In this document: in pieces, positions 1 to 64,000 of the stretch
Layout of the letters: every line of letters starts with the position of its first letter
Numbering within the stretch: position 1 is the first letter of the stretch
Position numbers and translations under genes: made by a program
Notes under the pieces: model-generated
The model's input: only the letters and a program-made list of their open reading frames with translations
The model's database searches: none
What the model was told of the DNA's origin: nothing
Assembly (NCBI GenBank): GCA_963678275.1
Contig: OY782765.1
Location: 3,047,700 to 3,111,699 of the forward strand
Direction of reading: 5' to 3'
DNA from: Melioribacteraceae bacterium
GTDB lineage: Bacteria > Bacteroidota > Ignavibacteria > Ignavibacteriales > Melioribacteraceae
Length of the DNA: 64,000 bases

Positions 1-2
1 AA

Positions 3-710
3 TTCTGCTACGCCCAAGTCGATCCTGCCGATAAATTCTGCGGTGAATGCGGAAATCCGGCAGAAGGGATTACATGTCCATCCTGCGGCACTCACAGCTT
101 CTTCGATTTTTGCCCGAAGTGTAATAAACCACTCACCGATGAAGCCCTCGCTGAGATAGAAAAAAGCAAAAATGACCCTCAGATTCAGGAAATAAATAAA
201 CTTCTGGAAGAGCTTCAGGAATTTGAAGATCTGGAGGAAGTAGAGGAATTGTCTGAGGTGGAACTGCTGAACCAGCAGCTTGAGGATGAAATTGCCGCTG
301 AAGAGCAGAAGCTGAAAGATAAAATGGAAGAGATGAAAAGAACCAGCGAACTGTATAGAAATTATGTCGGCGCGCCTGATAAAAAACCCGCGTCTAAACC
401 GGCAAAAAAATCGCCTCCTCCGGTTACCCGCAAAAGAAGAGACCTGCAGAAAGAGAAAGAACGTAAAATAGAAATGCTTAAAAAACTTCAGGAAAAACTG
501 GATGTTTTAAAAGACCGCTCTTTCGAAACACCCCAGGCCGCCAGAAGATTTTTTATGGCTAATAAACCAAAAGGCAATTTTGTCTGGAACTGTAATTTTA
601 ATGATTCCATTCACCCCGATCCTTATAACTGCGGCCGGCCTGATAAAGGTGGCAAATGGGTCGTGGTTTATGGCAATATTGAATGGGAAACTCATTATGG
701 TGATAAATAA
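3..710 (+). CDS. Double zinc-ribbon protein, 5'-truncated by the window edge
   Basis: The frame is open from nt 3; the ORF track only starts at an internal TTG at 249. Translation begins FCYAQVDPADKFCGECGNP..CPSCG..CPKCNKPL, which gives two CxxC..CxxC ribbons. These are followed by an acidic coiled-coil-like segment, a K/P-rich linker and a Cys/Trp-containing C-terminal domain. Confidence 0.6.
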   Translation, partial: FCYAQVDPADKFCGECGNPAEGITCPSCGTHSFFDFCPKCNKPLTDEALAEIEKSKNDPQIQEINKLLEELQEFEDLEEVEELSEVELLNQQLEDEIAAEEQKLKDKMEEMKRTSELYRNYVGAPDKKPASKPAKKSPPPVTRKRRDLQKEKERKIEMLKKLQEKLDVLKDRSFETPQAARRFFMANKPKGNFVWNCNFNDSIHPDPYNCGRPDKGGKWVVVYGNIEWETHYGDK

Positions 711-858
711 AATCATCTGACTTTTAATATCAGAATTATCCGCTTAAAAGGATGTTCGGCTCTTTTAGGCTTAATCCGGTTTTATTCAGCTATATAATGG
801 AATTATAGCCGGAAAATAGATTTGTTCATTTATATCATTTTTAACACAAGGGGAATTC

Positions 859-3800
859 ATGAGCGACGATATTAAAAAAAACACCGGGCATGATGATGAT
901 CTGCTTCCGGATGATGACAAAACCCGGCGGATGGATGATGAAACTATCGGCGATGATGATAAAACTATCAGAATGGATGATGACACTATCGGTGATGATG
1001 ACCGAACTATCCGTATGGATGATGATACTATTTCCGATGAGGATAAGACGATCAGGGTTGAGGATGACGTTATTTCCGATTCCGATAAAACTATCAGAAT
1101 TGAGGATAACGAAAAAACTATTCGCACCACCAATGATGATGTAATTCAGGATGATGATAAGACAATCAGAGCGGATGAAAAAAGGATAGATTCCGAGACA
1201 ATTCAGGATGACGACAAAACAGTCAGAATGGATGAAACCGAAATTAAATCTACTGATGATGAACAGATTGAAGATGATGACAAAACTCAAAGGATTGATG
1301 ACTCGGCCGGACCAGGTGTTGAAAAAATTAAATCAAGTGTGCAGCCCGGAAGCAAACCAAAAGAAAAAAAAGAGGAAGAAACTCAGAAGTCAGAGGTGCT
1401 CGGACCCGATTGCTTTGATCTGAAAGGTGATATTTATAATACTGTCAAATTAATTAGCGATGAAACCGGGGAAGCTGAAATTTTCCTCGTTGAAAAGGAT
1501 GGCAAAAAATTTGTTCTGAAATTATATTTCCGAAATTACAAACCCAAGCTGCCCCTTGTAAAAAAACTAAGAGAGTTTACACATAAAGATATTATAAAAG
1601 TTTTTGATTTTGGCTATACAGGGGATAAACAGTTTTATGAACTGATGGAATTTGCCGCGGGGGGAACCCTCGACAAACATATGCCGATTAAAAATGTTAA
1701 AAAAATTAAAGAAATTGTTGATGAAACTGTTGATGCTCTTAATTTCTGCCACGGGCATGGCATTATCCACAGGGATATTAAACCCTCCAACCTTTTTTAC
1801 CGGAATGCCGATTCAACTGATGTGCTGATAGCTGACTTTGGAATCTCCTCCCTCTTTGACGAAGAGGTGGAAATGCACAAAACAAAACAGACGAAAACCG
1901 AGATATTCGCTCCCCCCGAAATGTACCTTTCAATGGGCGAAGGAGTTACGATGATTACCCCCAAGGTTGATTATTATGCGCTCGGGATAACTGTGCTCTA
2001 CCTTTGGACCGGGGAAAATCCCTTTAAAGGTGTTCCGAAACTTATGCTGCCCAATATAAAAAATGACGGCAAGATCAAAATCCCTGATGATATCGACTCG
2101 AATGTCAGAACGCTTATTAAAGGATTAACCGTTGTAAAAGCTGAAAAGCGCTGGGGTTATAATGAAGTGCAGAGATGGCTTAAAGGAGAAGATGTTCCGG
2201 TATTCGAAGAAACTGTGTCTCTGGACTATAAACCCTTTATGTTTGACGCGGCGCAAAACCTCATTGCCAAAACCCCCGAGGAACTGGCCGGAATTATGGA
2301 GAAGGATAAAGCGCTCGCTCAAAAATATCTCTACAGAGGTAAAATCACCAAATGGCTGGAAGAAGCGAATAACCAGAGACTTGCTGTTGAGATTGAAGAA
2401 ATTTATGAAAAACTTTATCCCAAAGATGAAGAAGCCGGGGTTATGGCCGCGATATATAAACTTGATCAGTCAATTCCATATACCGGTATTGACGGGCGCA
2501 AATGTGTTGAAGATCAGGAATTCGCCCAGCTCTTCCTCGATAATTTTGATGAATATAAAGCAAAACTTTCCAAAAAAAGTGACACGTTTTATGTTTTTAT
2601 TGAAAGTAAAGGTGACACAGCTTTTGCCGCGCAGTTGTGGTCTTACTTTAAGGGAAGCAAAGATCAGGAGCTTTCACTTCTGAAAGTGATTTATGACCTT
2701 TATCCCGACGCTAAATTCCGCTTCAGTTATGAAGAGTATATCGGACGGCCGCCGAAAGTATTAATGCTCGATAAGGTTGAAGAGATTGTCCGTATGATGA
2801 AAATGCACCAGAAAAGCGGCGCTAAATATCTTTTCGACGGGGGTCTCCTCTTCTGGCTCGAAAAACGGGCAAATAATGAATACAAAGATGAGGATTACAG
2901 TAAACAGTTCATTGAACCTATTAAATGGGTTAATTATGTAACTCAAAATTATCAGAAAAATAAAAGCGCGGCCCTTGAGCTTCTTTATTACGGAGTTGAT
3001 AAAAACGCCAAATTACTTTCACGTGACGGCAAAACCGAAAGGGAAACTAAAGAGGATATCGGCAATGAGATATTATCTGACTACCAGGAATATATCAAAC
3101 TGCTGAAACAGCCCAATTCGAGTATCAACCTTTTTATGCTCGCGAAAGGATGGAAAAAAGAGCAGAATTATGTCAAATTCTGCTTTGATATGAAGAATCA
3201 TAAAGATAAGATGGTGCCCTATAATGAATCCATAGCGATAATGAAAATTATCAACTTCTTCGGCGTGGGTGTCGCCTGGGTTTATGATGATAAGACATAT
3301 GATGATCCTGATGAATTGATGAAAGCCCCATCCTCGGTAAAAAAAGACGCGCGCGAGTTTATTGAAGATATCGATTCATTCCTTAATTCCTGGCTCAGCT
3401 TATATTTCCATGAACATCCCGACGTTGATTTTGACAAAACAGAATATGCCTATGAAAATAAACTTCTGGAATATTTTGAATTTGTTAAAAAGTTTGCTCC
3501 CGGCAGCGAAATCAGTAAACGATATGAGAAAGCGCGAAAAATACTCCCCAAAACCATAAAAAAAGAGAAAAAACTTGACCGCCGGTTTAACTTTACCAAA
3601 TTGCTGGCAATTCTTCTGCCCCTTCTTACCGGCGGCGCGGTATTCCTTTATGCGCAATATGGAGGAGGCGCCGCGGCATTCGATAAATCATTCTGGCAGA
3701 TTTCTCTTAATTATTATGTTATTTTTGCCCTCATCTTCACAATCTATTATTTCATCTCCGACGGATTTGGCGAAGGGAGGGAAATTTCCACCGGGTGCCT

Positions 3801-5283
3801 CGGAGGACCCATAGTCGGCGCGATTCTTGCCATTATCTTTTACGTGGTTTTCAGCTTCACAATTGGGAATCCCTACCTGCTTGGCGGACTGATATTGCTT
3901 ATTGTGGGATTTGGATTATTTAAAATAATTCCTGTTAATTACGGCAACAGGGAAATGCGCCGGCAGTTATTTAATATGGATGACCGGGACGAATTTGAAC
4001 TTGAGCCTTTATATTTTGCCCTGAGCGATGATGAAGAATATGAAACAACCCGTCTCGATCTTCTCGATCAATATCATCAGCACAGAAGAAGAGCAAAATG
4101 GGAACTGAAACGCTTCGGATTTATTCCTTCTCTTATCTTGCTTGCCGTACTGATTGTGATGGCTCTGGCAGACCCCAATATTAATACATATACTCAAAAA
4201 GCTGAAAATCTCTACAAAAAAGCGCTTAGTTTTATTCCTCTTGATATGTTTAGCGGCAGCGCTGAAATACCTGAAATAAAAGGTATGTGGCGAGGCGAAT
4301 TTGGCGACACTCCACTTGTGATGAATGTTACTAAACAAACAGAAAACACGCTCAACGCGAACCTTTCTATTCTTTACAGCACACATAAACATTATTCAAT
4401 AACCGGTGTCATTGACAGTTCCAGCGGTATGATCGAGCTTAAAGATAATTCCGGTGGTGTCTACATGGGTGAATTCAGCGAAAATAATTATGTAATGTCA
4501 GGTATGTATAGAAGTAAAGCCGGTGAAAACACCGCGTTCAAACTTGTATCCGATAACAAACCTGAAGAGGTTGAAGAAAAAGAACCGGTTAAAGAAGATA
4601 AAGAGCCATCAGAAAAACCGGAAGAAACAAAACGAACTGAAACGAAAAAAAGTGAAACACCAAAAGTAACTCCTCCGGTTGTCGCCGAAGAAAAACCGGC
4701 TGAAGAGAAAAAAACAGATACCGAAACCAAAATACCGGCAGTGACTGAAAAGAAAACTCCGGTAAAAACAGATAAAGAACCGGTTGTTCAGGAAAAGAAA
4801 AAAACTCCCGTTATTGCGGAAGAAAAACCTGTTGTTGAAAAAGAACCGGTTAAAACTGAAGAAAAGAAAACGGAAGTTAAAAAAGAAGCAAAACTGGTTC
4901 TTCCTAAAAAATCAATTCAGATGAGAACCGGGCAGGGATTCCGGATGGATATATATGACTGCTACCGTGTCCGCGCTTCAATCGTCAGGATAAAGTTCTT
5001 CATAACAGATATTCAGGGAAACAGGACTGTCAATATCCCGGCAAGTTCTATTATGGTAACTGACTGGAACGGAAACCGCGTGCCGGTCGACCAGGGAAGC
5101 CTCGGCGGCGCCGATCTTGACGGAACAGAGATTAACCTGAAAATGGAAAAAATGAAACCTGTGGAAGGTTCTTTTGTTTTCAGGAACTTTGATGAAAACG
5201 TTGCTAAAATAAGAAAACTTGAAGTAAGGCTCGGAGACGGAAGCTGGGAAACAGTTGTTTTTGAAGAGCTCGAAATAGATTAG
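859..5283 (+). CDS. Giant multidomain membrane Ser/Thr protein kinase (Hanks type)
   Basis: The 1474-aa ORF has an AAGGGG RBS-like motif upstream of the ATG. Kinase motifs are FVLKLY (VAIK-like), HRDIKPSNL, DFGIS and APPE. The N-terminus has acidic DDDKTIR repeats. About 5 hydrophobic helices lie around aa 905-1110, followed by a K/E/P-rich linker and a ~110-aa C-terminal domain. Confidence 0.9.
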   Translation: MSDDIKKNTGHDDDLLPDDDKTRRMDDETIGDDDKTIRMDDDTIGDDDRTIRMDDDTISDEDKTIRVEDDVISDSDKTIRIEDNEKTIRTTNDDVIQDDDKTIRADEKRIDSETIQDDDKTVRMDETEIKSTDDEQIEDDDKTQRIDDSAGPGVEKIKSSVQPGSKPKEKKEEETQKSEVLGPDCFDLKGDIYNTVKLISDETGEAEIFLVEKDGKKFVLKLYFRNYKPKLPLVKKLREFTHKDIIKVFDFGYTGDKQFYELMEFAAGGTLDKHMPIKNVKKIKEIVDETVDALNFCHGHGIIHRDIKPSNLFYRNADSTDVLIADFGISSLFDEEVEMHKTKQTKTEIFAPPEMYLSMGEGVTMITPKVDYYALGITVLYLWTGENPFKGVPKLMLPNIKNDGKIKIPDDIDSNVRTLIKGLTVVKAEKRWGYNEVQRWLKGEDVPVFEETVSLDYKPFMFDAAQNLIAKTPEELAGIMEKDKALAQKYLYRGKITKWLEEANNQRLAVEIEEIYEKLYPKDEEAGVMAAIYKLDQSIPYTGIDGRKCVEDQEFAQLFLDNFDEYKAKLSKKSDTFYVFIESKGDTAFAAQLWSYFKGSKDQELSLLKVIYDLYPDAKFRFSYEEYIGRPPKVLMLDKVEEIVRMMKMHQKSGAKYLFDGGLLFWLEKRANNEYKDEDYSKQFIEPIKWVNYVTQNYQKNKSAALELLYYGVDKNAKLLSRDGKTERETKEDIGNEILSDYQEYIKLLKQPNSSINLFMLAKGWKKEQNYVKFCFDMKNHKDKMVPYNESIAIMKIINFFGVGVAWVYDDKTYDDPDELMKAPSSVKKDAREFIEDIDSFLNSWLSLYFHEHPDVDFDKTEYAYENKLLEYFEFVKKFAPGSEISKRYEKARKILPKTIKKEKKLDRRFNFTKLLAILLPLLTGGAVFLYAQYGGGAAAFDKSFWQISLNYYVIFALIFTIYYFISDGFGEGREISTGCLGGPIVGAILAIIFYVVFSFTIGNPYLLGGLILLIVGFGLFKIIPVNYGNREMRRQLFNMDDRDEFELEPLYFALSDDEEYETTRLDLLDQYHQHRRRAKWELKRFGFIPSLILLAVLIVMALADPNINTYTQKAENLYKKALSFIPLDMFSGSAEIPEIKGMWRGEFGDTPLVMNVTKQTENTLNANLSILYSTHKHYSITGVIDSSSGMIELKDNSGGVYMGEFSENNYVMSGMYRSKAGENTAFKLVSDNKPEEVEEKEPVKEDKEPSEKPEETKRTETKKSETPKVTPPVVAEEKPAEEKKTDTETKIPAVTEKKTPVKTDKEPVVQEKKKTPVIAEEKPVVEKEPVKTEEKKTEVKKEAKLVLPKKSIQMRTGQGFRMDIYDCYRVRASIVRIKFFITDIQGNRTVNIPASSIMVTDWNGNRVPVDQGSLGGADLDGTEINLKMEKMKPVEGSFVFRNFDENVAKIRKLEVRLGDGSWETVVFEELEID
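910..1302 (+). repeat. In-frame ~42-bp (14-aa) degenerate tandem repeats encoding DDDKT(I/x)R(M)DD(D/E)TI(G/S)
   Basis: The DDDKTxR motif occurs eight times in the kinase N-terminus. The first four units are regular 42-bp repeats visible at DNA level (gatgatga(c/t)aaaactatc(a/c)g(a/t)atggatgatga..). Confidence 0.85.
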
Positions 5284-5533
5284 ACAGAATTGTATATTGT
5301 CTGAATGGAAGGTTTACAAAAAAATCAACTTTGCTCCTGAATGGGAGCAAAGTTTAATTACCCCGGGTGACTGATGTAAAAAGGAACCAGGAGTAACGAA
5401 TCAGGAAAGACGATTTGTCCCCGAAAGAGGGCGAACCGCAGCTAAAGTTTAAGGTAATTCCTGAAAGTGTAATAAAACAGGAATTATAATGAATTAATAG
5501 GTACTAAAAATTTGAAATCAACAGGTAGAAATT

Positions 5534-8500
5534 ATGCCTCTAAGTTGTGACAACTGTGGAGCCCAAAACAGGGATATCGCTAAATACTGTAAAAAGTGCG
5601 GCGGTGAACTTATTACCAGCGAAGCTATAGAGCTTGAATCACTGGTTGGATTGGGCCAGGTAAAAAGTGAAATAAAATCGATGATAAATGTCTATAAGGC
5701 AATGCAGTCCCGCGGAACCGGCCTGAGAAGACTCAACCTTCACTCTATTATTATGGGTGAATCGGGCACCGGAAAAAGTATGATCGCCGGTGTGTTGCAG
5801 ACATTATTCTATAAAAACAAGATCATCACTCAAAAAAACATCAACATCGTTGACGCAGTTGATTATGATGATTTTGCCGAGGAATTTGAAAATAATATTC
5901 AGAAAGCCCGCGGCGGTATTCTTTTTATTGATAACGTCCAGAAACTTGTGCCCGATGGTTACGCCACAGATATCAACAAACTTGATAAACTTTTTTCTGA
6001 AATGGATAAAATGGGAAATGATCCTATAGTTGTCCTTTCGGGATTGACTGAAGGATTCGGTTCATTCCTCGATAAAAACCCATCCATAAGGAACCGATTT
6101 AATTATTTCTTCCTCCTTCCCGAATATTCAGTTACCGATCTGCTTGAAATTTGCAAAAGAAAACTGGCCGCTTATAGTCTTTCATTATCAGAAGAATCGG
6201 AAGCGAGATTGAAAGGACTTTTCAAACACGCGGTAAAACATAAAGATGAATCTTTCGGCAATGGTCACCTCAGTTCCGCGACTGCCGAAGCGATTTTTAA
6301 AGCTTATCTTTCAAGAATCGGCAAAGGTGATCCGGATAATAATATCGTTAGTAATGATGATATTATCGGTGAAGTGGAAATAGAGCGCCCTGTTGAAGAA
6401 ATTATGGCCGAACTCGACAGCTTCATCGGAATGGACGAAGTCAAGGAAGCTGTGCGTGAAATAGCCCGCCAGATTGCTTCGAATAAGGAGAGAGAAGCGC
6501 GGGGACTCGGAGGGGCGGAAAAACCGGCCATGAACCTCGTGCTCACAGGCAACCCCGGAACAGGCAAAACAACTGTCGCCCGAAAGCTGGGTGAGGTTCT
6601 CGCCGCGCTCGGGTTTATCGATAACGGTCATGTAATAGAGGTTGACCGCAGCCAGATGGTTGGCCAGTATAAAGGACAGACCGCTATTCAGGTGACTGAT
6701 CTCTGCAACAAGGCAATGGGTGGAATTCTTTTTGTCGACGAAGCCTACACACTTTCTCAATCGAGTGAAATAGGAAGCTCCGACCAGTATGGAAAGGAAG
6801 CTATTGAAACACTGATGAAAAGAATGGAGGATGACCGTGGTAAATTTGTGGTTATCGCCGCCGGTTATAAAAACCTGATGGATCAGTTCCTCGATGTAAA
6901 TCCCGGCCTTAAAAGCCGTTTTGATAAAAATATCGATATCCCCGATTATAAACCGGATGAACTATTCCGGATTTTCCTGATGTTCGCCAAAAAGAAAAAG
7001 TATAAATTTACCGATGAGGCGCTGGAAAATGCTCAAAAAGCGATAAAGCTGATCTACGAAGGAAGGGATAAAAACTTCGGCAACGGACGTGAAATGAGAA
7101 AACTTTTCGACGCCACCCTGGCCCGCTTTTCCAACAGGATCAATTCTATTCCCGCGGCTGAGCAGACAAATCAGATGCTTACCACCATCACAGCCGAAGA
7201 TATCCCATACGAAGAACAAAGCGATAAGTCAATCGATGAAATTATGGGTAAACTTAATGAGCTTGTGGGTCTTAAAGGTGTAAAAGATAAAATAACCGAA
7301 CTTGTTCATTATATCAATCTTGAAAATAAACGCGCGAAGGATGGAGGTAAAAAAACAGCTCTCAACCTCAATATGGTTTTTACAGGCAATCCAGGCACAG
7401 GAAAAACTACCGTGGCAAGGATTATGGCCGATGTTTTTAAATCGCTCGGACTTTTATCCCGCGGACACCTTGTTGAAGTCGACAGCTCTCATCTTGTGGC
7501 AGGATACAAAGGCCAGACATCGCTGAAAACCAATAAAACAATTGATTCATCTATGGGAGGTCTCCTCTTTATCGATGAAGCCTATACCCTTTCGCAGGGA
7601 GGCGGTGACGGATTCGGCAAGGAAGCTATCGATACACTCCTGAAAAGAGTTGAAGATGACCGCGGACGCTTTATCTCAATTATTGCCGGTTATTCTAATG
7701 AAATGAGAGAATTCCTCGATGTTAACCCGGGGCTTCAATCCAGGTATACAAATGTCATCCATTTTGAAGATTATAAGGCTGATGAACTGAAAGAAATCCT
7801 GATAAGAATGATAGGGGGCAAAGGTTTCAGAATTGATGAAGACACCGATAAACGTCTCGATAGTTTCTTTAAATCCATCTATAACGGCAGAGATAAAAAT
7901 TTCGGCAATGGCCGCGAAGTGCGCAATATTTTTGAGTCTGCGCTCCAGAGACAAAGCACGCGGCTTGCTGAAAAAATGAATGCGGGCGAAGATGTGGACG
8001 ACCAGCTCGATCTGCTCACTTATGAGGATATTGCAGGAAGCAGTGAAAAAGAAAAATCTGTCGAGGAAATTCTGGCCGAACTTGACGGATTTATCGGTAT
8101 GGATAACGTCAAACAAATGGTCCGGGAAATAGCCCGCAAAATTGAGATAGATAATGAGCGTGTTAAACGTGGTATCGGCAGCGCTGATAAATCAGGTGTC
8201 CACCTCGTGATTACAGGCAATCCCGGAACAGGCAAAACTACGGTAGCCCGCAAACTCGGGGAAATATTTAAAGCTATTGGTTTCCTCAGCGGCGGCCAGG
8301 TTAATGAGGTGGATAAAAGCGGTATGGTAAGCCAGTATAAAGGAGAAACCCCCAAACTTGTCAATAAGCAGTGTGATAAGGCTATGGGAGGTATTTTATT
8401 CGTGGATGAAGCTTATGCGCTCTCGCCTCCTTCAGATATCGGGCAGAAAGATGAACTCGGAGTTCAGGCAATTGAAGCTCTTATGAAGCGTATGGAAGAT

Positions 8501-9712
8501 GACAGGGGTAAATTTGTGGCGATCGCCGCCGGGTATAAAGAAGAAATGGAAGGTTTTCTCGAAGCAAATCCCGGAATGAAAAGCCGTTTCGATTATTACC
8601 TGCATATTGAAGATTATAAACCGGATGAACTTTATAAAATATTTAACGTGGCATTCGCTAAAAAGAAAAAATATGCTCTCTCCCCCGAAGCGGATGAAAA
8701 AATTAAACTGGTGATTGAAGATATCTATAGCAGGCGTGATAAAAACTTCGCCAACGCCCGTGAAATGAGAAAGTTGTTTAATACGATAACCTCAAAAATG
8801 TCCGACAGAATATCAAATATTCCACAGAATGAACTCACAGATGAAATGTTCACCACAATTCTGCCGGAAGATATACCCTTCGAAGGAGCAAAAACAAGAT
8901 CAATTGATGATATTTTCGCGCAGCTCGATGAGCTTATCGGGCTCGATGGCATTAAGTCTGAATTGAGAGCCCTTACTAATTACCTGAGAGTTGAAAAGAA
9001 ACGCTCTGAACTTGGCGGTAAAGAAACCGCGGTTAATACACATTTTATTTTCACCGGTAATCCCGGAACGGGCAAAACAACCGTCGCGCGTATTGTTGCT
9101 GATATCCTTAAAGCGCTCGGTCTGCTTACAAAAGGACAGCTTGTGGAGGTGGATCGTTCGAATCTTGTCGCTTCTTATTCAGGCCAGACAAGTCCCAAGA
9201 CAAATAAAACAATTGACAACGCTATTGGCGGGGTGCTTTTTATCGATGAAGCCTATACTTTGTCGCGCGCCGGAGCAAATGATACTTTCGGTCGTGAAGC
9301 AATTGATACCCTTCTTAAGAGGGTTGAAGATGACCGGGGAAAATTTGTCGCCATCGCCGCCGGCTATACAAATGAAATGAATGAATTTCTGGAAACTAAT
9401 CCGGGACTTAAGAGCAGATTTACCAATGTAATTAACTTCGAAGATTACACCCCCGATGAAATGCTTCAGATATTTATGCTTTTTGTCAGGAAAAAGAAAA
9501 TGATCCTTGAGGATGGCGTAGGGGATCACCTTTACGAAAAATTCACCCGTATGTATCAAAACAGGGATAAAAACTTCGGGAACGCGCGCGATGTAAGAAA
9601 TATTTTTGAAAAAGCGCTTAAAATGCAGAGCACTCGTATAGCCGGAATGCTCGACTCGCCCGAATTTAATGTAGATGAACTGAACAAAATAAAAGTTGAG
9701 GATTTCGACTGA
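5534..9712 (+). CDS. Zinc-ribbon protein with five tandem AAA+ ATPase modules (CbxX/CfxQ/SpoVK/EccA-like)
   Basis: The N-terminus has CDNCG..CKKCG. Walker A motifs are GESGTGKS (aa ~75) and GNPGTGKTTVAR at aa ~339, 618, 895 and 1175, a spacing of ~278 aa. Each is followed by (I/L)LF(I/V)DEAY Walker B and a GRDKNFGN(G/A)RE(M/V)R element. Modules 2-3 and 4-5 are clearly paralogous pairs. Confidence 0.9.
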   Translation: MPLSCDNCGAQNRDIAKYCKKCGGELITSEAIELESLVGLGQVKSEIKSMINVYKAMQSRGTGLRRLNLHSIIMGESGTGKSMIAGVLQTLFYKNKIITQKNINIVDAVDYDDFAEEFENNIQKARGGILFIDNVQKLVPDGYATDINKLDKLFSEMDKMGNDPIVVLSGLTEGFGSFLDKNPSIRNRFNYFFLLPEYSVTDLLEICKRKLAAYSLSLSEESEARLKGLFKHAVKHKDESFGNGHLSSATAEAIFKAYLSRIGKGDPDNNIVSNDDIIGEVEIERPVEEIMAELDSFIGMDEVKEAVREIARQIASNKEREARGLGGAEKPAMNLVLTGNPGTGKTTVARKLGEVLAALGFIDNGHVIEVDRSQMVGQYKGQTAIQVTDLCNKAMGGILFVDEAYTLSQSSEIGSSDQYGKEAIETLMKRMEDDRGKFVVIAAGYKNLMDQFLDVNPGLKSRFDKNIDIPDYKPDELFRIFLMFAKKKKYKFTDEALENAQKAIKLIYEGRDKNFGNGREMRKLFDATLARFSNRINSIPAAEQTNQMLTTITAEDIPYEEQSDKSIDEIMGKLNELVGLKGVKDKITELVHYINLENKRAKDGGKKTALNLNMVFTGNPGTGKTTVARIMADVFKSLGLLSRGHLVEVDSSHLVAGYKGQTSLKTNKTIDSSMGGLLFIDEAYTLSQGGGDGFGKEAIDTLLKRVEDDRGRFISIIAGYSNEMREFLDVNPGLQSRYTNVIHFEDYKADELKEILIRMIGGKGFRIDEDTDKRLDSFFKSIYNGRDKNFGNGREVRNIFESALQRQSTRLAEKMNAGEDVDDQLDLLTYEDIAGSSEKEKSVEEILAELDGFIGMDNVKQMVREIARKIEIDNERVKRGIGSADKSGVHLVITGNPGTGKTTVARKLGEIFKAIGFLSGGQVNEVDKSGMVSQYKGETPKLVNKQCDKAMGGILFVDEAYALSPPSDIGQKDELGVQAIEALMKRMEDDRGKFVAIAAGYKEEMEGFLEANPGMKSRFDYYLHIEDYKPDELYKIFNVAFAKKKKYALSPEADEKIKLVIEDIYSRRDKNFANAREMRKLFNTITSKMSDRISNIPQNELTDEMFTTILPEDIPFEGAKTRSIDDIFAQLDELIGLDGIKSELRALTNYLRVEKKRSELGGKETAVNTHFIFTGNPGTGKTTVARIVADILKALGLLTKGQLVEVDRSNLVASYSGQTSPKTNKTIDNAIGGVLFIDEAYTLSRAGANDTFGREAIDTLLKRVEDDRGKFVAIAAGYTNEMNEFLETNPGLKSRFTNVINFEDYTPDEMLQIFMLFVRKKKMILEDGVGDHLYEKFTRMYQNRDKNFGNARDVRNIFEKALKMQSTRIAGMLDSPEFNVDELNKIKVEDFD

Positions 9713-10290
9713 TGATCTGCGCGTTTTGTAAAAAAGAAATAGATGCCGATTCTTTCTACTGCGATCAGTGCGGTGAGGAAATTAAAATATGCCCCAAATG
9801 TGGCAAAGCCGGGAAAGGCAAAATATGCACTTCCGATGGCACAAAACTTATTCTGGCAAAAGATAAACAACCTGAAGAGGATGATAAAACAATTCCCGTA
9901 AAACAGGAAGTCGCCACACCAAAACCACCCCCTCCCGGTGTTAAAAAGATCATTGATGACACCCCTCCTCCGAAACCGGAGAAAAAAGCTAATCCGGTTA
10001 TCACCCTTAGGAATAATGCGGTTAATATTACATTTTCACCGAAACATGAGGATATTGTCGGAAGAAAAAAAGGCAATTTCGCCCATCTCTTTGCACAGTA
10101 TAAACAAATCTCAGGTCAGCACGCGAAATTTATGTATAGTCCTGAAACCGGATGGATGGTGGCCGATCTGGGCTCTTCCAACGGAACAAAATATAAGGAT
10201 AAGAAACTTATTCCCAATAATCCTGTTAAATTGGAGAACGGGACTCATTTGCTGCTCGCGAATATTGAGTTTTTTATTGAAATTGTTTAA
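9712..10290 (+). CDS. Zinc-ribbon + FHA domain protein
   Basis: The ATG overlaps the upstream TGA (TGATG at 9710-9714). The N-terminus has CAFC..CDQCG..CPKCG, followed by a P-rich linker. The C-terminus has FHA-like motifs: VGRKKG..SGQHAKF..VADLGSSNGT..LENGTHLLLANIEF. Confidence 0.85.
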   Translation: MICAFCKKEIDADSFYCDQCGEEIKICPKCGKAGKGKICTSDGTKLILAKDKQPEEDDKTIPVKQEVATPKPPPPGVKKIIDDTPPPKPEKKANPVITLRNNAVNITFSPKHEDIVGRKKGNFAHLFAQYKQISGQHAKFMYSPETGWMVADLGSSNGTKYKDKKLIPNNPVKLENGTHLLLANIEFFIEIV

Positions 10291-10299
10291 GGTTGATTC

Positions 10300-11055
10300 A
10301 TGAAAATATTAGTTGCTGCCGAAAGTAATGTCGGCCTGGTCAGAGGCCGAAATGAAGATATGATCCTCGTGGATACCGACCTGATCAGAGATGGTAAAAA
10401 CAGCTACCTCTTTGAAGCGGGTGAAAATCAGGATTCTTTTGTCATGGCTGTTTCTGATGGCATGGGTGGGCATAATGCCGGCGATTTTGCCAGTGAATAT
10501 ATTCTTACCGAGTTTGCCAAACGTTTTCATCAGATGGAAGATGTTCTGGATGAACAGCAGCTGCAGGATTATATGACCCTCACTATTTCCAATATTCATA
10601 ATGAACTTAATCAGATGGGAAAGGAAGATCCCGAAAAACGTAATATGGGCGCTACCATTATTATTTTTCTTTATTATCATGAAAAATTCTATTTTGCTCT
10701 TGCCGGCGACAGCCGTCTTTACCGTTTTAGAAGAGGTATACTCAAGCAGATATCCCGCGATCATACACTCGCCGAAATGAATAACCTCGACCGTTCGGCG
10801 AGCCATGTGCTCCTTAACGCTGTCGGCGGGGGTGAGGAAGTTTACCTCGACTTTTTTGATATTACCGATAATGTCATGCCCGATGACATATTCCTCCTCT
10901 GCAGCGACGGACTCACCGATATGGCCGCCGATGAAAAAATTGAAGAAACAATCGACAGTCTCGATGAATTCGACACCGAATCCCTCGTAAAACTTGCCCA
11001 TAAAGGCGGAGGAAAAGACAACGTCTCGGTTATTCTTGCCCGTATAACCGGGTAA
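10300..11055 (+). CDS. PP2C-family Ser/Thr protein phosphatase
   Basis: The motifs NEDM, SDGMGGHNAGDFAS, LLCSDGLTDM and GGGKDNVSVILARI are present. The start lies 9 nt after the FHA gene stop. Confidence 0.9.
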   Translation: MKILVAAESNVGLVRGRNEDMILVDTDLIRDGKNSYLFEAGENQDSFVMAVSDGMGGHNAGDFASEYILTEFAKRFHQMEDVLDEQQLQDYMTLTISNIHNELNQMGKEDPEKRNMGATIIIFLYYHEKFYFALAGDSRLYRFRRGILKQISRDHTLAEMNNLDRSASHVLLNAVGGGEEVYLDFFDITDNVMPDDIFLLCSDGLTDMAADEKIEETIDSLDEFDTESLVKLAHKGGGKDNVSVILARITG

Positions 11056-11087
11056 TAAACCGAAATATAATATAAAATTTGTCCGTA

Positions 11088-11118
11088 GGGGCAACCCTTG
11101 TGGTTGCCCTTTTTTTTA
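11088..11118 (+). terminator. Rho-independent terminator closing the kinase/AAA+/FHA/PP2C cassette
   Basis: GGGCAACC-cttgt-GGTTGCCC is followed by T8, 33 nt downstream of the PP2C stop. Confidence 0.75.
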
Positions 11119-11658
11119 GTTGTCCTCCATATATCAGCGGCCCCTTTTACCACAAGCTACGGAGACGAAGGTGTTCCAACTGTAAAATTACCGTTCCCAT
11201 CAATTTTTTACGATCCATCCAAAAAATATCGTCAACCATTACCGGCGATTAAAATATATTCAGAACTCCTGATCCCTGTAATAAAAGACAATAACCTACA
11301 TGGATTCATTCGTAAGATAAAATCGCGGGATACAAGCCTGGAAGAAAGTCCCGCCAGGGACGACAGAAACAACTGTATATAGTGAGAACTTGGGATATAA
11401 TAATTCGCGATGAACTTCCGCGATTTCATTTTGCGAGAGGAAAGGAGTTATGAATAGTAGTAAAACTATCACAGGAGGACCTAAGTCTGCTGAAACAATC
11501 CCGCACAGAAGATCATGAATCGATAGGAATGATTGGCTGCCCGATAAATAATGCCCGCCATCTGCCGGTATGAACAGCACAAATACCCGGCTGGTTATAA
11601 AAGCTAATCTCTCCTGCCGGCTGAAATCACCGGCAGGTATTTAGAAATTTTTTAATTA

Positions 11659-11856
11659 TCAGAGTTTAATCAGATAATCCTTATACTGCTGCTCTCCTTT
11701 TTTAAAACGCAGATAAAAATCATTGTTATTCGCGGCGGGATTTCTGGTTGTGGCTCTGACCAGCTCTTTCTGATATCCCAACTCTTCATACTTTTCGATC
11801 AACAAACTGAAAAACCGGTTTACCATTTCTTCAGCTTTTTCCAGTGTCATTTTCAT
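11659..11856 (-). CDS. Small hypothetical protein (65 aa)
   Basis: The ORF has a GGAAGG RBS-like motif just upstream of the ATG and non-repetitive, plausible composition. A CCTGCCGG/CCGGCAGG hairpin sits at 11613-11637 just downstream. I recognise no family. Confidence 0.4.
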   Translation of the reverse strand: MKMTLEKAEEMVNRFFSLLIEKYEELGYQKELVRATTRNPAANNNDFYLRFKKGEQQYKDYLIKL

Positions 11857-12083
11857 AACCTTCCTGCATTATTCTACAAAAACCATGATACAAAATCACC
11901 GGAGCATTTTCTGTCTGAACTAACCAATACTCCTGAACTTAGTAAAAAAAAGTAAATATGTTTGTGATTTGGCTCCCTTCCATGTTTTTTGTATAATTCT
12001 GTGAGACAATCTTTGCTCATTGTCACATTTCTTCTTTCTCTATTCAGACGTTTATACAACCATATAGTTGGCCTTTGTTCCAA

Positions 12084-13267
12084 AAATTTCAGGTCATTTT
12101 TTTATACCCCATATTAATGAACCGGCAAAGCCGGAAGTGAAAAGTTGTAAGTGGAAATTGAAGAGTTACTTAAGTGATAACGGATAATTATCAATTTATC
12201 CTGTTAGTCTTTTTAATCCACTCAATCCTTTTTTTCTTTCTTTTCGTATCTATCTTAAAATTCCATTGCAAATATTGCCCTTTTGTATAAAGTTAATAAG
12301 GTTTAATTTTTAGGGGTGTTTTCCTTTGCTACTAAGGTTAAAAAATAAAGAATAAGGTTTTTTGAGCTTTTTTTGTGGGATTTTGCGTTTTGGTGATTTA
12401 GCGGCATTTTCCTGCTGAAATCTTCGAAATCCGCGTAATCAGAGATATCTGCGGTCCTCTTTTTAATTATTCATTGTTCATGACTAATTTAATTCTTGCC
12501 TTTTTGCGCAGAATTTAACTACTAACGGAATACTCCTACTCATACTCTGATTCTTTAATACCGATACCGAAAAATAATCATGTTATCCTTAAATCCTTTA
12601 ATCATGGTTCAGACATTTTGTTCTGCGTAAACCTGTTTTGACCTTTCCACCGATTGAATAAGATTAATAAGGTTTACTACCTCCGCTACAAAAGAGCCTC
12701 AATTCGGGAAACATCTAATTTAAATTTTGGCATCAACAGAAACAGATATAATAACCTTTTGAAAACTCTTCAATATTGAAAGATCGAAATCCCCTCCCCT
12801 TAAGATTTTAAGGGGAGGAGGGGAGGGGTTTGATCTGCACTGAGATGATACAAAACTTGAGTGAATTAAATATATACCCCTAAAAATGATTTTATTTTCC
12901 TCTAAAAAATAATCTTGTTGCCTGGAAGAAAAAAGAATAAAATTAAGGTTTTTGAGTATTTTTGTGGGATTTTGCGTTTTGGTGAATTAGCGGCATTTTT
13001 CCTGCTGAAATCTTCGAAATCCGCGTAATCAGAGATATCTGCGGTCCTCTTTTTAATTATTCATTGTTCATTATTAATTATTAATTGATATTGTTTGACC
13101 TTTTATAGAAATTGACCGCTATTAGTAAAATCTCCCAAATTCTGAAAATAATCAGCCCCGCAATATCCCCCCCCCTTCATTCCCGATCAATTGTTAATTG
13201 AGTTTTTATTCCTTAATTTTAACCGTAAAGAAGATCAAACATTGTTAAAATAAAACAGAATAGTTTT
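12084..13267. repeat. Non-coding region built from modular dispersed repeats, including a ~140-bp direct repeat (about 12350-12490 vs 12945-13075) and a G-rich hairpin at 12791-12828
   Basis: Two copies of ..TTTTGTGGGATTTTGCGTTTTGGTGA(A)TTAGCGGCATTTT(T)CCTGCTGAAATCTTCGAAATCCGCGTAATCAGAGATATCTGCGGTCCTCTTTTTAATTATTCATTGTTCA.. are visible by eye. The hairpin is CCCCTCCCCTTAAGATTTTAAGGGGAGG. There is no credible ORF. Confidence 0.75.
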
Positions 13268-13465
13268 GTGCCGGTTATCAGAATTGACATTGGGAAACAC
13301 TCTGCCACAGCGGAAATAAAAGTAGAATTAATCGAAAAACTAACCCGGACCGCATCGGAAGTAACAAAAATTCCAGCCGATGTTTTTTCGGTAATTATCT
13401 ATGAACATGAAGACAATAACTACGGCGTGGGAAGCAAAACTCTGGATAAAGTCAGAAAACAATAA
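13268..13465 (+). CDS. 4-oxalocrotonate tautomerase family protein
   Basis: The 65-aa product starts (GTG) M-P-V-I-R-I. It has the Pro-1 catalytic N-terminus and the size and beta-alpha-beta pattern typical of the tautomerase superfamily. Confidence 0.7.
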   Translation: MPVIRIDIGKHSATAEIKVELIEKLTRTASEVTKIPADVFSVIIYEHEDNNYGVGSKTLDKVRKQ

Positions 13466-13493
13466 CTCAGGAAAAAATTAACAACTTTAGGGA

Positions 13494-14300
13494 ATGGTAA
13501 TGATAAACTTCAGACTTAAAAACATTGACGAAGTAATCCCCTTTGGGGAAGAACCCGATTTAGTCATGAACTGGTACGCGCTTTCAGATGGAGAACTATG
13601 GCTCGATTTCGGGGGAACTATACTCTTCGAATATACCGAAGAGGCAATCGAATATTTTGATGACCTTTATTCGAAATACAACGACTATTATATAGCGAGA
13701 TTCCTTGAGGATTTTTCCGCGCTGTTCGGTACAATAAGCCATAGTATTCCTGAAAGGTTTTTCAAGCTTGCTGACAACCTGTAGCAATTTTTTAACGAAG
13801 CTGAAAAATGGCTCGATCTCAAAGAAGAGGATGAAGAGGAGCCGGGCCAATTTTTCTTCGAAACTTTTGATTACCTTATTTCATGGACTGCCGACCGCTT
13901 TCTGGATTCCGGGCACCTTACCGGGGCGCCTGAAATTTTCTTTTTCAGGCACAAAGATAAAATAAGGATTGTCTGGCAAACAGATCAGAAATATGATGAT
14001 GAAGCAGAACTATGGAAGGCCGGGAACGGATTTTATGATATGGACTATACCGAATTTGTGAAAAATGTGGAAGAATTTGGCGAACGTTTTTTCGAAAATA
14101 TGATGAAACAGGTACAAAACGGAATGGGAAAAGATTGGGAAGATGTAAAATTCGACAAAAAAAACCTGCTTCAGGAACAACAGGAACGGCTGCGGGAATT
14201 CCGGGAAGAACTGAAATTATTGAAAAATCCCCCCGTAGATGAAACAAACTGGAAGGAACTTGAGAATTTGTTCGACCAAATGAAAAAAGAAATCCGGTAG
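13494..14300 (+). pseudogene. Uncharacterised ~268-codon gene interrupted by a single in-frame TAG at 13782-13784
   Basis: ORFs 13494..13784 and 14040..14300 are in the same frame. The 255 nt between them are open in that frame and translate to protein-like sequence (QFFNEAEKWLDLKEEDEEEPGQFFFETFDYLISWTADRFLDSGHLTGAPEIFFFRHKDKIRIVWQTDQKYDDEAELWKAGNGFYD..). Confidence 0.6.
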
Positions 14301-14541
14301 AAAAGGCCGCCCCCGCAATATATGCGGAGGGCAAACTTTTCAGCTTGAGCCGGGGAACGCTTGTCCCTTCCCGGGTAGAGACAGAACCGTATGCCTGTGA
14401 ATCTATCGGAATGTGAGTTCATTACAGGGAAACAAATTCATCCGCCCCCGATTAATACCCGAAAGAAATCACAATTCTTTGCGGGAAAATAATTATTTTG
14501 CATAGGATAAAAATTACTGACCAATGAATTAATTATTATCA

Positions 14542-15360
14542 ATGAACAGGGAAACTATGACAGCGCAGGAAAAACTGGCAGGAAGAATTTCACAAGGATA
14601 CCATATATGCGTCGGGCTCGATACCGATATAAACAAAATACCTGAACACCTGAATAACAGGAAAAATCCGGTTCTTGATTTTAACAATGAAATAATCAGA
14701 GCGACTGCCGATTCAGCGGCGGCGTATAAAATAAACTTCGCCTTTTATGAGAAAGATGGTTTGAAAGGAATTGAAAATCTCCTCGCAACAATAGATATGA
14801 TACCTGATGACATACTCATTATCGGTGACGCCAAAAGAGGAGATATCGGGAATACTTCGAAAATGTATGCCGAGGCAGTATTTAATACATTCGGGTGTGA
14901 CGCTGTAACCCTGCACCCTTATATGGGAATTGATTCTGTGGCGCCATTTATTGATTTCAGTGATAAAATAAGTTTTGTGCTTGTCCTTACTTCAAATAAA
15001 AGCGCTGCCGATTTTGAAAAATTATCACTCGCCGATGGTGAAAAACTTTTTGTCGAAGTGCTTAATAAATCGAATTCATGGAATGTAAATAATAATGTGG
15101 GGATTGTATTCGGAGCAACTAATCCGGAAGAACTTGCGGTATATTCACACCACTTTAATGAAATGCCTGTTTTACTGCCGGGTGTCGGCGCCCAGCAGGG
15201 TGATCTGAGCAAAGTGCTGAAAATTTTCAGAGATCAAAAAAAGGAAAACTTTATTATCAATGTAAGCAGAGGACTTATTTATGCGGGCAAGGGTGAAGAT
15301 TTTGCCGAATTTTCACGAAATGAACTAAATAAATACAATAATATTGTAAAATCTGCCTGA
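14542..15360 (+). CDS. pyrF: Orotidine-5'-phosphate decarboxylase (type 2)
   Basis: The GDAKRGDIGNT signature is present, along with the GLDT and LPGVGAQ(Q)G motifs. Length is 272 aa. Confidence 0.9.
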   Translation: MNRETMTAQEKLAGRISQGYHICVGLDTDINKIPEHLNNRKNPVLDFNNEIIRATADSAAAYKINFAFYEKDGLKGIENLLATIDMIPDDILIIGDAKRGDIGNTSKMYAEAVFNTFGCDAVTLHPYMGIDSVAPFIDFSDKISFVLVLTSNKSAADFEKLSLADGEKLFVEVLNKSNSWNVNNNVGIVFGATNPEELAVYSHHFNEMPVLLPGVGAQQGDLSKVLKIFRDQKKENFIINVSRGLIYAGKGEDFAEFSRNELNKYNNIVKSA

Positions 15361-15526
15361 ATTTTTAAATTTATCCTGATTAATTGTGGCATCTTAATTT
15401 TAATATAGATATTTTTTAAAAAAATATATAATGTGAGATTATGCAAAACATGCGATATTTATGTTATTATATTGAGAGGAGGCATCCGTTTATAAACTGA
15501 ACGAGTAATCAAACAGGATAAATAAC

Positions 15527-16996
15527 GTGAAACTTAATGAGACTCACCTCTATGAGGTTTGGAAAAACCAGCAGTTCACAGAAAGGTTAAAGACCGTTTC
15601 AGGAGAGGACATTGACGTCCTTAATGCAGGCACACATAATGAAGATATGGCGGGACCCGATTTCCTGAACGCAAAAATCAGGATTGGTATTCTCACTTAT
15701 GTGGGGGATATAGAAATTGACTGCGAAATCAATGACTGGAAAGGGCATGGTCATAATATTGATGTAAAATATAATAAGGTCATCCTGCATCTTTCTTTCC
15801 GGAATAACCATAACCAGGCTTTTGTTTATACCAACGCGGGCCGTAAGGTTCCAACTATTACACTTTCCCGTTTCCTTCCCGCTACATTCAACAGCCAGTT
15901 TGAACCTCCTCCTCCCAGGGATGTTTCAAATGTTAAACAATTATTACGCTGCCACGAGGCCAACGGACTTGTTACTGCCGTTACAAGAGAAAATTTCATT
16001 CTCAAACTCGGATTCCAGCGTTTTGAAAAAAAATGCAAAAAAATGTACGAGCGGCTCAAAGAGTTAAAATACCTCCGCGATAATAATATTCATGAACCGA
16101 TAATTGGTTATGACCGCAGGGAGGATTTTGATTTAATGAACTACTCTCATGCTGATTTCCAGGATAAAGAGATCTGGCAGCAGCTTTTTTATGAATCGAT
16201 ATTTGAAGCGCTTGGTTACTCAAAAAATAAAAACATTATGCTCGAACTCGCTCATAACGCCGATATAAGTTTCATTAAATCTCTCGGGCATGATGATGAA
16301 TTCCTCGAAAGGGTTGAATCCGCCCTGTTTCATATTAGCGGACTTCTAAGCGAAAATCCCCAAAAAAATGAAATTGATGATGAACAATATGTTTCTAAAC
16401 TCCGTTCGCATTGGGATCACATAAAAAGAATATATAACGCCAAATATTTCGATGAAGACCAGTGGCACTTTTTTAAACTGCGTCCCCAGAATTTCCCTAC
16501 TGTCCGACTCGCGGGGGGGTCCCGTCTGCTTAAATCGATTATTTATGATGATTTTATTAATGAGCTGATCAAAAAAATAGATGAAATCCGAAATCTGAAT
16601 GTCCTGATAAACGTTCTTCGCTCACTTATTATTATCAAATCAGAAGGTTTCTGGCGCACACATTATGTATTTAATAAACATTCTAATGGGGAAATTAAAT
16701 ATTTTGTAGGTGTTTCGCGCGCCGATGAAATGATTATAAATGTTGTTCTTCCCTTTTTCTCGGTTTATTTTGATGTTTTTGGTGAGCAGAATCTGTCGAA
16801 AAAACTTCTGAAGATATATGGCTATTTTAACCAGCGTTCCGAAAACAGGATTGTTCATGATGTTGCTGTTAGTCTGCACATGGAGGATGAAACCAAAAAG
16901 ACTGTCTTTCAGCAGGGAATGATAGAGCTCTTCCGGTCATTCTGCTCAAAAAATAAATGCCTCGAATGTGAAATAGGAAAAATAGTTTTCGGTTAA
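15527..16996 (+). CDS. DUF2851-like protein
   Basis: The N-terminus THLYEVWKNQQF..LKTVSGEDIDVLNAGTHNEDMAGPDFLNAKIRI..VGDIEIDCEINDWKGHGH matches my memory of the Bacteroidota DUF2851 signature. The start is GTG. Confidence 0.7.
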   Translation: MKLNETHLYEVWKNQQFTERLKTVSGEDIDVLNAGTHNEDMAGPDFLNAKIRIGILTYVGDIEIDCEINDWKGHGHNIDVKYNKVILHLSFRNNHNQAFVYTNAGRKVPTITLSRFLPATFNSQFEPPPPRDVSNVKQLLRCHEANGLVTAVTRENFILKLGFQRFEKKCKKMYERLKELKYLRDNNIHEPIIGYDRREDFDLMNYSHADFQDKEIWQQLFYESIFEALGYSKNKNIMLELAHNADISFIKSLGHDDEFLERVESALFHISGLLSENPQKNEIDDEQYVSKLRSHWDHIKRIYNAKYFDEDQWHFFKLRPQNFPTVRLAGGSRLLKSIIYDDFINELIKKIDEIRNLNVLINVLRSLIIIKSEGFWRTHYVFNKHSNGEIKYFVGVSRADEMIINVVLPFFSVYFDVFGEQNLSKKLLKIYGYFNQRSENRIVHDVAVSLHMEDETKKTVFQQGMIELFRSFCSKNKCLECEIGKIVFG

Positions 16997-17396
16997 AAAA
17001 GACTTTGCGCTCCGCTGAATAAGCTATAAAAGAGGATAAGAACATAAATGGAGGAATCACATTCCCCGGTTTAAGTTATCGTCGGGCTATATTATCTTTT
17101 CCCCGTCAGATGATATGTTATATAAACCTGGCAAGACTCCTGATAAAAGAGTTACCCGGGTAAATTCCGCATAGAGGAAAATCCATTGCTGCCAGCCTGT
17201 CCCCACATATATTATTCATTATAATTAGTTTAACACAAATTCTCAGGACTTATCCCGACATCCTGCGCAATAAATCCGGTAACAGAGAAAAATTGGGAAA
17301 CGACCGGTGTTATTCCCGAAATTATTGTTCCTCGTGATTTGCATTGGATACCGCGATTGTACCGGCCAAAATTGCGGGAAAAGAATTTGCGGGAAA

Positions 17397-17957
17397 AATA
17401 ATACAGAGCTCCTGACATCACGTATATTGAAATACAACTATTTTATCATTTTCTTTCATTAAATGACAAAATAATGACAGTAGGAATTTTTCGTTATCCT
17501 CTCTCAATATCGTTCTTATCTTTTAAAGCGACCTCAAAAAAATAAGCGTTAAAAAAATCAAATGAACGGAGCGTTAAAAAAGGAAAGCTGTTTGAGGCAC
17601 ATGTCTTTTTATGTGCCGAGTTCTTTCATTTTAGCGGAGAGAATTGATTTTTAGCTTATTTTTTTGCAGTCTTGACTTTTTTTGCCTGCTCGCCGCAGGA
17701 GAGTTACTTTTTGTGTCAAGACAAAAAGTAAGAGCATCTCTTATAAAATATATTTGGTAAGATTAATGACAATTCCCATTGATTCTCGCTTTACCAGCTG
17801 AGGAAAATTTCAAATTATTTCACGCAAAGGAAACTTATAAACGCAATTCTTTTTAACAGAATTTCTAATGCCAGTCGCATACGTATATAAGCAACAAAAA
17901 ATCTATGTTGTTTTATTTCAATACATTATGTTTTTGATGTCTGGAGTCCTGTATTAT
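17397..17957. mobile_element. MITE-like non-autonomous element, copy 1 (~550 bp, terminal inverted repeats)
   Basis: The left end is AATAATACAGAGCTCCTGACATCA. The reverse complement of the right end is AATAATACAGGACTCCAGACATCA. The element is collinear with the copy at 37310-37870, has no ORF, and has internal perfect hairpins at 17596-17617 and 17704-17731. Confidence 0.7.
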
Positions 17958-18516
17958 TGTATTAAAACGCATGGCCATTATTCTAATCCTGTTTTTTCAG
18001 CGAAAATCAGCGAAATCCGCGGGAAATAATGCCCTGGTTAAAAAGGCAATATGGTTCAAATTATTGAGGACCCGCAATTGCTGCTAAGATTAATAGATTA
18101 AAGAATAAGGTTCTTTGTTTTTTAAAAGAGAAATTTACGTATCAATAAAACCGTTTTACGAATAGTTTTTAAGCTCATGGAATATTTATCAATTGTCTTT
18201 TTAATTGTACATTACTAATTGTTAATTGAAATTTTGCAATTTTGCTTGGAATTTAACTTCATACGGAGTTTTCCGGCCGAGCCTGAGTCAGGCTATTTAA
18301 ATATTCCCGATCTTGCATTAATAACTCACTCCCCGGCCCCCTCTACGTCACGGCGCTCCCTTCCACTTAAAACTATTTGACTTTGATTATTGAGAAATTT
18401 ATTTTTATCAGGACACAGTTAAAATTACTGTAGAATACTAAAACAATTGGCAGATCTTACTCTCCCGAAAATTACCCGCCTCCTGATCAAAACTAAATAT
18501 TTAAAGAGGAAATGTT

Positions 18517-20415
18517 ATGGCTGAAATGACAAGTTTTATCAGTCCGGCAATAACACGTCGGCCTGTGGAAGTAATAATCTGGGTTTTAACCGGACTTAGC
18601 CCTGCCCAAAAGAGCAACGCTTTGGATGAGATCAGAAGCGCTTTACAAACCTGGGAAGATGTTGAAACCTCACATCTCAAATTTACCGTTAAAGAAATAA
18701 TTGAGCAGGATGAAAGACCTGATATCGAAGATCATCAGCTTTTGTTGAAATGTGGCCCCGCGGACAAAATAACAAGCGGCTCGGCTCAATTCCCCTATGG
18801 TGGTAATCCTGGAGAATGGTATGGTGTTGCCGCGGACAATGACCGAGTTAACATAAAGAAAACCGCGGTTCATGAGATCGGGCATACAATCGGACTTCAT
18901 CACTCAACCATAAGTGAATATTTTGAAAAAGAATATCGCCCTGTTATGCACTATAATAAAGAACATTCAGAAAATTATCCCACTATGGATGATAAAATCG
19001 GCCTTTCGCTTCTCTACCCTGATCCCGATGAACCTTTAAACTCGGTCGGTGGCACAATCAGAGGCAGGTTGGTAATGAAAAGCTCCGGAGTTCCGGTTTC
19101 AGGTGTAAATATTGTTGCCGTGGATGTATATAACGGTAGTCCGGTTTATGCTCACTTTTCCGGACCAAGAACATCACAAATGAATATCCAGGATGAAGGG
19201 GAGTTCATCCTGTCCGGTCTTCCTCCTTCAAAATATAAACTAAAAATACTTGATGGTAACAGCTATCATGGCGGAATGACAGGGATACGAAATATTGCCG
19301 AAGGAGAAAATTATAACAGATTGAGAAAAGGTTACCAGGCAGATAATTTTGATGAATTTGAAATTGGTAATTACAATATCGAAACAGGAGATTTCCGAGA
19401 TCTGGGTGATATCAATATTGATATCAAAAATATGAGCATCGATAAAATGTTTCACGGCGTTTTCCCTGAAAAATATAATTCTTTTGTTCCGGCAAATATT
19501 GAACTGCCCAATGCCAAACTTAATGAACCTTATGAACACTGGCTGCATATCTCGGGTGGTTTGAGAAATATTTCTGTAACAAGTAAAGGCAAACCTTTAG
19601 GTATTAAAGTCGAAATTGCCGGTGATCAGCGGGTCAAAAATGTCGGCATTCACGGCGCTCACTATGTCAGGATACATGGCACGCCTGAATACTCAGGTTT
19701 TCATACAATCGAGATCAAACTTACCGACAGCGCCGGAAAATTTAAATACTTCCATTTTAATCTCGCGATAGAGCCCCTTCCCGCTAAAGAACTGGTAGCC
19801 GAATATCATTTTAACCGCGATGGTCATGATTACAGCAACAATAACAGACACGCGATCTGTTTCGGGCGGTTTACAGAAAATCACAAGGGAGAAGCCAGGA
19901 AAGCGCTAAAACTATTTGGTATAAATGATATGGCATTTCCAATTTTTGAAAAAGGATTTGATCTGAAAGATTTTACGATAGCTGTTATACTCAAACTCGA
20001 TAAACTCCGCGACAAAAAAGAATTTATTTTCTCCAAAGGATATCGTTATGGAAATTACAGCGTCTATCGTGAAGAAAAAGGAGAACGATATGCAGGTTAT
20101 GCGATGATTGGCCGGCAAAAACATAACACAACAGTTACCTGGAGAAGAAAAATCTCCAATTCTCCTCTCCCGGAAAATGAATTCTTTTCACTTATTCTCA
20201 GACTTGAAGATGATATTTTAAAATCTTACATAAATGGTGAACTCGAAAAAACCATCAGGAATGTTCCTCCGCCGAGGTTTAATGATTACACTTTTATGAT
20301 GGGAGCCGGTGGAATAACAGGTCTCTCCGGTTTTATGAAAGGGATAATTGATGATGTTTGGGTTTATAATTACGCCCTGGGTGAAACGGAAATCGAACAG
20401 TTGGGTAAGCTGTAA
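18517..20415 (+). CDS. Metzincin-type zinc metalloprotease fused to a LamG/concanavalin-like domain
   Basis: The HEIGHTIGLHH (HExxHxxGxxH) motif is present, with a carboxypeptidase-regulatory-like beta segment in the middle. The C-terminus FMKGIIDDVWVYNYALGETEIEQL is typical of LamG (Laminin_G_3) domains. Confidence 0.85.
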   Translation: MAEMTSFISPAITRRPVEVIIWVLTGLSPAQKSNALDEIRSALQTWEDVETSHLKFTVKEIIEQDERPDIEDHQLLLKCGPADKITSGSAQFPYGGNPGEWYGVAADNDRVNIKKTAVHEIGHTIGLHHSTISEYFEKEYRPVMHYNKEHSENYPTMDDKIGLSLLYPDPDEPLNSVGGTIRGRLVMKSSGVPVSGVNIVAVDVYNGSPVYAHFSGPRTSQMNIQDEGEFILSGLPPSKYKLKILDGNSYHGGMTGIRNIAEGENYNRLRKGYQADNFDEFEIGNYNIETGDFRDLGDINIDIKNMSIDKMFHGVFPEKYNSFVPANIELPNAKLNEPYEHWLHISGGLRNISVTSKGKPLGIKVEIAGDQRVKNVGIHGAHYVRIHGTPEYSGFHTIEIKLTDSAGKFKYFHFNLAIEPLPAKELVAEYHFNRDGHDYSNNNRHAICFGRFTENHKGEARKALKLFGINDMAFPIFEKGFDLKDFTIAVILKLDKLRDKKEFIFSKGYRYGNYSVYREEKGERYAGYAMIGRQKHNTTVTWRRKISNSPLPENEFFSLILRLEDDILKSYINGELEKTIRNVPPPRFNDYTFMMGAGGITGLSGFMKGIIDDVWVYNYALGETEIEQLGKL

Positions 20416-20430
20416 AATTTAATTCCCTGA

Positions 20431-20457
20431 AAGGCAGGCCATAAACCTGCCTTTTGG
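20431..20457. terminator. Bidirectional hairpin terminator between convergent genes
   Basis: The sequence is AAGGCAGG-ccataaa-CCTGCCTT-TTGG. It lies between the stop at 20415 (+) and the stop at 20460 (-). Confidence 0.6.
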
Positions 20458-20459
20458 TT

Positions 20460-21875
20460 TTAATAAAGAAATTTATACATTATTTCACTGAGCTGCTTTA
20501 CATCAATCTTTTTAATGAGAATTTTTTTGTCTTTATCCAACAGGTAGAGTTGCGGGGAGGATTTAATATCATATAACTTCATTACATCAACAATTCTTTT
20601 GGGATCGCCCACATTTGTCCAGCCGGTAATATGATTTTCCTCTACGAAATCACGGCAGTTTTTCACATCATCTCCAACCGAAGTGCAAACCGTGAAAATT
20701 TTCAATCCTTTGTCGTAATATTGATGAAATAAATCTTTCAGTTCCGGTATTTGATCAGTGCAAAGTTTACAGTCTTCACGCCAGAAATAAAGCAGTGTTA
20801 ATTTGGCTTCAATACTGTGAAGAGTTACTTCATCACCGTAATGATTGGGGAGCATAAAATCGGGAGCAGTTTTCCCAATCAGTAAAAGTTCAAGCGTTTT
20901 TGCGTTATCTACAATTTTTTCAAGCTGCTCTTCCTCTGTCCAGGGCGCCAGTCCTTTCGCGTAATAATTCAAACCAAGATGGACATAGACAGCATCCATC
21001 CCGATATACTTCGATTTCGCGTATTTATTAAGGAAATGAATAAGATAAAATTTGAATGTTTCTTCAGCCGGTTTCATTAACTCCAAAACCCTGTCTATTG
21101 CCGCCGAAATTGTATCCGGGTGTTGAACAGTAAGTTTGTCGATGAAATATTGTACCTTTTGAAAAAGGAATGGGGTTCGTAATAATCTTGAATCGGACAT
21201 ATTGATATTATCAAAATAATGGGCCTGGTAATAACGCCATCTTTTTTCATCCACCTGCGATTCATTTCCCTGGAATTCAGGAATCTGAATATCTTTCTGA
21301 GCCATGATTAAGGAGGCTGTAAAAGAGCCGGGATTGTTTTTAATTATCTCCAGCTGCCGTTCAGTCACTTCACTATTTATCTTTTCGAGTTTTTCATCAA
21401 TCACACGCGCCTTTTCCTCACTGACGAGGTCCTTTTCCTTATTGAGCGGATCGGCAATTTTTCTCTTTTCATTCAGAAACTTTAAATATGTTTGAAATAT
21501 TCTGTTTTCCGGAGCTTCTCCGTAAATTTCGAGATTTTCGGTAAGATCATCGATGTTAGTCCGAATGGAAAACCTCTGTTCACTTTTATCAATCAATATC
21601 TCGAAATATTTATTTTTCGGGGGAGCAACGATCATATAGATACCACCGGGAAGAATTTCATCACCCTGAAATACAAAGCTGTTATTTTCATTTACATAAG
21701 CGGTATCTTTGATATATGTATTATCTCCGTAATGATAAGCGAAATAAAGCTCGTTTTCTTCAAATCCCTCAATCTTTACTTCTACTCTGTAACCATCCGA
21801 AGCATTAATTATTGAAGCGATGAAAAGAAACATCACGAATACTGATAAAAAATAAGTCCTGATAACCGATTTCAT
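20460..21875 (-). CDS. TlpA/ResA-like thiol:disulfide oxidoreductase with N-terminal DUF4369-like domain (secreted)
   Basis: The likely start is MKSVIRTYFLSVFVMFLF (signal peptide). The C-terminal thioredoxin fold carries FWREDCKLCTDQIPELK (CxxC). Confidence 0.8.
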   Translation of the reverse strand: MKSVIRTYFLSVFVMFLFIASIINASDGYRVEVKIEGFEENELYFAYHYGDNTYIKDTAYVNENNSFVFQGDEILPGGIYMIVAPPKNKYFEILIDKSEQRFSIRTNIDDLTENLEIYGEAPENRIFQTYLKFLNEKRKIADPLNKEKDLVSEEKARVIDEKLEKINSEVTERQLEIIKNNPGSFTASLIMAQKDIQIPEFQGNESQVDEKRWRYYQAHYFDNINMSDSRLLRTPFLFQKVQYFIDKLTVQHPDTISAAIDRVLELMKPAEETFKFYLIHFLNKYAKSKYIGMDAVYVHLGLNYYAKGLAPWTEEEQLEKIVDNAKTLELLLIGKTAPDFMLPNHYGDEVTLHSIEAKLTLLYFWREDCKLCTDQIPELKDLFHQYYDKGLKIFTVCTSVGDDVKNCRDFVEENHITGWTNVGDPKRIVDVMKLYDIKSSPQLYLLDKDKKILIKKIDVKQLSEIMYKFLY

Positions 21876-22294
21876 TTTGCACCACCCGGATTGTGACATA
21901 ATATATAATTCAAATGCGCCGTATACTAATTTAGTTCAATTGCCGGTTATATCACAATTTTTCGTAACCATGAACAGGCGGAGCCGGAAACAATGGGGAA
22001 TGACGAATGACGAATTGGTTTTCCCGGAAATAATTTTTTTGAATCGAAATTGCTTTGGAGAAGCAGCATTATTGTAGCAAAAGATAGAATTAACCAGTAC
22101 GATCCCTGGAGGGGATCGACAGCGCTCAGCTAATACAAAACTATAATCAGAATTGTTGCTAAAAATTTTGCCATATTGCCGATAAATTAACTTATAGAAT
22201 AATTGTCAATTATCAATTGCCTTATTCATAAATAATTGTGGATTTAAATTTTGCTTAGAACCATAGCCCTTATAAACTACTCTTACTCAGATTA

Positions 22295-24118
22295 TTAAAT
22301 CTTCACCTTCATCTCACATTCTTTGCAATCAAATTCAAGCATAAGTTTTTTACCCGATTCATCGATCAGAAAAAGAGGTTCTTTGAAATGGGGTTTCTTC
22401 TCTTTTTTACACATTTCCAGTTCATTAAGTATACAATATTTTGTAAACATCACCTCTTTATCCTTCATGTCCGGTACCGCTTCTGCTCCTTTGCCTGTCT
22501 CTTTTACGCCATGGGTTTTATAAAATTTCTCAGCAAAACTGTTAATAACATTTCCCCTGTAATCCAGAATTTCCAAAGGGTAAACTGCATCTGCCGATCT
22601 TTCTCCGGGACTCATCACAGGCCTGTTCAACTCCCTTTCGGCAAGAAGTTTTTCGAGAATTTCCCTCCTGAAGCTATTTAAAACAGAAACGGGAACGAAG
22701 GGAATATCCGTAATTTCAATAACTACATCACTAACATTAAATATGGTATCCCCCGATTTACTCAGTTGTTTTTTAATCGCCGAGATGCTTTTTTCCCTGT
22801 TTTTAGCTTTTTCAAATTCGTTGTTGTATTCCGGCTCAACTATATTACCATCCTCATCCTTGGCGACTACTTTTATTTTTGACCCATCTGCCTTAACTTC
22901 AAGAATAACATCTATTTTCCTTGAAGAGGTTCCGGAGCTAAGCGCCTTGTGGAAATCGTGATCATGATTCCTGAATATCTCCAGCCCTGACTTGATATTT
23001 AACATCTTCTCGGGGAATATTTTTCCATCTTCAAATTTATAAACCGAAGTTCCTTCCAGTTCTCCGGTCTTGTTAAAGTAAGAGATGCCATCCCCCGGAG
23101 TTAGAATTATTCCTTTGTTATTAAGGATAAAATAATTATTCATCACCTTTCTAACCCTCCCGACGAATTCCCCTCTCATTTTGGGTGAATTTATTGATCC
23201 CGGTTTTTGCCTGCCCCCGTTAAGAAAGTAACTGGTAAAACCTCTGTTAAAACTTTTAGCCGGATCGGGAGTGAAATCTGCCTTACTTGTCCCGGAGGAA
23301 CTTTTCCCTGCTCCCCGCGCCTCCAGAATATAATCGAGCCGCTTTCTATAATGGGCGACAACATTCCTGACATAAGAGCTGCTTTTAAGTCTTCCCTCAA
23401 TCTTAAAGGATGTTATCCCGGCATCCAGCAGATCAGCCAGATGATCAGATAAATTCAGGTCTTTTAGTGATAATAAATATTTCCCTTTTTCGATCATTTT
23501 CCCGGCTGAATCGACCAGGTCATATTTTTTTCTGCATGGCTGCGCGCATTCCCCCCTGTTCGCGCTTCTTCCACCCGCGGCATAACTCAGGTAACACTGC
23601 CCGCTATAAGACACACATAAAGCGCCATGAATAAAAAACTCCAGTTCAATATCCGGCGCGGCGGTTCTGATTTTTTTTATCTGCTTCAGCGACAGCTCCC
23701 TCGCCAGGATTACTCTTTTAAAGCCGACATCCTGTAAAAATTTAATTTTGGCCCGATTCCTGTTATCTGTCTGAGTGCTTGCTATCAAAGGAATAGGGGG
23801 AAGTCCCGCCTCCAAAAGTCCCATATCCTGGATTATCAGCCCGTCCGCTCCCGCCTCATATAAACGTTTGCTTAATCTTACGGCCTCCTCAACCTCCGGG
23901 TCATGGAGCAGTGTATTAAGTGTTACATATACCCTCGCATAATACTGATGAGCATATTTAATCAGGATTTCTATATCAGCGATACTGTTCCCGGCATTTT
24001 TTCTTGCCCCGAATTTAGGCGCGCCTGTATATACCGCGTCCGCCCCGGCATTTATCGCCTCAATCCCCGCTTCAAGATTTCCCGCGGGAGCAAGGAGCTC
24101 TGTTAAATTATTCTTCAA
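22295..24118 (-). CDS. Peptidase U32 family protein (long form with C-terminal extension)
   Basis: The N-terminus is ELLAPAGNLEAGIEAINAGADAVYTGAPKFGARKNAGN. The U32 signature E-x-F-x-H-G-A-L-C-x-S-Y-S-G-x-C appears as ELEFFIHGALCVSYSGQCYLS. Confidence 0.9.
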   Translation of the reverse strand: MKNNLTELLAPAGNLEAGIEAINAGADAVYTGAPKFGARKNAGNSIADIEILIKYAHQYYARVYVTLNTLLHDPEVEEAVRLSKRLYEAGADGLIIQDMGLLEAGLPPIPLIASTQTDNRNRAKIKFLQDVGFKRVILARELSLKQIKKIRTAAPDIELEFFIHGALCVSYSGQCYLSYAAGGRSANRGECAQPCRKKYDLVDSAGKMIEKGKYLLSLKDLNLSDHLADLLDAGITSFKIEGRLKSSSYVRNVVAHYRKRLDYILEARGAGKSSSGTSKADFTPDPAKSFNRGFTSYFLNGGRQKPGSINSPKMRGEFVGRVRKVMNNYFILNNKGIILTPGDGISYFNKTGELEGTSVYKFEDGKIFPEKMLNIKSGLEIFRNHDHDFHKALSSGTSSRKIDVILEVKADGSKIKVVAKDEDGNIVEPEYNNEFEKAKNREKSISAIKKQLSKSGDTIFNVSDVVIEITDIPFVPVSVLNSFRREILEKLLAERELNRPVMSPGERSADAVYPLEILDYRGNVINSFAEKFYKTHGVKETGKGAEAVPDMKDKEVMFTKYCILNELEMCKKEKKPHFKEPLFLIDESGKKLMLEFDCKECEMKVKI

Positions 24119-24291
24119 TGGTTTCTACTAACTATTTGTTCATTTTGAAATTGAGAACAAAACAATTTACATAAAATTCCCCCAATTGATAAATAATTAT
24201 TCCTTCAGTGAGATCAAATAGTTATAAAAATGTTTATTATTATTTGTCCCGGCCCTCTTTGCTGCAACCTGAGGAATTCTCAAGCGCTCTT

Positions 24292-25626
24292 TTATTTGAT
24301 TAACGACATCTTTTTTACCTCAATAAAATCACCGGCTGATACCTGGTAAAAATATGTTCCTGAAGCCAGCGCGGAACCATCGAATTTTAATGTATGGCTG
24401 CCCGCTTCCATTTTCTGATTCAAAGGTTCAGCAACCACTTCACCTAGAATATTAAATATTTTGACACTCACCTTGACATCTTCAGGCAGGCTGAATTTAA
24501 TCATAGTTGAAGGATTAAACGGATTGGGATAGTTCTGACTCAGATTGTAGTTCAGAGGGGTTTCAAGAGATATTACCTCTATATTTTTCACCGATTCATT
24601 TGTGATAATTATCTCTTCACCCGGGGCGATAGTCATATCGAGCAATTCTCCGTTAAATATGTCCCTGAGACGCAACGATATATCCCCGGCCTGTATTTTC
24701 AAAGGGTAACGCGCACCTGAAATCTGGATTATATTCGCGCCCGATTGGAGATCAGCAGCCATCATATTACCCGCGAAACGAACATCAAACGCTCCGTCGG
24801 GAGGAAGAGGCGGCAGTTCAGCTTTTCCTGTAATTTGTGAATTAATAAAAAGCGAGGTTCTATTACCGACATTATCTGTGATAAAAATCTTCGAAGAGCT
24901 ACTCAGTTTATTTTCACTGCCCGCGACTCTCTTTTTTAAAGACTGATTAATAACTATCTCTCCCGATTCTGCTGATTTAACCCAGTATCCATACCCGGGA
25001 GAAAGAATGTCTGCTATATTATATCCCTGCTGATAAAGGAAAAAAGAGGAAGTAATAATGTCCGCCGGCTGGGTAACTATATTGTCGACATCAATTTCTT
25101 CATTATAAACACCAATCATATTCCAGCCTGCATTGAGCGGGATATTGTCATTAATTTGCTCTCCGCTGATACTGATATTTTCCTGTGAATCGAATTTAAG
25201 CCAGTATCCTTTGCCCGGTTCAAGAATATCGGCGCTGAAATATCCGCTTTCAAAATAAAACGCGTTTGAAACAGCCGCGGGGAATAATGAATTCAGGGAC
25301 ATATCTTCAGCCAGCACAGGAACGGAAATTATATTCCAGTCGGCATTTACCGAAAATGCTGAAGTAATTCCTAATAATGAAGAGCCGAATCCTTCAGAAT
25401 CAAATGTCATTCTTGATACATCCGCTATCAGTGAAGAGCCCGATTGATTATCAGCCAAATGAAAATTTATTGAATCACCGGAACTGCTGAAAGTAATTTT
25501 CCTCAGGGATTCAACAGGAGCATTCCTGAAACTCCCGTCGGAATATTTTACATTCAGGTAGTCCTGCGCATTTATTATACTGAAAAGAAAAACAATTACC
25601 ATAAATGTCATTTTGACCAGTTTCAT
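24292..25626 (-). CDS. Secreted protein with T9SS C-terminal sorting domain
   Basis: The start is the ATG at 25626, preceded by GGAGG. The signal peptide is MKLVKMTFMVIVFLFSIINA. The C-terminus NYPNPFNPSTMIKFSLPEDVKVSVKIFNILGEVV..GTYFYQV is a Por secretion tail. Confidence 0.8.
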   Translation of the reverse strand: MKLVKMTFMVIVFLFSIINAQDYLNVKYSDGSFRNAPVESLRKITFSSSGDSINFHLADNQSGSSLIADVSRMTFDSEGFGSSLLGITSAFSVNADWNIISVPVLAEDMSLNSLFPAAVSNAFYFESGYFSADILEPGKGYWLKFDSQENISISGEQINDNIPLNAGWNMIGVYNEEIDVDNIVTQPADIITSSFFLYQQGYNIADILSPGYGYWVKSAESGEIVINQSLKKRVAGSENKLSSSSKIFITDNVGNRTSLFINSQITGKAELPPLPPDGAFDVRFAGNMMAADLQSGANIIQISGARYPLKIQAGDISLRLRDIFNGELLDMTIAPGEEIIITNESVKNIEVISLETPLNYNLSQNYPNPFNPSTMIKFSLPEDVKVSVKIFNILGEVVAEPLNQKMEAGSHTLKFDGSALASGTYFYQVSAGDFIEVKKMSLIK

Positions 25627-25807
25627 TTCGAACCTCCGGTAAAGAAGATAAATTTCAACATAGAAAAACAAATAAAATTTCAATTGTATTGATTTAATAT
25701 AAGTCAAATAGAATTAATCCGCATCCGAAATCTGTTGTTTTCCTTCCGGATTCCTCTTTTAAACAAATAAAAAGAGTCAATAATGGTAAATTTCCTCCTT
25801 GAAATTT

Positions 25808-27172
25808 CTACTTTTGTAAAACCTGGTTGAGCATCATCTTTAATTCTCTGATATTCGCCGGTCTTCCAATTATCCTCTTTTTATGATCAATCAGAAACAT
25901 AGTCGGAGTCGCGTAAACAGAATAATCAATCGCGGTTTTCCCTGACCAGCCGGATGATTCATTAACATGGATAAAATCAAATTTTTTCCTCTCAATATAT
26001 TCCTGCCACACTTTATTATCCTCCTCCAGCGAAATCGCTACTATTTCCAGTTTATCCTTCTCCACTGTTTTGATAAAATCATTCAATTCGGTAAGCAATT
26101 CATTGCAATGAGGGCACTCAATCGAATAAAACAAAAGCAGAATATTATCCGCCTGAACATCGTTAAGTTTTAGCAGGTTATCATTTCTGTCGGGAAGGAA
26201 TAATTCCGGAACTCTTTCACCTTTCCCGAACTTTTTTGCCTGCTCAATTCTTTTCGCGATCGCGTTCTCAAGCATTTCATTCAGGCACAAGTCATCCCTG
26301 ACCACATAATTTTCCACAATGTAATCAATAATAAGATCAAACCCGAACTGCCTGAATCCGTTTACCAGGTAATCAACAATATGCTGATAAACCAAAAGAT
26401 CGGCGCGGGCTTTAACAAGCAAGGTATCAATTGCTTTAATAAACTCCTTCTCGAGCTCTCCTTTCGAAAGGTTCGGATTACGATAATATGTAAGATATTC
26501 TATCGCTTTATTTGTAAAAACATCTGAGTATATAAGATCATAATCGTTAAAATCAACCTTATCGAGAGCGTGTTTTTTCAGTAATTCAAGCTGTAGTCCG
26601 GGAGGAAGATTCATATCAATAACCGGAAGCTGCGACGATTTGATATACCTGGCAATAAAACTACCCTTATCTTTTTGTGATTCACTGTTCACAAAGTCAA
26701 GGTATTCTTTCCTGAGCTTCAACAGAGTATTCCTTGTAAAGGAATAATATTCATCATCGCGGGGATAATTCGTGAGAATCAACTGAAGCAATTCACTTTT
26801 TATTTTAAAATCCCTGTTTAGTTTCAGTAACCGGAAATAAAGTCTGTTGCTTTCAGATTTGACAATTTTAAGACTGTCCGTTATCGCTTTAATACAAGTT
26901 TCCAAAACAACATCACCACCATCATAAATAAAATTCAGGAAATGACTCTCGTCAATTTTTAAGCGGTATATTCCATAATTGTTTCCCTCGAGATCAACTG
27001 AATATTTTTCCTCTGAATATTTAAGTGAATCAATCAATCTTAAGGTTTCTCCTTCCAGAATAAATAATTCAGCAGGTTTATCTGTACCTTTGATGATGAT
27101 TGAAATTTGCTGGGCATTGACTATATGAAAAGTGATCAAAACCAGAAAAAAGAAAAGTGATTTTCCCCTCAT
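25808..27172 (-). CDS. TlpA/ResA-like thiol:disulfide oxidoreductase, paralogue of 20460-21875
   Basis: The likely start is MRGKSLFFFLVLITFHIVNA. The thioredoxin fold has LLFYSIECPHCNELL (CxxC). The architecture matches the other redoxin. Confidence 0.8.
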   Translation of the reverse strand: MRGKSLFFFLVLITFHIVNAQQISIIIKGTDKPAELFILEGETLRLIDSLKYSEEKYSVDLEGNNYGIYRLKIDESHFLNFIYDGGDVVLETCIKAITDSLKIVKSESNRLYFRLLKLNRDFKIKSELLQLILTNYPRDDEYYSFTRNTLLKLRKEYLDFVNSESQKDKGSFIARYIKSSQLPVIDMNLPPGLQLELLKKHALDKVDFNDYDLIYSDVFTNKAIEYLTYYRNPNLSKGELEKEFIKAIDTLLVKARADLLVYQHIVDYLVNGFRQFGFDLIIDYIVENYVVRDDLCLNEMLENAIAKRIEQAKKFGKGERVPELFLPDRNDNLLKLNDVQADNILLLFYSIECPHCNELLTELNDFIKTVEKDKLEIVAISLEEDNKVWQEYIERKKFDFIHVNESSGWSGKTAIDYSVYATPTMFLIDHKKRIIGRPANIRELKMMLNQVLQK

Positions 27173-27299
27173 AACAAATTCTCTTCCAACTTTTATTTGA
27201 AAAAACATGTATAAACTTAAACTGGTAAACCCGGAACAAATTTGCAAAATAATACCGATTAAAAATGATCAATATTTACACTGCCTGAAAATAAAAATA

Positions 27300-28169
27300 T
27301 TACTCTTTTACAAAAATTATTTTTTCAACCGCTGCCCTGAAGAAATCTTTTGACCATATATCAAGAACCTCAGTATTATCGATAAAAGGCTGCACATCAT
27401 TTGCCGCTTTAGCTATATCCAGCTCTTCAATTCTTTGACAGATCAACTTGTAGAATTTTTTTTCAGAAAGTGGTTCAGAATCATTGTAATCTCCGGAGTC
27501 CCTCATGCGGGATTCAAGATGCTTAAGATTTAGCTTTGGGTATTTCGAAACATACCATGTAAAATCATACCAGTCACGGCCTTTGATTCTCGTTTTCCAT
27601 TTACGACATAACACAGCATGCATCTTTCCCGCGAATAGTGAAGGCAGTGTGAACGCCCTGACCGCAAACTGAACCGGGTTGAAAACATATTTCATCTCGG
27701 TGTTAAAATCCGGCGGAGGGATTGTATCCACTTCCAGCTTTATTTTTAGTGAAGCCTGCCTGTTTATTCCCCTGATAAGATTTTCCGGTACTTCCACTTT
27801 TAATAACTGCATATATGTATTCGTTTTTATAAAAGCCGGGTCAATCTGCGTTCTGCTTTTTTTTATTTTTCTTTCAAAGGTCACGTCAAAACCCCAGTCA
27901 TGTAATTCTCTTGTAATCGTATTGCCAAATTTATCAAAATCAAATTCGGCGGTTTTTAAGAGAGAAAAGTCAAGATCTTCCGAGTATCTGTCGAGCTGAT
28001 ATAGCACACGTAACGCTGTTCCCCCGTAAAAAGCAGCCTGATCAAAAAATTTAGCTCTCCATAACGCGAATAAGGTCAAAGATTGCAAGAGTTCCCGTAA
28101 ATACTGTAACTGTTCCGCTTCGGATTTCGGAGTCTTTCCTCTAAAAAAATCGATCATTAACTCATTCAT
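27300..28169 (-). CDS. AbiEii/AbiGii-family nucleotidyltransferase toxin (type IV TA / abortive infection)
   Basis: FYGGTALRVLYQLDRYSEDLDFSL is the DUF1814/AbiEii hallmark. The gene overlaps its upstream partner by 8 nt. Confidence 0.85.
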   Translation of the reverse strand: MNELMIDFFRGKTPKSEAEQLQYLRELLQSLTLFALWRAKFFDQAAFYGGTALRVLYQLDRYSEDLDFSLLKTAEFDFDKFGNTITRELHDWGFDVTFERKIKKSRTQIDPAFIKTNTYMQLLKVEVPENLIRGINRQASLKIKLEVDTIPPPDFNTEMKYVFNPVQFAVRAFTLPSLFAGKMHAVLCRKWKTRIKGRDWYDFTWYVSKYPKLNLKHLESRMRDSGDYNDSEPLSEKKFYKLICQRIEELDIAKAANDVQPFIDNTEVLDIWSKDFFRAAVEKIIFVKE

Positions 28170-28824
28170 CGCTCATTAGCTCCCTTTTGGCAAATTTAAC
28201 AAACCAATTAATTTTTCTTGAAGCATAAACTTTATTATAAAATTCCAGTTTATCAGGCATGAGAATTTTTTTAAGGGAATCTTCGTCCACCCTTAAATCG
28301 TCAAAAAGATAAGTACTATATGATGAAGGTGATGTAGGGTGAAACCTTCTATCCAGCCAGATTTTATCTATTAAAGCTTTCAGAGGCTCAGCAATCATAT
28401 AACTAACTCCATTATATCTTTCTATTTTTATACCCGGTGAAAATCTTTCCCTGCTTATCTGTGAGTAGCTGAACAATCCCACCGGTGTTCGAAAGGTTCT
28501 CGATCTTCCTGTTGTAACAGATGTAATTGTTTTTACTTTTTCAGGGATAATTCCGGCATTAGAGAGCACATATTCCAGACTCACACAGGATGGTCCGTAT
28601 ATTAAATTGGCGATTTGCTCAGGATATATATTTTCTTTCCTCCATATTTCCCCGAATACATATAAACCCTTTTTTATTCTGACTATATCACCGTTCCTGG
28701 TCAGCCTTGTTACGACATCCCGCGGTTTTTTGTATTGATTAAGCGCCTCCATTAACTGAAGATAGCTAAATATTTCCCCTGAAATATGTTCTCTGATTTC
28801 TTTTATAACTGACATTTTCTGCAT
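28162..28824 (-). CDS. AbiEi-like antitoxin / transcriptional regulator
   Basis: It sits immediately upstream of AbiEii and is translationally coupled to it. LTRNGDIVRIKKGLYVFG resembles the AbiEi N-terminal winged-helix motif. The start was chosen at the internal ATG (MQKMSVIKE..). Confidence 0.65.
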   Translation of the reverse strand: MQKMSVIKEIREHISGEIFSYLQLMEALNQYKKPRDVVTRLTRNGDIVRIKKGLYVFGEIWRKENIYPEQIANLIYGPSCVSLEYVLSNAGIIPEKVKTITSVTTGRSRTFRTPVGLFSYSQISRERFSPGIKIERYNGVSYMIAEPLKALIDKIWLDRRFHPTSPSSYSTYLFDDLRVDEDSLKKILMPDKLEFYNKVYASRKINWFVKFAKRELMSDE

Positions 28825-29020
28825 AGTATGTCCATTATTTTTGGACTTGCTATGCAATATAAGTGAGTATTCTTCAAAAAGCAAACAATCAATTCGTGAT
28901 TATTATCAATTTTAATAATCTTCAACAGAAAACCAGGGCAACAAACGAGAATCATTTACTTTTTTTTATTATATTCCGGTTCAGTTAGATTTGGCAATCA
29001 TTAAACCAAATGAGGTTGGA

Positions 29021-32000
29021 ATGAATAAAATATTAACGGTTCTTATTATCTTGTTCTTAACGGGAATGAATTTCTCCCAGGTAAACCCTGTCGCGAACTG
29101 GAAAATGAACGAAGGAGATGGCAATAAAACTTACGACGCTGTCGGCGGCATAGAAGCAGGCATAAACGGCCCTAACTGGACAGCAGGACATATTGAAGCG
29201 GCTTTGGTTTCGAATGGATATGCCGACAGAATAAAGGTAGATGATGACGACAGATTTGATCTGACAACCGAAGGAACAATCGCTTTGTGGATTAAACTCG
29301 ATCAATGGCTTCCTTATGCGGGACTTGTACACAAAGGACATAAAAAGAACTGGAATGACGAAGCTTATTCCTTTCAGTTTGATTCCGGAGGGAAAAAACT
29401 CCTCGGCGGCCTCTTCAGCAATGGAGGTGATATTACCGTTGATTCTCCAACCGAACTTGAGTTAAATCAATGGTATTATGTTTTGTTTACCTGGAATGCC
29501 GATGTTATGAGAATATATATAGATGGACAGTTTGACTCTGAGAACCTCAATCCCCATAACAACCCGCGTGAAACAAATGGTAAGCTTATGCTCGGAAGTC
29601 AGTTGGATCAGAAATACAACAACGCTTATAAATACTTTGGATTTGACGGCACAATTGATGAAGTGACAATATACGATAAGTATTTGACCTCCGACCAGGT
29701 TTTGCAGGTTTACCAGAACTACCTTCCGACCATTCAGCCTGTCGAAGAGGTGCTCGCGTACTGGAAAATGGATGAAGGAAGCGGAAGCACAACTATTGAC
29801 AGCGAAAATAATCTTATCGGGGCTGTTCACGGCGCTTCATGGACAAATGACGCGGTCTCGGGTAGCGCGCTTGAATTTTCATTTCAGGATCAGAATATTA
29901 CGATCGGAGATAATGATCTGCTGAATCCCACCGACGCTATAACTATCGAAGCCTGGATAAAATGGAATGAAGACCCGACAACCGCAAATTCATACGCGAA
30001 TATTATTTCAAAGGATGGAGACGGGCAATACCAGATTCAACATAATTCAAACAATACCAAATTTGAATTCGCTATCAATACAGAAAACGGCCGCAAATGG
30101 ATACAGTCCTTCACCTCCCCCGAGGAAGACAAATGGTACTATGTTGCCGGCCGCTATAGCAGCAGCGATGAGGAGATGGCAATTTTCGTAAACGGCACAA
30201 AAGAGCAGGTTAAAACACTTACCGGAGCGATTGTCGCGACCGAAAGTCCATTGCTTATTGGTGATCATAAATATCCGTCACGAACTTTTTATGGTATAAT
30301 TGATGAAGTGCGCCTTTCAAATTACCAGCTTACAGATGAAGAGATTATGGCCCGCTACCAGGATATGAAACCGGCTAACCAGAATTACGATAACATGGCC
30401 CTGCTTTTCCATCTCGATGAAGGAGCAGGAACAACAATCAAAGATGAATCGGGTGAACTTGCGGGAAATATTATCGCCGGAGCTGAATGGATTGACGGTA
30501 AAGGTGGCTCGGCGCTCCATTTTAACGGTGATGATCAGTATATAGAATTCCCCGGCACAGAGAATCTTCCGCTTGATGATGAAATTCTGCTCGCGGCCTG
30601 GGTTAAGGCTGAAGAAAATAAAACAGCCAAAATTTTCCAGAAGGGCGATTGGGATGGCCATTCGCTCGGGATGGATATATGGCGGGGCTGGAAAGCGACC
30701 GTTTCAATAGGAGAGGAAGCTTATGATATTGAATGGGGTCACGGACGTCCGGTGCTTGGAGAATGGTACCACCTGGTGTTAACGTATGATGGCAGCATTA
30801 TGAAATTTTATGTTAATGCCCAACTACAAAACAGCAAAGAAGTCAGCGGGGTTTTACGTCAGAACAGCCGTCCCCTCGCCGCGGCCAGCGATAATGGAGG
30901 CCAGAAATTCTTCAACGGCGCTATTGATGATCTTGTTATACTTAATTTTGCTCCCACCCAGGAAGAAATCATCGGGTATTATAATAATTTTTTCCAGCAG
31001 GAAAATGTATGGCAGCAGATGGAGGTTACAGGTTTCACTTCATTTCCCTACTCTTTTGATATGAATTCTGAAGGAATCATTTTCTCAGGCAACTGGGGCG
31101 GAGCAGGGATATTCAAATCTACCGATGAAGGCCAGACATGGGAAAACCTTCAGAATGGATACTGGGTTTGGAAAGTGGCCATTGATGATGATGATGATAT
31201 TTATGTCGGCACAAGCGCCCGCGGTATAATAAAATCCACCGACGACGGAGCCACCTGGGATTCATTATCGGTTGGAGCATCCTCGATGGATTTCAGGGAC
31301 ATTGTTATCAGAGACGGCGCTATATACGCTTCGAGCTGGGGTGGAGGCATTGTAAAATCAACTAATGATGGCGAAACCTGGGAATCGGTAAGCGCAACTC
31401 TGCCGAGCAATGTTATTCACTCAATCACCTTTGATTCCGGCGGGAACCTCTGGGCAGGCGCTTATGACGGATTGGGAGTATATAAAACAAGTGATGACGG
31501 AGGAACATGGGAACCTGTAACAGTTCCTTACGGATATATCTGGTCGATTGATATCAGTCCCGACGATGATATTTACCTCGGCACCTATGGAGGCCCGGAA
31601 GATGATGGTGTAGGGCTGTACGTTTCGGAAGATGACGGACACTCATGGACAAAAGAAGATGAATTTGACGGATTGAATATTTACGGAGTAGAATTCGTGG
31701 ATGAACAGACATTCGTCCTCACCTGGGAAAATGGAATGTATATAACCGAAAACAGCGTTCCCGGCCAGATGGATAATATCGAAAAATGGATGCCCTATAA
31801 CAGCGGCCTTCAAAGCGGTGAAGTGACAGCGATAATAACACGGACCGACGGCTCCCTGCTGCTCGGAACAGGCGATTCACAGCTTTATAATAATTTTGAC
31901 CCGGTTACATCTGTTAATGATTTCCCGGGTAACGAAACTATTCCTGACAATATGACTCTGGAGCAGAACTATCCCAATCCATTTAATCCCTCAACGAATA

Positions 32001-32209
32001 TAGCGTTTAATATAAGCGAACAGGGATTCTACCGGGTTAAGGTTTATAATATCGCGGGTGAGCTGATTCAGGAATTGCTGAGTGAAGAACTGATCCCCGG
32101 TCAATACAGTGTCACTTTTAACGCCGAAGGAATTTCTTCAGGAATATATTTTTACACCCTTGAGAGCAGCGCGAAAATTCTGACAGGTAAAATGCTGCTT
32201 CTCAAATAA
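29021..32209 (+). CDS. Large secreted protein: ~4 LamG domains + BNR/Asp-box beta-propeller + T9SS C-terminal domain
   Basis: The signal peptide is MNKILTVLIILFLTGMNFSQ. LamG ends recur (IDEVTIYDKYLT, IDEVRLSNYQLT, IDDLVILNFAPT). Asp-box motifs are STDEGQTW, STDDGATW, STNDGETW, TSDDGGTW and SEDDGHSW. The C-terminus has NYPNPFNPSTNIAF..GIYFYTL. Confidence 0.85.
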   Translation: MNKILTVLIILFLTGMNFSQVNPVANWKMNEGDGNKTYDAVGGIEAGINGPNWTAGHIEAALVSNGYADRIKVDDDDRFDLTTEGTIALWIKLDQWLPYAGLVHKGHKKNWNDEAYSFQFDSGGKKLLGGLFSNGGDITVDSPTELELNQWYYVLFTWNADVMRIYIDGQFDSENLNPHNNPRETNGKLMLGSQLDQKYNNAYKYFGFDGTIDEVTIYDKYLTSDQVLQVYQNYLPTIQPVEEVLAYWKMDEGSGSTTIDSENNLIGAVHGASWTNDAVSGSALEFSFQDQNITIGDNDLLNPTDAITIEAWIKWNEDPTTANSYANIISKDGDGQYQIQHNSNNTKFEFAINTENGRKWIQSFTSPEEDKWYYVAGRYSSSDEEMAIFVNGTKEQVKTLTGAIVATESPLLIGDHKYPSRTFYGIIDEVRLSNYQLTDEEIMARYQDMKPANQNYDNMALLFHLDEGAGTTIKDESGELAGNIIAGAEWIDGKGGSALHFNGDDQYIEFPGTENLPLDDEILLAAWVKAEENKTAKIFQKGDWDGHSLGMDIWRGWKATVSIGEEAYDIEWGHGRPVLGEWYHLVLTYDGSIMKFYVNAQLQNSKEVSGVLRQNSRPLAAASDNGGQKFFNGAIDDLVILNFAPTQEEIIGYYNNFFQQENVWQQMEVTGFTSFPYSFDMNSEGIIFSGNWGGAGIFKSTDEGQTWENLQNGYWVWKVAIDDDDDIYVGTSARGIIKSTDDGATWDSLSVGASSMDFRDIVIRDGAIYASSWGGGIVKSTNDGETWESVSATLPSNVIHSITFDSGGNLWAGAYDGLGVYKTSDDGGTWEPVTVPYGYIWSIDISPDDDIYLGTYGGPEDDGVGLYVSEDDGHSWTKEDEFDGLNIYGVEFVDEQTFVLTWENGMYITENSVPGQMDNIEKWMPYNSGLQSGEVTAIITRTDGSLLLGTGDSQLYNNFDPVTSVNDFPGNETIPDNMTLEQNYPNPFNPSTNIAFNISEQGFYRVKVYNIAGELIQELLSEELIPGQYSVTFNAEGISSGIYFYTLESSAKILTGKMLLLK

Positions 32210-32858
32210 AGAATTATTTTCTGGCAGTATTTATAATTTTATTTTCTGCCATTAAAAGTTATATCCCGGATATTATTTCACATATCCGGGATTTTTTTTG
32301 ATAGAATTTTGCGGCGATCAATTCGATCTGAATAGTCCCGTCGGTGAACAGGCAGAGGGAGTACCTAAGCCGGCAAAGTAAGAAGTGAAGAGCAAAAACA
32401 CTTCTCTGATATTTAAATAAATCCGATTTCGATAACGACTTCGATTTAGATTTCGATGGCAACCTTATATCATATCAATCTCTTTAATCCACGTAATTCT
32501 GTTCTGCGCTTTTTGTGGGATTTTGTGGTTTGGTGTTTTAGTGGCTTTTCTTCTGCCTGAATCAGTGTAATCAGCCTAATAAGAAAAATCCGCGGTCCTC
32601 TTTTTAATTATTAATTGTTCATTATTAATTATTAATTGAATTCTTGTCATTTTGAGCAGAATCAGGTTGTTTGTGCAATAATTAGCCAAATACAATGTCA
32701 CTAACATACACCATATCCATCTTACTCGCCGGTTAGCAAAAGCCTCCACAGCGGAGATGAAATAATTTACGGAAATAGTTTATTTTAATCATTATATTAT
32801 TTCCTTAATAAAATAATATTGGGATGACTATTAGTAATATTTGATAACAGAGGGATAT

Positions 32859-34373
32859 ATGAAGATCACACTTATTGACCCGACGGGCACAATTATAAAT
32901 TACGGACTCAGGGCGCTGGCGCAAACATTGCTTAATGCCGGTCATGAGGTCAGACTTCTCTTTATGAATCAGCAGACCATAAATTACAATTATAACTATT
33001 CAAAACAAATTTATTCCGATCTTTGGGAGCTGGTTGAGGGCTCCGATCTCGCTGGCTTTTTTGTGCTCTCCAACTTTCTTGGTCAGGCGGAAAAATTAAC
33101 CGGGAGCATTAAAAATAATCTGAATATCCCTGTTATTTGGGGTGGAATTCATGCGACAGCATGCCCGGATAAATCACTGGATTACGCCGACTTTGTATGC
33201 ATAGGGGAAGGCGAAAAATGCCTGACAGCGCTGCTGGATAAGTTAGACTCCGGTACTGAATATTTATCAACGCCCAACCTCTGCTATAAATTAAATGGTC
33301 AGATTATTAAAAATCCACTCGCCGTTATTGATGCCGATATCGATAGTTATTCCATGCCATTATACGATAATCAGAAAGAATTCGTTCGTTATGAGGATCG
33401 AATAGTGCAAATGAATAACAATATCAGAATGGAATTAACAGGTTACCAGACTAATTATTATCATATTAATGAAGAAACGACTTACCCATATCTGACTATG
33501 GCCTCCAGGGGATGTCCTAATTCATGCTGCTATTGTTGCAACAACCTGGTTAAAAATATCTACCGGGGTAAAGGAAAACTTCTCAGACGCCGCGCCAATG
33601 AGCAGGTCATCCGGGAATTGGAATCAGCTTTGGAAAAAATGCCCTTTATAAATTTGATTGAGCTGTTTGATGATGACTTCATCTTTCCCAATGAAGAAAC
33701 TATATCAGAATTCGCCGATTTGTACAAAAAAAGAATCGGCCTCCCTTTCCGATGCAATTTCAGACCCGACAGCGTTTCACAAAATAAAATTGATTGTCTG
33801 AAGGATGCAGGTCTCATTTCAGTTGAGATAGGACTGCAAAGCGCCAGCCTTGAAACAAATAAACTTTTTAACAGAAAATTTAACCGGCAGAAATTTCTTT
33901 CGTGCTCCGAAATCGTAAACAGAAATCAGCAAATAACCGTTAAGTACGACCTGATTGTTGATAATCCTTTTGAGAAAAACTCCGATGTAATCCAAACACT
34001 CCGATTTATATCACTGCTGCCGGAACCATTTGACATAGCAGTTTATTCTCTCACTTTTTTCCCCGGAACCACACTATATAATTACGCGCAGAAGAAAAAG
34101 ATATTTACTGATTTTATCAAAGAGATTGTCGAGAAAAAGAACTTTGTACAGTATGAATTTAAAGATCCTTTCATCAAGTTTTTGTTCTTATATATAAGAA
34201 GGATCGGTTTCAATAACCCGCTTAAAAAGAAGGTCTTCAATGTTTTAACTTCGAAAATAATATTTACTGCGCTAAACAGCTTCCTGTTTTTCCCCTTATG
34301 GTCATCATTTCTTTTCGCGAAGCGCGCCGCTTCCAGTATGAGAAATAAAGGGACAAAACTTTTTCCCGGTTAA
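32859..34373 (+). CDS. B12-binding-domain radical SAM protein
   Basis: There is an N-terminal Rossmann-like B12-binding region. CPNSCCYCCN provides a CxxxCxxC cluster motif. EIGLQSAS is a radical SAM core element. The C-terminus is hydrophobic. Confidence 0.8.
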   Translation: MKITLIDPTGTIINYGLRALAQTLLNAGHEVRLLFMNQQTINYNYNYSKQIYSDLWELVEGSDLAGFFVLSNFLGQAEKLTGSIKNNLNIPVIWGGIHATACPDKSLDYADFVCIGEGEKCLTALLDKLDSGTEYLSTPNLCYKLNGQIIKNPLAVIDADIDSYSMPLYDNQKEFVRYEDRIVQMNNNIRMELTGYQTNYYHINEETTYPYLTMASRGCPNSCCYCCNNLVKNIYRGKGKLLRRRANEQVIRELESALEKMPFINLIELFDDDFIFPNEETISEFADLYKKRIGLPFRCNFRPDSVSQNKIDCLKDAGLISVEIGLQSASLETNKLFNRKFNRQKFLSCSEIVNRNQQITVKYDLIVDNPFEKNSDVIQTLRFISLLPEPFDIAVYSLTFFPGTTLYNYAQKKKIFTDFIKEIVEKKNFVQYEFKDPFIKFLFLYIRRIGFNNPLKKKVFNVLTSKIIFTALNSFLFFPLWSSFLFAKRAASSMRNKGTKLFPG

Positions 34374-35214
34374 CAGGATATTATTTATTTATCTTTAATT
34401 GGATATAATAACCTCTCTAAAATTCTTCAATAATGAAAAATCAGAAATCCCCTCCCTTTAAGATGTTAAATGGAGGATGGAAGCTCTGCTGTCAAATTAA
34501 GCCATCAAAAAGCCCCCGAACGCTTTAATCAATAGAAAATGACATCGGGATTGAATGGATAAATCCCAAATAATCTCTCGTACTCGTTCACGTAATCGCA
34601 CTTCGTTCTCGTCTTTTCAAAACGCTCAGGTTATTCTGGAACGAGGAGGACTACGAGTACCGCTGCGCCCCCCAAAAAGAATGTTTCATAAGAACGAAAA
34701 GATATTTGCACAATTAATGTCAATAAGAGGTATTTTTTTACCGTTCCCTTTCGGGGGCGTAGAAGAGATTTTCGCTTAGCTTGACAGCATTGAGATGGGG
34801 TGATCTACCCTGAGTTGGAATTAATCCGGAGAGAAGTCTGGTTATTTCACCCCCTGAATGACAGATATTTCACGTAATTATAACTCTGTTACCTGGAAGG
34901 TTAAAAAATCAGGAATGAGTTTTATTTTAGCTTTTTTGTGAGATTTTGTGTTTTTATGTTTTAGTGGCTTTTCTTCTCCCTGGATATGTGTAATCAGCGT
35001 AATCAGAAAAATCCGCGGTCCTCTTTTTCATTATTCATTATTAATTATTAATTATTAATTGAATTCCTGTCATTATGTGTTTTTTAGCGCGGCATCCAAA
35101 ACTCAGATACATAAAATTACTCTGAAATAAATATATCTTTTTACTTTCACAAAAAAGATTTGGATAATATAATAAAACCATATAGTTTTGTCCTTATTTT
35201 TTGGAGTGATATTA

Positions 35215-35469
35215 ATGGACATAATTGAAATTATTGGTTTTGCCGCAGCCCTTTGCACAACCTTATCTTACGTGCCACAGGCAATAAAAACAATAAAGAC
35301 AAAAAATACCGGCGATCTTTCACTGGTAATGTATATTATCCTGAATATGGGAATTTTTTGCTGGCTGCTTTATGGTTTCCTTATCTGGTCGATCCCTATT
35401 ATCGCGGCAAATATTATTACCATCATGCTTACATTTACAATATTGATGTTGAAAATAAAGTATAAATAG
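35215..35469 (+). CDS. SemiSWEET / PQ-loop family small transporter
   Basis: The 84-aa product has 3 predicted TM helices and a YVPQAIKTIKTK PQ motif. GGAG lies upstream of the ATG at 35215. Confidence 0.7.
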   Translation: MDIIEIIGFAAALCTTLSYVPQAIKTIKTKNTGDLSLVMYIILNMGIFCWLLYGFLIWSIPIIAANIITIMLTFTILMLKIKYK

Positions 35470-35496
35470 CAAATTTATTCAGCACGCTGTTAATTT

Positions 35497-36717
35497 TTAT
35501 TTTCTGCCATCGCGTACCCATTCCATGACATTCATCGGAGGCCGTTCATTTTCGAGTTCACCGGCCATAAAACGCATATAGGGATCAATATTTCTGAAAA
35601 AGAATTTGTAACCCTCACATAAATAATTCAGGCCCTCCTCCCCCGATGGAGTCTTTTTGGACCTGTGCTTCGGACATTCACCATTGCACGCGAATCGGTA
35701 TTCGCAATCAAGACAATATTTTGGAAGACGATCATATTTATCAGCTCCAAATTTTATCTGCTTATCTGAGTCGACCATCTCCTTCATGGAATCCTCCATT
35801 ATGTTACCCAGTTTGTGCTCCGGATAAACATAATGATCGCATGAATAAAGGTCCCCGTTATGTTCCATCACCAGTCCCTGCCCGCATTTTTCCCTGAATA
35901 CGCAAAGATTGGGGTTTCTCCCTGTCCACGCCTCAAGAGCCACGTCAAATAAATTCACAAAAACAGCGCCGACATCATTTCTAACCCACTCCTGGAAAAT
36001 ATTCCATAGGAAGCGGCCATATTGAAGCGGCTCAACCGACCACTTTGTAACCAGCGCGGCATCCTTATAATCCTGTGCAACCAGGCTGACCGGATAATCC
36101 CCCTGAATGGTGGCGCGCCTTTCAACAATCGGGATAAACTGCATATATCTGCTGCCGGTATTCTTCAGGAAATTATAAACCTCAACCGCCCGGTGTGAAC
36201 TGTATTTTGTTACACAGGTCAGGGTATTAAATTCAACCGCGTAATGTTTTAAAAGATCCAGCCCCTTCATAACCTTTTCAAAAGTCGGCTTTCCCCCCTT
36301 TAATACTCTGTAACGGTCATGGACCTTTTGAGGTCCGTCAACTGATAGTCCGATAAGAAAATTGTTATCCTTAAAGAACCGGCACCATTTATCATCAATC
36401 AGCAGTCCGTTAGTCTGAAATGAATTTATGATTCTTTTTCCATTAGCGTATTTTTTCTGAAGATTAACCGCCTCTTCAAAAAAATCGAGCCCGAGAAGTG
36501 TCGGCTCCCCCCCCTGCCATGTAAATGAAATTACAGGCACAGCCTGGGTATTGATATACTCTTTTATAAATTTTTCGAGAACATCATGTTTCATTCCCCA
36601 GTCAGTTTTATTGCCATAAAGATTTTCCTTTTCCAGGTAATAACAATATTCGCAATCAAGATTGCAGAGAGGCCCTGTAGGCTTAACCATCACATGAAAT
36701 GCCAGAGAGTTATACAT
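35497..36717 (-). CDS. Anaerobic sulfatase-maturating enzyme-like radical SAM/SPASM protein
   Basis: HVMVKPTGPLCNLDCEYCYY is the anSME N-terminal signature. C-terminal Cys clusters CLDCEYRFACNGECPKH form a SPASM domain. Confidence 0.85.
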   Translation of the reverse strand: MYNSLAFHVMVKPTGPLCNLDCEYCYYLEKENLYGNKTDWGMKHDVLEKFIKEYINTQAVPVISFTWQGGEPTLLGLDFFEEAVNLQKKYANGKRIINSFQTNGLLIDDKWCRFFKDNNFLIGLSVDGPQKVHDRYRVLKGGKPTFEKVMKGLDLLKHYAVEFNTLTCVTKYSSHRAVEVYNFLKNTGSRYMQFIPIVERRATIQGDYPVSLVAQDYKDAALVTKWSVEPLQYGRFLWNIFQEWVRNDVGAVFVNLFDVALEAWTGRNPNLCVFREKCGQGLVMEHNGDLYSCDHYVYPEHKLGNIMEDSMKEMVDSDKQIKFGADKYDRLPKYCLDCEYRFACNGECPKHRSKKTPSGEEGLNYLCEGYKFFFRNIDPYMRFMAGELENERPPMNVMEWVRDGRK

Positions 36718-37309
36718 TTTATTCCTGTTTTTAAAAAATTATGAAAAAAGATATTTTCATGTATCTAAGCTGCCAACACCTAAAAGGAATAATAAAAAAA
36801 ATAATCATATTTTTAATCATAAACTGGACAAGCCGGAAAAAAAATTGAATCCGAAGAAAGAATCGTACTCGTCTTTACCAAAACGCTCAGGTTATTCGAG
36901 AACGAGGACGATTACGAGTACCTGTTCCATGAGTACGATAAAATTTTGCCATTTTGCGTTGAATTTGACTCCTTACGGAGTAATCATAAACTTTCAAGCC
37001 AGAATTTCAATATTGTCCTGATTACTCCTCTTTTGTGACACTACCACGGTATATCCTCCCCCGTCAATGAAGAAGAACGCTTCATTGCCACCCCCTCCAA
37101 AGGTAATGGCACTAACATAGTGAAACGAAAGAAATATTGCGCGAATATAGTTATCCCCCAACATCAATATTTCTTGTGAAATGTTTTTCTAATATCAATT
37201 AAATAGAATGATAACATTAATTGGCTAATCTATTGTTATTAAATTCTTTACAACCTCACCCCAACCCCTCTCCTTATCAAGGAGAGGGGCTTTAAAAGTC
37301 CCTCCCCTT

Positions 37310-37870
37310 ACTACAGGGCTCCTGACATCACGTATATTGAAATGCAACTATTTTATCATCTTCTTCCATTAACTGGCAGAATAATAACAGTAAGAATATT
37401 TCGTTATCCTCTCTCAATATTGTTTTTATCTTTTAAAGCGACCTCAATAAAATAAGCGTTAAAAAAATCAAATGAACGGAGCGTTAAAAAAGGAAAGCTG
37501 TTTGAGGCACATGTCCTTTTATGTGCCGAGTTCTTTCATTTTAGCGAAGAGAATTGATTTTTAGCTTATTTTATTGCAGTCTTGACTTTTTTTGCCTGCT
37601 CGCCGCAGGAGAGTTACTTTTTGTGTCAAGACAAAAAGTAAGGGCATATTTTATGAAATATATTTGATAAGATTAATGACAATCCCCATTGGTTCTCGCT
37701 TTACCAGCTGAGGTAAATTTCAAATTATTTCACGCAAAGGGAACTTATAAACGCAATTCTTTCTAACAGAATTTCTAATAACAGTCGCATACGTATATAC
37801 GCAATAAAAAATCTATGTTGTTTTATTTCAATACTTTATGTTTCTGATGTCAGGAGGCCTGTACTAAGGG
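37310..37870. mobile_element. MITE-like element, copy 2, inserted in the loop of a G-rich palindromic hairpin
   Basis: It is collinear with 17397-17957, roughly 90-95% identical by eye with no obvious indels. The ends are CTTACTACAGGGCTCCTGACATCA and, reverse-complemented, CTTAGTACAGGCCTCCTGACATCA. The flanks TCCCTCCCCTTA and TAAGGGGAGGGA are mutually complementary. Confidence 0.7.
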
Positions 37871-38060
37871 GAGGGATTTAGGGTGGGGTCTGAATACCAG
37901 GAAAACACTAAAGATACTAAATTTTCCCCAGGCAAAGCCTGAGGAAAACGCCCTATCGGGGAAAACTATTTATTCAATAAGAAGTTAAACTCTACGCAAA
38001 TTGGTAAGAAATTTATCAACAAGTAGAAAGTTTTATTGCCAGGTATAAGTTTCGTAGTTA

Positions 38061-38494
38061 CTCGAGGTGTGTCCTCCCCCGTCAATGAAGAAGAGCGCTT
38101 CATTGCCACCCCCTCCGGCGGGGGACATTCTGATTACTTGGATTTGTCGATAAATATCCCCCTTCGGAGGGGGTGGATTCAAAGTGTTTTTCTTTGAAGA
38201 CGGGGGAGGACTATCCTTGAGCTAACCGATAACTTTTCTTTTTCTGACTCTTTCAGCTTATGGATTTTGAATCGCGGCTTGATTATCGGCAACATGTTAT
38301 TAGCGGGCTTTTTGACAAATTTTGCTCCTTGGATTATCCTCAACATGTTGGCGTTAGTGTGGTGATAAGAGCCTATATTTTTGCTCTATCTTGGTGCCAT
38401 TACCTCCAAAGGGGGATAAATGACTTGATATCCCGCTTTGGAGGGTGTGGCCTCCGGTCGTCTTTTGCCGGAGGTCGGGGGAGGACTCACCTCG
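38061..38494. repeat. Nested inverted-repeat element (C5/G5-rich arms)
   Basis: GTCCTCCCCCGTC..CCACCCCCTCC (38071-38116) is complementary to GGAGGGGGTGG..GACGGGGGAGGAC (38167-38211). The outer arm CTCGAGGTGTGTCCTCCCCC (38061-38080) pairs with GGGGGAGGACTCACCTCGA (38476-38494). A direct copy of the left arm lies at 37054-37098. Confidence 0.6.
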
Positions 38495-38696
38495 AATAAC
38501 CATAAAACTTTTGCCTGACAGTAAAACTATATACTTGTTAGAAAAACTATGCCATTTTGCGTAGAATTTATCTTCTTATGGAATATTAAGCCATTTAAAG
38601 CGAGAAAATATTTATTAATACGCATAAAAAAGCCCCATCAGATTCTCACATTCTTTTAAATCCAACGGGGCTGAAAAATTCACAATATTTTATTTG

Positions 38697-39293
38697 TTAA
38701 TTTATATTTCCTTTCAATCGCGATATCTCATCACGAAGTTTTGCGGCCCTTTCATAATCTTCCTTTTCTATCGCTTCTCTCAGGTTATCCTGCAGATTCG
38801 CGATGCGCGTTTCGGGAGAAGGTTTCGCGGCGCCCTGCGCTGTTTCTTCCTCTTCCGGTTCGGCTGAGCTTTCCTCATCTTCATTAGCGGGAAGAAAAGA
38901 TGCCGCGGCCATAACTTTTTCATCAACAAAAATCGGCGCCCGGCTTCTGACAGCCACAGCGATCGCGTCACTGGGACGTGAATCAATCTGGTTGGTCATT
39001 GATGAAACTTCGAGGACAATCTTAGCGTAAAAAGTATTATCCTTAAGTTCATCAATAATTATTTCATTAACAGTCGCCCCCAGGTTATCAATAAGGTTTT
39101 TCATCAGATCGTGCGTAAGAGGCCGGGGCGGTTTTATCCCCTCAAGCTCAAGCGCGATCGACTGAGCCTCAAAAGCTCCGATAATTATCGGCAGTCTCCT
39201 GACTCCGTACGTTTCCTTTAGAAGCAACGCATAAGCCCCTCCGGCGGAAGGGCTTGATGAAAGACCTAATATTTCTACTTCAACTTTATCCAA
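38697..39293 (-). CDS. Bifunctional nuclease (BFN/DUF151) domain protein with C-terminal UVR motif
   Basis: The motif LPIIIGAFEAQSIALELEG..PRPLTHDL is present. An acidic linker follows. The C-terminus EDYERAAKLRDEISRLK is UvrB/C-like. Confidence 0.8.
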   Translation of the reverse strand: MDKVEVEILGLSSSPSAGGAYALLLKETYGVRRLPIIIGAFEAQSIALELEGIKPPRPLTHDLMKNLIDNLGATVNEIIIDELKDNTFYAKIVLEVSSMTNQIDSRPSDAIAVAVRSRAPIFVDEKVMAAASFLPANEDEESSAEPEEEETAQGAAKPSPETRIANLQDNLREAIEKEDYERAAKLRDEISRLKGNIN

Positions 39294-39297
39294 AACT

Positions 39298-40269
39298 CTA
39301 CTCAGATTTTACTTTTTTTATTTCTTCAATTAATGCTGGCAGCACTTCGAAAGCGTCGCCTGCGATTCCGTAATCAGCCACCTGGAATATCGGAGCGTCT
39401 TTATCCTTATTTATCGCGACAATATATTTGGATGAACGCATTCCGGCCAGATGCTGGATAGCGCCTGAAATACCCGCTGCAATATAAAGATTCGGAGACA
39501 CTGTTTTACCGGTCTGCCCGACCTGCTCGGCGTGAGGCCTCCAGCCGGCGTCTACAACAGCTCTTGAAGCTCCTACAGCGGCTCCGAGAGCGTCAGCCAG
39601 ATCTTCAATAAGGTTAAAATGTTCCGGCCCTTTCATGCCTCTTCCGCCCGAAACAATTATTTCCGCTTCCGATACATCAAGTTTGCCTTCCGATTTTTTA
39701 ACCTCGGTGACAACACACGAAAGATCGGGGTCTGGTATTTCGGTGGTAACAACCTCAGCTTTTGTTTCGGTTGGTTCACCAGGTGAGAATACGTTCGGAC
39801 GAAGCGTAAATACTTTGACAGCGCTCTTCAACGCGACATCGATTAATGCTTTTCCTGCATATACTGGACGTGTCGCGGTGAGTGAATCCCCTTCTGCCTC
39901 AAGTGCGATACAATCCATCGCTATTCCGGCATCCAGTTTAATTGTTATTCTCGGCGCCAGGTCTTTTCCCATCGCGGTATTGGGAATAAAAATAATATCC
40001 GCTCCTGCTGCTGCGGCGTGATCGGCCACCGCTTTGGCATAACCGCTCGGGCTGTATAGTTCGAATGCTTCATTTTTAAGGAGGGTTAATTTTGTAACGC
40101 CATATCCCCCAATCTGCTCAGTAGCTTCGACGTTGTTGCCAACACAAACCGCTTCAGTTTCACAACCCAGTTTCTCCGAAAGTTTTTTGGCCAGGCCGAC
40201 TGCTTCGAAGGAGGATTTTTTTATCTGTCCGTTTCTCTGTTCAACGAAAACTAAAATTTTATTTGCCAT
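39298..40269 (-). CDS. etfA: Electron transfer flavoprotein alpha subunit
   Basis: The 323-aa product has an FAD-binding C-terminal half with VSGGRGM and LYIAAGISGAIQHLAGM motifs. Confidence 0.9.
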   Translation of the reverse strand: MANKILVFVEQRNGQIKKSSFEAVGLAKKLSEKLGCETEAVCVGNNVEATEQIGGYGVTKLTLLKNEAFELYSPSGYAKAVADHAAAAGADIIFIPNTAMGKDLAPRITIKLDAGIAMDCIALEAEGDSLTATRPVYAGKALIDVALKSAVKVFTLRPNVFSPGEPTETKAEVVTTEIPDPDLSCVVTEVKKSEGKLDVSEAEIIVSGGRGMKGPEHFNLIEDLADALGAAVGASRAVVDAGWRPHAEQVGQTGKTVSPNLYIAAGISGAIQHLAGMRSSKYIVAINKDKDAPIFQVADYGIAGDAFEVLPALIEEIKKVKSE

Positions 40270-40279
40270 CTGATAACTC

Positions 40280-41026
40280 CTAAATTACTTTTGCTTCTTC
40301 TTTTAACAATCTGACCAGTTCAGGCACCGCTGAAGAGTCTTCACCAACAATCTTGCCGGCCTGCTTCGGAGCAGGTTTTTTCATTTTGAGTATTTCCAGC
40401 GAGTTATCAGCCGCTACAGCCTCTTTTTCCTCGATCGTTTTTCGTTTGGCCTGCATTATTCCTTTAAGAGAAGCGTAACGTGGTTCATTAAGTCCTTTCT
40501 GAGCAGTAATAACTGCCGGGAGAGAAGTTTCCACCACTTCTTTTCCACCTTCTATTTCTCTTTCGGCGGTAATTTTATTTCCATCCAGTTTGAAGTCAAC
40601 TACCACACTTACTGAATTATAGCCTAATATTTCCGCTGTGAGCTGTCCGGTAACAGAGTTATCAAAATCAACCGACTGTTTTCCGAAAAATACCAGTTCG
40701 GCCTCAAGTTCTTTTATTGCTTCCGCGAGGGCTTTGGCAACCGCGACCGGATCGCGGTAATTATCATCTTTAAGTAATACCGCGCTGTCGGCCCCCATCG
40801 CGAGCGACTTACGAATTGTTTCTTTTGCTGAATCACCGCCAAGAGTTACTACTACCACCTCTCCGCCGGCGGCTTCTTTTGTTTTAAGAGCTTCTTCTAT
40901 CGCAAATTCATCATATGGGTTAACAACATACGTAACCCCGTTCGGATCAATTGTTTTTCCATCTGCGCCGATAGAAATTTTTGCCGCTGTATCGGGCACA
41001 TGACTAACACATACTGCTATCTTCAT
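40280..41026 (-). CDS. etfB: Electron transfer flavoprotein beta subunit
   Basis: The 248-aa product has the N-terminus MKIAVCVSHVPDT and the motif VNPYDEFAIEEAL. It lies directly upstream of etfA. Confidence 0.9.
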   Translation of the reverse strand: MKIAVCVSHVPDTAAKISIGADGKTIDPNGVTYVVNPYDEFAIEEALKTKEAAGGEVVVVTLGGDSAKETIRKSLAMGADSAVLLKDDNYRDPVAVAKALAEAIKELEAELVFFGKQSVDFDNSVTGQLTAEILGYNSVSVVVDFKLDGNKITAEREIEGGKEVVETSLPAVITAQKGLNEPRYASLKGIMQAKRKTIEEKEAVAADNSLEILKMKKPAPKQAGKIVGEDSSAVPELVRLLKEEAKVI

Positions 41027-41533
41027 CGACCCTCCTGGTCAGGGATAGTTTGTGAATTAGTTATTTTTTTTAATTATTATCCTACAAAGATAACAAAAAA
41101 AGGTTTCTAATAAAATCGGACAAGGGCTGTAAGAAGGTAGTATTCGCAATATTCAGGAGAGTATTTTAGCCGGGATTTAGTGAATGACAATTCATTTTAT
41201 TTGAATCATTCATAGATCAATTTATTGTTTATTAATGTAAAACAAAGGGAACGTAGATTAGAAGAATTGCGGCCTTTTTATAAATCCACTTAATATTGAT
41301 TCGTTATTCTCAGAACTCCTGATCCCGTATATAAAAAACAATAACTTACATGGATTCATTCGCAAAATAAAAACGAAGAAAATTTGATAAGGGAACAATA
41401 TGGGCAGGTCCTTTTTTATCTCATCGAATAATGTTTAAAACCAATACATCAACATTGTATTATTTTCAAGAATAATATAATTTGAACGCCTTTTTATGCA
41501 TCTCCTACAGAGATGTTTTCCAGGTTGTCTATC

Positions 41534-41614
41534 ATATTCTACAATAATGGGAACCTCTACAAGGTTCTTTTTTATTTCATTTGCCTTGTAGAGGCAGTAA
41601 TTATTGTAGAATAT
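41534..41614. repeat. Long imperfect hairpin with CTCTACAAGG/CCTTGTAGAG arms
   Basis: ATATTCTACAATAAT-GGGAA-CCTCTACAAGG, then a 19-nt loop, then CCTTGTAGAGG-CAGTA-ATTATTGTAGAATAT. An extra CCTTGTAGAGG lies at 41637-41647. Confidence 0.65.
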
Positions 41615-41990
41615 TGTCAAGACCAAAAGAAAAAATCCTTGTAGAGGATTCACAAACCACCCCGGATAATCAAATACCTTGGGACCTCTCCGACAACCTA
41701 AGATCAATAGAATTTTAAATTTTCAACACATTATTTATAGCTAAAAAAATCTTGTTACGTAATAAATGGATAACAATTTCTTGTGATATTTTCTAAAAAT
41801 TCCGCGATTTCATTTTGCGAGAGGTAAGGAGTTCTGATTCTGAAAATAAACAATTCATTTTCGATCAGCTTCCCGATATACCTCTTCAAGTATGGCGATC
41901 TCAGGCTTCTCCATTTTTAACATAACATCCCTAACAGCTTTTACCTTTATGGAATCTCAACCGCCCGCAAGCGAGAAAAAACACATGGTA

Positions 41991-42551
41991 CTATTTTAAT
42001 TTTTCCTTTGTTTCCCTGAAAAGCGAAATAACCTTATCCTTATCAGGAAGGCTGATCAAACTGAATATCAGTTGGTAACCTGCAGGAACAAGACATAACC
42101 ACATGTATTGATTTGAATAAATAAGATTATGTTTTACCGCGAGGATTAAAATGACGCCCCCGAAAATTGAAGCCCCCTCCAGCATTGATAACTTTACTAT
42201 ATGCTGGGATAAATAAAGTCTTAATCCCGGGTCAATATTTTCCTCACTGCCGCCGCTTTCAACATTAAAATTAATTTTCCCGAGAAGCATTTTTGAAGGA
42301 ATTATCTTCGCAGCAAAAAGAACCGCTATGAATAAAAGACCCAAAATCACCAGCATAGTATCCACAACAAATTTATTGCTGCCTGTTTTCCCTGCCTCTT
42401 CCATGCCATCCAAATACAAATAAATCCCGATGCCAATAAATATTATTATCCCCGCAATTAAGAATAAAGATACCAGTTTAAGAGGCATGAGCTGCTTTTC
42501 TGTAAGGTTTGCTTCAAATTCAGATAAATCCATATCCCTGATAACACTCAT
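41991..42551 (-). CDS. Hypothetical integral membrane protein
   Basis: About 4 hydrophobic helices are present. The ATG at 42551 is preceded by GGGAG. I recognise no family. Confidence 0.55.
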   Translation of the reverse strand: MSVIRDMDLSEFEANLTEKQLMPLKLVSLFLIAGIIIFIGIGIYLYLDGMEEAGKTGSNKFVVDTMLVILGLLFIAVLFAAKIIPSKMLLGKINFNVESGGSEENIDPGLRLYLSQHIVKLSMLEGASIFGGVILILAVKHNLIYSNQYMWLCLVPAGYQLIFSLISLPDKDKVISLFRETKEKLK

Positions 42552-42691
42552 TTTTACTCCCGTGTTTATTATTTTACCCACTATATTTCACATAGAACCA
42601 TTTTATTTTAAGAACACGACTCCGTTGAATTGATTTCCGGGAAATGATATTCCGCGAAAACTGAATAACATAGTCAATCCCGATATTGTCA

Positions 42692-43471
42692 TTATGGAAC
42701 TGAAGCTGCCTTTTTCGCATCCTGAATACTTATCTCATCAAAACCTCCGGGACCCTCATCAACCAAATAAATATTGATTGGTTTAGATAGATTAATACTC
42801 GACAATATCTTTTCCAGTGTGGTAAATGAATCAAGAATTTCCTGTTTTTGCCAGTATTGTTTCGATACAGCAATCAGAAACCGGTATCTGTCATCCTGAA
42901 TTTTCAGATCGAACTGAAGCTGCCGCTCATTTGTCATAAAAATACCAGCGAGCATAAGTCCCGAGCCAATTAGTTCTACATCAGCTTCCGGAATCTCCTT
43001 TTGATAATATATTTGATGTTTCATTTCACCAAATTCCATCACTTCTTCCCCGTATGGAACTGTAAAGATTCTTACAACAAGATATAACGCGATAATAATC
43101 ATACCGGCAACGGTAATGACAGCAGTTTTCCAGCCTGAAGCTTTTTCTCCACCATTTTCAAGATACTCATTAAATTTTTTCTCCTGAAATTTTTTATATA
43201 CCAGGTATGATATCAGAGAATAAAATAGCGGTATAAACATTTTTGGAATTTTATCGCTGATTTCCACCGGCAGAGCAATTATCAACTCAAAAAGAGCAAG
43301 GAAAAATAATATTCCGAAGATTAATGTTTTTTTCCCCTTTTCCTCATCTCCAAACTCCCTGAAATTGCTAAATAACATATAAGCGCCTGAAAGCGGTCCC
43401 CCAAGAAGTGTAGCGATATAAATTGCTTTTTCAGAAAATACTCCTCTTTTCTCCAATTTCCGCTCCTCCAT
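42692..43471 (-). CDS. Hypothetical membrane protein (start uncertain: ATG 43471 or TTG 43501)
   Basis: The N-terminal half has 4 hydrophobic helices and the C-terminal half is a soluble domain. I recognise no family. Confidence 0.5.
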   Translation of the reverse strand: MEERKLEKRGVFSEKAIYIATLLGGPLSGAYMLFSNFREFGDEEKGKKTLIFGILFFLALFELIIALPVEISDKIPKMFIPLFYSLISYLVYKKFQEKKFNEYLENGGEKASGWKTAVITVAGMIIIALYLVVRIFTVPYGEEVMEFGEMKHQIYYQKEIPEADVELIGSGLMLAGIFMTNERQLQFDLKIQDDRYRFLIAVSKQYWQKQEILDSFTTLEKILSSINLSKPINIYLVDEGPGGFDEISIQDAKKAASVP

Positions 43472-43737
43472 AATATCTGTATAATTAATTTTCAAATTCA
43501 ATCCCGGTCAATCATCCTGATCACAACTGCAATCCTTCTTCCGGCGCCATAACAATAATCAATTATTTACCTGACCAGGCATTATAGTAATTTGCATTTA
43601 CCATAGTTCGATTAAATAACAGGATTAAAATAACCAAACAGTACATATTTTACAAAACAACTACTCACCCTTTATTTAACGGAGAGCCTGAATTAACTCA
43701 TGCGGGATATTTTTTTACCCGTTTTAGCCCAAAATTT

Positions 43738-43802
43738 GGTTTTGCCATACAATCCGGTTTTGCCATACATTCCGGCTTCGCCATACAATCCGGCTTCGCC
43801 GG
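43738..43802. repeat. 18-bp tandem repeat, ~3.6 copies (GG(T/C)TT(T/C)GCCATACA(A/T)TCC)
   Basis: The direct copies are 43738-55, 43756-73 and 43774-91, plus a partial fourth. Confidence 0.85.
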
Positions 43803-43808
43803 TTTAAA

Positions 43809-43838
43809 ATAAAAAAGCCGTCCGGAAAGGACGGCTCG
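43809..43838 (-). terminator. Rho-independent terminator of the rpsF-ssb-rpsR-rplI operon
   Basis: On the minus strand the sequence is AGCCGTCC-tttcc-GGACGGCT followed by TTTTTTATTTT. It lies ~25 nt after the rplI stop. Confidence 0.75.
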
Positions 43839-43861
43839 GATAAACTCATTACATATATCAG

Positions 43862-44305
43862 CTATTCTCTGACAACCCATGTTTTTACATCGGCTGTAAC
43901 ATCATGATGAAGTTTAATATTCACAGTATAAATTCCAAGCGCTTTAATCTGCTCGGGAATTTCAATTTTCCTTTTATCGATGTCATAACCTTTTGAGGCC
44001 AGAGATTCAGAAATCATCTGAGGTGTAACTGTTCCGAATATTTTATCCTCTTCACCAACAGTAACGGGAATTGTCACAGAGATTTTTCCAAGCTCTTCGG
44101 CGAGGCCCTTAGCCGATTCCAGCTCTTTGGCCTGCTTGCGCGAAACCTGTTTTGTCTCTTCTTCAAATGCGCGGATATTGCCTTTATCGGCAACAAAAGC
44201 GATCTGCCGGGGGATAAGAAAATTCATCGCAAAACCATTTTTTACCTCGACGATATCGCCTGTCTGTCCTAACTGATCATAGTTTTTTCTTAAAATTACT
44301 TTCAT
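43862..44305 (-). CDS. rplI: 50S ribosomal protein L9
   Basis: MKVILRKNYDQLGQTGDIVEVKNGFAMNFLIP is the canonical L9 N-terminus. Operon context supports the call. Confidence 0.9.
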   Translation of the reverse strand: MKVILRKNYDQLGQTGDIVEVKNGFAMNFLIPRQIAFVADKGNIRAFEEETKQVSRKQAKELESAKGLAEELGKISVTIPVTVGEEDKIFGTVTPQMISESLASKGYDIDKRKIEIPEQIKALGIYTVNIKLHHDVTADVKTWVVRE

Positions 44306-44325
44306 TTATTTATACTCTCCCCTGA

Positions 44326-44535
44326 CTATTTAACTGCTTCTGAAACAAATGGCATAATGGCGATCTGTCTTGCGCGTTTGATGGCGCGAACAAGCTCACG
44401 ATGCTGACTTGCGCTCAGACCTGTAATTCGGCGAGGAATAATTTTCCCCTGATCGGTAATAAATTTCTGTAATTTTTTCGGGTCTTTATAATCGATATAT
44501 TCTTCTATTACTCTTCTTACTCTTTTAGATTTCAT
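44326..44535 (-). CDS. rpsR: 30S ribosomal protein S18
   Basis: [49 protein letters not shown] is a canonical S18 core. Confidence 0.9.
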
Positions 44536-45007
44536 TTTTCGACTCCTTGATTAGATTGGATTCTTCATCCGTAAGGAATTTATCGAACGAATTATCTTCA
44601 TAGCTGTTGTCCTCATCATCCGATGAATAATCACTATCGTATTCTTCCTCGTTCGATTTGTTGAATTTGTTTAAGAATTGAATTCGTTTAGCTTTTATTT
44701 CAACAATTGTTCTGTTTCGGTTATCGTCTGATCTGAATGTCCGGCTTTGCAATTCACCATCAATCAACACAGCGCTTCCTTTGTGCAACCTGTTCCGGCA
44801 ACTGTCTGCCAGTTTATTCCACGCGACCACACCTACATAACATACATCTTCCTGCCATTGGTTGCTGCTGTCTTTATAACGGCGGTTTGCCGCTATATGA
44901 AAATTAACAACAGGAGTATTATTTGAGGTATTTCTGAAAACGGGGTCCTTGGTCAAATTCCCTGCAACAACGACGCTATTTAATTCAGGCATCTTCAGCT
45001 CAGCCAT
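44525..45007 (-). CDS. ssb: Single-stranded DNA-binding protein
   Basis: The ATG at 45007 is preceded by GGGAGG. The OB-fold carries [17 protein letters not shown], and the C-terminal tail is acidic. The gene lies between rpsF and rpsR. Confidence 0.88.
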
Positions 45008-45039
45008 AAAACCTCCCAGACTTATCAAAATATAATATA

Positions 45040-45483
45040 CTAACTTTCACTATCTGCAGCATTTTCTTCCGTTTTTTCAGCTTCTTCAGTTTCCTTCTCA
45101 CTCTGTGCGGCAGCCGCTTCTTCAGCAACGGCGGCTTCTTTGGCTTCCTCTTCTTTACGATCGGCCAAATCAGCGTAATGCTGAAGATCTTTTTTATCCA
45201 GAGCAATTGTTAAAAATCGGATGATAGATTCATCAAGTCGATAAAATCTTTCAAGTTTACTTATCATATCGGCGGGCGCGGTAAATCGGATTACAACATA
45301 AAAGCCGCTCTTGGCTTTATTTATGGGGTAAGCGAGTCTTTTTCTCCCCCAGTTGTCTAAATCTTCGATATTCCCACCATTTTCGGTGATAGTGTCTTTG
45401 ACCTTTTTTATCGTAGCGTCAATTACTTCATCTTCCAGGGACGCATTAATGATCACGACACTTTCGTAATGTTTGTTTGCCAT
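45040..45483 (-). CDS. rpsF: 30S ribosomal protein S6 (with acidic/Ala-rich C-terminal tail)
   Basis: The sequence YESVVIINASLEDE..WGRKRLAYPI matches the S6 core. Confidence 0.9.
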   Translation of the reverse strand: MANKHYESVVIINASLEDEVIDATIKKVKDTITENGGNIEDLDNWGRKRLAYPINKAKSGFYVVIRFTAPADMISKLERFYRLDESIIRFLTIALDKKDLQHYADLADRKEEEAKEAAVAEEAAAAQSEKETEEAEKTEENAADSES

Positions 45484-45562
45484 ATATCCTCCCTATGGAC
45501 ATTTGGCCCGGGATTGCTGCCCGAGCAGGGTTCATAAAAAAAAACAGAATTTAAATATAAAA

Positions 45563-47632
45563 TTATTTTATCAGCGGCGCAATAACTAATGCAACTACCG
45601 ACATAAGTTTGATCAATATATTTAATGATGGTCCTGATGTATCTTTGAACGGATCACCGACCGTATCACCAACAACAGCCGCTTTATGTGCTTCCGATCC
45701 TTTAACATATTTAAAACCATCTATTGTAATTCCTTCTTCAATCATCTTTTTCGCGTTATCCCAGGCTCCTCCTGAATTCGACTGGAAAATTGCCATCAGA
45801 ACACCGCTTGTTGTAACACCGGCGAGCATACCCGCAAGCATTTCTTTACTGAAAAATCCCACCAGCACAGGTACGAGAACAGCCATCAGACCAGGTAAAA
45901 CCATTTCTTTAATAGCGGCCTGAGTGGAAATTTCCACACATTTTGCGTATTCCGCTTCCGCTGTGCCTTCACGCAATCCTTTAATTTCCCTGAACTGACG
46001 TCCAACTTCAATAATCATTAGTTTTGCCGCGCGTCCGACCGCGCCCATGGCCTGGGCAGAAAAAACAAATGGCAGCATCGCGCCAATAAACAGTCCGCCC
46101 ATAATAAAAGGATCTGCGAGATCAATAGCTACAATTCCCGCCTGCTGACGGAAAGCAGAAAACAGCGCGAGAGCTGTTAGCGCGGCGGAACCTATCGCGA
46201 AACCTTTTCCGATAGCCGCTGTTGTGTTGCCAACCGCGTCAAGTTTATCTGTTCTTTGTCTTACTTCTTTGGGCAATTCAGCCATTTCAGCGATACCGCC
46301 CGCATTATCGGATATCGGGCCATAGGCGTCAACCGCGAGCTGTATTCCGGTTACCGAAAGCATTCCGAGCGCGGCGATTGCTATTCCATATAAATTCGCG
46401 AAATAAAAAGCGCCGATAATACCTGACGCGATTATTATTATCGGGAATGCTGTCGACATCATTCCAACTCCAAGACCCGAAATAATATTCGTCGCCGAGC
46501 CGGTTATCGACTGACTGGCTATTCCTATTACTGGTTTTTTACCGGTCCCGGTGTAATATTCCGTGATCAAACCGATTAAAGTGCCCGCCACAAGTCCGAT
46601 TATTGTTGAGTAAAACACACCGAGACTTGAATATTCGAAACCGCCAAATGTCCAGTTTTCCGGAAGAGTATTAGTAATTATAAAATATGATGCCACAAGC
46701 ATCATTCCGGTAGCGCTGAATTCACCGATATTAAGAGCCGTCTGTGGATCCCCCCCTTCCCTGACACGAACAAAAAAGGTGCCGATAATCGAAAGTATTA
46801 TTCCCGAACCTGCCAGAAACAGAGGTAGAAGAACAGCTTCAAGCGACAATTCAGGCACATCGGGAGTAATAAAAATCGCTCCAAGCACCATTGCGCCTAT
46901 AATTGCTCCTACATAAGACTCAAAAAGGTCGGCGCCCATACCGGCAACATCACCTACGTTATCGCCAACATTATCGGCGATTGTGGCCGGGTTGCGCGGA
47001 TCATCTTCAGGAATACCTTCATAAACTTTGCCCGCAAGATCGGCTCCCACATCGGCAGCTTTGGTGTAAATACCTCCGCCAACACGGGCAAAAAGAGCGA
47101 TTGATGACGCGCCGAGCGAAAAACCGGATATAACATTTATCACCTGAACCATATCCCAGCCGATAATGTCACGGTAAATAATGAAAAGACCACTAAGGCC
47201 AAGTATACCCAGACCTACAACGTTCATCCCCATTATCGCTCCGCCTGAGAACGCTATTTTTAGCGCGGGCCCCAAACCGGTAATAGCCGCGTTTGTAGTC
47301 CTTACATTCGACTTGGTGGCAGCGATCATACCAAGATATCCGGCCAGCGCGCTACACAACGCCCCGACAACAAAAGATACCGATATTATCCAGCTTGAAT
47401 TTGGTTTATCACTATTGAAATAACCAAGAATAACAGCAACTACCAGTACAAAGAAAAATAACACTTTATACTCAGTCTTTAAAAAAGCAATGGCGCCGTC
47501 ACGAATATCCCGGGATATTTTAGCCATTTTTTCATTTCCCGGGCTTTGCTTATCAATCCAGCTATTTTTAATAAACGCATATACCAGGGCAATTACCCCG
47601 GCAACAGGTACCGTATATAATATTGATTCCAT
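45563..47632 (-). CDS. hppA: Membrane-bound pyrophosphate-energised cation pump (K+-dependent subfamily signature)
   Basis: The 689-aa polytopic protein has the motifs [27 protein letters not shown] and [20 protein letters not shown]. Ala rather than Lys in GNTTAA is the known K+-dependent marker. Confidence 0.92.
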
Positions 47633-47641
47633 ATAAACCCC

Positions 47642-48247
47642 TTAACCTGAAATTTGATTTCCGCTGTTTAATGTTAATTCCTGTGTTCGTTTACTGAAAT
47701 ATTCGAGCATTCCTTTAAGTCCGCCCGTAAAAAAATTTTCGATAGAATTTATTGCTGTGGTAAATCCGTCATCCATAACTTTCATTACATCATCCGGAAC
47801 TTTACTTAAAACATAATCAGGCATCATACCGTTCAAAAAATCTGAACCAATTCCAAAACGGAGCCTGGCAAAAGAATTTGTCTCTAAAAGTTCAATAATA
47901 GAAGAGAGTCCGTTATGACCGCCATCTCCCCCCCGACCGCGTATACGGACATCACCCTCTCTCAGATTGAGGTCATCAACAACAACAAGAATATCTTCGA
48001 CATCAATGGAGTATTTGTCCATTATTTGCAAAGCAGCCATTCCGCTTAAGTTAACATAAGTAACAGGTTTAACAAGCAGAAAGGGAGAACCTTTCAGTTC
48101 TCCCTCCGCAATTAAGTAATCACCTTTTCCATCCCTGAATTCAAGCTTATGCTTTTCAGCAAACCTGTCAAGGATCATAAATCCGATATTATGCCGCGTA
48201 TTCGAATATTTTTTGCCTGGATTACCAAGCCCGAATGCAGCCCGCAG
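47642..48247 (-). CDS. pth: Peptidyl-tRNA hydrolase (true start upstream of the ORF-track ATG; non-canonical initiator)
   Basis: The ORF-track product lacks the N-terminus. The same frame upstream of 48178 reads I-K-L-R-A-A-F-G-L-G-N-P-G-K-K-Y-S-N-T-R-H-N-I-G-F, the conserved Pth N-terminal motif including the catalytic His. That stretch contains no ATG, GTG or TTG, only CTG (48247-48245) and ATA (48253-48251). Confidence 0.85.
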   Translation of the reverse strand: MRAAFGLGNPGKKYSNTRHNIGFMILDRFAEKHKLEFRDGKGDYLIAEGELKGSPFLLVKPVTYVNLSGMAALQIMDKYSIDVEDILVVVDDLNLREGDVRIRGRGGDGGHNGLSSIIELLETNSFARLRFGIGSDFLNGMMPDYVLSKVPDDVMKVMDDGFTTAINSIENFFTGGLKGMLEYFSKRTQELTLNSGNQISG

Positions 48248-48249
48248 TT

Positions 48250-48891
48250 TTATTCTTCCTTTTCTTTGCCTTTACCAATAACTTCTGGTTCTGCAGGTTC
48301 TTCACCTTCTTCATCAGCTTCTACTTCATCTTCTTCACTGCCGCGTGGAAGAATAACCGATACGACAACTACCTCATCTTCCTGCATGAATTTCATATTC
48401 TCAAATTCCAGATCCTTAATATGAATCGAATCTTTAAGGTCGAGATCGGTAATATCTATTTCGAGATGATCGGGAATATGACGGGGAAGACATTCAACGT
48501 CAACTTTATGAACAGCCTGCTGAACTACTCCGCCTTTTTTAACGCCGATCGATTGTCCCGTCAGCACCAATGGAACTGATATCTGAACAACTTCACCTTT
48601 TGTAAGGCCGAGAAGATCGAAATGAACTATTTTTTCTGTAACAGGATCAAACTGAAGGTCCTTTATTACACATCTTTGACTTTCTTTTTCACCTTCAATC
48701 TCAAGGATTACAACATGTGTTTCCGCGGTATATACAAGCGGGAAGAGTGATGTATTTACAGTATATATCGAAATCGCTTCATTACCTTTTGAATAATAGA
48801 CTCCGGGAACATAACTTTCTCTTCTCAGTTTATTCAGGTCACCTTTGGTTCCTGGTTCTCTTTTCCAGGCCTTTAATACAATTTCAGACAT
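48250..48891 (-). CDS. rplY: 50S ribosomal protein L25 / general stress protein Ctc
   Basis: The motifs LRRESYVPGVYYSKG and HFDLL are present, with an acidic C-terminal tail. It sits in the conserved prs-ctc-pth order. Confidence 0.88.
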   Translation of the reverse strand: MSEIVLKAWKREPGTKGDLNKLRRESYVPGVYYSKGNEAISIYTVNTSLFPLVYTAETHVVILEIEGEKESQRCVIKDLQFDPVTEKIVHFDLLGLTKGEVVQISVPLVLTGQSIGVKKGGVVQQAVHKVDVECLPRHIPDHLEIDITDLDLKDSIHIKDLEFENMKFMQEDEVVVVSVILPRGSEEDEVEADEEGEEPAEPEVIGKGKEKEE

Positions 48892-48925
48892 TTTTCTACT
48901 TTCTCCGATATATTATTTCTTAACA

Positions 48926-49873
48926 CTAACCTTTATCTATTTCAAAAAGGGAACTGATCGACCTGTTTTCGAAAGAACGTTTTATCGCTTCGGCAAACAG
49001 TTCGGATGCAGTCCTGATCTTTAACCAGCTATATTTATTCTCAAATTTCAGTGGAATTGTATCGGTCGCGTATAACTCATCAATACCCGATTTTTCCAGT
49101 TTCTCCAGAGCGTCGGCCGAAAAAAGAGGATGTGTAACCGCTCCATAAACAGCCCTGGCTCCTTTGGCTTTTAATGTATGCACGGTAGCGGCGAATGTTC
49201 CCCCGGTATCAATCATATCATCAACAATAAGAACATTTTTCCCGTCAACTTCACCAATAACATGCATAATCTTCATTTCATTTGCCCGCGGCCGCCGTTT
49301 ATCTATTACAACCAGTCCCGCGTTAAGCCTTGTGGCATATGAACGGGCCAGTTTTATCCCCCCCATATCGGGAGAAACAACCACAAGATTATCCAGGCGG
49401 TTTTTAAATACCGAAGTGAATATACTCGATCCGTAAAGATGATCAAACGGTATATCAAAAAATCCCTGTATCTGTGGCGCGTGAAGGTCCATCGCAATAA
49501 CCCTGTCCGCTCCGGCTTTCGCAATCAGGTTGGCGACAAGCTTGGCTGTAATCGAAACCCGAGGCTGGTCCTTTCTGTCCTGACGGGAATAACCAAAATA
49601 TGGGGTTACCACTGTCACTCTTTTGGCTGCCGAACGTTTGGCGGCGTCAACCATTATAAGGAGTTCAAGCAGATTTTCAGCAGGCGGCTGAGTGGGCTGT
49701 ACTATATAAACATCGCGCCCCCTGATATTCTCCTGATATTTTACCCATATCTCACCATCTTTAAACGTTTTTATATCAACCGAACCAGGCTCAATATTTA
49801 AATATCGGGTGATTTTATCAGTTAATTCAGGATTCGATCTTCCTGAAAATACTCGAGGCTTTTTGTCGGGCAT
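48926..49873 (-). CDS. prs: Ribose-phosphate pyrophosphokinase
   Basis: The motifs FSGRSNPELT, YFGYSRQDRK, DLHAPQIQGFF and VLIVDDMIDTGGT are present. Confidence 0.92.
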   Translation of the reverse strand: MPDKKPRVFSGRSNPELTDKITRYLNIEPGSVDIKTFKDGEIWVKYQENIRGRDVYIVQPTQPPAENLLELLIMVDAAKRSAAKRVTVVTPYFGYSRQDRKDQPRVSITAKLVANLIAKAGADRVIAMDLHAPQIQGFFDIPFDHLYGSSIFTSVFKNRLDNLVVVSPDMGGIKLARSYATRLNAGLVVIDKRRPRANEMKIMHVIGEVDGKNVLIVDDMIDTGGTFAATVHTLKAKGARAVYGAVTHPLFSADALEKLEKSGIDELYATDTIPLKFENKYSWLKIRTASELFAEAIKRSFENRSISSLFEIDKG

Positions 49874-49976
49874 GGCCTTATTAATTTATGATCTTTATTT
49901 TATAGACAGATTTCAAATATACTGAAAATAATATGTTAAGTCAAATTAAGGAATCCTGCCAAAACTCCGCGTTATC

Positions 49977-51683
49977 CTATTTTTTCACAAGATACCTTTT
50001 AATTTTCTGGGTAGTCGTTTTTTCAAATTCCGAGTCCCTGATGTGGAATTTTTTTATCTGCTTGTAACCGGCAAGGTTTTTATTCGCTTTTTTAACCTCT
50101 TCGGCAATTAATTTATTCATTAATTCATCGGTGATCTTGATATTATTCTCTTCTGAATAAGCGATAAATGTCTCGGCGTCAACAACCACCTGTACCGCGA
50201 TCACCTCATCCTGCTTTTCATCTTCCTCGCCATATACCATCGATTCAAGAATGTAAGGACTCCTGTTTAAAATATCCTCTATTTCCTCGGGAAAAACATT
50301 CTTGCCGCTTCGTGAAATTATAACATTTTTTTGCCTTCCCTGAATGTGAAGGAATCCATCTTTATCAATAAATCCCAGGTCGCCGGTTTTAAACCAGCCA
50401 TCTTCGAATGAATCATTTGTCAAATCATCATTTTTATAATAACCAAGCATAACATTGCCGCCTTTGGCCCATACTTCACCTACTCCATCGGCGTCCGGCT
50501 TATCAATTTTTATTTCAACACCGGGCAAAGGAATGCCTGCCGCGTTATCCTTAAAACTGTTCAGCCTGTTAAGAGCAAGAATTGGTGAGGTCTCGGTCAA
50601 CCCGTAACCCTGTAAAAAATTGAATCCGAATTCCCTCAAACCTTTTGCCACCTGGGGATCGGGCGCCGCTCCGCCGGCAATAAATATTCTCACGTGTCCT
50701 CCAAACCGGGCGTGAAGCTCTTTGAATAATTTTTTCTTAAGCCCTTTCATCCCGAGTAGAGAAGTGAAATTGGTAAGCTTAACAAGATTGGGCACAAGAA
50801 GAGACTTTACTTTATCTTCCGAAATACCTTTCATTATACGCTTGAACATCTTATCATAAAGCAGCGGAACACCAAGCAGAATGGTGGCCTTTATCTTCTG
50901 AATATCGTCAACTATTGTTTTAAGTCCCCTCGCGTAATGAACCGATGATCCCGCGTAGAGCGGACATAACATTCCGCAGGTGCATTCATAAGTATGATGA
51001 ATCGGAAGAACAGAAAGGAACCTGTCATCAGGATACATCATCAGCATGCTGACCATTGCCACAAGATTGGCGGCAAGATTCCCCTGGGTAAGCATTACTC
51101 CTTTGGCGCGCCCGAGCGATCCCGAAGTAAATATGATTTCGGCCATCGCTTTAGGATCAATCTCCGGAAGCTCTTCAACCGGCTGAGGATCGGCCTTTGT
51201 TATCAGATCGACCATGCATAAAATTTCATCTTCAGGGCATTCACTATCCATGGATATAAACTTCTTCACCCTTTTAAGTGAAGAATGTTTCTCCCTGAAA
51301 AGAGGAGCGAACGTATCAGAAAATATCACCGCTTCCGAATCTGATTCATGAATGATATTTAATATTTCATTTGAAGTGAGCTTCATATCAATCGGGACGA
51401 TAACATAATTGAAACACATCGCGGTCAGAAAGGTCATCGCCCACTGGACACGGTTTTCACCTATGACTGCTATATGAGTCCGTTCCTTCAGTCCCAGGCT
51501 GTTAAGAGCGGAACCGAATTTTAAAATATTCTGAAGCAGTTCATGATAAGTAAGATTCCCTATCGGAGTTTTGTTTAGATCCTCCAACGCAAGTTTATCA
51601 CTGTACTCCTTCGCACTAAGGAGCACCATGTCCTGTATTGAGGAAATTTCCGGCACATCATAAAGATCAGTCACATTACCCAT
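49977..51683 (-). CDS. AMP-dependent synthetase/ligase (long-chain fatty-acid--CoA ligase-like)
   Basis: The AMP-binding motif is IIFTSGSLGRAKGVMLT. The motifs GYGLTE, TGDLG and the C-terminal KIKR are also present. Confidence 0.85.
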   Translation of the reverse strand: MGNVTDLYDVPEISSIQDMVLLSAKEYSDKLALEDLNKTPIGNLTYHELLQNILKFGSALNSLGLKERTHIAVIGENRVQWAMTFLTAMCFNYVIVPIDMKLTSNEILNIIHESDSEAVIFSDTFAPLFREKHSSLKRVKKFISMDSECPEDEILCMVDLITKADPQPVEELPEIDPKAMAEIIFTSGSLGRAKGVMLTQGNLAANLVAMVSMLMMYPDDRFLSVLPIHHTYECTCGMLCPLYAGSSVHYARGLKTIVDDIQKIKATILLGVPLLYDKMFKRIMKGISEDKVKSLLVPNLVKLTNFTSLLGMKGLKKKLFKELHARFGGHVRIFIAGGAAPDPQVAKGLREFGFNFLQGYGLTETSPILALNRLNSFKDNAAGIPLPGVEIKIDKPDADGVGEVWAKGGNVMLGYYKNDDLTNDSFEDGWFKTGDLGFIDKDGFLHIQGRQKNVIISRSGKNVFPEEIEDILNRSPYILESMVYGEEDEKQDEVIAVQVVVDAETFIAYSEENNIKITDELMNKLIAEEVKKANKNLAGYKQIKKFHIRDSEFEKTTTQKIKRYLVKK

Positions 51684-52254
51684 TTGTAAATATCCTTTTT
51701 TTAGAATAATAAGAATACTATCTTTTCAAAATAAGAAATATTTTCGAAAAAGTTAAATATAAAATTCAGGGCAGGCAAATTATAAATACAATGACAGACA
51801 GAAACCCTTATTGAAATGAAAGCCGATTTTCCAGGATTATTAAGTCCCGGGTATGTGGATAGTCGTCAGAGAGTAGTTATTTTAATTAATGATAACCAAA
51901 GTGGCCCCGTAGTCAGACAGCCAAATTTCAAATTGTATATTGATTAATCCCCATAATCATTTACTCAGCTTTTCGTGGTATTTTGTGTGTTCGTGATTTT
52001 GTGGCAATTTTCCTTCGCGCCCCTTGTTCCTTCACCGCGTTCCTTGTGGTTGGACTTACCGGTCACTAAGCCGGCCAGGCCAGAACCAAATGAAAACTCA
52101 GAAAAAAAGTCGTAATCGTCCCTGCGTTCGGCTTCCCTCTTATCGCCCAAAATCCCGCCAATCCCGCTGTAATAGAACTACTATTCCGGGGAATATAAAA
52201 AAAGCGCCATGCAAAAACATGACGCTTCTAATGAACAACTAAATGTTAAGTATA

Positions 52255-53727
52255 CTATTTATTCTCTTCCGCTATCTCTGAAATGATACCTTTCACCAAT
52301 TCCCAGAATTTTTCAACATCAGGAATATTTACCATCTCGGCGGGTGAGTGGGCATTCTGTATTGTGGGACCGAATGAGATCATATCCAGCTCGGGATCAA
52401 GCGCGCCGAGAATACCGCACTCAAGACCGGCGTGAATAGCTTTCATTTCAGCCTCTTCGCCAAATTTTTTCTTATAAAATTCGCGGGAAAATTTCAGCAG
52501 TTTTGAATCAAGATTCGGCTGCCAGCCCGGGTATCCGTCACCGGTTGAAATTTCTTCCGCTCCGGCAAGATCAAGAACCGCCTTCACTATATTGGAGGCT
52601 TCAACTTTGGCCGGTTCCACCGAACTCCTCTGGCTTGTGCCTATTCTCAGAATATCCCCTTCTGTAAAAATAGTGGCGAGGTTAGTTGAGGTTTCAACAA
52701 GTCCTTCGATATCGGGACTCATAGCGAGTATTCCATGAGGCATAGCGAGAATTACATCAATAATTTTGCGTGTGAATTTCTTGCGGAATACTTTCTTTGG
52801 TTTAACCTCAAGTTTTGTCAGAGTCGCCTCCAGACCGCCATCATTAACTTTGAACTCAAGCAAAGTATCTTCAACAAACTGATCGATTATTTCTTTGGCT
52901 TTCTCTTCGTTAACAGGGTCGATCATTATCTTTGCTTCCGCTTCGCGGGGTATCGCGTTTCTTTTTGAGCCGCCGTTTATCTCAGCGATTCTGAATTTTA
53001 GTACTGAAAGACGATTGAGCAGTTTGCCGATAAGTTTGATAGCGTTAGCTCTTCCATTCGCTACATCCAGCCCTGAGTGACCACCCTTCAGACCGGTAAC
53101 CATCAGCTCGTATGTTTCGAGTCCCGGCTTGGGTTCAGTATACTGAATATCAAAAAGCCCGACAGTATCCAGCCCGCCTGAACAGCCGATATAAAATACG
53201 CCATCCTCTTCACTATCGAGGTTCAGCATCATTTTACCGGTTATAAAACCTTTTTCCAGGTTATTCGCTCCTGTAAGACCGGTTTCTTCATCAACGGTGC
53301 ATAATACTTCGAGAGGGCCATGTACAAAACTGTCATCGGTTACGGCTGCGAGTCCCGCCGCCACTCCAATTCCGTTGTCCGCGCCGAGTGTGGTGCCGTC
53401 CGCTTTCAGCCAGTCCCCGTCCCTGATAAGTTTTATCGGGTCATTATCAAAATCATGCACGGTGCCTTTATTCTTTTCACATACCATATCAACATGCCCC
53501 TGTATAACAACAACAGGAACATTTTCATAACCGGGAGTAGCGGGAATTTTCATAACAATATTGCTTACCTTATCCTCTTTCATCTCAAGGTTATGTTCTT
53601 TAGCGAATTTTCTAAGATACTCTACAACTTTTCCTTCATTTTTTGAAGGTCGTGGAATTTGACTGATTTCATAAAATCGCTGCCAGAGAATTTCCGGCTT
53701 TAATCCTTCTATAGCTGCTTTACTCAT
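52255..53727 (-). CDS. pepD: Aminoacyl-histidine dipeptidase (M20C, PepD-like)
   Basis: The motifs LKPEILWQRFYEISQIPRPSKNE, QGHVDMV, TTLGADNGIG and TVDEETGLTGA are present. Confidence 0.88.
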   Translation of the reverse strand: MSKAAIEGLKPEILWQRFYEISQIPRPSKNEGKVVEYLRKFAKEHNLEMKEDKVSNIVMKIPATPGYENVPVVVIQGHVDMVCEKNKGTVHDFDNDPIKLIRDGDWLKADGTTLGADNGIGVAAGLAAVTDDSFVHGPLEVLCTVDEETGLTGANNLEKGFITGKMMLNLDSEEDGVFYIGCSGGLDTVGLFDIQYTEPKPGLETYELMVTGLKGGHSGLDVANGRANAIKLIGKLLNRLSVLKFRIAEINGGSKRNAIPREAEAKIMIDPVNEEKAKEIIDQFVEDTLLEFKVNDGGLEATLTKLEVKPKKVFRKKFTRKIIDVILAMPHGILAMSPDIEGLVETSTNLATIFTEGDILRIGTSQRSSVEPAKVEASNIVKAVLDLAGAEEISTGDGYPGWQPNLDSKLLKFSREFYKKKFGEEAEMKAIHAGLECGILGALDPELDMISFGPTIQNAHSPAEMVNIPDVEKFWELVKGIISEIAEENK

Positions 53728-53748
53728 TTTAACTCCTTTTCTGGAATA

Positions 53749-54831
53749 TTAACTATGCCGTATATTTAAAATATCACCATCTCTTACGATGTATTCTTTT
53801 CCTTCCAAACGCCAGACTCCGGCTTCTTTGCACTTACTCATCGATTCATGCTCTATAAAATCTTCGTAATGCACAACCTCTGCCCGGATAAATTTATTGT
53901 AAAAATCTGTATGAATCACCCCCGCCGATTCCTGCGCGGTATAATTCTTTTTAATTGTCCACGCGCGGCACTCATCTTCACCTACCGTAAAAAATGACTG
54001 CAGGCCGAGGGCTTCATAACTCGCGCGTAAAATTTTGCTTAAAGCCGACTCTTCAATTCCATAATCTTCCATAAAAACCGCGCGGTCATCTTCATCGAGC
54101 CCCGCCAGCTCATTTTCAATTTTCGCGAAAAAAGGTATTATCATAACCCCTTCAAGATTGAGCGAATTTTTAATTTCTTCAACCTGTTTTTCCGCTGTGT
54201 CTATCGATCCTTCATCAAAGTTAACAGCCGCAATAAGAGGCTTCATCGTTAATAGCTGGTATCCTCTCAGAGCTTTCATTTCATTCTCGCCAAGTGCAAG
54301 TGTTCTCAGTGGTTTTTCCTCCTCAAGCCAGGATATACACTTTTCAACAACAGGAATCTCCCTTTTCAGCTCATCACTTTTTATCTTCATCGCGTCCTTG
54401 CGCAATTTCTCAAGGCGGTTTTCAAAAAATGCCAGGTCGGTTAATAAAAACTCCGTTTCCAAAAATTGAATATCCCTGACCGCGTCAATTGTATTCATCG
54501 GGTGGGGAACCGTATCACTTTCAAACTGCCTGATAACATAAAAAAGAGCGTCATTATTTTTAGCGCTGTTAAGGAATGAGCTTGTTATTTTCACCTTTCC
54601 GTCATCCGACATTTTCAGGCCGGGAAAATCAAACACTTCTATCGTGGCATTTATCTGCTTTTTGGGTTTGAATATCGCTGTAAGTTTATCCAGTCTTTCG
54701 TCGGGAACCTTAACCACCTCAACCACCGCTTCTTCACTGCTGCTGAAACCTTCCTCTTCGGCTGCTCCGGAAAGTGTTCTGAATAAAGTAGACTTGCCCG
54801 AAAACTGTAAACCAACCAATCCTATCTGCAT
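53749..54831 (-). CDS. ychF: YchF/OLA1-like P-loop NTPase
   Basis: The P-loop is GLVGLQFSGKSTLF. The C-terminal TGS-like region is FFTVGEDECRAWTIKKNYTAQESAGVIHTDFYNKFIRAEV. G1 differs from the canonical GLPNVGKST. Confidence 0.75.
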   Translation of the reverse strand: MQIGLVGLQFSGKSTLFRTLSGAAEEEGFSSSEEAVVEVVKVPDERLDKLTAIFKPKKQINATIEVFDFPGLKMSDDGKVKITSSFLNSAKNNDALFYVIRQFESDTVPHPMNTIDAVRDIQFLETEFLLTDLAFFENRLEKLRKDAMKIKSDELKREIPVVEKCISWLEEEKPLRTLALGENEMKALRGYQLLTMKPLIAAVNFDEGSIDTAEKQVEEIKNSLNLEGVMIIPFFAKIENELAGLDEDDRAVFMEDYGIEESALSKILRASYEALGLQSFFTVGEDECRAWTIKKNYTAQESAGVIHTDFYNKFIRAEVVHYEDFIEHESMSKCKEAGVWRLEGKEYIVRDGDILNIRHS

Positions 54832-54853
54832 AATCTTATCATCTTAAATTAAT

Positions 54854-55141
54854 TTACGAAACTACCTGGGTATGAAGCGCTATCTCCTCAAGCACCGAGG
54901 ATACCTTCAGGCATTTGCTTAATTCACCGCTGAATACAACAGCTTTTCCCTTTACATGCACTTCAAATGAAAGTGAACGCGCCTTTTCAAAATTACAACC
55001 GGTGGCCTTCATAAGCTGTTCAATCACTTCATCAAATGTATGCCAGTCATCATTATAAAGTATTACTCTGAATAACATCATTGAATCGGTTGATTCATCT
55101 TGTTCGCTATGTGGCAACCTGGTTGTTTTTTCTGTCTGCAT
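54854..55141 (-). CDS. clpS: ATP-dependent Clp protease adaptor ClpS
   Basis: FRVILYNDDWHTFDEVIEQLMKATGC..KARSLSFEVHVKGKAVV is a ClpS core. Confidence 0.85.
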   Translation of the reverse strand: MQTEKTTRLPHSEQDESTDSMMLFRVILYNDDWHTFDEVIEQLMKATGCNFEKARSLSFEVHVKGKAVVFSGELSKCLKVSSVLEEIALHTQVVS

Positions 55142-55814
55142 CCTGCTTCGGGAATAACTGTTTCAGAAGTTATTCTTTAAAGATAAGCATTATAAGAAAA
55201 ATTGTGAAGTAAACTAAGATATTTATTTCTGTAGAGACAAGGTATGCCTCGGGGAAGTTTTCCCTCCCGCCCCACAAAACGGCTTCGGCGGGTAAAAAGA
55301 ATGATTTATGAAGTTTGAAATGATAAATTAACAATTCGGGAAATATTACAGGATCATTTTTTTGAAAGAGAATCACATAGGAGACTCTGTGTTTTGGGAG
55401 TTTTCTACCAATATGTTATCCCTGACTGGATAAATAACTCTATTACCATAAATTGCCCCGTTAGGGGCAAAATATTGGTAAAAAAAATTTACAAGGAAAA
55501 ATCATGTGTGCCGCAGGTACACCATATTCAGCGCACCGGGGAATTTGTCATCCTGGTTTTGCGGTGATTTCTTTGAAAAGCTTCCATAACAATACATGAT
55601 TGTATTGCGTATCGCAGTTCGTCCAATCTCATCCCGCTAATTTCTGAACCTTGATTAAAGGATTTTATGATTACCCTGATTAAAAAATCGGTATTGCGTT
55701 CGCTATCGGTATCGTTTTTTCAAAATGTTCGGTACGGAAACCAAAACAAAAACAATTCCTCTTTTCCTCCTCAATGTTGCCAAATATTCCAGGATATAAA
55801 ATTATCCAACCCCT

Positions 55815-55842
55815 GTAGAGACAAGGCATGCCTTGTCTCTAC
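55815..55842. repeat. Perfect 28-nt palindrome GTAGAGACAAGGCATGCCTTGTCTCTAC, 3 nt after the carbonic anhydrase stop
   Basis: The palindrome is self-complementary over its full length. A half-copy (TGTAGAGACAAGGTATGCCTCGG) lies near 55240. No U-tract follows it. Confidence 0.7.
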
Positions 55843-55845
55843 GCA

Positions 55846-56457
55846 TCACAGTATCTCTTCAGGCGAAGTAACGCACATATCCAAATCCCTAATGATCCCG
55901 TCTTCAAGGCTGTATATCCATCCATGCACCGCGAGTTCCTGTCCCCTCTTCCAGGCATTTTGCACAATTGTTGTCCGGCATACATTAATCACCTGTTCCC
56001 TGATATTAAACTCACAAAGCATATTTCTTCTTTCTTCAGCGTTTTCACCTTTCCCTATCTTTTCCTCATGTAACCGGTAAACATCTCTTATATGCTGAAG
56101 CCAGTTATCAATCAGTCCGTGATCATTATCCTCCATCGCCGCGGCCACTCCTCCGCAGCCATAATGCCCGCATACTATTATGTGTTTTACTTTCAGCGCT
56201 TCAACGGCATACTGGATAACCGAAAGTATATTCAAATCTGTATGAGACACCACATTCGCGATATTGCGGTGGACAAAAATCTCCCCCGGCGGCAGATCAA
56301 CTATCTGGTTGGCAGGAACACGGCTGTCCGAACATCCTATCCAAAGATACTCCGGATTCTGCTGTTTTGAGAGTTCCTTAAAAAATCCGGGGTTCTTAAC
56401 TTCAATTTCTTTTGCCCATTTTTTATTTTGCTCAAAAAGATTCTTCAATACTCTCAT
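55846..56457 (-). CDS. Beta-class carbonic anhydrase
   Basis: The motifs CSDSRVP and HYGCGGV are present. Length is 203 aa. Confidence 0.88.
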   Translation of the reverse strand: MRVLKNLFEQNKKWAKEIEVKNPGFFKELSKQQNPEYLWIGCSDSRVPANQIVDLPPGEIFVHRNIANVVSHTDLNILSVIQYAVEALKVKHIIVCGHYGCGGVAAAMEDNDHGLIDNWLQHIRDVYRLHEEKIGKGENAEERRNMLCEFNIREQVINVCRTTIVQNAWKRGQELAVHGWIYSLEDGIIRDLDMCVTSPEEIL

Positions 56458-57101
56458 AGCGCGCTCGCTTTCATTTTTATTAAAGATTACGCCGCAACTG
56501 AATAAAAAGTTTCATGAATATCAAAAAATATCGCGCGATATTTCCATTACCCCTGAATGCCGGAAACAGATAACCAGGAAAATCTTTTTGATTTCAGCAA
56601 CAGAGATCGCGGGATTATCTCCCTATATCGAACTGAAGTTAATTTTTGTAATTATTCCATAAGAAGTTAAATTCAGCGCATAATGGCAAAGTTTTTTCGT
56701 ACACATGGAACATCCCCCTGGGGGCGAAGCGGCACTCGTAATCGTCCTCGTTCTAGAATAACCTGGGCATTTTGAAAAGACGAGTAAGAAGCACGATTAC
56801 GAGAACGAGTACGATTCATTTATTTGGATTTGTTTTCCGGCTCTGCCGGTTTATTTATTAAGGCCGGGTAAGTTTAAAGATAGGCCTGCATTTTTGAATA
56901 AAGGAAAACCTCCTCCCCAAAAGAGACTGCTCTCAGCTTAATGATTTTTTACCGTCCCCGGAGGGGGCGAAGACGAATAACCACGGGCAGCCTTCGAAGA
57001 CGGCGGCCCGTGGAGGAGACCAGAGAAAAAACGACACCTCCGAATGGGAGCGAACCGGTTCTTATGTTGACAGCATTGCCCCAAAAGGAGAAGGCTTATA
57101 A

Positions 57102-57686
57102 TTATTTTGGTGTCGGGTAATTGCCCTCAACACAAATAATAAAGCTCACACAAAGAGAAGGCTGGCAAAGCGGCAATGCCTGGCCGCCTCCGGCAGATTC
57201 AACTTGAACGGAATAATCTCCCGATTTTGTGATTGTCACATCAACTTCACCCATATCCGCATTAAAAGAATTATAATAAACAGGAGCGCCCGACGGGGCC
57301 GGCCCGAAATAGCGGTTCTCAGGGTCTGTGTTTCCTGCTCCCATGCCCTTAAAACATCTTTGCACGGCTGTGCCTGAATATGACACTTGCGTAAGAGTGG
57401 GAGTATGAGTATGAGGGTAGATTTCCGATATTTCCAGTTTCCTTTCCTCATCGCCAAAATATCTGCCCAGGTAGGCGAGACCATTTGCTATAACCCCGAG
57501 GGGAGATCTTCCTCGTAAATCGGGAAGCTTGAAGTTAGTTCTTCCATCTCCGCCAAAAGTATTGGAGAGGATCGAAAAAAGGACCCCTTGCTGCGATATA
57601 TTTAATGTTTGCCCGGCGCATATCATCCATTTTTCGGGAGCGTAATTGCCGGCGAACATCCTGATTTCACCTATAGTTCCTTCCAT
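57102..57686 (-). CDS. Phage tail collar domain protein (MdpB-like), paralogue 3 of 3
   Basis: The sequence runs MEGTIGEIRMFAGNYAPEKWMICAGQ..FGGDGRTNFKLPDLRGRSP..PHTHTP..QPSLCVSFIICVEGNYP. GGAGGAA lies upstream of the ATG at 57686. Confidence 0.85.
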   Translation of the reverse strand: MEGTIGEIRMFAGNYAPEKWMICAGQTLNISQQGVLFSILSNTFGGDGRTNFKLPDLRGRSPLGVIANGLAYLGRYFGDEERKLEISEIYPHTHTPTLTQVSYSGTAVQRCFKGMGAGNTDPENRYFGPAPSGAPVYYNSFNADMGEVDVTITKSGDYSVQVESAGGGQALPLCQPSLCVSFIICVEGNYPTPK

Positions 57687-57767
57687 AATTCCTCCGAATA
57701 TCACATCTTATTTTATTTATTTTCATTTTCGACTATATTTATTGATAATTATACCTTTTTCCCTGCG

Positions 57768-58361
57768 TTAACTCCTGTGCGGCCAGTTTCCATAAACGCA
57801 GATAATAAAATTGATAACCAGTGAAGGCTGCAAAAGAGAAATCATTTCACCCTCGCCCGATTCGTCCAGTTTCAGGCTGTATTCGCCCGATTTGCTCAGC
57901 TCAACATTCAGTGGCGCCATATCAGCGCTGTCGGTATCATAATATATTGGAACGGCAGAGGGCGCCGGACCGGGATAACGATTTTCCGGATCGGTATCGC
58001 CTGTTCCAAATCCTTTATAGCACTTCTGAATCGCTTTTCCTGAATAAGCCGGCCCGGTAATAGTTGTTTCATGTGTATGTGGCGGGAAGTTTTTTAAAGG
58101 AATAAATATTTCCTCCCATCCCTTAATTTCTCCAAGGTGGTTATCCGAAAGTCCCGCTCCGTGGCCCCATCCGTAAGGAACCCGTCCCCTGAAATCGGGC
58201 AGTTTAAAATTAACATATCCGTCTCCGCCATAAGTAGTGCCGAGAAGGGCAAATAGTTTGGGATTTTGGACAATCTGAACCTCCTGTCCATCGCAAAAGG
58301 CCCAGTTGCGTGGAGCATAGTCCCCGCTAAACATTCTTATTTCTCCGTAATATCCTTCCAT
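57768..58361 (-). CDS. Phage tail collar domain protein (MdpB-like), paralogue 2 of 3
   Basis: The sequence runs MEGYYGEIRMFSGDYAPRNWAFCDGQ..YGGDGYVNFKLPDFRGRVP..PPHTHET..QPSLVINFIICVYGNWP. GGAGGAAAA lies upstream of the ATG. Confidence 0.85.
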   Translation of the reverse strand: MEGYYGEIRMFSGDYAPRNWAFCDGQEVQIVQNPKLFALLGTTYGGDGYVNFKLPDFRGRVPYGWGHGAGLSDNHLGEIKGWEEIFIPLKNFPPHTHETTITGPAYSGKAIQKCYKGFGTGDTDPENRYPGPAPSAVPIYYDTDSADMAPLNVELSKSGEYSLKLDESGEGEMISLLQPSLVINFIICVYGNWPHRS

Positions 58362-58513
58362 TTTTCCTCCGGATTTAGCTGTTTATTGTTTCCATAATTT
58401 TCTTATTATTTTTTTCTGATATTATTTTTCTTTTGCTTTTCTGCCTTTAAGCTTACGATTGGAATAACGGAATTTATTCATCCTCTAGTATCGGCTTAAA
58501 TTATTTTAACGGA

Positions 58514-59107
58514 TTATGGACGCGGCGGCCAGTTGCCCTCAACACAAATAATAAAATTGAGCGCGAGGGCAGGCTGAAAAGGTCCAAATTCAGAAGATGA
58601 TTCGGTATAATCCACATCAGTTTTATAATCGCCGGTTTTAGTTACCTGGATATCGACGGCACCCATAACGGCGTTTTCCGTATCATAATATACCGGCGCG
58701 ACTGATGGAGCCGGTCCGGGATACCGGTTTTCAGGATCTGTAAATCCGGGGCCAAATCCTTTAAAACACCTCTGGCTGGCCGAGCCGCTGTAGGTTGGCG
58801 CCGAAACAGTAGCTGTATGCGTGTGGGGAGGAATCTGATCCCAGCTAATCCTTTCCGAAAAGTTCCCGAAACTGTGACCGAGCACCCTTGGGGATAATCC
58901 TGTTCCAGTGCCCTGGCCGACAGGTATACGCCAACTGAAATCAGGCAGACAAAAGAAATTATGTCCATCACCGCCAAATCGGGTGCCTATTAAAGAAAAC
59001 AGCTTCGAATGCTTATTAACGTGCAGCGACTGCCCTCTGCAGAACATCCAGTCACCTGGCGCGAACTTGCCCGCAAAGATTCTTATTTCACCATAATATC
59101 CTTCCAT
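58514..59107 (-). CDS. Phage tail collar domain protein (MdpB-like), paralogue 1 of 3
   Basis: The sequence runs MEGYYGEIRIFAGKFAPGDWMFCRGQ..FGGDGHNFFCLPDFSWRIP..PPHTHTA..QPALALNFIICVEGNWP. GGAGGAAAT lies upstream of the ATG. Confidence 0.85.
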   Translation of the reverse strand: MEGYYGEIRIFAGKFAPGDWMFCRGQSLHVNKHSKLFSLIGTRFGGDGHNFFCLPDFSWRIPVGQGTGTGLSPRVLGHSFGNFSERISWDQIPPHTHTATVSAPTYSGSASQRCFKGFGPGFTDPENRYPGPAPSVAPVYYDTENAVMGAVDIQVTKTGDYKTDVDYTESSSEFGPFQPALALNFIICVEGNWPPRP

Positions 59108-59143
59108 ATTTCCTCCGGAATTTGTTTTACTGTTTTTGGGTTT

Positions 59144-59503
59144 TTATTTTGAGGTTTCTTCGGCTAATTGAAAAGAATAAAACCGTGTAAGAGTTACATC
59201 GCCATTTCCATCCGCTTTTTTCTGCGCGGGATTATTCAGGGTTACGATCAAATTACCTTCACTCTCATAGCGGTGAATGCGCTCATCCCCCTGGCAGCTA
59301 AAAAGTACGCCCCGTGTTTTGGTGCCTGGTCCGCCTATATGCTGCTTACCTATGTCACGCAAATTCAGACTTTCGAGTCCGGGAATAGTAAGAATAATAT
59401 TGCCAGGAGTTTCTGTAACTTTAAATGTCCGGCCTGCTTCCAGTTCTTTTTCCCCAGCGGGAATTGTGTAAACATAGTTATTTATTACTGTCAGAACGTA
59501 CAT
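59144..59503 (-). CDS. Hypothetical 119-aa protein, first gene of the tail-collar operon
   Basis: It lies 36 nt upstream of the first collar gene on the same strand and has a non-repetitive, beta-rich-looking sequence. I see no signal peptide and recognise no family. Confidence 0.5.
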   Translation of the reverse strand: MYVLTVINNYVYTIPAGEKELEAGRTFKVTETPGNIILTIPGLESLNLRDIGKQHIGGPGTKTRGVLFSCQGDERIHRYESEGNLIVTLNNPAQKKADGNGDVTLTRFYSFQLAEETSK

Positions 59504-59740
59504 ATTTTCCCCTGGTTATAGCGCTGGTTTTATATTGACACAAGGCTTCCGGTCTAAATCAATTCCTGTGTTTTCACACAAACATATTCCCCGGATACAT
59601 CAGTCTGCAAAATGCAACGTTTATAATAGTATATTTCTCGTGTTAATTCAATAATTAAATTATAAAACGCGTTGATTATAAGTATCTTTAATATATAAGG
59701 TATTATTTGAATACGATTTTGAATAATCAGGAATATTAAA

Positions 59741-62110
59741 ATAGGAGAGGACACTGAGTACGATTAAATCCATAAATCCTTAAATCATGGTTCAGACATT
59801 TTTCCGTGATTATCAGCGAAATCCGCGGGAAATAATACCCTGGTAAAAAAGGCAATAAGGTCAAAAAGTTGTAGGGGAATTCCCTGGCTACTAAAGACTC
59901 CCGATTTGGTAAAATCCCAAATTTCAAATTTGACAGTAACAATATAGCAGGGGTGATAACTTCACGAAAAAATTCAATGTTTCGAGAGCGGGATCCCCTC
60001 CCCTTAAGATTTTAAGGGGAGGACGGGAGGGGTTTGATCTACCTTATGACGTCCATAATCCGATAAGAAGTCAAAATATTCTTTAAAAAAAACATCTGGC
60101 TTTTTCTCTCAAATTTATTCTTGTTGCCTGGAAGGTTAAAAAAAAATCAAAAATAAGGTTTTTCTCTGCGTGAAAAGAATCGATTTCGATTTGCATTTCA
60201 AGGGCAGTTGCTCCTCCTCTAAATCCTCCAAATCTTCGCATTCCTGTTCAGATATTTTCCGCGGCAATCAGCGAAATCCGCGGGAAATATAAAGGCAAAA
60301 GGTCTAAAAGTTGTGGAGGAATTCCCTGGCTACTAAGGACCCCCGATTTGGGAAAACCCCAAATTTCAAATTTGACAGCAACAATATAGCAGGGGTGATA
60401 ACTTCACGAAAAAATTCAATGTTTCGAGAGCGGGATCCCCTCCCCTTAAGATTTTAAGGGGAGGACGGGTGGGGTTTGATCTACCTTGAGATGTTTATAA
60501 TCCGATGAGAAGTCAAAATATTCGTAAAAAAAAGACTGGCTTTTTCTCTCAAATATATTCTTGTTGCCTGGAAAGTTAAAAATCAAAAATATGGTTTTTC
60601 TCTGCGTGAAAAGAATCGATTTCGATTTGCATTTCGCGGCAACTTTAGTTCCTGTTAATCTTTGTAATCTTGTACAGATATCTTTTCCGCGACAATCCGC
60701 TAAATATGCGGGAATTAATCCCCGCATGAATGAGGTTATAAAGTTTATTTTTTAGGTGATTATACCCGGCTACTAAGGAACCCCAATTTGGAATAACACA
60801 CAATTTCAAAATTAACAGCAACAATTTAAGTAATTACAATCTATCTAAAACTCTTCAAAGATGAGAGAGCGGAATCCCCTCCCCTTAAGATTTTAAGGGG
60901 AGGACGGGAGGGGTTTGATCTACCTTGAGATGTCTGTAATCCTATGAGAAGTCAAAATATTTGCAAAAAAATAACTGGCTTTTTCTCTCAAATATATTCT
61001 TGTTGCCTGGAAGGTTAAAAAATCAAAAATAAGGTTTTTCTCTGCGTGAAAAGAATCGATTTCGATTTGCATTTCAAGGGCAGTTGCTCCTCCTCTAAAT
61101 CCTCCAAATCTTCGCATTCCTGTTCAGATATTTTCCGTGATTATCAGCGAAGTCCGCGGGAATTAATCCCCGGATGAATGAGGTTATAAGGTTTGTTTTT
61201 TAGATGATTATCCCCGGCTACTAAGGAACCTCAATTTGGAAAAACACGCAATTTCAAAATTAACAGCAACAATTTAAGTAATTACAATCTATCTAAAACT
61301 CTTCAAAGATGAGAGATCGGAATCCCCTCCCCTTAAGATTTTAAGGGGAGGACGGGAGGGGTTTGATCTACCTTGAGATGTTTATAACCCGATAAGAAGT
61401 CAAAATATTCTTTAAAAAAAAACATCTGGCTTTTTCTCTCAAATTTATTCTTGTTGCCTGGAAGGTTAAAAAAAAATCAAAAATAAGGTTTTTCTCTGCG
61501 TGAAAAGAATCGATTTCGATTTGCATTTCAAGGGCAGTTGCTCCTCCTCTAAATCCTCCAAATCTTCGCATTCCTGTTCAGATATTTTCCGCGGCAATCA
61601 GCGAAATCCGCGGGAAATATAAAGGCAAAAGGTCTAAAAGTTGTGGAGGAATTCCCTGTCTACTAAGGACCCCCGATTTGGGAAAACCCCAAATTTCAAA
61701 TTTGACAGCAACAATATTGCAGGAGTGATAACTTCACGAAAAAATTCAATGTTTCGAGAGCGGAATCCCCTCCCCTTAAGATTTTAAGGGGAGGACGGGA
61801 GGGGTTTGATCTACCTTGAGATGTCTGTAATCCGATAAGAAGTCAAAATATTCTAAAAAAAAAAAAATATCTGGCTTTTTCTCTCAGATATATTCTTGTT
61901 GCCTGGAACGTCAAAAAATATCAAAAATATGGTTTTTCTCTGCGTGAGAAGAATCGATTTCGATTTGCATTTCGAGGGCAGTTGCTCCTCCTCTAAATCC
62001 TCCAAATCTTTGCATTCCTGTTCAGATATTTTCCGCGGCAATCAGCGAAATCCGCGTAATCAGAAAAATCCGCGGTCCTCTTTCAATTGTTAATTGTTAA
62101 TTGAAATTTT
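59741..62110. repeat. Non-coding array of ~5.4 tandem ~440-bp units, each starting with the hairpin CCCCTCCCCTTAAGATTTTAAGGGGAGG
   Basis: The hairpin recurs at 59995, 60437, 60876, 61324 and 61767, a spacing of 442/439/448/443 nt. Units are mosaics of two alternative middle modules and two alternative right-hand modules. Segments 60061-60436 and 61390-61766 differ by 4 substitutions and one A-run length by manual alignment. Confidence 0.9.
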
Positions 62111-62270
62111 GCCATTATGCGCAGGATTTGACTGTAAACGAGATACTCTTACTCTTGCTCAGATTTTTTAAAGACGATTCCTGATTTCTTGACATATATC
62201 AATTGAAAACGGAGATTCAAACTATATCTTTTGCCCCTGAATTTAAACAAACAAGGAATAAGGTAATCAG

Positions 62271-62588
62271 ATGCGTTATCAGAATGAAAAAGGAATAATC
62301 TTCCGTTTAACCGGTTATGCTAAAAACGGACACCCTGAAGATATTGATTATCTGATGTCGCTGCTTAATTCCGAAACAACATTTGCGATGACCCGTTTTG
62401 TCGACTACGCCCTGAGTCTTGTGGAAAATATAGAGGGCCTTAAAAGACTTGAATTTTATCTCTTTAACGGCACACAAATCCAGCGGAACTACTCCGGTAT
62501 GTGTCTTAACCGAAGGGGTGAATGGAAGATAGTGAAAAAAGCATGGAAGATGGGACTGATAGATGAACGCCAGTTTTACGCGAGATAA
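62271..62588 (+). CDS. Hypothetical protein (105 aa)
   Basis: This is a clean ORF with non-repetitive sequence. I recognise no family. Confidence 0.45.
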   Translation: MRYQNEKGIIFRLTGYAKNGHPEDIDYLMSLLNSETTFAMTRFVDYALSLVENIEGLKRLEFYLFNGTQIQRNYSGMCLNRRGEWKIVKKAWKMGLIDERQFYAR

Positions 62589-62628
62589 TAGAAGGGGAGC
62601 GGTCGGAACGCTCCCCAAAAATTCAGAA

Positions 62629-64000
62629 TCATTTAGGTTCCCAGATAATCTCTCCTCTCTTTGTAAAATAAAAATATATTTTATCCGGGAGAAATCCGCT
62701 TCCCTGAACTTCATAATATCCCTGGGAAATACCATCAGTAAACATAGATGGCCTGTTATCAAGCATCGGCTCAATCAGCCAATTGCCTGACTTATCAATC
62801 AATCCCCATACTCCGCCTTTTTTTACCCAGCAAACACCTTCACTGAATGTGGAAACATCTTCAAAAGGTCCATTAATAACCTTTTCACCATTTACATCAA
62901 TAAAGTAATATCCTCCCTCACAGGAAAGAGCCGATCCCTCACAAGTTTCCGAAACTCCAATCAATCCCTCGGAATAAAGAAATCCACAGCCTTTAAATTT
63001 CGGGGGAGTTACTCTCTTCCCTTTTTCATTCAGTATTCCAAACATTTCATTTTTTGAATAAATGATTCTGTTATCATAAAATTTTGCCCTTGTGAATCCC
63101 ACCTGAAGTTTCTCTTCAAATCGAATTTTGACATTTCCACTTTTATCAATCATATGATGTTTCCCATCTTTTTCTACTATAGCCCTTCCCTCTATAAAGT
63201 CATATGCCTGATCAAATTGTGGAGTGACAGCCCAGTTACCCTTTTTATCAAGATATCCATATTTTCCATCTTCTACTTTAACAGCCGCGGCAAGTCCCTC
63301 ACTAAATCTTTTTACAAGATAATAATCGGGAGGAATTATTATTTTCCCCTCTCTGTTTATAAAGCCCGTTTTTTCATTCACCCTTATTCCTGTAAGCCCG
63401 TCGTGAAAATCAGAGCCAAATAAAGGAGAATAATATTTAGCGGGAATAACTTCAATTCCCTTTTTGTTTATATATCCTTTTTTCGCGTCAAAAATATCCG
63501 AACCTGGTGGTGAAAATCCGCATAATCCTTCCGAAAAATAATAAATTGTTTCCCATTTGGGCTGAATAACCATATCACCAAGAAGATTAATAAATCCCCA
63601 TTTTTCACCAACCTTAACCCCCATCAATCCTTCCTTAAAAATACCTTCGCTTTCATCTTTTACTTCATCATATTTAATAGGAATAACGAGATTTCCAGCC
63701 GCGTCGACAAACCCGGTTTTACCATTCTTTTTCGCGGTCAGCAGCCTGGGGAATTTGTCTCCACTTTTTTCTTCAAAAATCTTTTTTCCTGAATATACAG
63801 GATTATTGTGAAGTTTGATATAAATAGTTTTTATTACCCCATGATTATAAACTGTTAATTCATTAACAGTCGACGAACTGTTATTAAGTTTATTTTGGAT
63901 TGTTGAAGCATTTTCACCATATAACGATTTATCTGCCAGTTTAAGCGCCAGCGCCCCTGCGTCAAGTTCATACCCCTTATCTCCCCAGATTGAAGTATTT
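62629..64000 (-). CDS. WG-repeat (KWG-like) protein, N-terminus beyond the window edge
   Basis: Motifs recur of the form (K)WG(F/L)I(N/D)..G..VI(Q/P)P..Y: EKWGFINLLGDMVIQPKW, GKYGYLDKKGNWAVTPQF, GVWGLIDKSGNWLIEP. The same frame stays open from 63628 to nt 64000 (..GKTGFVDAAGNLVIPIKYDEV..), so the TTG at 63627 is not the real start. Confidence 0.8.
   Translation of the reverse strand, partial: NTSIWGDKGYELDAGALALKLADKSLYGENASTIQNKLNNSSSTVNELTVYNHGVIKTIYIKLHNNPVYSGKKIFEEKSGDKFPRLLTAKKNGKTGFVDAAGNLVIPIKYDEVKDESEGIFKEGLMGVKVGEKWGFINLLGDMVIQPKWETIYYFSEGLCGFSPPGSDIFDAKKGYINKKGIEVIPAKYYSPLFGSDFHDGLTGIRVNEKTGFINREGKIIIPPDYYLVKRFSEGLAAAVKVEDGKYGYLDKKGNWAVTPQFDQAYDFIEGRAIVEKDGKHHMIDKSGNVKIRFEEKLQVGFTRAKFYDNRIIYSKNEMFGILNEKGKRVTPPKFKGCGFLYSEGLIGVSETCEGSALSCEGGYYFIDVNGEKVINGPFEDVSTFSEGVCWVKKGGVWGLIDKSGNWLIEPMLDNRPSMFTDGISQGYYEVQGSGFLPDKIYFYFTKRGEIIWEPK

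Follow-up and report, generated by a model that had tools for sequence, protein, structure and literature searches.

A conserved five-gene chromosomal cassette pairing a membrane Hanks-type kinase, a zinc-ribbon FHA protein and a PP2C phosphatase with a tandem CbbX-type AAA+ protein: a candidate phosphorylation-gated remodeller

What might a membrane Ser/Thr kinase, an FHA protein, and a phosphatase regulate when they are encoded beside a giant AAA+ protein? The question is raised by five co-directional genes, closed by a strong terminator, at positions 1-11118 of the window, that is, of the whole stretch of 64,000 nucleotides analyzed here (Melioribacteraceae bacterium, OY782765.1). The genes and the elements associated with them are as follows.

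3..710, + strand: gene 1, double-zinc-ribbon (DZR) protein (open frame, running off the left window edge)
859..5283, + strand: Hanks-type Ser/Thr kinase, polytopic membrane protein, 1474 aa (ORF, Pkinase)
5328..5354, no strand assigned: perfect 11-bp hairpin in the kinase-AAA+ spacer (terminator-like on the minus-strand reading only)
5534..9712, + strand: zinc-ribbon (ZnR)-headed five-module AAA+ protein, 1392 aa (ORF, Pfam, NCBIfam)
5534..6388, + strand: zinc ribbon (CxxC...CxxC) and AAA+ module 1 of that protein (sequence, alignment A1)
9712..10290, + strand: DZR-FHA protein, 192 aa (ORF, Pfam FHA and DZR)
10300..11055, + strand: PP2C Ser/Thr phosphatase, 251 aa (ORF, Pfam PP2C)
11087..11119, + strand: intrinsic terminator at the cassette end (terminator scan)

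The domain calls, gene order, and terminator proposed in an earlier note on this DNA were borne out by the ORF, Pfam, NCBIfam, and terminator analyses, the profile searches that it had suggested for each protein agreeing with its domain calls. Its account needed amendment in places. Gene 1 does encode a zinc-ribbon protein, but it is incomplete in the window, being cut at the edge with ca. 95 N-terminal residues absent (judged against a 331-aa homologue in locus L006). Likewise, the five AAA+ modules were recovered by Pfam and NCBIfam, but the first is catalytically degenerate, a feature that had been missed. The ATG of the FHA gene and the stop codon of the AAA+ gene share one base (TGATG), and the PP2C gene starts 9 nt past the FHA stop. 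Given the longer spacers between gene 1 and the kinase (148 nt) and between the kinase and the AAA+ gene (250 nt), together with the hairpin at 5328-5354, co-transcription of all five genes is putative. The terminator, in which eight consecutive T follow a 10-bp stem containing 6 G-C pairs (11087-11111), was the top-scoring site in a scan of positions 1-14600.

In the AAA+ protein, five stretches matched Pfam AAA (4.2e-72) and four matched AAA_lid_6 (5.1e-62), and the NCBIfam models for SpoVK (TIGR02881), EccA (TIGR03922), and CbbX (TIGR02880) matched all five modules. Its nearest solved relatives were EccA1 (9lur, 3e-55) and CbbX (3syl, 3e-52), and its AF2 model (pLDDT 85) aligned with CbbX in Foldseek with a TM score of 0.75. 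The modules are arranged as N(degenerate)-A-B-A-B, with two types alternating after module 1, and their number in relatives ranges from 3 to 8; within the protein, they may be stacked in tiers. Modules 2 to 5 carry a Walker A GNPGTGKTT, a Walker B DEAY, the GY sensor-1, an SRF Arg finger, a GN[GA]RE.R sensor-2, and a Y-[KS]-G pore loop. Module 1, only 24 to 27% identical to them, has a Walker A (GESGTGKS) and a Walker B (ILFIDN) without the catalytic Glu and lacks both the GY sensor-1 and the sensor-2 Arg, a pattern of motifs suggesting that it probably binds nucleotide without hydrolyzing it. The invariant columns of alignment A1, which covers this region, were C5, C8, C19, C22, G75, G78, and K81. 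By sequence and fold, modules 2 to 5 are each full members of the SpoVK-EccA-CbbX clade, sharing AAA_lid_6, the GY sensor-1, the sensor-2 Arg, and the pore-loop Tyr. Among the members of this clade, CbbX is the red-type Rubisco activase, SpoVK promotes MurG function, and EccA1 belongs to ESX-1. Unlike the cassette protein, which fuses five modules, characterized members have one per chain and form homohexamers. EccA starts with a TPR domain and SpoVK with a short beta-alpha domain, whereas the cassette protein starts with a zinc ribbon. Its obligatory association with kinase, FHA, and PP2C genes has no reported equivalent in CbbX, SpoVK, or EccA.

The kinase domain (Pkinase 2.8e-32, aa 235-437; orthologues P0122-P0226) has readable HRD, DFG, and PPE motifs and the beta3 Lys, and a degenerate glycine-rich loop that we count against the explanation favored below. 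Outside this domain, the protein comprises the following regions.

916..1296, + strand: N-terminal acidic tail, aa 20-146 (motif scans: nine [DE][KR]-T-x-R copies)
2221..3504, + strand: cytoplasmic accessory domain, aa 455-882 (five weak repeats of ca. 85 aa)
3592..4170, + strand: membrane region of ca. five TM helices, aa 912-1104 (hydropathy scan, AF2 helices)
4171-5280, + strand: lineage-specific C-terminal region, aa 1105-1474 (absent from Prevotella kinases)

In the repeat alignment, each unit of the accessory domain is a beta-hairpin followed by helices, and the AF2 model of the domain reached a pLDDT of 90.1 and a pTM of 0.71. It had no Pfam match and no PDB sequence match, its best Foldseek match in the PDB was no better than E = 0.07, and the combination of five-repeat domain and 5-TM bundle found no counterpart among solved structures. 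The family is rare (247 representatives among 1.84 billion), and a kinase domain always precedes it. If the count of about five TM helices is right, aa 1105-1474 would lie outside the cytoplasm. The C termini of the kinases vary between lineages.

The fourth gene encodes a three-part protein, DZR - Pro-rich linker - FHA (FHA 4.2e-11, DZR 1.1e-5 in Pfam), with a full set of FHA signature residues (G-R, S-x-x-H, and N-G). The phosphatase (Pfam PP2C, 2.4e-13; NCBIfam Stp1/IreP-like PP2C, 1e-46, under the curated cutoff) retains the metal-binding motifs RNED, DGMGGH, GDSR, DG, and DN. Gene 1, whose DZR match (7.6e-6) fell slightly below the gathering score, encodes a multi-zinc-ribbon protein that also contains a coiled coil and, at its C terminus, a Cys/His knuckle (W-x-C-N-[FY]-x4-H-x2-P-x2-C-x-P-x2-GG-x-W), and full-length homologues of 285 to 339 aa occupy the same position in loci L002-L009, L092, and L093. 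Judged from sequence, the domain identities of the four enzymes and the reader are clear, and their catalytic or binding motifs are intact.

A possible connection between kinase and reader came from a short motif, [DE]KT[IV]R (T-x-R), found nine times in the N terminus of the window kinase and one to nine times in close orthologues; in alignment A3, two Thr-bearing columns ahead of the kinase domain are nearly invariant. The remaining ORFs of the window (12,565 residues) contained a single motif. T-x-R was also present, in the linker or at the extreme C terminus, in the FHA proteins of L006, L007, L008, L012, L090, L092, and L093, and in no other cassette protein apart from one loose-pattern match in the AAA+ protein of L006 (RTVR, aa 798). 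By these scans, T-x-R is restricted to kinase tails and FHA proteins, and we propose that the copies in the kinase tails are phospho-acceptor and FHA-docking sites. Counting against this are the FHA protein of the window, which has no clean T-x-R and carries DDKTIP, the Prevotella kinases, with only one or two degenerate copies, and the position +3, which usually sets FHA selectivity and is variable across the motifs.

The earlier note had taken a lack of co-conservation as refuting its hypothesis; the gene set is co-conserved across phyla in nearly constant order. It is found in Prevotella (gut and rumen), other Bacteroidales, and Melioribacteraceae-type genomes, as well as in a Leptospirales MAG, a Calditrichaceae MAG, a deltaproteobacterial MAG, and two metagenome contigs. 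The five genes have an identical order in Prevotella, L006-L009, and ten GTDB genomes, the Leptospirales MAG has a rearranged version, and three-module versions occur in the Deltaproteobacteria, the Calditrichaceae, and the two metagenome contigs. Every retrieved ZnR-headed AAA+ protein with at least four modules has the kinase upstream, and all have FHA and PP2C genes downstream except L020, where neither was matched in the remaining 4.5 kb between the AAA+ gene and the contig end; with that exception, FHA-protein orthologues are present in every cassette. Ca. 70 other tandem CbbX-like loci, on the other hand, have none of these partners. Because the set recurs in so many genomes, the arrangement is not due to chance.

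It is quite improbable that these genes are mere neighbors, i.e., a housekeeping kinase, phosphatase, and FHA module beside an independent tandem AAA+ chaperone. Loose linkage of this kind would fit the two long spacers and the fact that many bacteria have STK-PP2C-FHA triads without an AAA+ partner, and tandem CbbX-like proteins do exist without kinases. However, the association holds in five or more phyla-level lineages whose flanks are otherwise unrelated and survives the rearrangement of the Leptospirales MAG, the AAA+/FHA and FHA/PP2C start and stop codons overlap or nearly abut, and four of four distant kinases, picked on kinase sequence alone, adjoin a ZnR-headed tandem AAA+ gene and a DZR-FHA gene.

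We favor, with moderate confidence, a conserved chromosomal signaling-plus-motor cassette in which a membrane signal would gate a specialized AAA+ remodeller through Thr phosphorylation. In the mechanism that we infer (phosphorylation sites, FHA docking, AAA+ recruitment, and the nature of signal and client), the polytopic kinase would sense a membrane or envelope cue through its bundle of about five TM helices, its lineage-specific outer domain, and/or its five-repeat cytoplasmic domain, and would phosphorylate the T-x-R threonines of its own N-terminal tail and, in some lineages, those of the FHA protein. The ZnR-FHA protein would read these phosphothreonines as an adaptor between the kinase and the ZnR-headed AAA+ protein, whose four presumably hydrolysis-competent CbbX/SpoVK/EccA-type modules, with their pore-loop aromatic residues, may remodel or activate a dedicated client, tugging at a peptide segment of it much as CbbX tugs at the tail of the Rubisco large subunit. 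The PP2C phosphatase would reset the switch, and the multi-zinc-ribbon/coiled-coil product of gene 1 could be scaffold or client. There is precedent in the family, as members of the SpoVK-EccA-CbbX clade are described as dedicated chaperones of narrow client range whose N-terminal recruiting domains vary (PMC11513918). No client or effector was recognizable in the cassette, which we count against this explanation.

It is extremely improbable that the cassette serves a secretion system as an accessory ATPase module, EccA-like (T7SS) or gated in the manner of PpkA/PppA/Fha1 (T6SS). The AAA+ modules do match T7SS_EccA (TIGR03922) and the EccA1 structure, kinase, FHA protein, and PP2C are the logic of T6SS post-translational regulation, and T9SS cargo proteins with Por_Secre_tail are encoded elsewhere in the window. 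Against it, and as the earlier note had stated of this locus, no EccB-E, EssC/FtsK, WXG100, or T6SS/T9SS structural genes were found in the window to the right of the cassette, nor within 10 kb of the homologous loci whose flanks had Pfam annotation. The flanks differ in every lineage, the AAA+ N terminus is a zinc ribbon versus the TPR of EccA, and the hosts are diderms of the FCB group and other Gram-negative lineages without T7SS. The secretion-module reading was largely refuted by synteny.

In the Pseudomonas H1-T6SS (PpkA/PppA/Fha1) and in actinobacteria (PknB/PstP/FhaA-FhaB, with growth and division under the control of PknB/PstP/FhaA), a Hanks-type membrane kinase, a PP2C, and an FHA protein are likewise encoded together, with the FHA protein as presumed phospho-dependent adaptor and the phosphatase as presumed reset. 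Unlike these modules, the cassette has no adjacent T6SS or cell wall/division genes, a tandem CbbX-type AAA+ protein takes the place of output partner, its kinase lacks PASTA and vWA domains and carries the T-x-R tail, the five-repeat domain, and the 5-TM bundle, and its FHA protein has an N-terminal double zinc ribbon.

The earlier note had also suggested a conflict (defense) machine, which we consider possible but rather unlikely. If the cassette served against phages or in some other conflict, infection or envelope damage would be detected by the kinase, the FHA/PP2C pair would set the threshold, and the effector would be the tandem AAA+ protein or the kinase, which might, for instance, unfold proteins of phage or host or act through phosphorylation of the abortive-infection type. 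The patchy spread over unrelated phyla, the small kinase-accessory family, and the lineage-dependent module number and kinase C termini would fit such a system, as would the defense-like or mobile neighbors of some distant loci: a DUF4062-STAND-TPR NTPase (L091), KAP NTPase and GIY-YIG genes (L093), and an integrase, a primase-like gene, and a reverse transcriptase (L092). In PADLOC, the kinase matched mad6 best and the AAA+ protein IetA, TRIP13, and mad8, but PADLOC and NCBIfam matches covered the generic kinase or AAA core only and were far under curated cutoffs (MAD6, 81.6 bits versus 460; IteA, 96 versus 510). Moreover, no nuclease, toxin, TIR, pore, or other recognizable effector domain was found, the window cassette and all its close relatives lie between housekeeping genes, their position is constant across several Prevotella contigs, and plasmids and phages gave no cassette-level match, only generic ones below 30% identity.

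The signaling-plus-motor cassette also resembles other systems in part. FraH of Anabaena, needed for the reorganization of heterocyst intracellular membranes, has a double zinc ribbon, a Pro-rich linker, and a C-terminal FHA domain; the likeness to the product of gene 4 is at the level of shared domains, and to our knowledge FraH is not encoded beside a tandem AAA+ protein, the cassette kinase family, or a PP2C. The earlier note knew of no characterized system of this composition; our literature search likewise found no description, and the cassette apparently has no published one. An operon-encoded Ser/Thr kinase/PP2C module with a vWA partner is known within a GTPase-centric system (Kaur et al. 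2020, PMC7159879), where the cassette is not described. As in the cassette, kinase and PP2C are attached there to a non-signaling partner, and in the Deinococcus operon an FHA protein is encoded as well, but the partner there is a vWA protein and in the cassette a tandem AAA+ protein. Archaeal Vps4/ESCRT-III loci (Makarova et al. 2024, PMC10936438) also link an AAA+ gene to genes for an FHA protein, an STP, and a membrane STK. Unlike those loci, the cassette has no recognizable ESCRT-III/PspA-like or CdvA-like protein, its hosts are bacterial, and its AAA+ modules are tandem, CbbX-like, and headed by a zinc ribbon versus the MIT domain of archaeal Vps4. Both combine an AAA+ protein with a membrane STK, a phosphatase, and an FHA protein, and this shared composition suggests, by analogy, that recruitment of an AAA+ remodeller to the membrane depends on phosphorylation.

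The five co-directional plus-strand genes that the earlier note had read at 1-11118, ahead of a closing terminator, were borne out, and all the domains it had named were recovered by Pfam in genes 1 to 5:

Open frame to 710, running off the left window edge, + strand: gene 1, double zinc ribbon (DZR) protein (Pfam double zinc ribbon)
859-5283, + strand: Hanks kinase gene, 1474 aa (Pfam Pkinase at aa 235-437)
5534-9712, + strand: AAA+ gene, 1392 aa (Pfam, five AAA and four AAA_lid_6 stretches)
9712-10290, + strand: FHA gene (gene 4), 192 aa (Pfam DZR and FHA)
10300-11055, + strand: PP2C gene (gene 5), 251 aa (Pfam PP2C)

The ATG of the FHA gene and the preceding AAA+ TGA have one base in common, the PP2C gene starts 9 nt past the end of the FHA gene, and the first 14.6 kb of the window have no terminator-like site stronger than the one that closes the cassette (11087-11111, followed by a run of T). 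Gene 1 has the DZR domain expected of it but is cut at its 5' end by the window edge, with ~95 residues missing when measured against its 331-aa homologue in locus L006. Because of the spacers between gene 1 and the kinase gene (148 nt) and between the kinase and AAA+ genes (250 nt), co-transcription of the cassette is unproven. The latter spacer is unusually long, since the two genes abut in most homologous cassettes, and it contains a perfect 11-bp hairpin at 5328-5354 (AACTTTGCTCC-TGAATG-GGAGCAAAGTT), preceded by an A-run so that it would read as a terminator on the minus strand only. We propose to define the cassette operationally as five co-directional and adjacent genes for a DZR protein, a kinase, a tandem CbbX-type AAA+ protein headed by a zinc ribbon (ZnR), a DZR-FHA protein and a PP2C, in which the kinase has a repeat domain and a tail with T-x-R motifs ([DE]KT[IV]R-type), and the first AAA+ module is degenerate. 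The window shows every one of these traits.

To follow the cassette in other genomes (homologous loci or contigs, labeled L001 to L093), we searched for homologues of the AAA+ protein and found thousands of relatives, the best matches being from Melioribacteraceae at ~63% identity. Melioribacteraceae and Ignavibacteria-type genomes supplied the relatives with five modules (~1391 aa) and Prevotella those with four (~1101 aa), while six- to eight-module proteins reach 2233 aa. Gene order was identical in all five neighbourhoods inspected: DZR protein (310-340 aa), long kinase, tandem AAA+, DZR-FHA and PP2C. Their flanks are housekeeping genes unrelated to one another, such as Tex, an ABC-F protein, M13 peptidase, metA and U32 peptidase in Prevotella, succinyl-CoA ligase, NDK, RecO and HtrA in L006, purD and a MacB-type transporter in L007, or IMPDH and SurA-like rotamases in L009.

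One genome per GTDB species was scanned as well, followed by tblastn with each window protein. Every ZnR-headed AAA+ gene with at least four modules (L010-L015, L017, L018, L020, L084) had the kinase and a gene-1 homologue upstream, and all except L020 had the FHA and PP2C genes downstream; the L020 contig stops 4.5 kb past the AAA+ gene, and its remaining DNA gave neither an FHA nor a PP2C match. In L084, a Leptospirales MAG, the set is rearranged into a kinase with TPR repeats, an unknown gene, DZR, four-module AAA+, DZR-FHA and PP2C. About 70 other tandem or single CbbX-like loci (one to four modules), from Saprospiraceae, Streptomyces, Firmicutes and others, had no cassette partner within 10 kb. 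As a reverse test of linkage, four distant kinases (L090-L093) were picked on kinase sequence alone. A ZnR-headed three-module AAA+ gene and a DZR-FHA gene adjoin the kinase in all four loci, a PP2C gene is present in three and a DZR gene in two; no DZR protein was recognised in L090 (a deltaproteobacterial MAG) or L091 (Calditrichaceae), and in the stretch seen L091 is without a PP2C gene as well. The full set was also found in L002-L018, L084, L092 and L093.

Within this sampling of tens of loci, the gene set, on whose co-conservation the earlier note had staked its hypothesis, recurs across several phyla, also when approached from the kinase side. The five genes thus make up a discrete unit, inherited together, that is found in several phyla. 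That the five genes lie together by chance is very improbable, given that their linkage holds across phyla and outlasts rearrangement, and that the same partners turn up when sampling starts from the kinase.

Partnerless tandem CbbX/EccA-like proteins are themselves widespread (L025-L089; L019, 8720-12619; L054, 8504-12547). Those of L019 and L054 are TPR-headed and had no cassette partner among the neighbouring genes checked; such TPR-headed three-module proteins without the kinase cassette occur in Melioribacteraceae and Bacteroidota, and partnerless proteins with two modules behind a long N-terminal extension are found in Saprospiraceae, Streptomyces and other actinomycetes, and Firmicutes. 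Some cassettes have additional genes. In L009, a 174-aa single AAA-domain gene (14204-14728) that may be a detached sixth module sits between the five-module AAA+ and FHA genes, and in L006 a 150-aa gene (5359-5811) separates gene 1 from the kinase and a 1081-aa protein (16281-19526, no Pfam domain) directly follows PP2C, both of which may be lineage-specific accessory components. A 95%-identical relative of the window, L001, has its AAA+ gene split into pieces of 132 and 1275 aa, whereas the window gene is intact; the L001 contig starts within the kinase gene. A U32 peptidase gene with DUF3656 lies 11 kb from the window cassette (22295-24118, - strand) and 1 kb from that of Prevotella (L002, 15567-17633) but does not recur in the annotated surroundings of the other cassettes examined, and its proximity in these two cases is probably a coincidence.

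By fold and motifs, the window kinase is classified as a Hanks-type Ser/Thr kinase (PF00069, 112.6 bits against a cutoff of 31.7), with the beta3 Lys (VLK), HRDIKPSN, DFG and PPE intact and a degenerate glycine-rich loop. It does not belong with the PASTA kinases PknB/Stk1, as the NF033483 model gave 80.1 bits against 450, over the kinase domain only, and the Pfam search detected no PASTA repeats. Ahead of the kinase domain, its tail holds nine [DE][KR]-T-x-R motifs at aa 20-146. Close orthologues have one to nine T-x-R copies, distant kinases start with MSTQR or NKTTR, and two Thr-bearing columns in this region are nearly invariant in an alignment of 46 kinases. The background frequency of the motif is once per 12,565 residues of window ORFs, and within the cassettes its only occurrence outside kinase tails and FHA proteins was one loose-pattern match in the L006 AAA+ protein (RTVR, aa 798). 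Among FHA proteins, T-x-R motifs are found in the linker (EKTMR in L007, QKTMR in L012) or at the extreme C-terminus (DKTVRI in L006, DKTVRL in L008, GTRRI in L090, GTQRL in L092 and L093), while the linker of the window protein has only DDKTIP.

The kinase domain is followed by an accessory region of ~430 aa with no match in Pfam or among PDB sequences. AlphaFold2 modelled aa 455-1110 very confidently (pLDDT 90.1, pTM 0.71) and predicts five beta-hairpin-plus-helices repeats and then a helical membrane bundle. Foldseek against the PDB gave nothing better than E = 0.07 for this model, so that the repeat domain and its bundle of five transmembrane helices form a confidently modelled structure without a solved relative. 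An exhaustive HMMER search for the accessory domain recovered 247 representatives among 1.84 billion, with the match starting ~200-460 residues into full-length proteins, as expected just after a kinase domain. Hydropathy indicates ~5 transmembrane helices at aa 912-1104, which would therefore place the C-terminal 370 residues outside the cytoplasm; this last portion is lineage specific and absent in Prevotella kinases.

The product of gene 4 consists of a DZR, a Pro-rich linker and an FHA domain, an architecture that it has in common with the cyanobacterial FraH. From its domain (PF00498, 43.5 bits against a cutoff of 20.7) and the signature residues G-R, S-x-x-H and N-G (present as GR, SGQH and NGT), it is predicted to be an FHA phospho-threonine reader. 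Gene 5 codes for a predicted PP2C (PF00481, 50.8 bits, above its cutoff) with all the metal-binding motifs kept (RNED, DGMGGH, GDSR, DG, DN); it resembles Stp1/IreP and is not a curated Stp1 equivalog, since its score with NF033484 (159.3 bits) falls below the equivalog cutoff of 230. In homologues of gene 1, four to five zinc ribbons are combined with a coiled coil and, at the C-terminus, a conserved Cys/His knuckle, and a [FY]C.xCG type of ribbon is common to all three ribbon-bearing proteins of the cassette. We also considered gene 1 as an analogue of ESCRT-III or CdvA and found no supporting evidence.

The AAA+ protein falls within the SpoVK-EccA-CbbX clade, as it joins an AAA+ core to an AAA_lid_6 domain and is matched best by the SpoVK, CbbX and EccA models. 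TIGR02881, TIGR03922 and TIGR02880 each match it in five stretches and PF17866 in four, and among solved structures the nearest are the C-terminal domain of EccA1 (9lur, 3e-55) and CbbX (3syl, 3e-52). The clade is distinguished by GY at sensor-1, a conserved Asn that precedes the first Arg finger and, at sensor-2, a second such finger (PMC11513918). Modules 2 to 5 have these hallmarks as AAGY, NPG[LM].SR[FY] (the Asn spacing being read by eye only) and GN[GA]R[ED].R, and also keep GNPGTGKTT, LF[IV]DEAY and the pore-loop Y-[KS]-G typical of active modules. In an alignment of 15 five-module proteins, the cysteines of the N-terminal ribbon (C5, C8, C19, C22) are invariant, and module 1 has Walker A (GxxGTGK[ST]) and Walker B (FIDN) without the GY sensor-1 or the sensor-2 Arg. 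Thus, five modules of CbbX/SpoVK type had been counted correctly, all of them matching the SpoVK, EccA and CbbX models of NCBIfam, but the first is degenerate. Pairwise identity is 62% between modules 2 and 4, 57% between 3 and 5, and 42-47% between types, so the protein alternates as N-A-B-A-B, N being the degenerate first module. Relatives with three modules follow the pattern N-A-B, those with four N-A-B-A' or N-A-B-B', those with six N-A-B-A-A-B, and seven- or eight-module proteins N-(A-B)3 with extras; module number seems to grow mainly via duplication of A-B pairs.

EccA has an N-terminal TPR domain and is encoded in ESX/T7SS loci with eccB-E, EssC and WXG100 genes. The window protein differs in starting with a CxxC...CxxC zinc ribbon, and no ecc-type genes were found, either in the window or at up to 10 kb from the cassette in homologous loci with Pfam annotation; a bona fide T7SS EccA, named beforehand as an example of an identity that would undo the hypothesis, is not what the gene encodes. 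CbbX is encoded with the form I red-type Rubisco genes cbbL/cbbS. This Rubisco activase is a hexamer of single-module chains, unlike the five modules per chain seen here, and no Rubisco genes appeared among the window ORFs examined or in the homologous loci. SpoVK has a single module and a short beta-alpha N-terminal domain and is restricted to sporulating Bacillota, whereas the window protein has a zinc ribbon and five modules, and the hosts of the cassette are FCB-group and other Gram-negative lineages. Since neither the defining contexts nor the N-terminal domains were found, the protein is not EccA, CbbX or SpoVK. By the same token, a role as accessory to a secretion system is so improbable that we exclude it: the AAA+ head is a zinc ribbon, and no secretion genes were present in any Pfam-annotated locus, in agreement with their absence as first noted for the window.

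The occurrence of three to eight modules per chain, with a degenerate head and alternating types, is unusual among bacterial AAA+ proteins and raises the question of whether they form stacked tiers or a ring. We modelled residues 1-1118 with AlphaFold2 on a 52-sequence alignment (pLDDT 85, pTM only 0.51). With Foldseek, single modules matched CbbX (TM 0.75), consecutive pairs superposed moderately on the stacked D1-D2 of Rix7, Cdc48 and ClpA (TMt 0.54-0.60, rmsd 7-8 Å), and the match to dynein was poor (TM 0.10-0.17, rmsd ~28 Å). Because of these matches and the variable module number, we lean, weakly, toward modules stacked in tiers. A single-chain ring like that of dynein or midasin was rejected on the varying number (three to eight) and the poor dynein superposition, as a lean only at a pTM of 0.51.

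Membership in a defence or conflict system appears doubtful. In its favour are a patchy distribution, the rarity of the kinase-accessory family and a varying architecture, and some distant three-module loci have a suggestive content: a second tandem AAA+, a RyR-domain protein and a 1794-aa DUF4062-STAND-TPR NTPase in L091 (1-7969), a KAP NTPase (15017-17137) and GIY-YIG genes near the cassette of L093, and an integrase, a primase-like protein and a reverse transcriptase near that of L092 (1161-5849). However, no effector domain was recognised in the cassette, which in the window and its close relatives sits among housekeeping genes. PADLOC and NCBIfam matches cover the generic kinase/AAA core, far below cutoffs, and searches of plasmids and phages yielded nothing beyond generic matches to the CbbX family at <30% identity, none at the level of the cassette. 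MADS does not fit either; the MAD6 model (NF047741) scored 81.6 bits against 460, over the kinase domain only, and no methyltransferase or other MADS genes adjoin the cassettes of the window and five annotated loci.

The triad of kinase, FHA protein and PP2C is an established reversible phospho-threonine switch, the best-understood logic of bacterial Thr phosphorylation. In PpkA/PppA/Fha1 or PknB/PstP/FhaA the switch works alike, but the output of the cassette differs. AAA+ proteins of the SpoVK-EccA-CbbX clade are described as specialised chaperones with narrow clients, variable N-terminal domains that recruit them and no protease partners (PMC11513918). The best-supported reading, which we consider somewhat probable, is a remodeller of a dedicated client, with a ZnR-AAA+ motor gated by phospho-threonine in response to a membrane signal. 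The kinase would answer a membrane or envelope signal and phosphorylate the T-x-R threonines; the ZnR-FHA adaptor would bind the phosphorylated motif and couple the kinase to the motor, which would remodel the client. Gene 1 might be a scaffold or the AAA+ client itself, and PP2C would reset the switch. Of this reading, the make-up of the cassette, its intact motifs, its linkage and the distribution of the T-x-R motif are observed, and phosphosites, docking, recruitment, client and geometry are proposals. In its logic, the cassette comes closest to archaeal Vps4/ESCRT loci, in which a membrane STK, an STP and an FHA protein are likewise encoded (PMC10936438). No account of this combination of genes turned up in the literature searches, in line with the earlier note, which knew of no characterised system of this composition. 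The cassette is a known signalling logic joined to a known AAA+ clade in an uncharacterised, conserved combination, whose new features are the three to eight tandem modules, the degenerate head module, the T-x-R motif and the kinase repeat domain without a solved relative. It pairs familiar Thr-phosphorylation logic with a little-studied clade of which CbbX, SpoVK and EccA each serve one dedicated client, and a conserved kinase-gated AAA+ protein with T-x-R as candidate docking motif would give direct experimental access to the recruitment and switching of chaperones of this kind.

A bolder proposal, which we regard as unlikely taken as a whole, is a new class of AAA+ machine in which the three to eight fused modules build a multi-tier translocation tube or a non-canonical assembly. 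How often A-B pairs had been duplicated would determine how long the tube is, and its loading would be licensed at the membrane by T-x-R as a new phospho-degron-like code, with a dedicated sensor kinase as writer, the ZnR-FHA adaptor as reader and PP2C as eraser; the machine would act on an envelope or membrane client in the abundant gut Prevotella and relatives. If true, bacteria would have an equivalent, as far as the logic goes, of the AAA+ remodellers that are regulated by phosphorylation in eukaryotes and archaea. The cassette is found on many Prevotella/Prevotellaceae contigs from gut and rumen samples, and its function could bear on commensal envelope physiology or phage resistance.

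Several other features of the window were recorded. Downstream of the terminator, 11120-13250 is an AT-rich stretch of ~2 kb (GC ~0.35) whose longest ORF is at most 94 aa; no Rfam match was obtained in the whole window, this stretch included. L001 aligns to it only in patches (blocks of 91% and 80%), so it varies among close relatives. The intact 266-aa DUF5984 gene of L001 (8966-9766) has its counterpart at 13494-14300 (+ strand) as three short ORFs (13494-13784, 13768-13965, 14040-14300), either a pseudogene or the result of assembly frameshift errors. An ORF for an AbiEii nucleotidyltransferase toxin (27300-28169, - strand; PF08843, 5e-32) lies ~16 kb from the cassette and is overlapped by an upstream ORF (28162-28884, - strand) that is probably an AbiEi-type antitoxin; 27300-28884 would then be a type IV toxin-antitoxin pair. 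Lastly, an FCB-group host (Bacteroidota or Ignavibacteriota-like) is indicated, in keeping with the best AAA+ matches, by several secreted proteins with T9SS C-terminal sorting and Laminin_G_3 domains, one of them with an M10 peptidase domain, that are encoded at 18517-20415, 24292-25707 and 28991-32209.

Follow-up and report, generated by a model that had tools for sequence, protein, structure and literature searches.

The 64,000-nt window (the whole stretch of DNA that we analyzed) contains a 2.3-kb non-coding array, at ~59790-62060, that consists of five head-to-tail units of 439-448 bp and a leading partial unit. On the left, the first gene of a minus-strand operon (59144-59503) is followed by three Collar-domain paralogues at 57102-59107, and on the right lies a plus-strand gene (62271-62588). 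A preliminary description of this DNA had recognized a tandem array of ~440-bp non-coding units between these divergent genes. Both the array and its setting proved real, as Tandem Repeats Finder (TRF) reported a period of 442, with 5.0 copies, 83% matches and a score of 2728 at 59848-62056, in agreement with alignment of the units. The limits first given, 59741-62110, were too wide, since repeat homology starts near 59790 and ends near 62060. Each unit comprises one copy of a ~300-nt dispersed element, X, with an alpha or beta left half, and ~140 nt of promoter-upstream spacer carrying one AATCAGCGAAATCCGCG box. The features of the locus are as follows.

59144-59503, minus strand: first gene of the divergent operon, 119 aa, no Pfam family (ORF list, Pfam)
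59790-59996, plus strand: leading partial unit, made up of the spacer end (H module 59783-59802, C box 59812-59831; module map), pre-X and the left part of X copy 1, which is of alpha type; homology to the internal units begins here
59850-60162, plus strand: X copy 1, alpha left half, hairpin 59997-60022 (nhmmer E=1.8e-90)
60163-60295, plus strand: inter-X spacer, with post-X, C box ATCAGCGAAATCCGCGGGAA and pre-X (unit alignment)
60296-60598, plus strand: X copy 2, alpha left half, hairpin 60439-60464, core variant GGGTGGGG (nhmmer E=3.1e-94)
60732-61038, plus strand: X copy 3, beta left half, hairpin 60878-60903 (nhmmer E=2.1e-91)
61180-61492, plus strand: X copy 4, beta left half, hairpin 61326-61351 (nhmmer E=6e-89)
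61626-61936, plus strand: X copy 5, alpha left half, hairpin 61769-61794 (nhmmer E=2.2e-91)
60599-60731, 61039-61179, 61493-61625 and 61937-62060, plus strand: equivalent inter-X spacers (unit alignment)
60267, 61143, 61597 and 62041, plus strand: spacer C boxes (module map)
62041-62080, plus strand: right edge of the array, formed by the last C box and an overlapping U module (a pair of AATCAG-N4-ATCCGCG boxes spaced by 18 nt; TRF period 18 at 62040-62074)
62108-62172, plus strand: d-core (putative promoter, TTTGCCATTATGCGCAGGATTTGAC) and T leader module, pointing at the gene at 62271
62271-62588, plus strand: downstream gene, 105 aa, no Pfam family (ORF list, Pfam), with a 96% identical orthologue in a sister metagenome-assembled genome (MAG)

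Every unit carries an invariant 26-nt hairpin, CCTCCCCTTAA-GATT-TTAAGGGGAGG, which is found exactly at 59997, 60439, 60878, 61326 and 61769, with no matches expected in shuffled sequence. The hairpin had been assigned to five full units and to the leading partial unit; all five full units have it, while the partial unit (~59790-59996) does not. Similarly, the tail thought to follow every hairpin, ACGGGAGGGGTTTGATCT, is present in four of the five units and is replaced by ACGGGTGGGG in unit 2. The suggested plus-strand G-quadruplex potential is weak and was overstated: of the G runs GGGG, GG, GGG and GGGG, just three have three or more Gs, and the first of these is paired within the 11-bp stem. 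GC content peaks at the hairpins (0.53-0.55) and dips to 0.25 between them. The longest ORF in the array, 93 aa, occurs in unit 2 only, and a Pfam search of seven ORFs inside the array found no match. Two candidate small peptides, an MVQTFF… ORF in the H module and a TTG ORF after the hairpin, were rejected because neither length nor sequence is conserved. Both edges of the array, left and right, fall within 18-20-bp C/U boxes (AATCAGCGAAATCCGCG).

Alignment of the units bore out the mosaic organization first described. The alpha and beta versions of the right half follow the order alpha-beta-beta-alpha, with an alpha version in the leading partial unit, and the alternative middle, a divergent form of the spacer, occurs in unit 2 only. 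Units 1 and 4 share 97.7% identity (432 matches, 10 mismatches and 1 gap column), and within them 60082-60381 and 61412-61711 match at 99% over 300 nt with a spacing of 1330. All other unit pairs are 78-90% identical, such that units differ from one another by 2-22%.

The preliminary description could not see that the unit is not specific to this locus: it is assembled from modules dispersed through two genomes. Elsewhere in the window, X is present as two single copies.

12664-12952, plus strand: beta-like X copy between two U/d-core modules (nhmmer E=2e-70, module map)
34402-34923, plus strand: left-truncated X copy, split right after its degenerate hairpin by the 309-nt miniature inverted-repeat element (MITE) M, which runs from terminal inverted repeat (TIR) to TIR at 34484-34792 (nhmmer, alignments)

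Among 185,579 species genomes, the sole match to X was one Melioribacteraceae MAG, which has 12 copies at no fewer than 11 loci and 12 exact hairpins. X is thus a low-copy family, with at least 12 copies per genome. Across the window and the MAG, X copies are intergenic throughout; 18 of the 19 copies with a hairpin share one stem sequence, and no copy overlaps a long ORF. An exact-pattern scan of JGI metagenomes for the hairpin and its flank gave no matches, and the 12 matches to GGTTTGATCTACCTTGAG in the same metagenomes were all chance occurrences in unrelated contexts. A search of viral contigs gave no matches, and blastn of the full unit against plasmids and phages was also negative.

Comparison of the copies revealed that conservation is concentrated in a 56-nt core, consisting of the hairpin and an oriented 3′ flank, ACGGGAGGGGTTTGATCTACCTTGAG. 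The core is 89-100% identical in all copy pairs. Identity drops to 40-70% in its flanks, which recombine independently; between copies, the part left of the core (X-left) ranges from 40 to 97% and the part right of it (X-right) from 50 to 96%. Both alpha and beta versions exist as dispersed subfamilies, and the two left halves are combined independently with three or more right-half types; for example, copy L006b joins a beta left half to a right half that is 96% identical to those of alpha copies. The MAG locus L006 contains a second tandem pair of X copies, at a 356-bp spacing. The orientation of X relative to neighboring genes is mixed. Every copy in the window or MAG that has an adjacent promoter-like d-core is co-oriented with it.

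X itself does not behave as a MITE. Like MITEs, which in Porphyromonas gingivalis can contain internal minisatellites (PMC4596501; reviewed in PMC10969869), it is small, non-coding, dispersed, intergenic and often near promoters. However, its ends (…GGCTACTAAGGA and …TTGTTGCCTGGAAGG) are not inverted repeats, as the only long-range inverted repeat is internal and 9 bp long. Moreover, all copies are flanked by one identical imperfect direct repeat, CTAAGG / GGAAGG, rather than by copy-specific target duplications, and the center is conserved instead of the ends. Joints that lack X (GCTACTAAGG|TTAAAAAA) are present at window position 12328 and at L002, L006 and L007, with a more degenerate joint near 18075; these could be empty sites or deletions. 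We also considered a tRNA-derived att site, but ARAGORN found no tRNA or tmRNA, so the core is not such a site.

In contrast to X, M is a textbook MITE, with TIRs (CACTGCTGTCAACTTAAG), target duplications and both filled and empty sites. The X core is a repeated insertion site for this 173/309-nt element: with 9-bp duplications (GGAYGGGAG), M occupies the same core position at L004, L008, L010 and window 34484, interrupting the core in 4 of the 19 hairpin-bearing copies. Its orientation is opposite in L008 and L010, and in-silico removal restores X exactly at both. The target duplications are GGACGGGAG (L010), GGATGGGAG (L008) and, for window 56925-57080, CCCCAAAAG. The post-hairpin "insertion" is therefore M and not a group I/II intron or an extra RNA domain.

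The orthologous locus in the sister MAG, L010, allowed the comparison with a related genome that the preliminary description had proposed. Its flanks are 93-94% identical to ours (L010 1-2360 against window 57404-59772, 93.4%; L010 3313-5312 against window 62016-64000, 94.2%). Between these anchors, L010 has 0.95 kb, corresponding to ~1.5 units plus M, while the window has 2.24 kb and five units; as this compares two genomes, the change may be an expansion here or a contraction in the MAG. M is inserted in the conserved core of the one full unit of L010, while none of the five orthologous window units is interrupted by M. The d-core and T module upstream in L010 are deleted in the window. Since units 1 and 4 differ by 2.3%, compared to 6-7% for the orthologous flanks, their divergence dates these copies as younger than the species split, and the recent three-unit duplication or conversion proposed earlier holds.

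We considered whether dispersed copies had been wrongly joined during assembly, which the long and partly near-identical repeats, above all units 1 and 4, could favor. Against such an artefact, the units differ at many positions and form an ordered mosaic, and the source contig is 6,885,115 bp, indicative of a long-read assembly. In addition, the independently assembled sister genome has 1.5 tandem units at the same locus, and a tandem X pair exists at L006. We regard this explanation as extremely unlikely.

A model that we hold with slightly better than even confidence is that a composite, non-coding segment, itself assembled from interspersed mosaic repeat modules, was amplified in tandem in this lineage. 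Because both edges lie in AATCAGCGAAATCCGCG boxes, unequal crossing-over between a pair of them, one on each side of a lone X located upstream of the d module of the gene at 62271, would account for the first duplication. Unequal exchange of whole units could then have raised the number from ~1.5, the state in the sister genome, to five, with the recent 1.33-kb three-unit duplication as one step, and exchange with dispersed X copies may have generated the alpha/beta mosaic. This mechanism is read from sequence alone. One outcome that the preliminary description had linked to a neutral satellite largely applies, as the unit varies freely, the relative has fewer units and M splits the conserved core of its only full one. 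The array thus looks like a young, recombination-driven amplification and not a dedicated RNA or regulatory device, and it probably lacks a function of its own. Bacteria seldom contain large homogenised non-coding tandem repeats; tracing this array to interspersed modules and unequal recombination would explain a member of a rare class. It also carries a warning, in that conspicuous arrays can arise as side effects of repeat dynamics, with the dispersed X core and its recogniser as the proper objects of study.

One alternative is that the units are tandem non-coding RNA genes, or five X domains within one long leader or non-coding RNA. Here, X would be a clade-specific plus-strand RNA of ~200-300 nt in which base pairing between the two ends (CAGCAACAA and UUGUUGC-CUG) encloses the invariant hairpin. 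Its transcription would start at d-type promoters further upstream or at one inside X-left, and the array would multiply its dosage. The constant co-orientation of X with adjacent d-cores fits transcription through X, which at several loci lies 300-480 nt downstream of the d-core. Plus-strand signals also exceed those of the minus strand: the structure conservation index (SCI) of the enclosed part is 0.63 compared to 0.46, and the fold z-score is −1.88 compared to −0.17. Two helices contain G-U pairs on the plus strand only, and double changes affect four pairs, versus 1.1 ± 0.9 in shuffles, with four reached by 4 of 500 shuffles (14 sequences from two genomes). Further, a variable stem just 5′ of the hairpin, as read from the alignment, remains paired although its sequence differs among the alpha, beta and L009 versions.

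However, the covariance analysis suggested earlier for the units and their dispersed relatives gave this weak plus-strand signal together with hairpin pairs that are invariant. All 14 hairpin pairs never vary, which argues for recognition of sequence, not shape. The RNAalifold covariation term is just −0.49 kcal/mol, and the full-length SCI is 0.45. We conclude that the RNA-structure evidence for X is weak. Searching the whole window with Rfam 15 at gathering scores yielded no matches. Even at E <= 1, only isrP and a plant snoRNA were reported in 59400-62400, and the isrP match (26.9 bits, compared to a gathering score of 45) is to a small minus-strand hairpin in the unit-2 spacer.

Promoter- and terminator-like sites showed no excess either. 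Sigma-70-type sites number 7, compared to 7.2 ± 3.4 in shuffles, in a scan that covered this type and not the native promoter type of Ignavibacteriota, and terminator-like sites number 1 in 2.8 kb compared to 3.3 in shuffles. Immediately ahead of the long-range stem's 5′ strand, alpha copies have TTGACA together with a box resembling TAnnTTTG (CAAATTTG), but these candidate boxes are lost in beta units; a TTAACA-17-TACAAT site is found in two beta units only. The invariant hairpin has no T-run on either strand. Also counting against an RNA are the deletion in the window of the upstream d-core and T module of L010, the interruptions of the core by M and the mixed orientation of X relative to genes. 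NsiR1 arrays in heterocystous cyanobacteria and the LhrC1-5 genes of Listeria likewise consist of head-to-tail non-coding intergenic units, each with a hairpin. In those arrays, each 100-200-bp unit has its own promoter and Rho-independent terminator, neither of which is detectable per unit in the X array. The earlier suggestion of tandem sRNA or promoter units is not upheld by per-unit signals, and we consider an RNA-based explanation unlikely.

A second alternative invokes the modules beside the array. By the same criterion as for the d-core at 62108, six further d-cores are present in the window, with additional related matches.

12495, 18233, 22167, 36945 and 38548, plus strand; 56690, minus strand: d-cores
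~13092, 32643 and 35066: degenerate d-core copies (family D8)
37984-38008: reverse-strand d-core match

With the reverse-strand match left out, 6 of these 9 other copies are followed 150-290 nt downstream by a gene in the same orientation. A U module, with its two boxes 18 nt apart, lies ~30-60 nt upstream of the d-core at five window sites, namely at the array and at 12428, 13018, 32569 and 34992. In every unit, the C box replicates the U module box. This arrangement could make the array a cis-regulatory scaffold or insulator for the divergent operons, in which copy number tunes expression: the AATCCGCG-type boxes, of which each unit has one and the U module beside the d-core has two, would bind or titrate a regulator of d-type promoters, or the hairpins would block read-through between the operons. 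The position of the array directly upstream of the d-core of the gene at 62271 and the difference in copy number between sister genomes are consistent with such a role. However, no regulator emerged from the analysis, X elsewhere precedes unrelated genes or faces the 3′ ends of convergent genes, and the hairpin has no T-run on either strand. Additionally, the X core rather than the boxes is most conserved, and the sister genome gets by on 1.5 units, including a disrupted one. We regard the scaffold as distinctly unlikely, somewhat more so than an RNA. Homologues of the 105-aa protein that are more distant (56-70% identity) occur in other contexts with short upstream regions and no X; a d-core-related motif is found upstream of a 70%-identical homologue. 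Two other identities were rejected: the d-core lacks the GG-N10-GC geometry of a sigma-54 promoter, and the inner segment has the same orientation in all copies, contrary to an invertible promoter.

Among known systems, the closest analogues of the array are the neisserial NIME and enterobacterial BIME mosaic arrays, which it resembles in behavior and not as a family member. NIME arrays consist of dRS3 inverted repeats flanking RS elements, show a GC wave and have a palindrome that is an integration target for mobile elements (PMC1797815). The oriented, non-palindromic flank of this palindrome is recognized by a dedicated protein (NTS/SsnA; PMC11893778). Similarly, in the X array a short conserved GC-rich palindrome recurs between mosaic spacers that are richer in AT and group into families, repeat number differs between close relatives, the array is intergenic with a GC wave, and the palindrome is both a mobile-element target and flanked by an oriented non-palindromic sequence. 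Unlike NIME, the X unit is ~440 bp instead of 50-150 bp and homologous over its full length; the palindrome is an 11-bp stem of different sequence without ATTCCC-N8-GGGAAT, copies number about a dozen per genome instead of hundreds, the host belongs to Ignavibacteriota, and the 64-kb window encodes neither a recombinase nor a nuclease associated with the repeat.

REP/BIME systems also form mosaic, sometimes tandem clusters, of extragenic palindromic units and a few linker motifs, and some insertion sequences target them. REPs, at 20-40 nt, occur in very large numbers and are linked to RAYT transposases, and BIMEs have periods of ~100 bp. X shares the mosaic, sometimes tandem palindrome clusters and the targeting by mobile elements with these repeats and with REPINs, for which a population model exists (PMC8049555). 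By contrast, X is a 300-nt element with a conserved center and variable arms, and the 64-kb window encodes no RAYT, recombinase or Ssn-type nuclease. Although X has the traits of this type (a dispersed intergenic palindrome, mosaic flanking families and a unit number that varies between relatives), its hairpin is unrelated to the GTAG-REP and dRS3 consensus sequences, and its copy number is far from hundreds per genome.

These likenesses raise the possibility of a site-specific recombination cassette array, NIME-like or integron-like, in which a dedicated recombinase would act on the hairpin core and units would be gained, lost or swapped there instead of by homologous exchange. The reshuffled left and right partners of the invariant core, the repeated insertion of a mobile element at this point and the GC wave shared with NIME arrays (PMC1797815) are all compatible with this idea. 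Opposing it, no recombinase or transposase gene lies within the window, the hairpin lacks attC R″/R′ boxes as well as the dRS3 consensus, and the array edges lie in C/U boxes and not in the hairpin. The units show homology from end to end, which unequal homologous exchange explains with no added assumptions, and we judge a cassette array highly unlikely. An integron cassette array or CALIN was rejected specifically, since the arms CCTCCCCTTAA/TTAAGGGGAGG lack RYYYAAC…GTTRRRY boxes, the units are mutually homologous and the window has no integrase. We also rejected a CRISPR array (the period is 442 bp and the "spacers" are mutually homologous), as well as oriC/DnaA boxes and parS (GC skew keeps its sign across the array, and the motifs that define these elements are missing).

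Against amplification from dispersed modules, our preferred reading, weighs the strong constraint on the core, which shows that some function or propagation mechanism exists; the co-orientation of X with adjacent d-cores and the weak plus-strand structure signal count on the same side. Most likely, the 56-nt core is a DNA site recognized in a sequence-specific manner by a protein, such as a recombinase, transposase or nuclease, and the core would serve as both a recombination junction and a landing site for M. The protein-binding scaffold among the earlier proposals may survive in altered form, for the invariant core and the AATCCGCG boxes, where it would belong to the dispersed element and not to the array. 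It is doubtful, though conceivable, that the core is the site of a novel lineage-specific protein (a recombinase, Ssn-like single-strand nuclease or transposase), or that X is a new clade-specific structured RNA of ~250 nt with five array copies. If the recognition-site reading is true, X arrays would be an independent, large-unit counterpart of neisserial NIME/NTS arrays that promotes recombination and mobile-element capture beside particular genes. The array itself extends NIME/BIME-type genome architecture to Ignavibacteriota, with an unusually long unit and a hairpin core that is also a landing site for a MITE.

The context of the array also resembles the reused or "mobile" promoters of prokaryotes (PMC3575422), as highly similar promoter-like modules (U, d-core and T) precede unrelated genes. 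This likeness concerns the context, since the amplified unit itself has no d-core. The promoter-like cassettes around the array offer a case study of how regulatory DNA may spread in a 6.9-Mb genome with long intergenic regions, and part of one such module (IRd and d-core) is carried within a MITE.

Tandem Repeats Finder reported one array, at 59848-62056, with a period of 442, 5.0 copies and 83% matches. Repeat homology extends from ~59790 to ~62060, a span that differs from the 59741-62110 of the preliminary description. The exact hairpin CCTCCCCTTAA-GATT-TTAAGGGGAGG starts at 59997, 60439, 60878, 61326 and 61769 (0 expected from shuffles); it opens the five full units, as had been proposed for all units, but is absent from the leading partial unit. 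Alignment of the units agreed with the earlier description on the order of the alpha and beta versions of their right halves, on the alternative middle of unit 2 and on units 1 and 4 being almost identical (432 matches, 10 mismatches, 1 gap). Units 1 and 4, spaced 1330 apart, share 99% identity across 300 nt; the remaining unit pairs are 78-90% identical. The longest array ORF (93 aa) is limited to one unit, and a Pfam search with seven array ORFs gave 0 matches. The suggested G-quadruplex potential is weak, since no more than three G-runs are three or more G long, and stem pairing ties up the first of them. That the source is a long contiguous assembly (a 6,885,115-bp contig) argues against an assembly artefact. 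The array is real and is put together from dispersed modules. Its flanking genes are divergent, as originally noted:

59144-59503, minus strand, head of the three Collar-domain paralogues
62271-62588, plus strand, 105-aa protein of no family

Searches with blastn and nhmmer revealed that ~300 nt of every unit, the element X, occur singly at 12664-12952 and 34402-34923 and, in both orientations, at loci of the sister genome CAXXGF01 (MAG). X extends from …GGCTACTAAGGA across the hairpin, GGGAGGGGTTTGATCTACCTTGAG and …CTTGTTGCCTGGAAGG to an A-rich tail closing with AATAAGGTT. The remainder of the unit is a ~140-nt spacer that ends in the C box ATCAGCGAAATCCGCGGGAA. Two close relatives of this box, 18 nt apart, form the U module, which precedes the d-core, a promoter-like motif (TTTGCCATTTTGCG-N2-GAATTTAAC) that frequently follows TTAATTG repeats and two AATCCGCG boxes. 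Neither the sigma-54 nor the Bacteroidota TTG/TAnnTTTG promoter geometry fits the d-core. Its copies in the window are:

62108, plus strand, d-core of the array
12495, 18233, 22167, 36945 and 38548, plus strand, and 56690, minus strand, six further d-cores by the same criterion
~13092, 32643 and 35066, degenerate d-core copies
37984-38008, reverse strand, additional match outside the gene-position counts

A co-oriented gene begins 150-290 nt downstream of 6 of the 9 other d-cores (7/10 with 62108 counted), and three of the ten face no gene. Loci L012 and L013, with a homologue that is 70% identical to gene 62271, carry a related motif (CATTTTGCAGAATTATAG) upstream of it.

Both in the window and at the MAG loci, the modules recur in the order d-core, T leader, H, X or an X-less joint (GCTACTAAGG abutting TTAAAAAA), U/C, d-core, T, gene. 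X is always oriented like the adjacent d-cores, and not always like the nearest protein gene. The T module lies downstream of d-cores and is made up of imperfect repeats of the hexamer ACTCNT and, after them, CTGATTTTTTTAAGACGATACCGAT; at locus L006 it runs on into a (TACCGA)7 microsatellite. The short ORF of the H module, which always starts MVQTFF… and varies in length (8-19 aa) and continuation, is probably not coding. Copies are found as follows:

T module: window 12535-12559 and 62148-62172; L001:270, L002:6227, L006:6780, L010:2433
H-module ORF: window 59788-59850 and 12604-12630; L006:6715 (minus strand), L010:2504

Comparison of 14 aligned X copies revealed 56 core columns, the hairpin and its oriented 3′ flank, with 89-100% identity in every pair. 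The arms are far looser (left 40-97%, right 50-96%), and left and right arm types occur in differing combinations. None of the 14 base pairs of the hairpin varies, which indicates that the hairpin would be recognised by sequence rather than by shape. With its centre conserved and its ends free, X is the reverse of a MITE; terminal inverted repeats and copy-specific target duplications are both absent from it. Its core is probably a site whose hairpin is recognised by a protein and which serves both as a recombination junction and as a target for insertions.

An RNA role for X is not supported by our tests, yet X may have one. Rfam gave 0 relevant matches, and the fold z-score of one X was -1.88 on the plus strand and -0.17 on the minus strand. 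The RNAalifold consensus contains a long-range stem, the hairpin and two weak helices, with a covariation term of only -0.49 kcal/mol; SCI was 0.45 (plus) and 0.37 (minus), rising to 0.63 and 0.46 for the enclosed part. Pair counting yielded 4 double-change pairs against 1.1 +/- 0.9 in shuffles; they trace to the three copies that are most divergent and least securely aligned, and to an A-rich/U-rich helix. Promoter-like sites showed no excess, and terminator-like sites were fewer than in shuffles.

The sequence just 3′ of the hairpin is interrupted in L004, L008, L010 and window 34484-34792 by a MITE, M, which is 173 or 309 nt long in X copies and has terminal inverted repeats CACTGCTGTCAACTTAAG; lengths in the family are 154-173 nt, with a long form of 309 nt. 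Its copies are:

Window 34484-34792 (within X) and 56925-57080
L008:6369-6541, L010:2747-2919, L004:7705- and L009:3700-3860

Within X, M is flanked by 9-bp target duplications (GGACGGGAG, GGATGGGAG), and its excision in silico restored X exactly in L008 and L010. Since M has opposite orientations in these two loci, they represent independent insertions at one site. This site, GGAYGGGAG just after the hairpin, holds 4 of ~8 M copies, in both orientations; the others lie at sites unrelated to it, where they have 9-bp duplications of their own (e.g., CCCCAAAAG at 56925-57080). All five window units, the orthologues of the interrupted unit of L010, represent empty sites. Four copies at one position in both orientations define a hairpin-adjacent hot spot; thus, the hairpin flank is a preferred landing site for M. 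Core disruption is tolerated at the L010 locus. We found no autonomous IS for M.

The interior of long M is 80-88% identical to an inverted-repeat-plus-d-core module that lies upstream of genes, one of them encoding carbonic anhydrase (55846-56457). From this likeness, the MITE seems to carry and spread a promoter-like module. The matching segments are:

Window 34560-34740, interior of long M
Window 56694-56831 and 36863-36922; L008:5855-5982, L006:6919-7010, L002:5993-6074

The orthologue of the array locus, L010 (MAG contig_3), is 93.4% identical to window 57404-59772 and 94.2% identical to 62016-64000, and the 105-aa proteins of the two genomes share 96% identity. The interval between the matching flanks measures 0.95 kb in the MAG, where it contains one full unit and a second, truncated one, and 2.24 kb in the window, where it contains five units; unit number therefore changed after the lineages split. 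As units 1 and 4 diverge by 2.3% and the orthologous flanks by 6-7%, the 1.33-kb three-unit duplication is younger than the split. The amplification looks young and lineage-specific. The same box lies at both array edges (H/C at 59783-59831, C/U at 62041-62080), the footprint expected if unequal crossing-over had occurred at short direct repeats. Such crossing-over would be the first step, and whole-unit exchange would follow. A second tandem X pair, at L006 (356-bp spacing), indicates that this tendency towards tandem copies is not confined to the array. Upstream of the array, L010:2360-2480 contains 120 additional nt (the remnant of a d-core and a T module) that the window lacks at 59772. 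This segment is bounded by the direct repeat AAATCC, and either the window lineage has lost it or the MAG has gained it.

The best-supported reading of these sequence comparisons is that the array arose by tandem amplification of an interspersed mosaic repeat segment via unequal recombination; it has no demonstrated function of its own. Among known systems, the neisserial NIME arrays come closest, sharing with it a conserved palindrome between mosaic spacers, repeat number that varies between strains, and a GC wave (here, GC content reaches 0.53-0.55 at the hairpins and drops to 0.25 in the troughs). Further shared properties are that the palindrome serves as an integration site (PMC1797815) and that it has an oriented flank, to which in Neisseria a dedicated nuclease binds (PMC11893778). 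BIME/REP clusters are near analogues too. The array belongs to neither family: its consensus sequence, unit size and copy number are different from theirs. The X core and its targeting by the MITE are of somewhat greater interest than the array itself.

In a scan of one genome per species across 185,579 species, the exact hairpin occurred in only one assembly, MAG CAXXGF01 (12 copies at 11 loci). Nothing relevant came from two scans of metagenomes, one of which gave 12 chance matches, from a scan of viral contigs or from blastn against plasmids and phages. The window is ordinary chromosome, with genes for ribosomal proteins, H+-pyrophosphatase, ETF, T9SS-sorted proteins and an AbiE toxin-antitoxin pair, and no transposase is encoded in its 64 kb. 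Unusually long intergenic regions (1.5-2.8 kb; 11055-13268, 16996-18517, 36717-38697 and 59503-62271) are filled by the same repeat modules, which fits a genome that is large for the phylum (6.9 Mb). A second dispersed non-coding repeat of 300 nt (17399-17698 and 37309-37608, 94% identical) also matches L004:3261-3719 at 84%.

A 1474-aa Ser/Thr kinase protein (859-5283) has 42-nt tandem repeats at 910-1107 that encode an acidic D-rich repeat. After it comes a 1392-aa protein (5534-9712; ~825-nt internal repeats) in which five AAA+ modules stand in tandem, with FHA and PP2C genes downstream of the pair. At 57102-59107, three tandem paralogues (197-200 aa), all with a phage tail Collar domain at the N terminus, are 61-70% identical in places at the DNA level and are arranged identically in the sister MAG.
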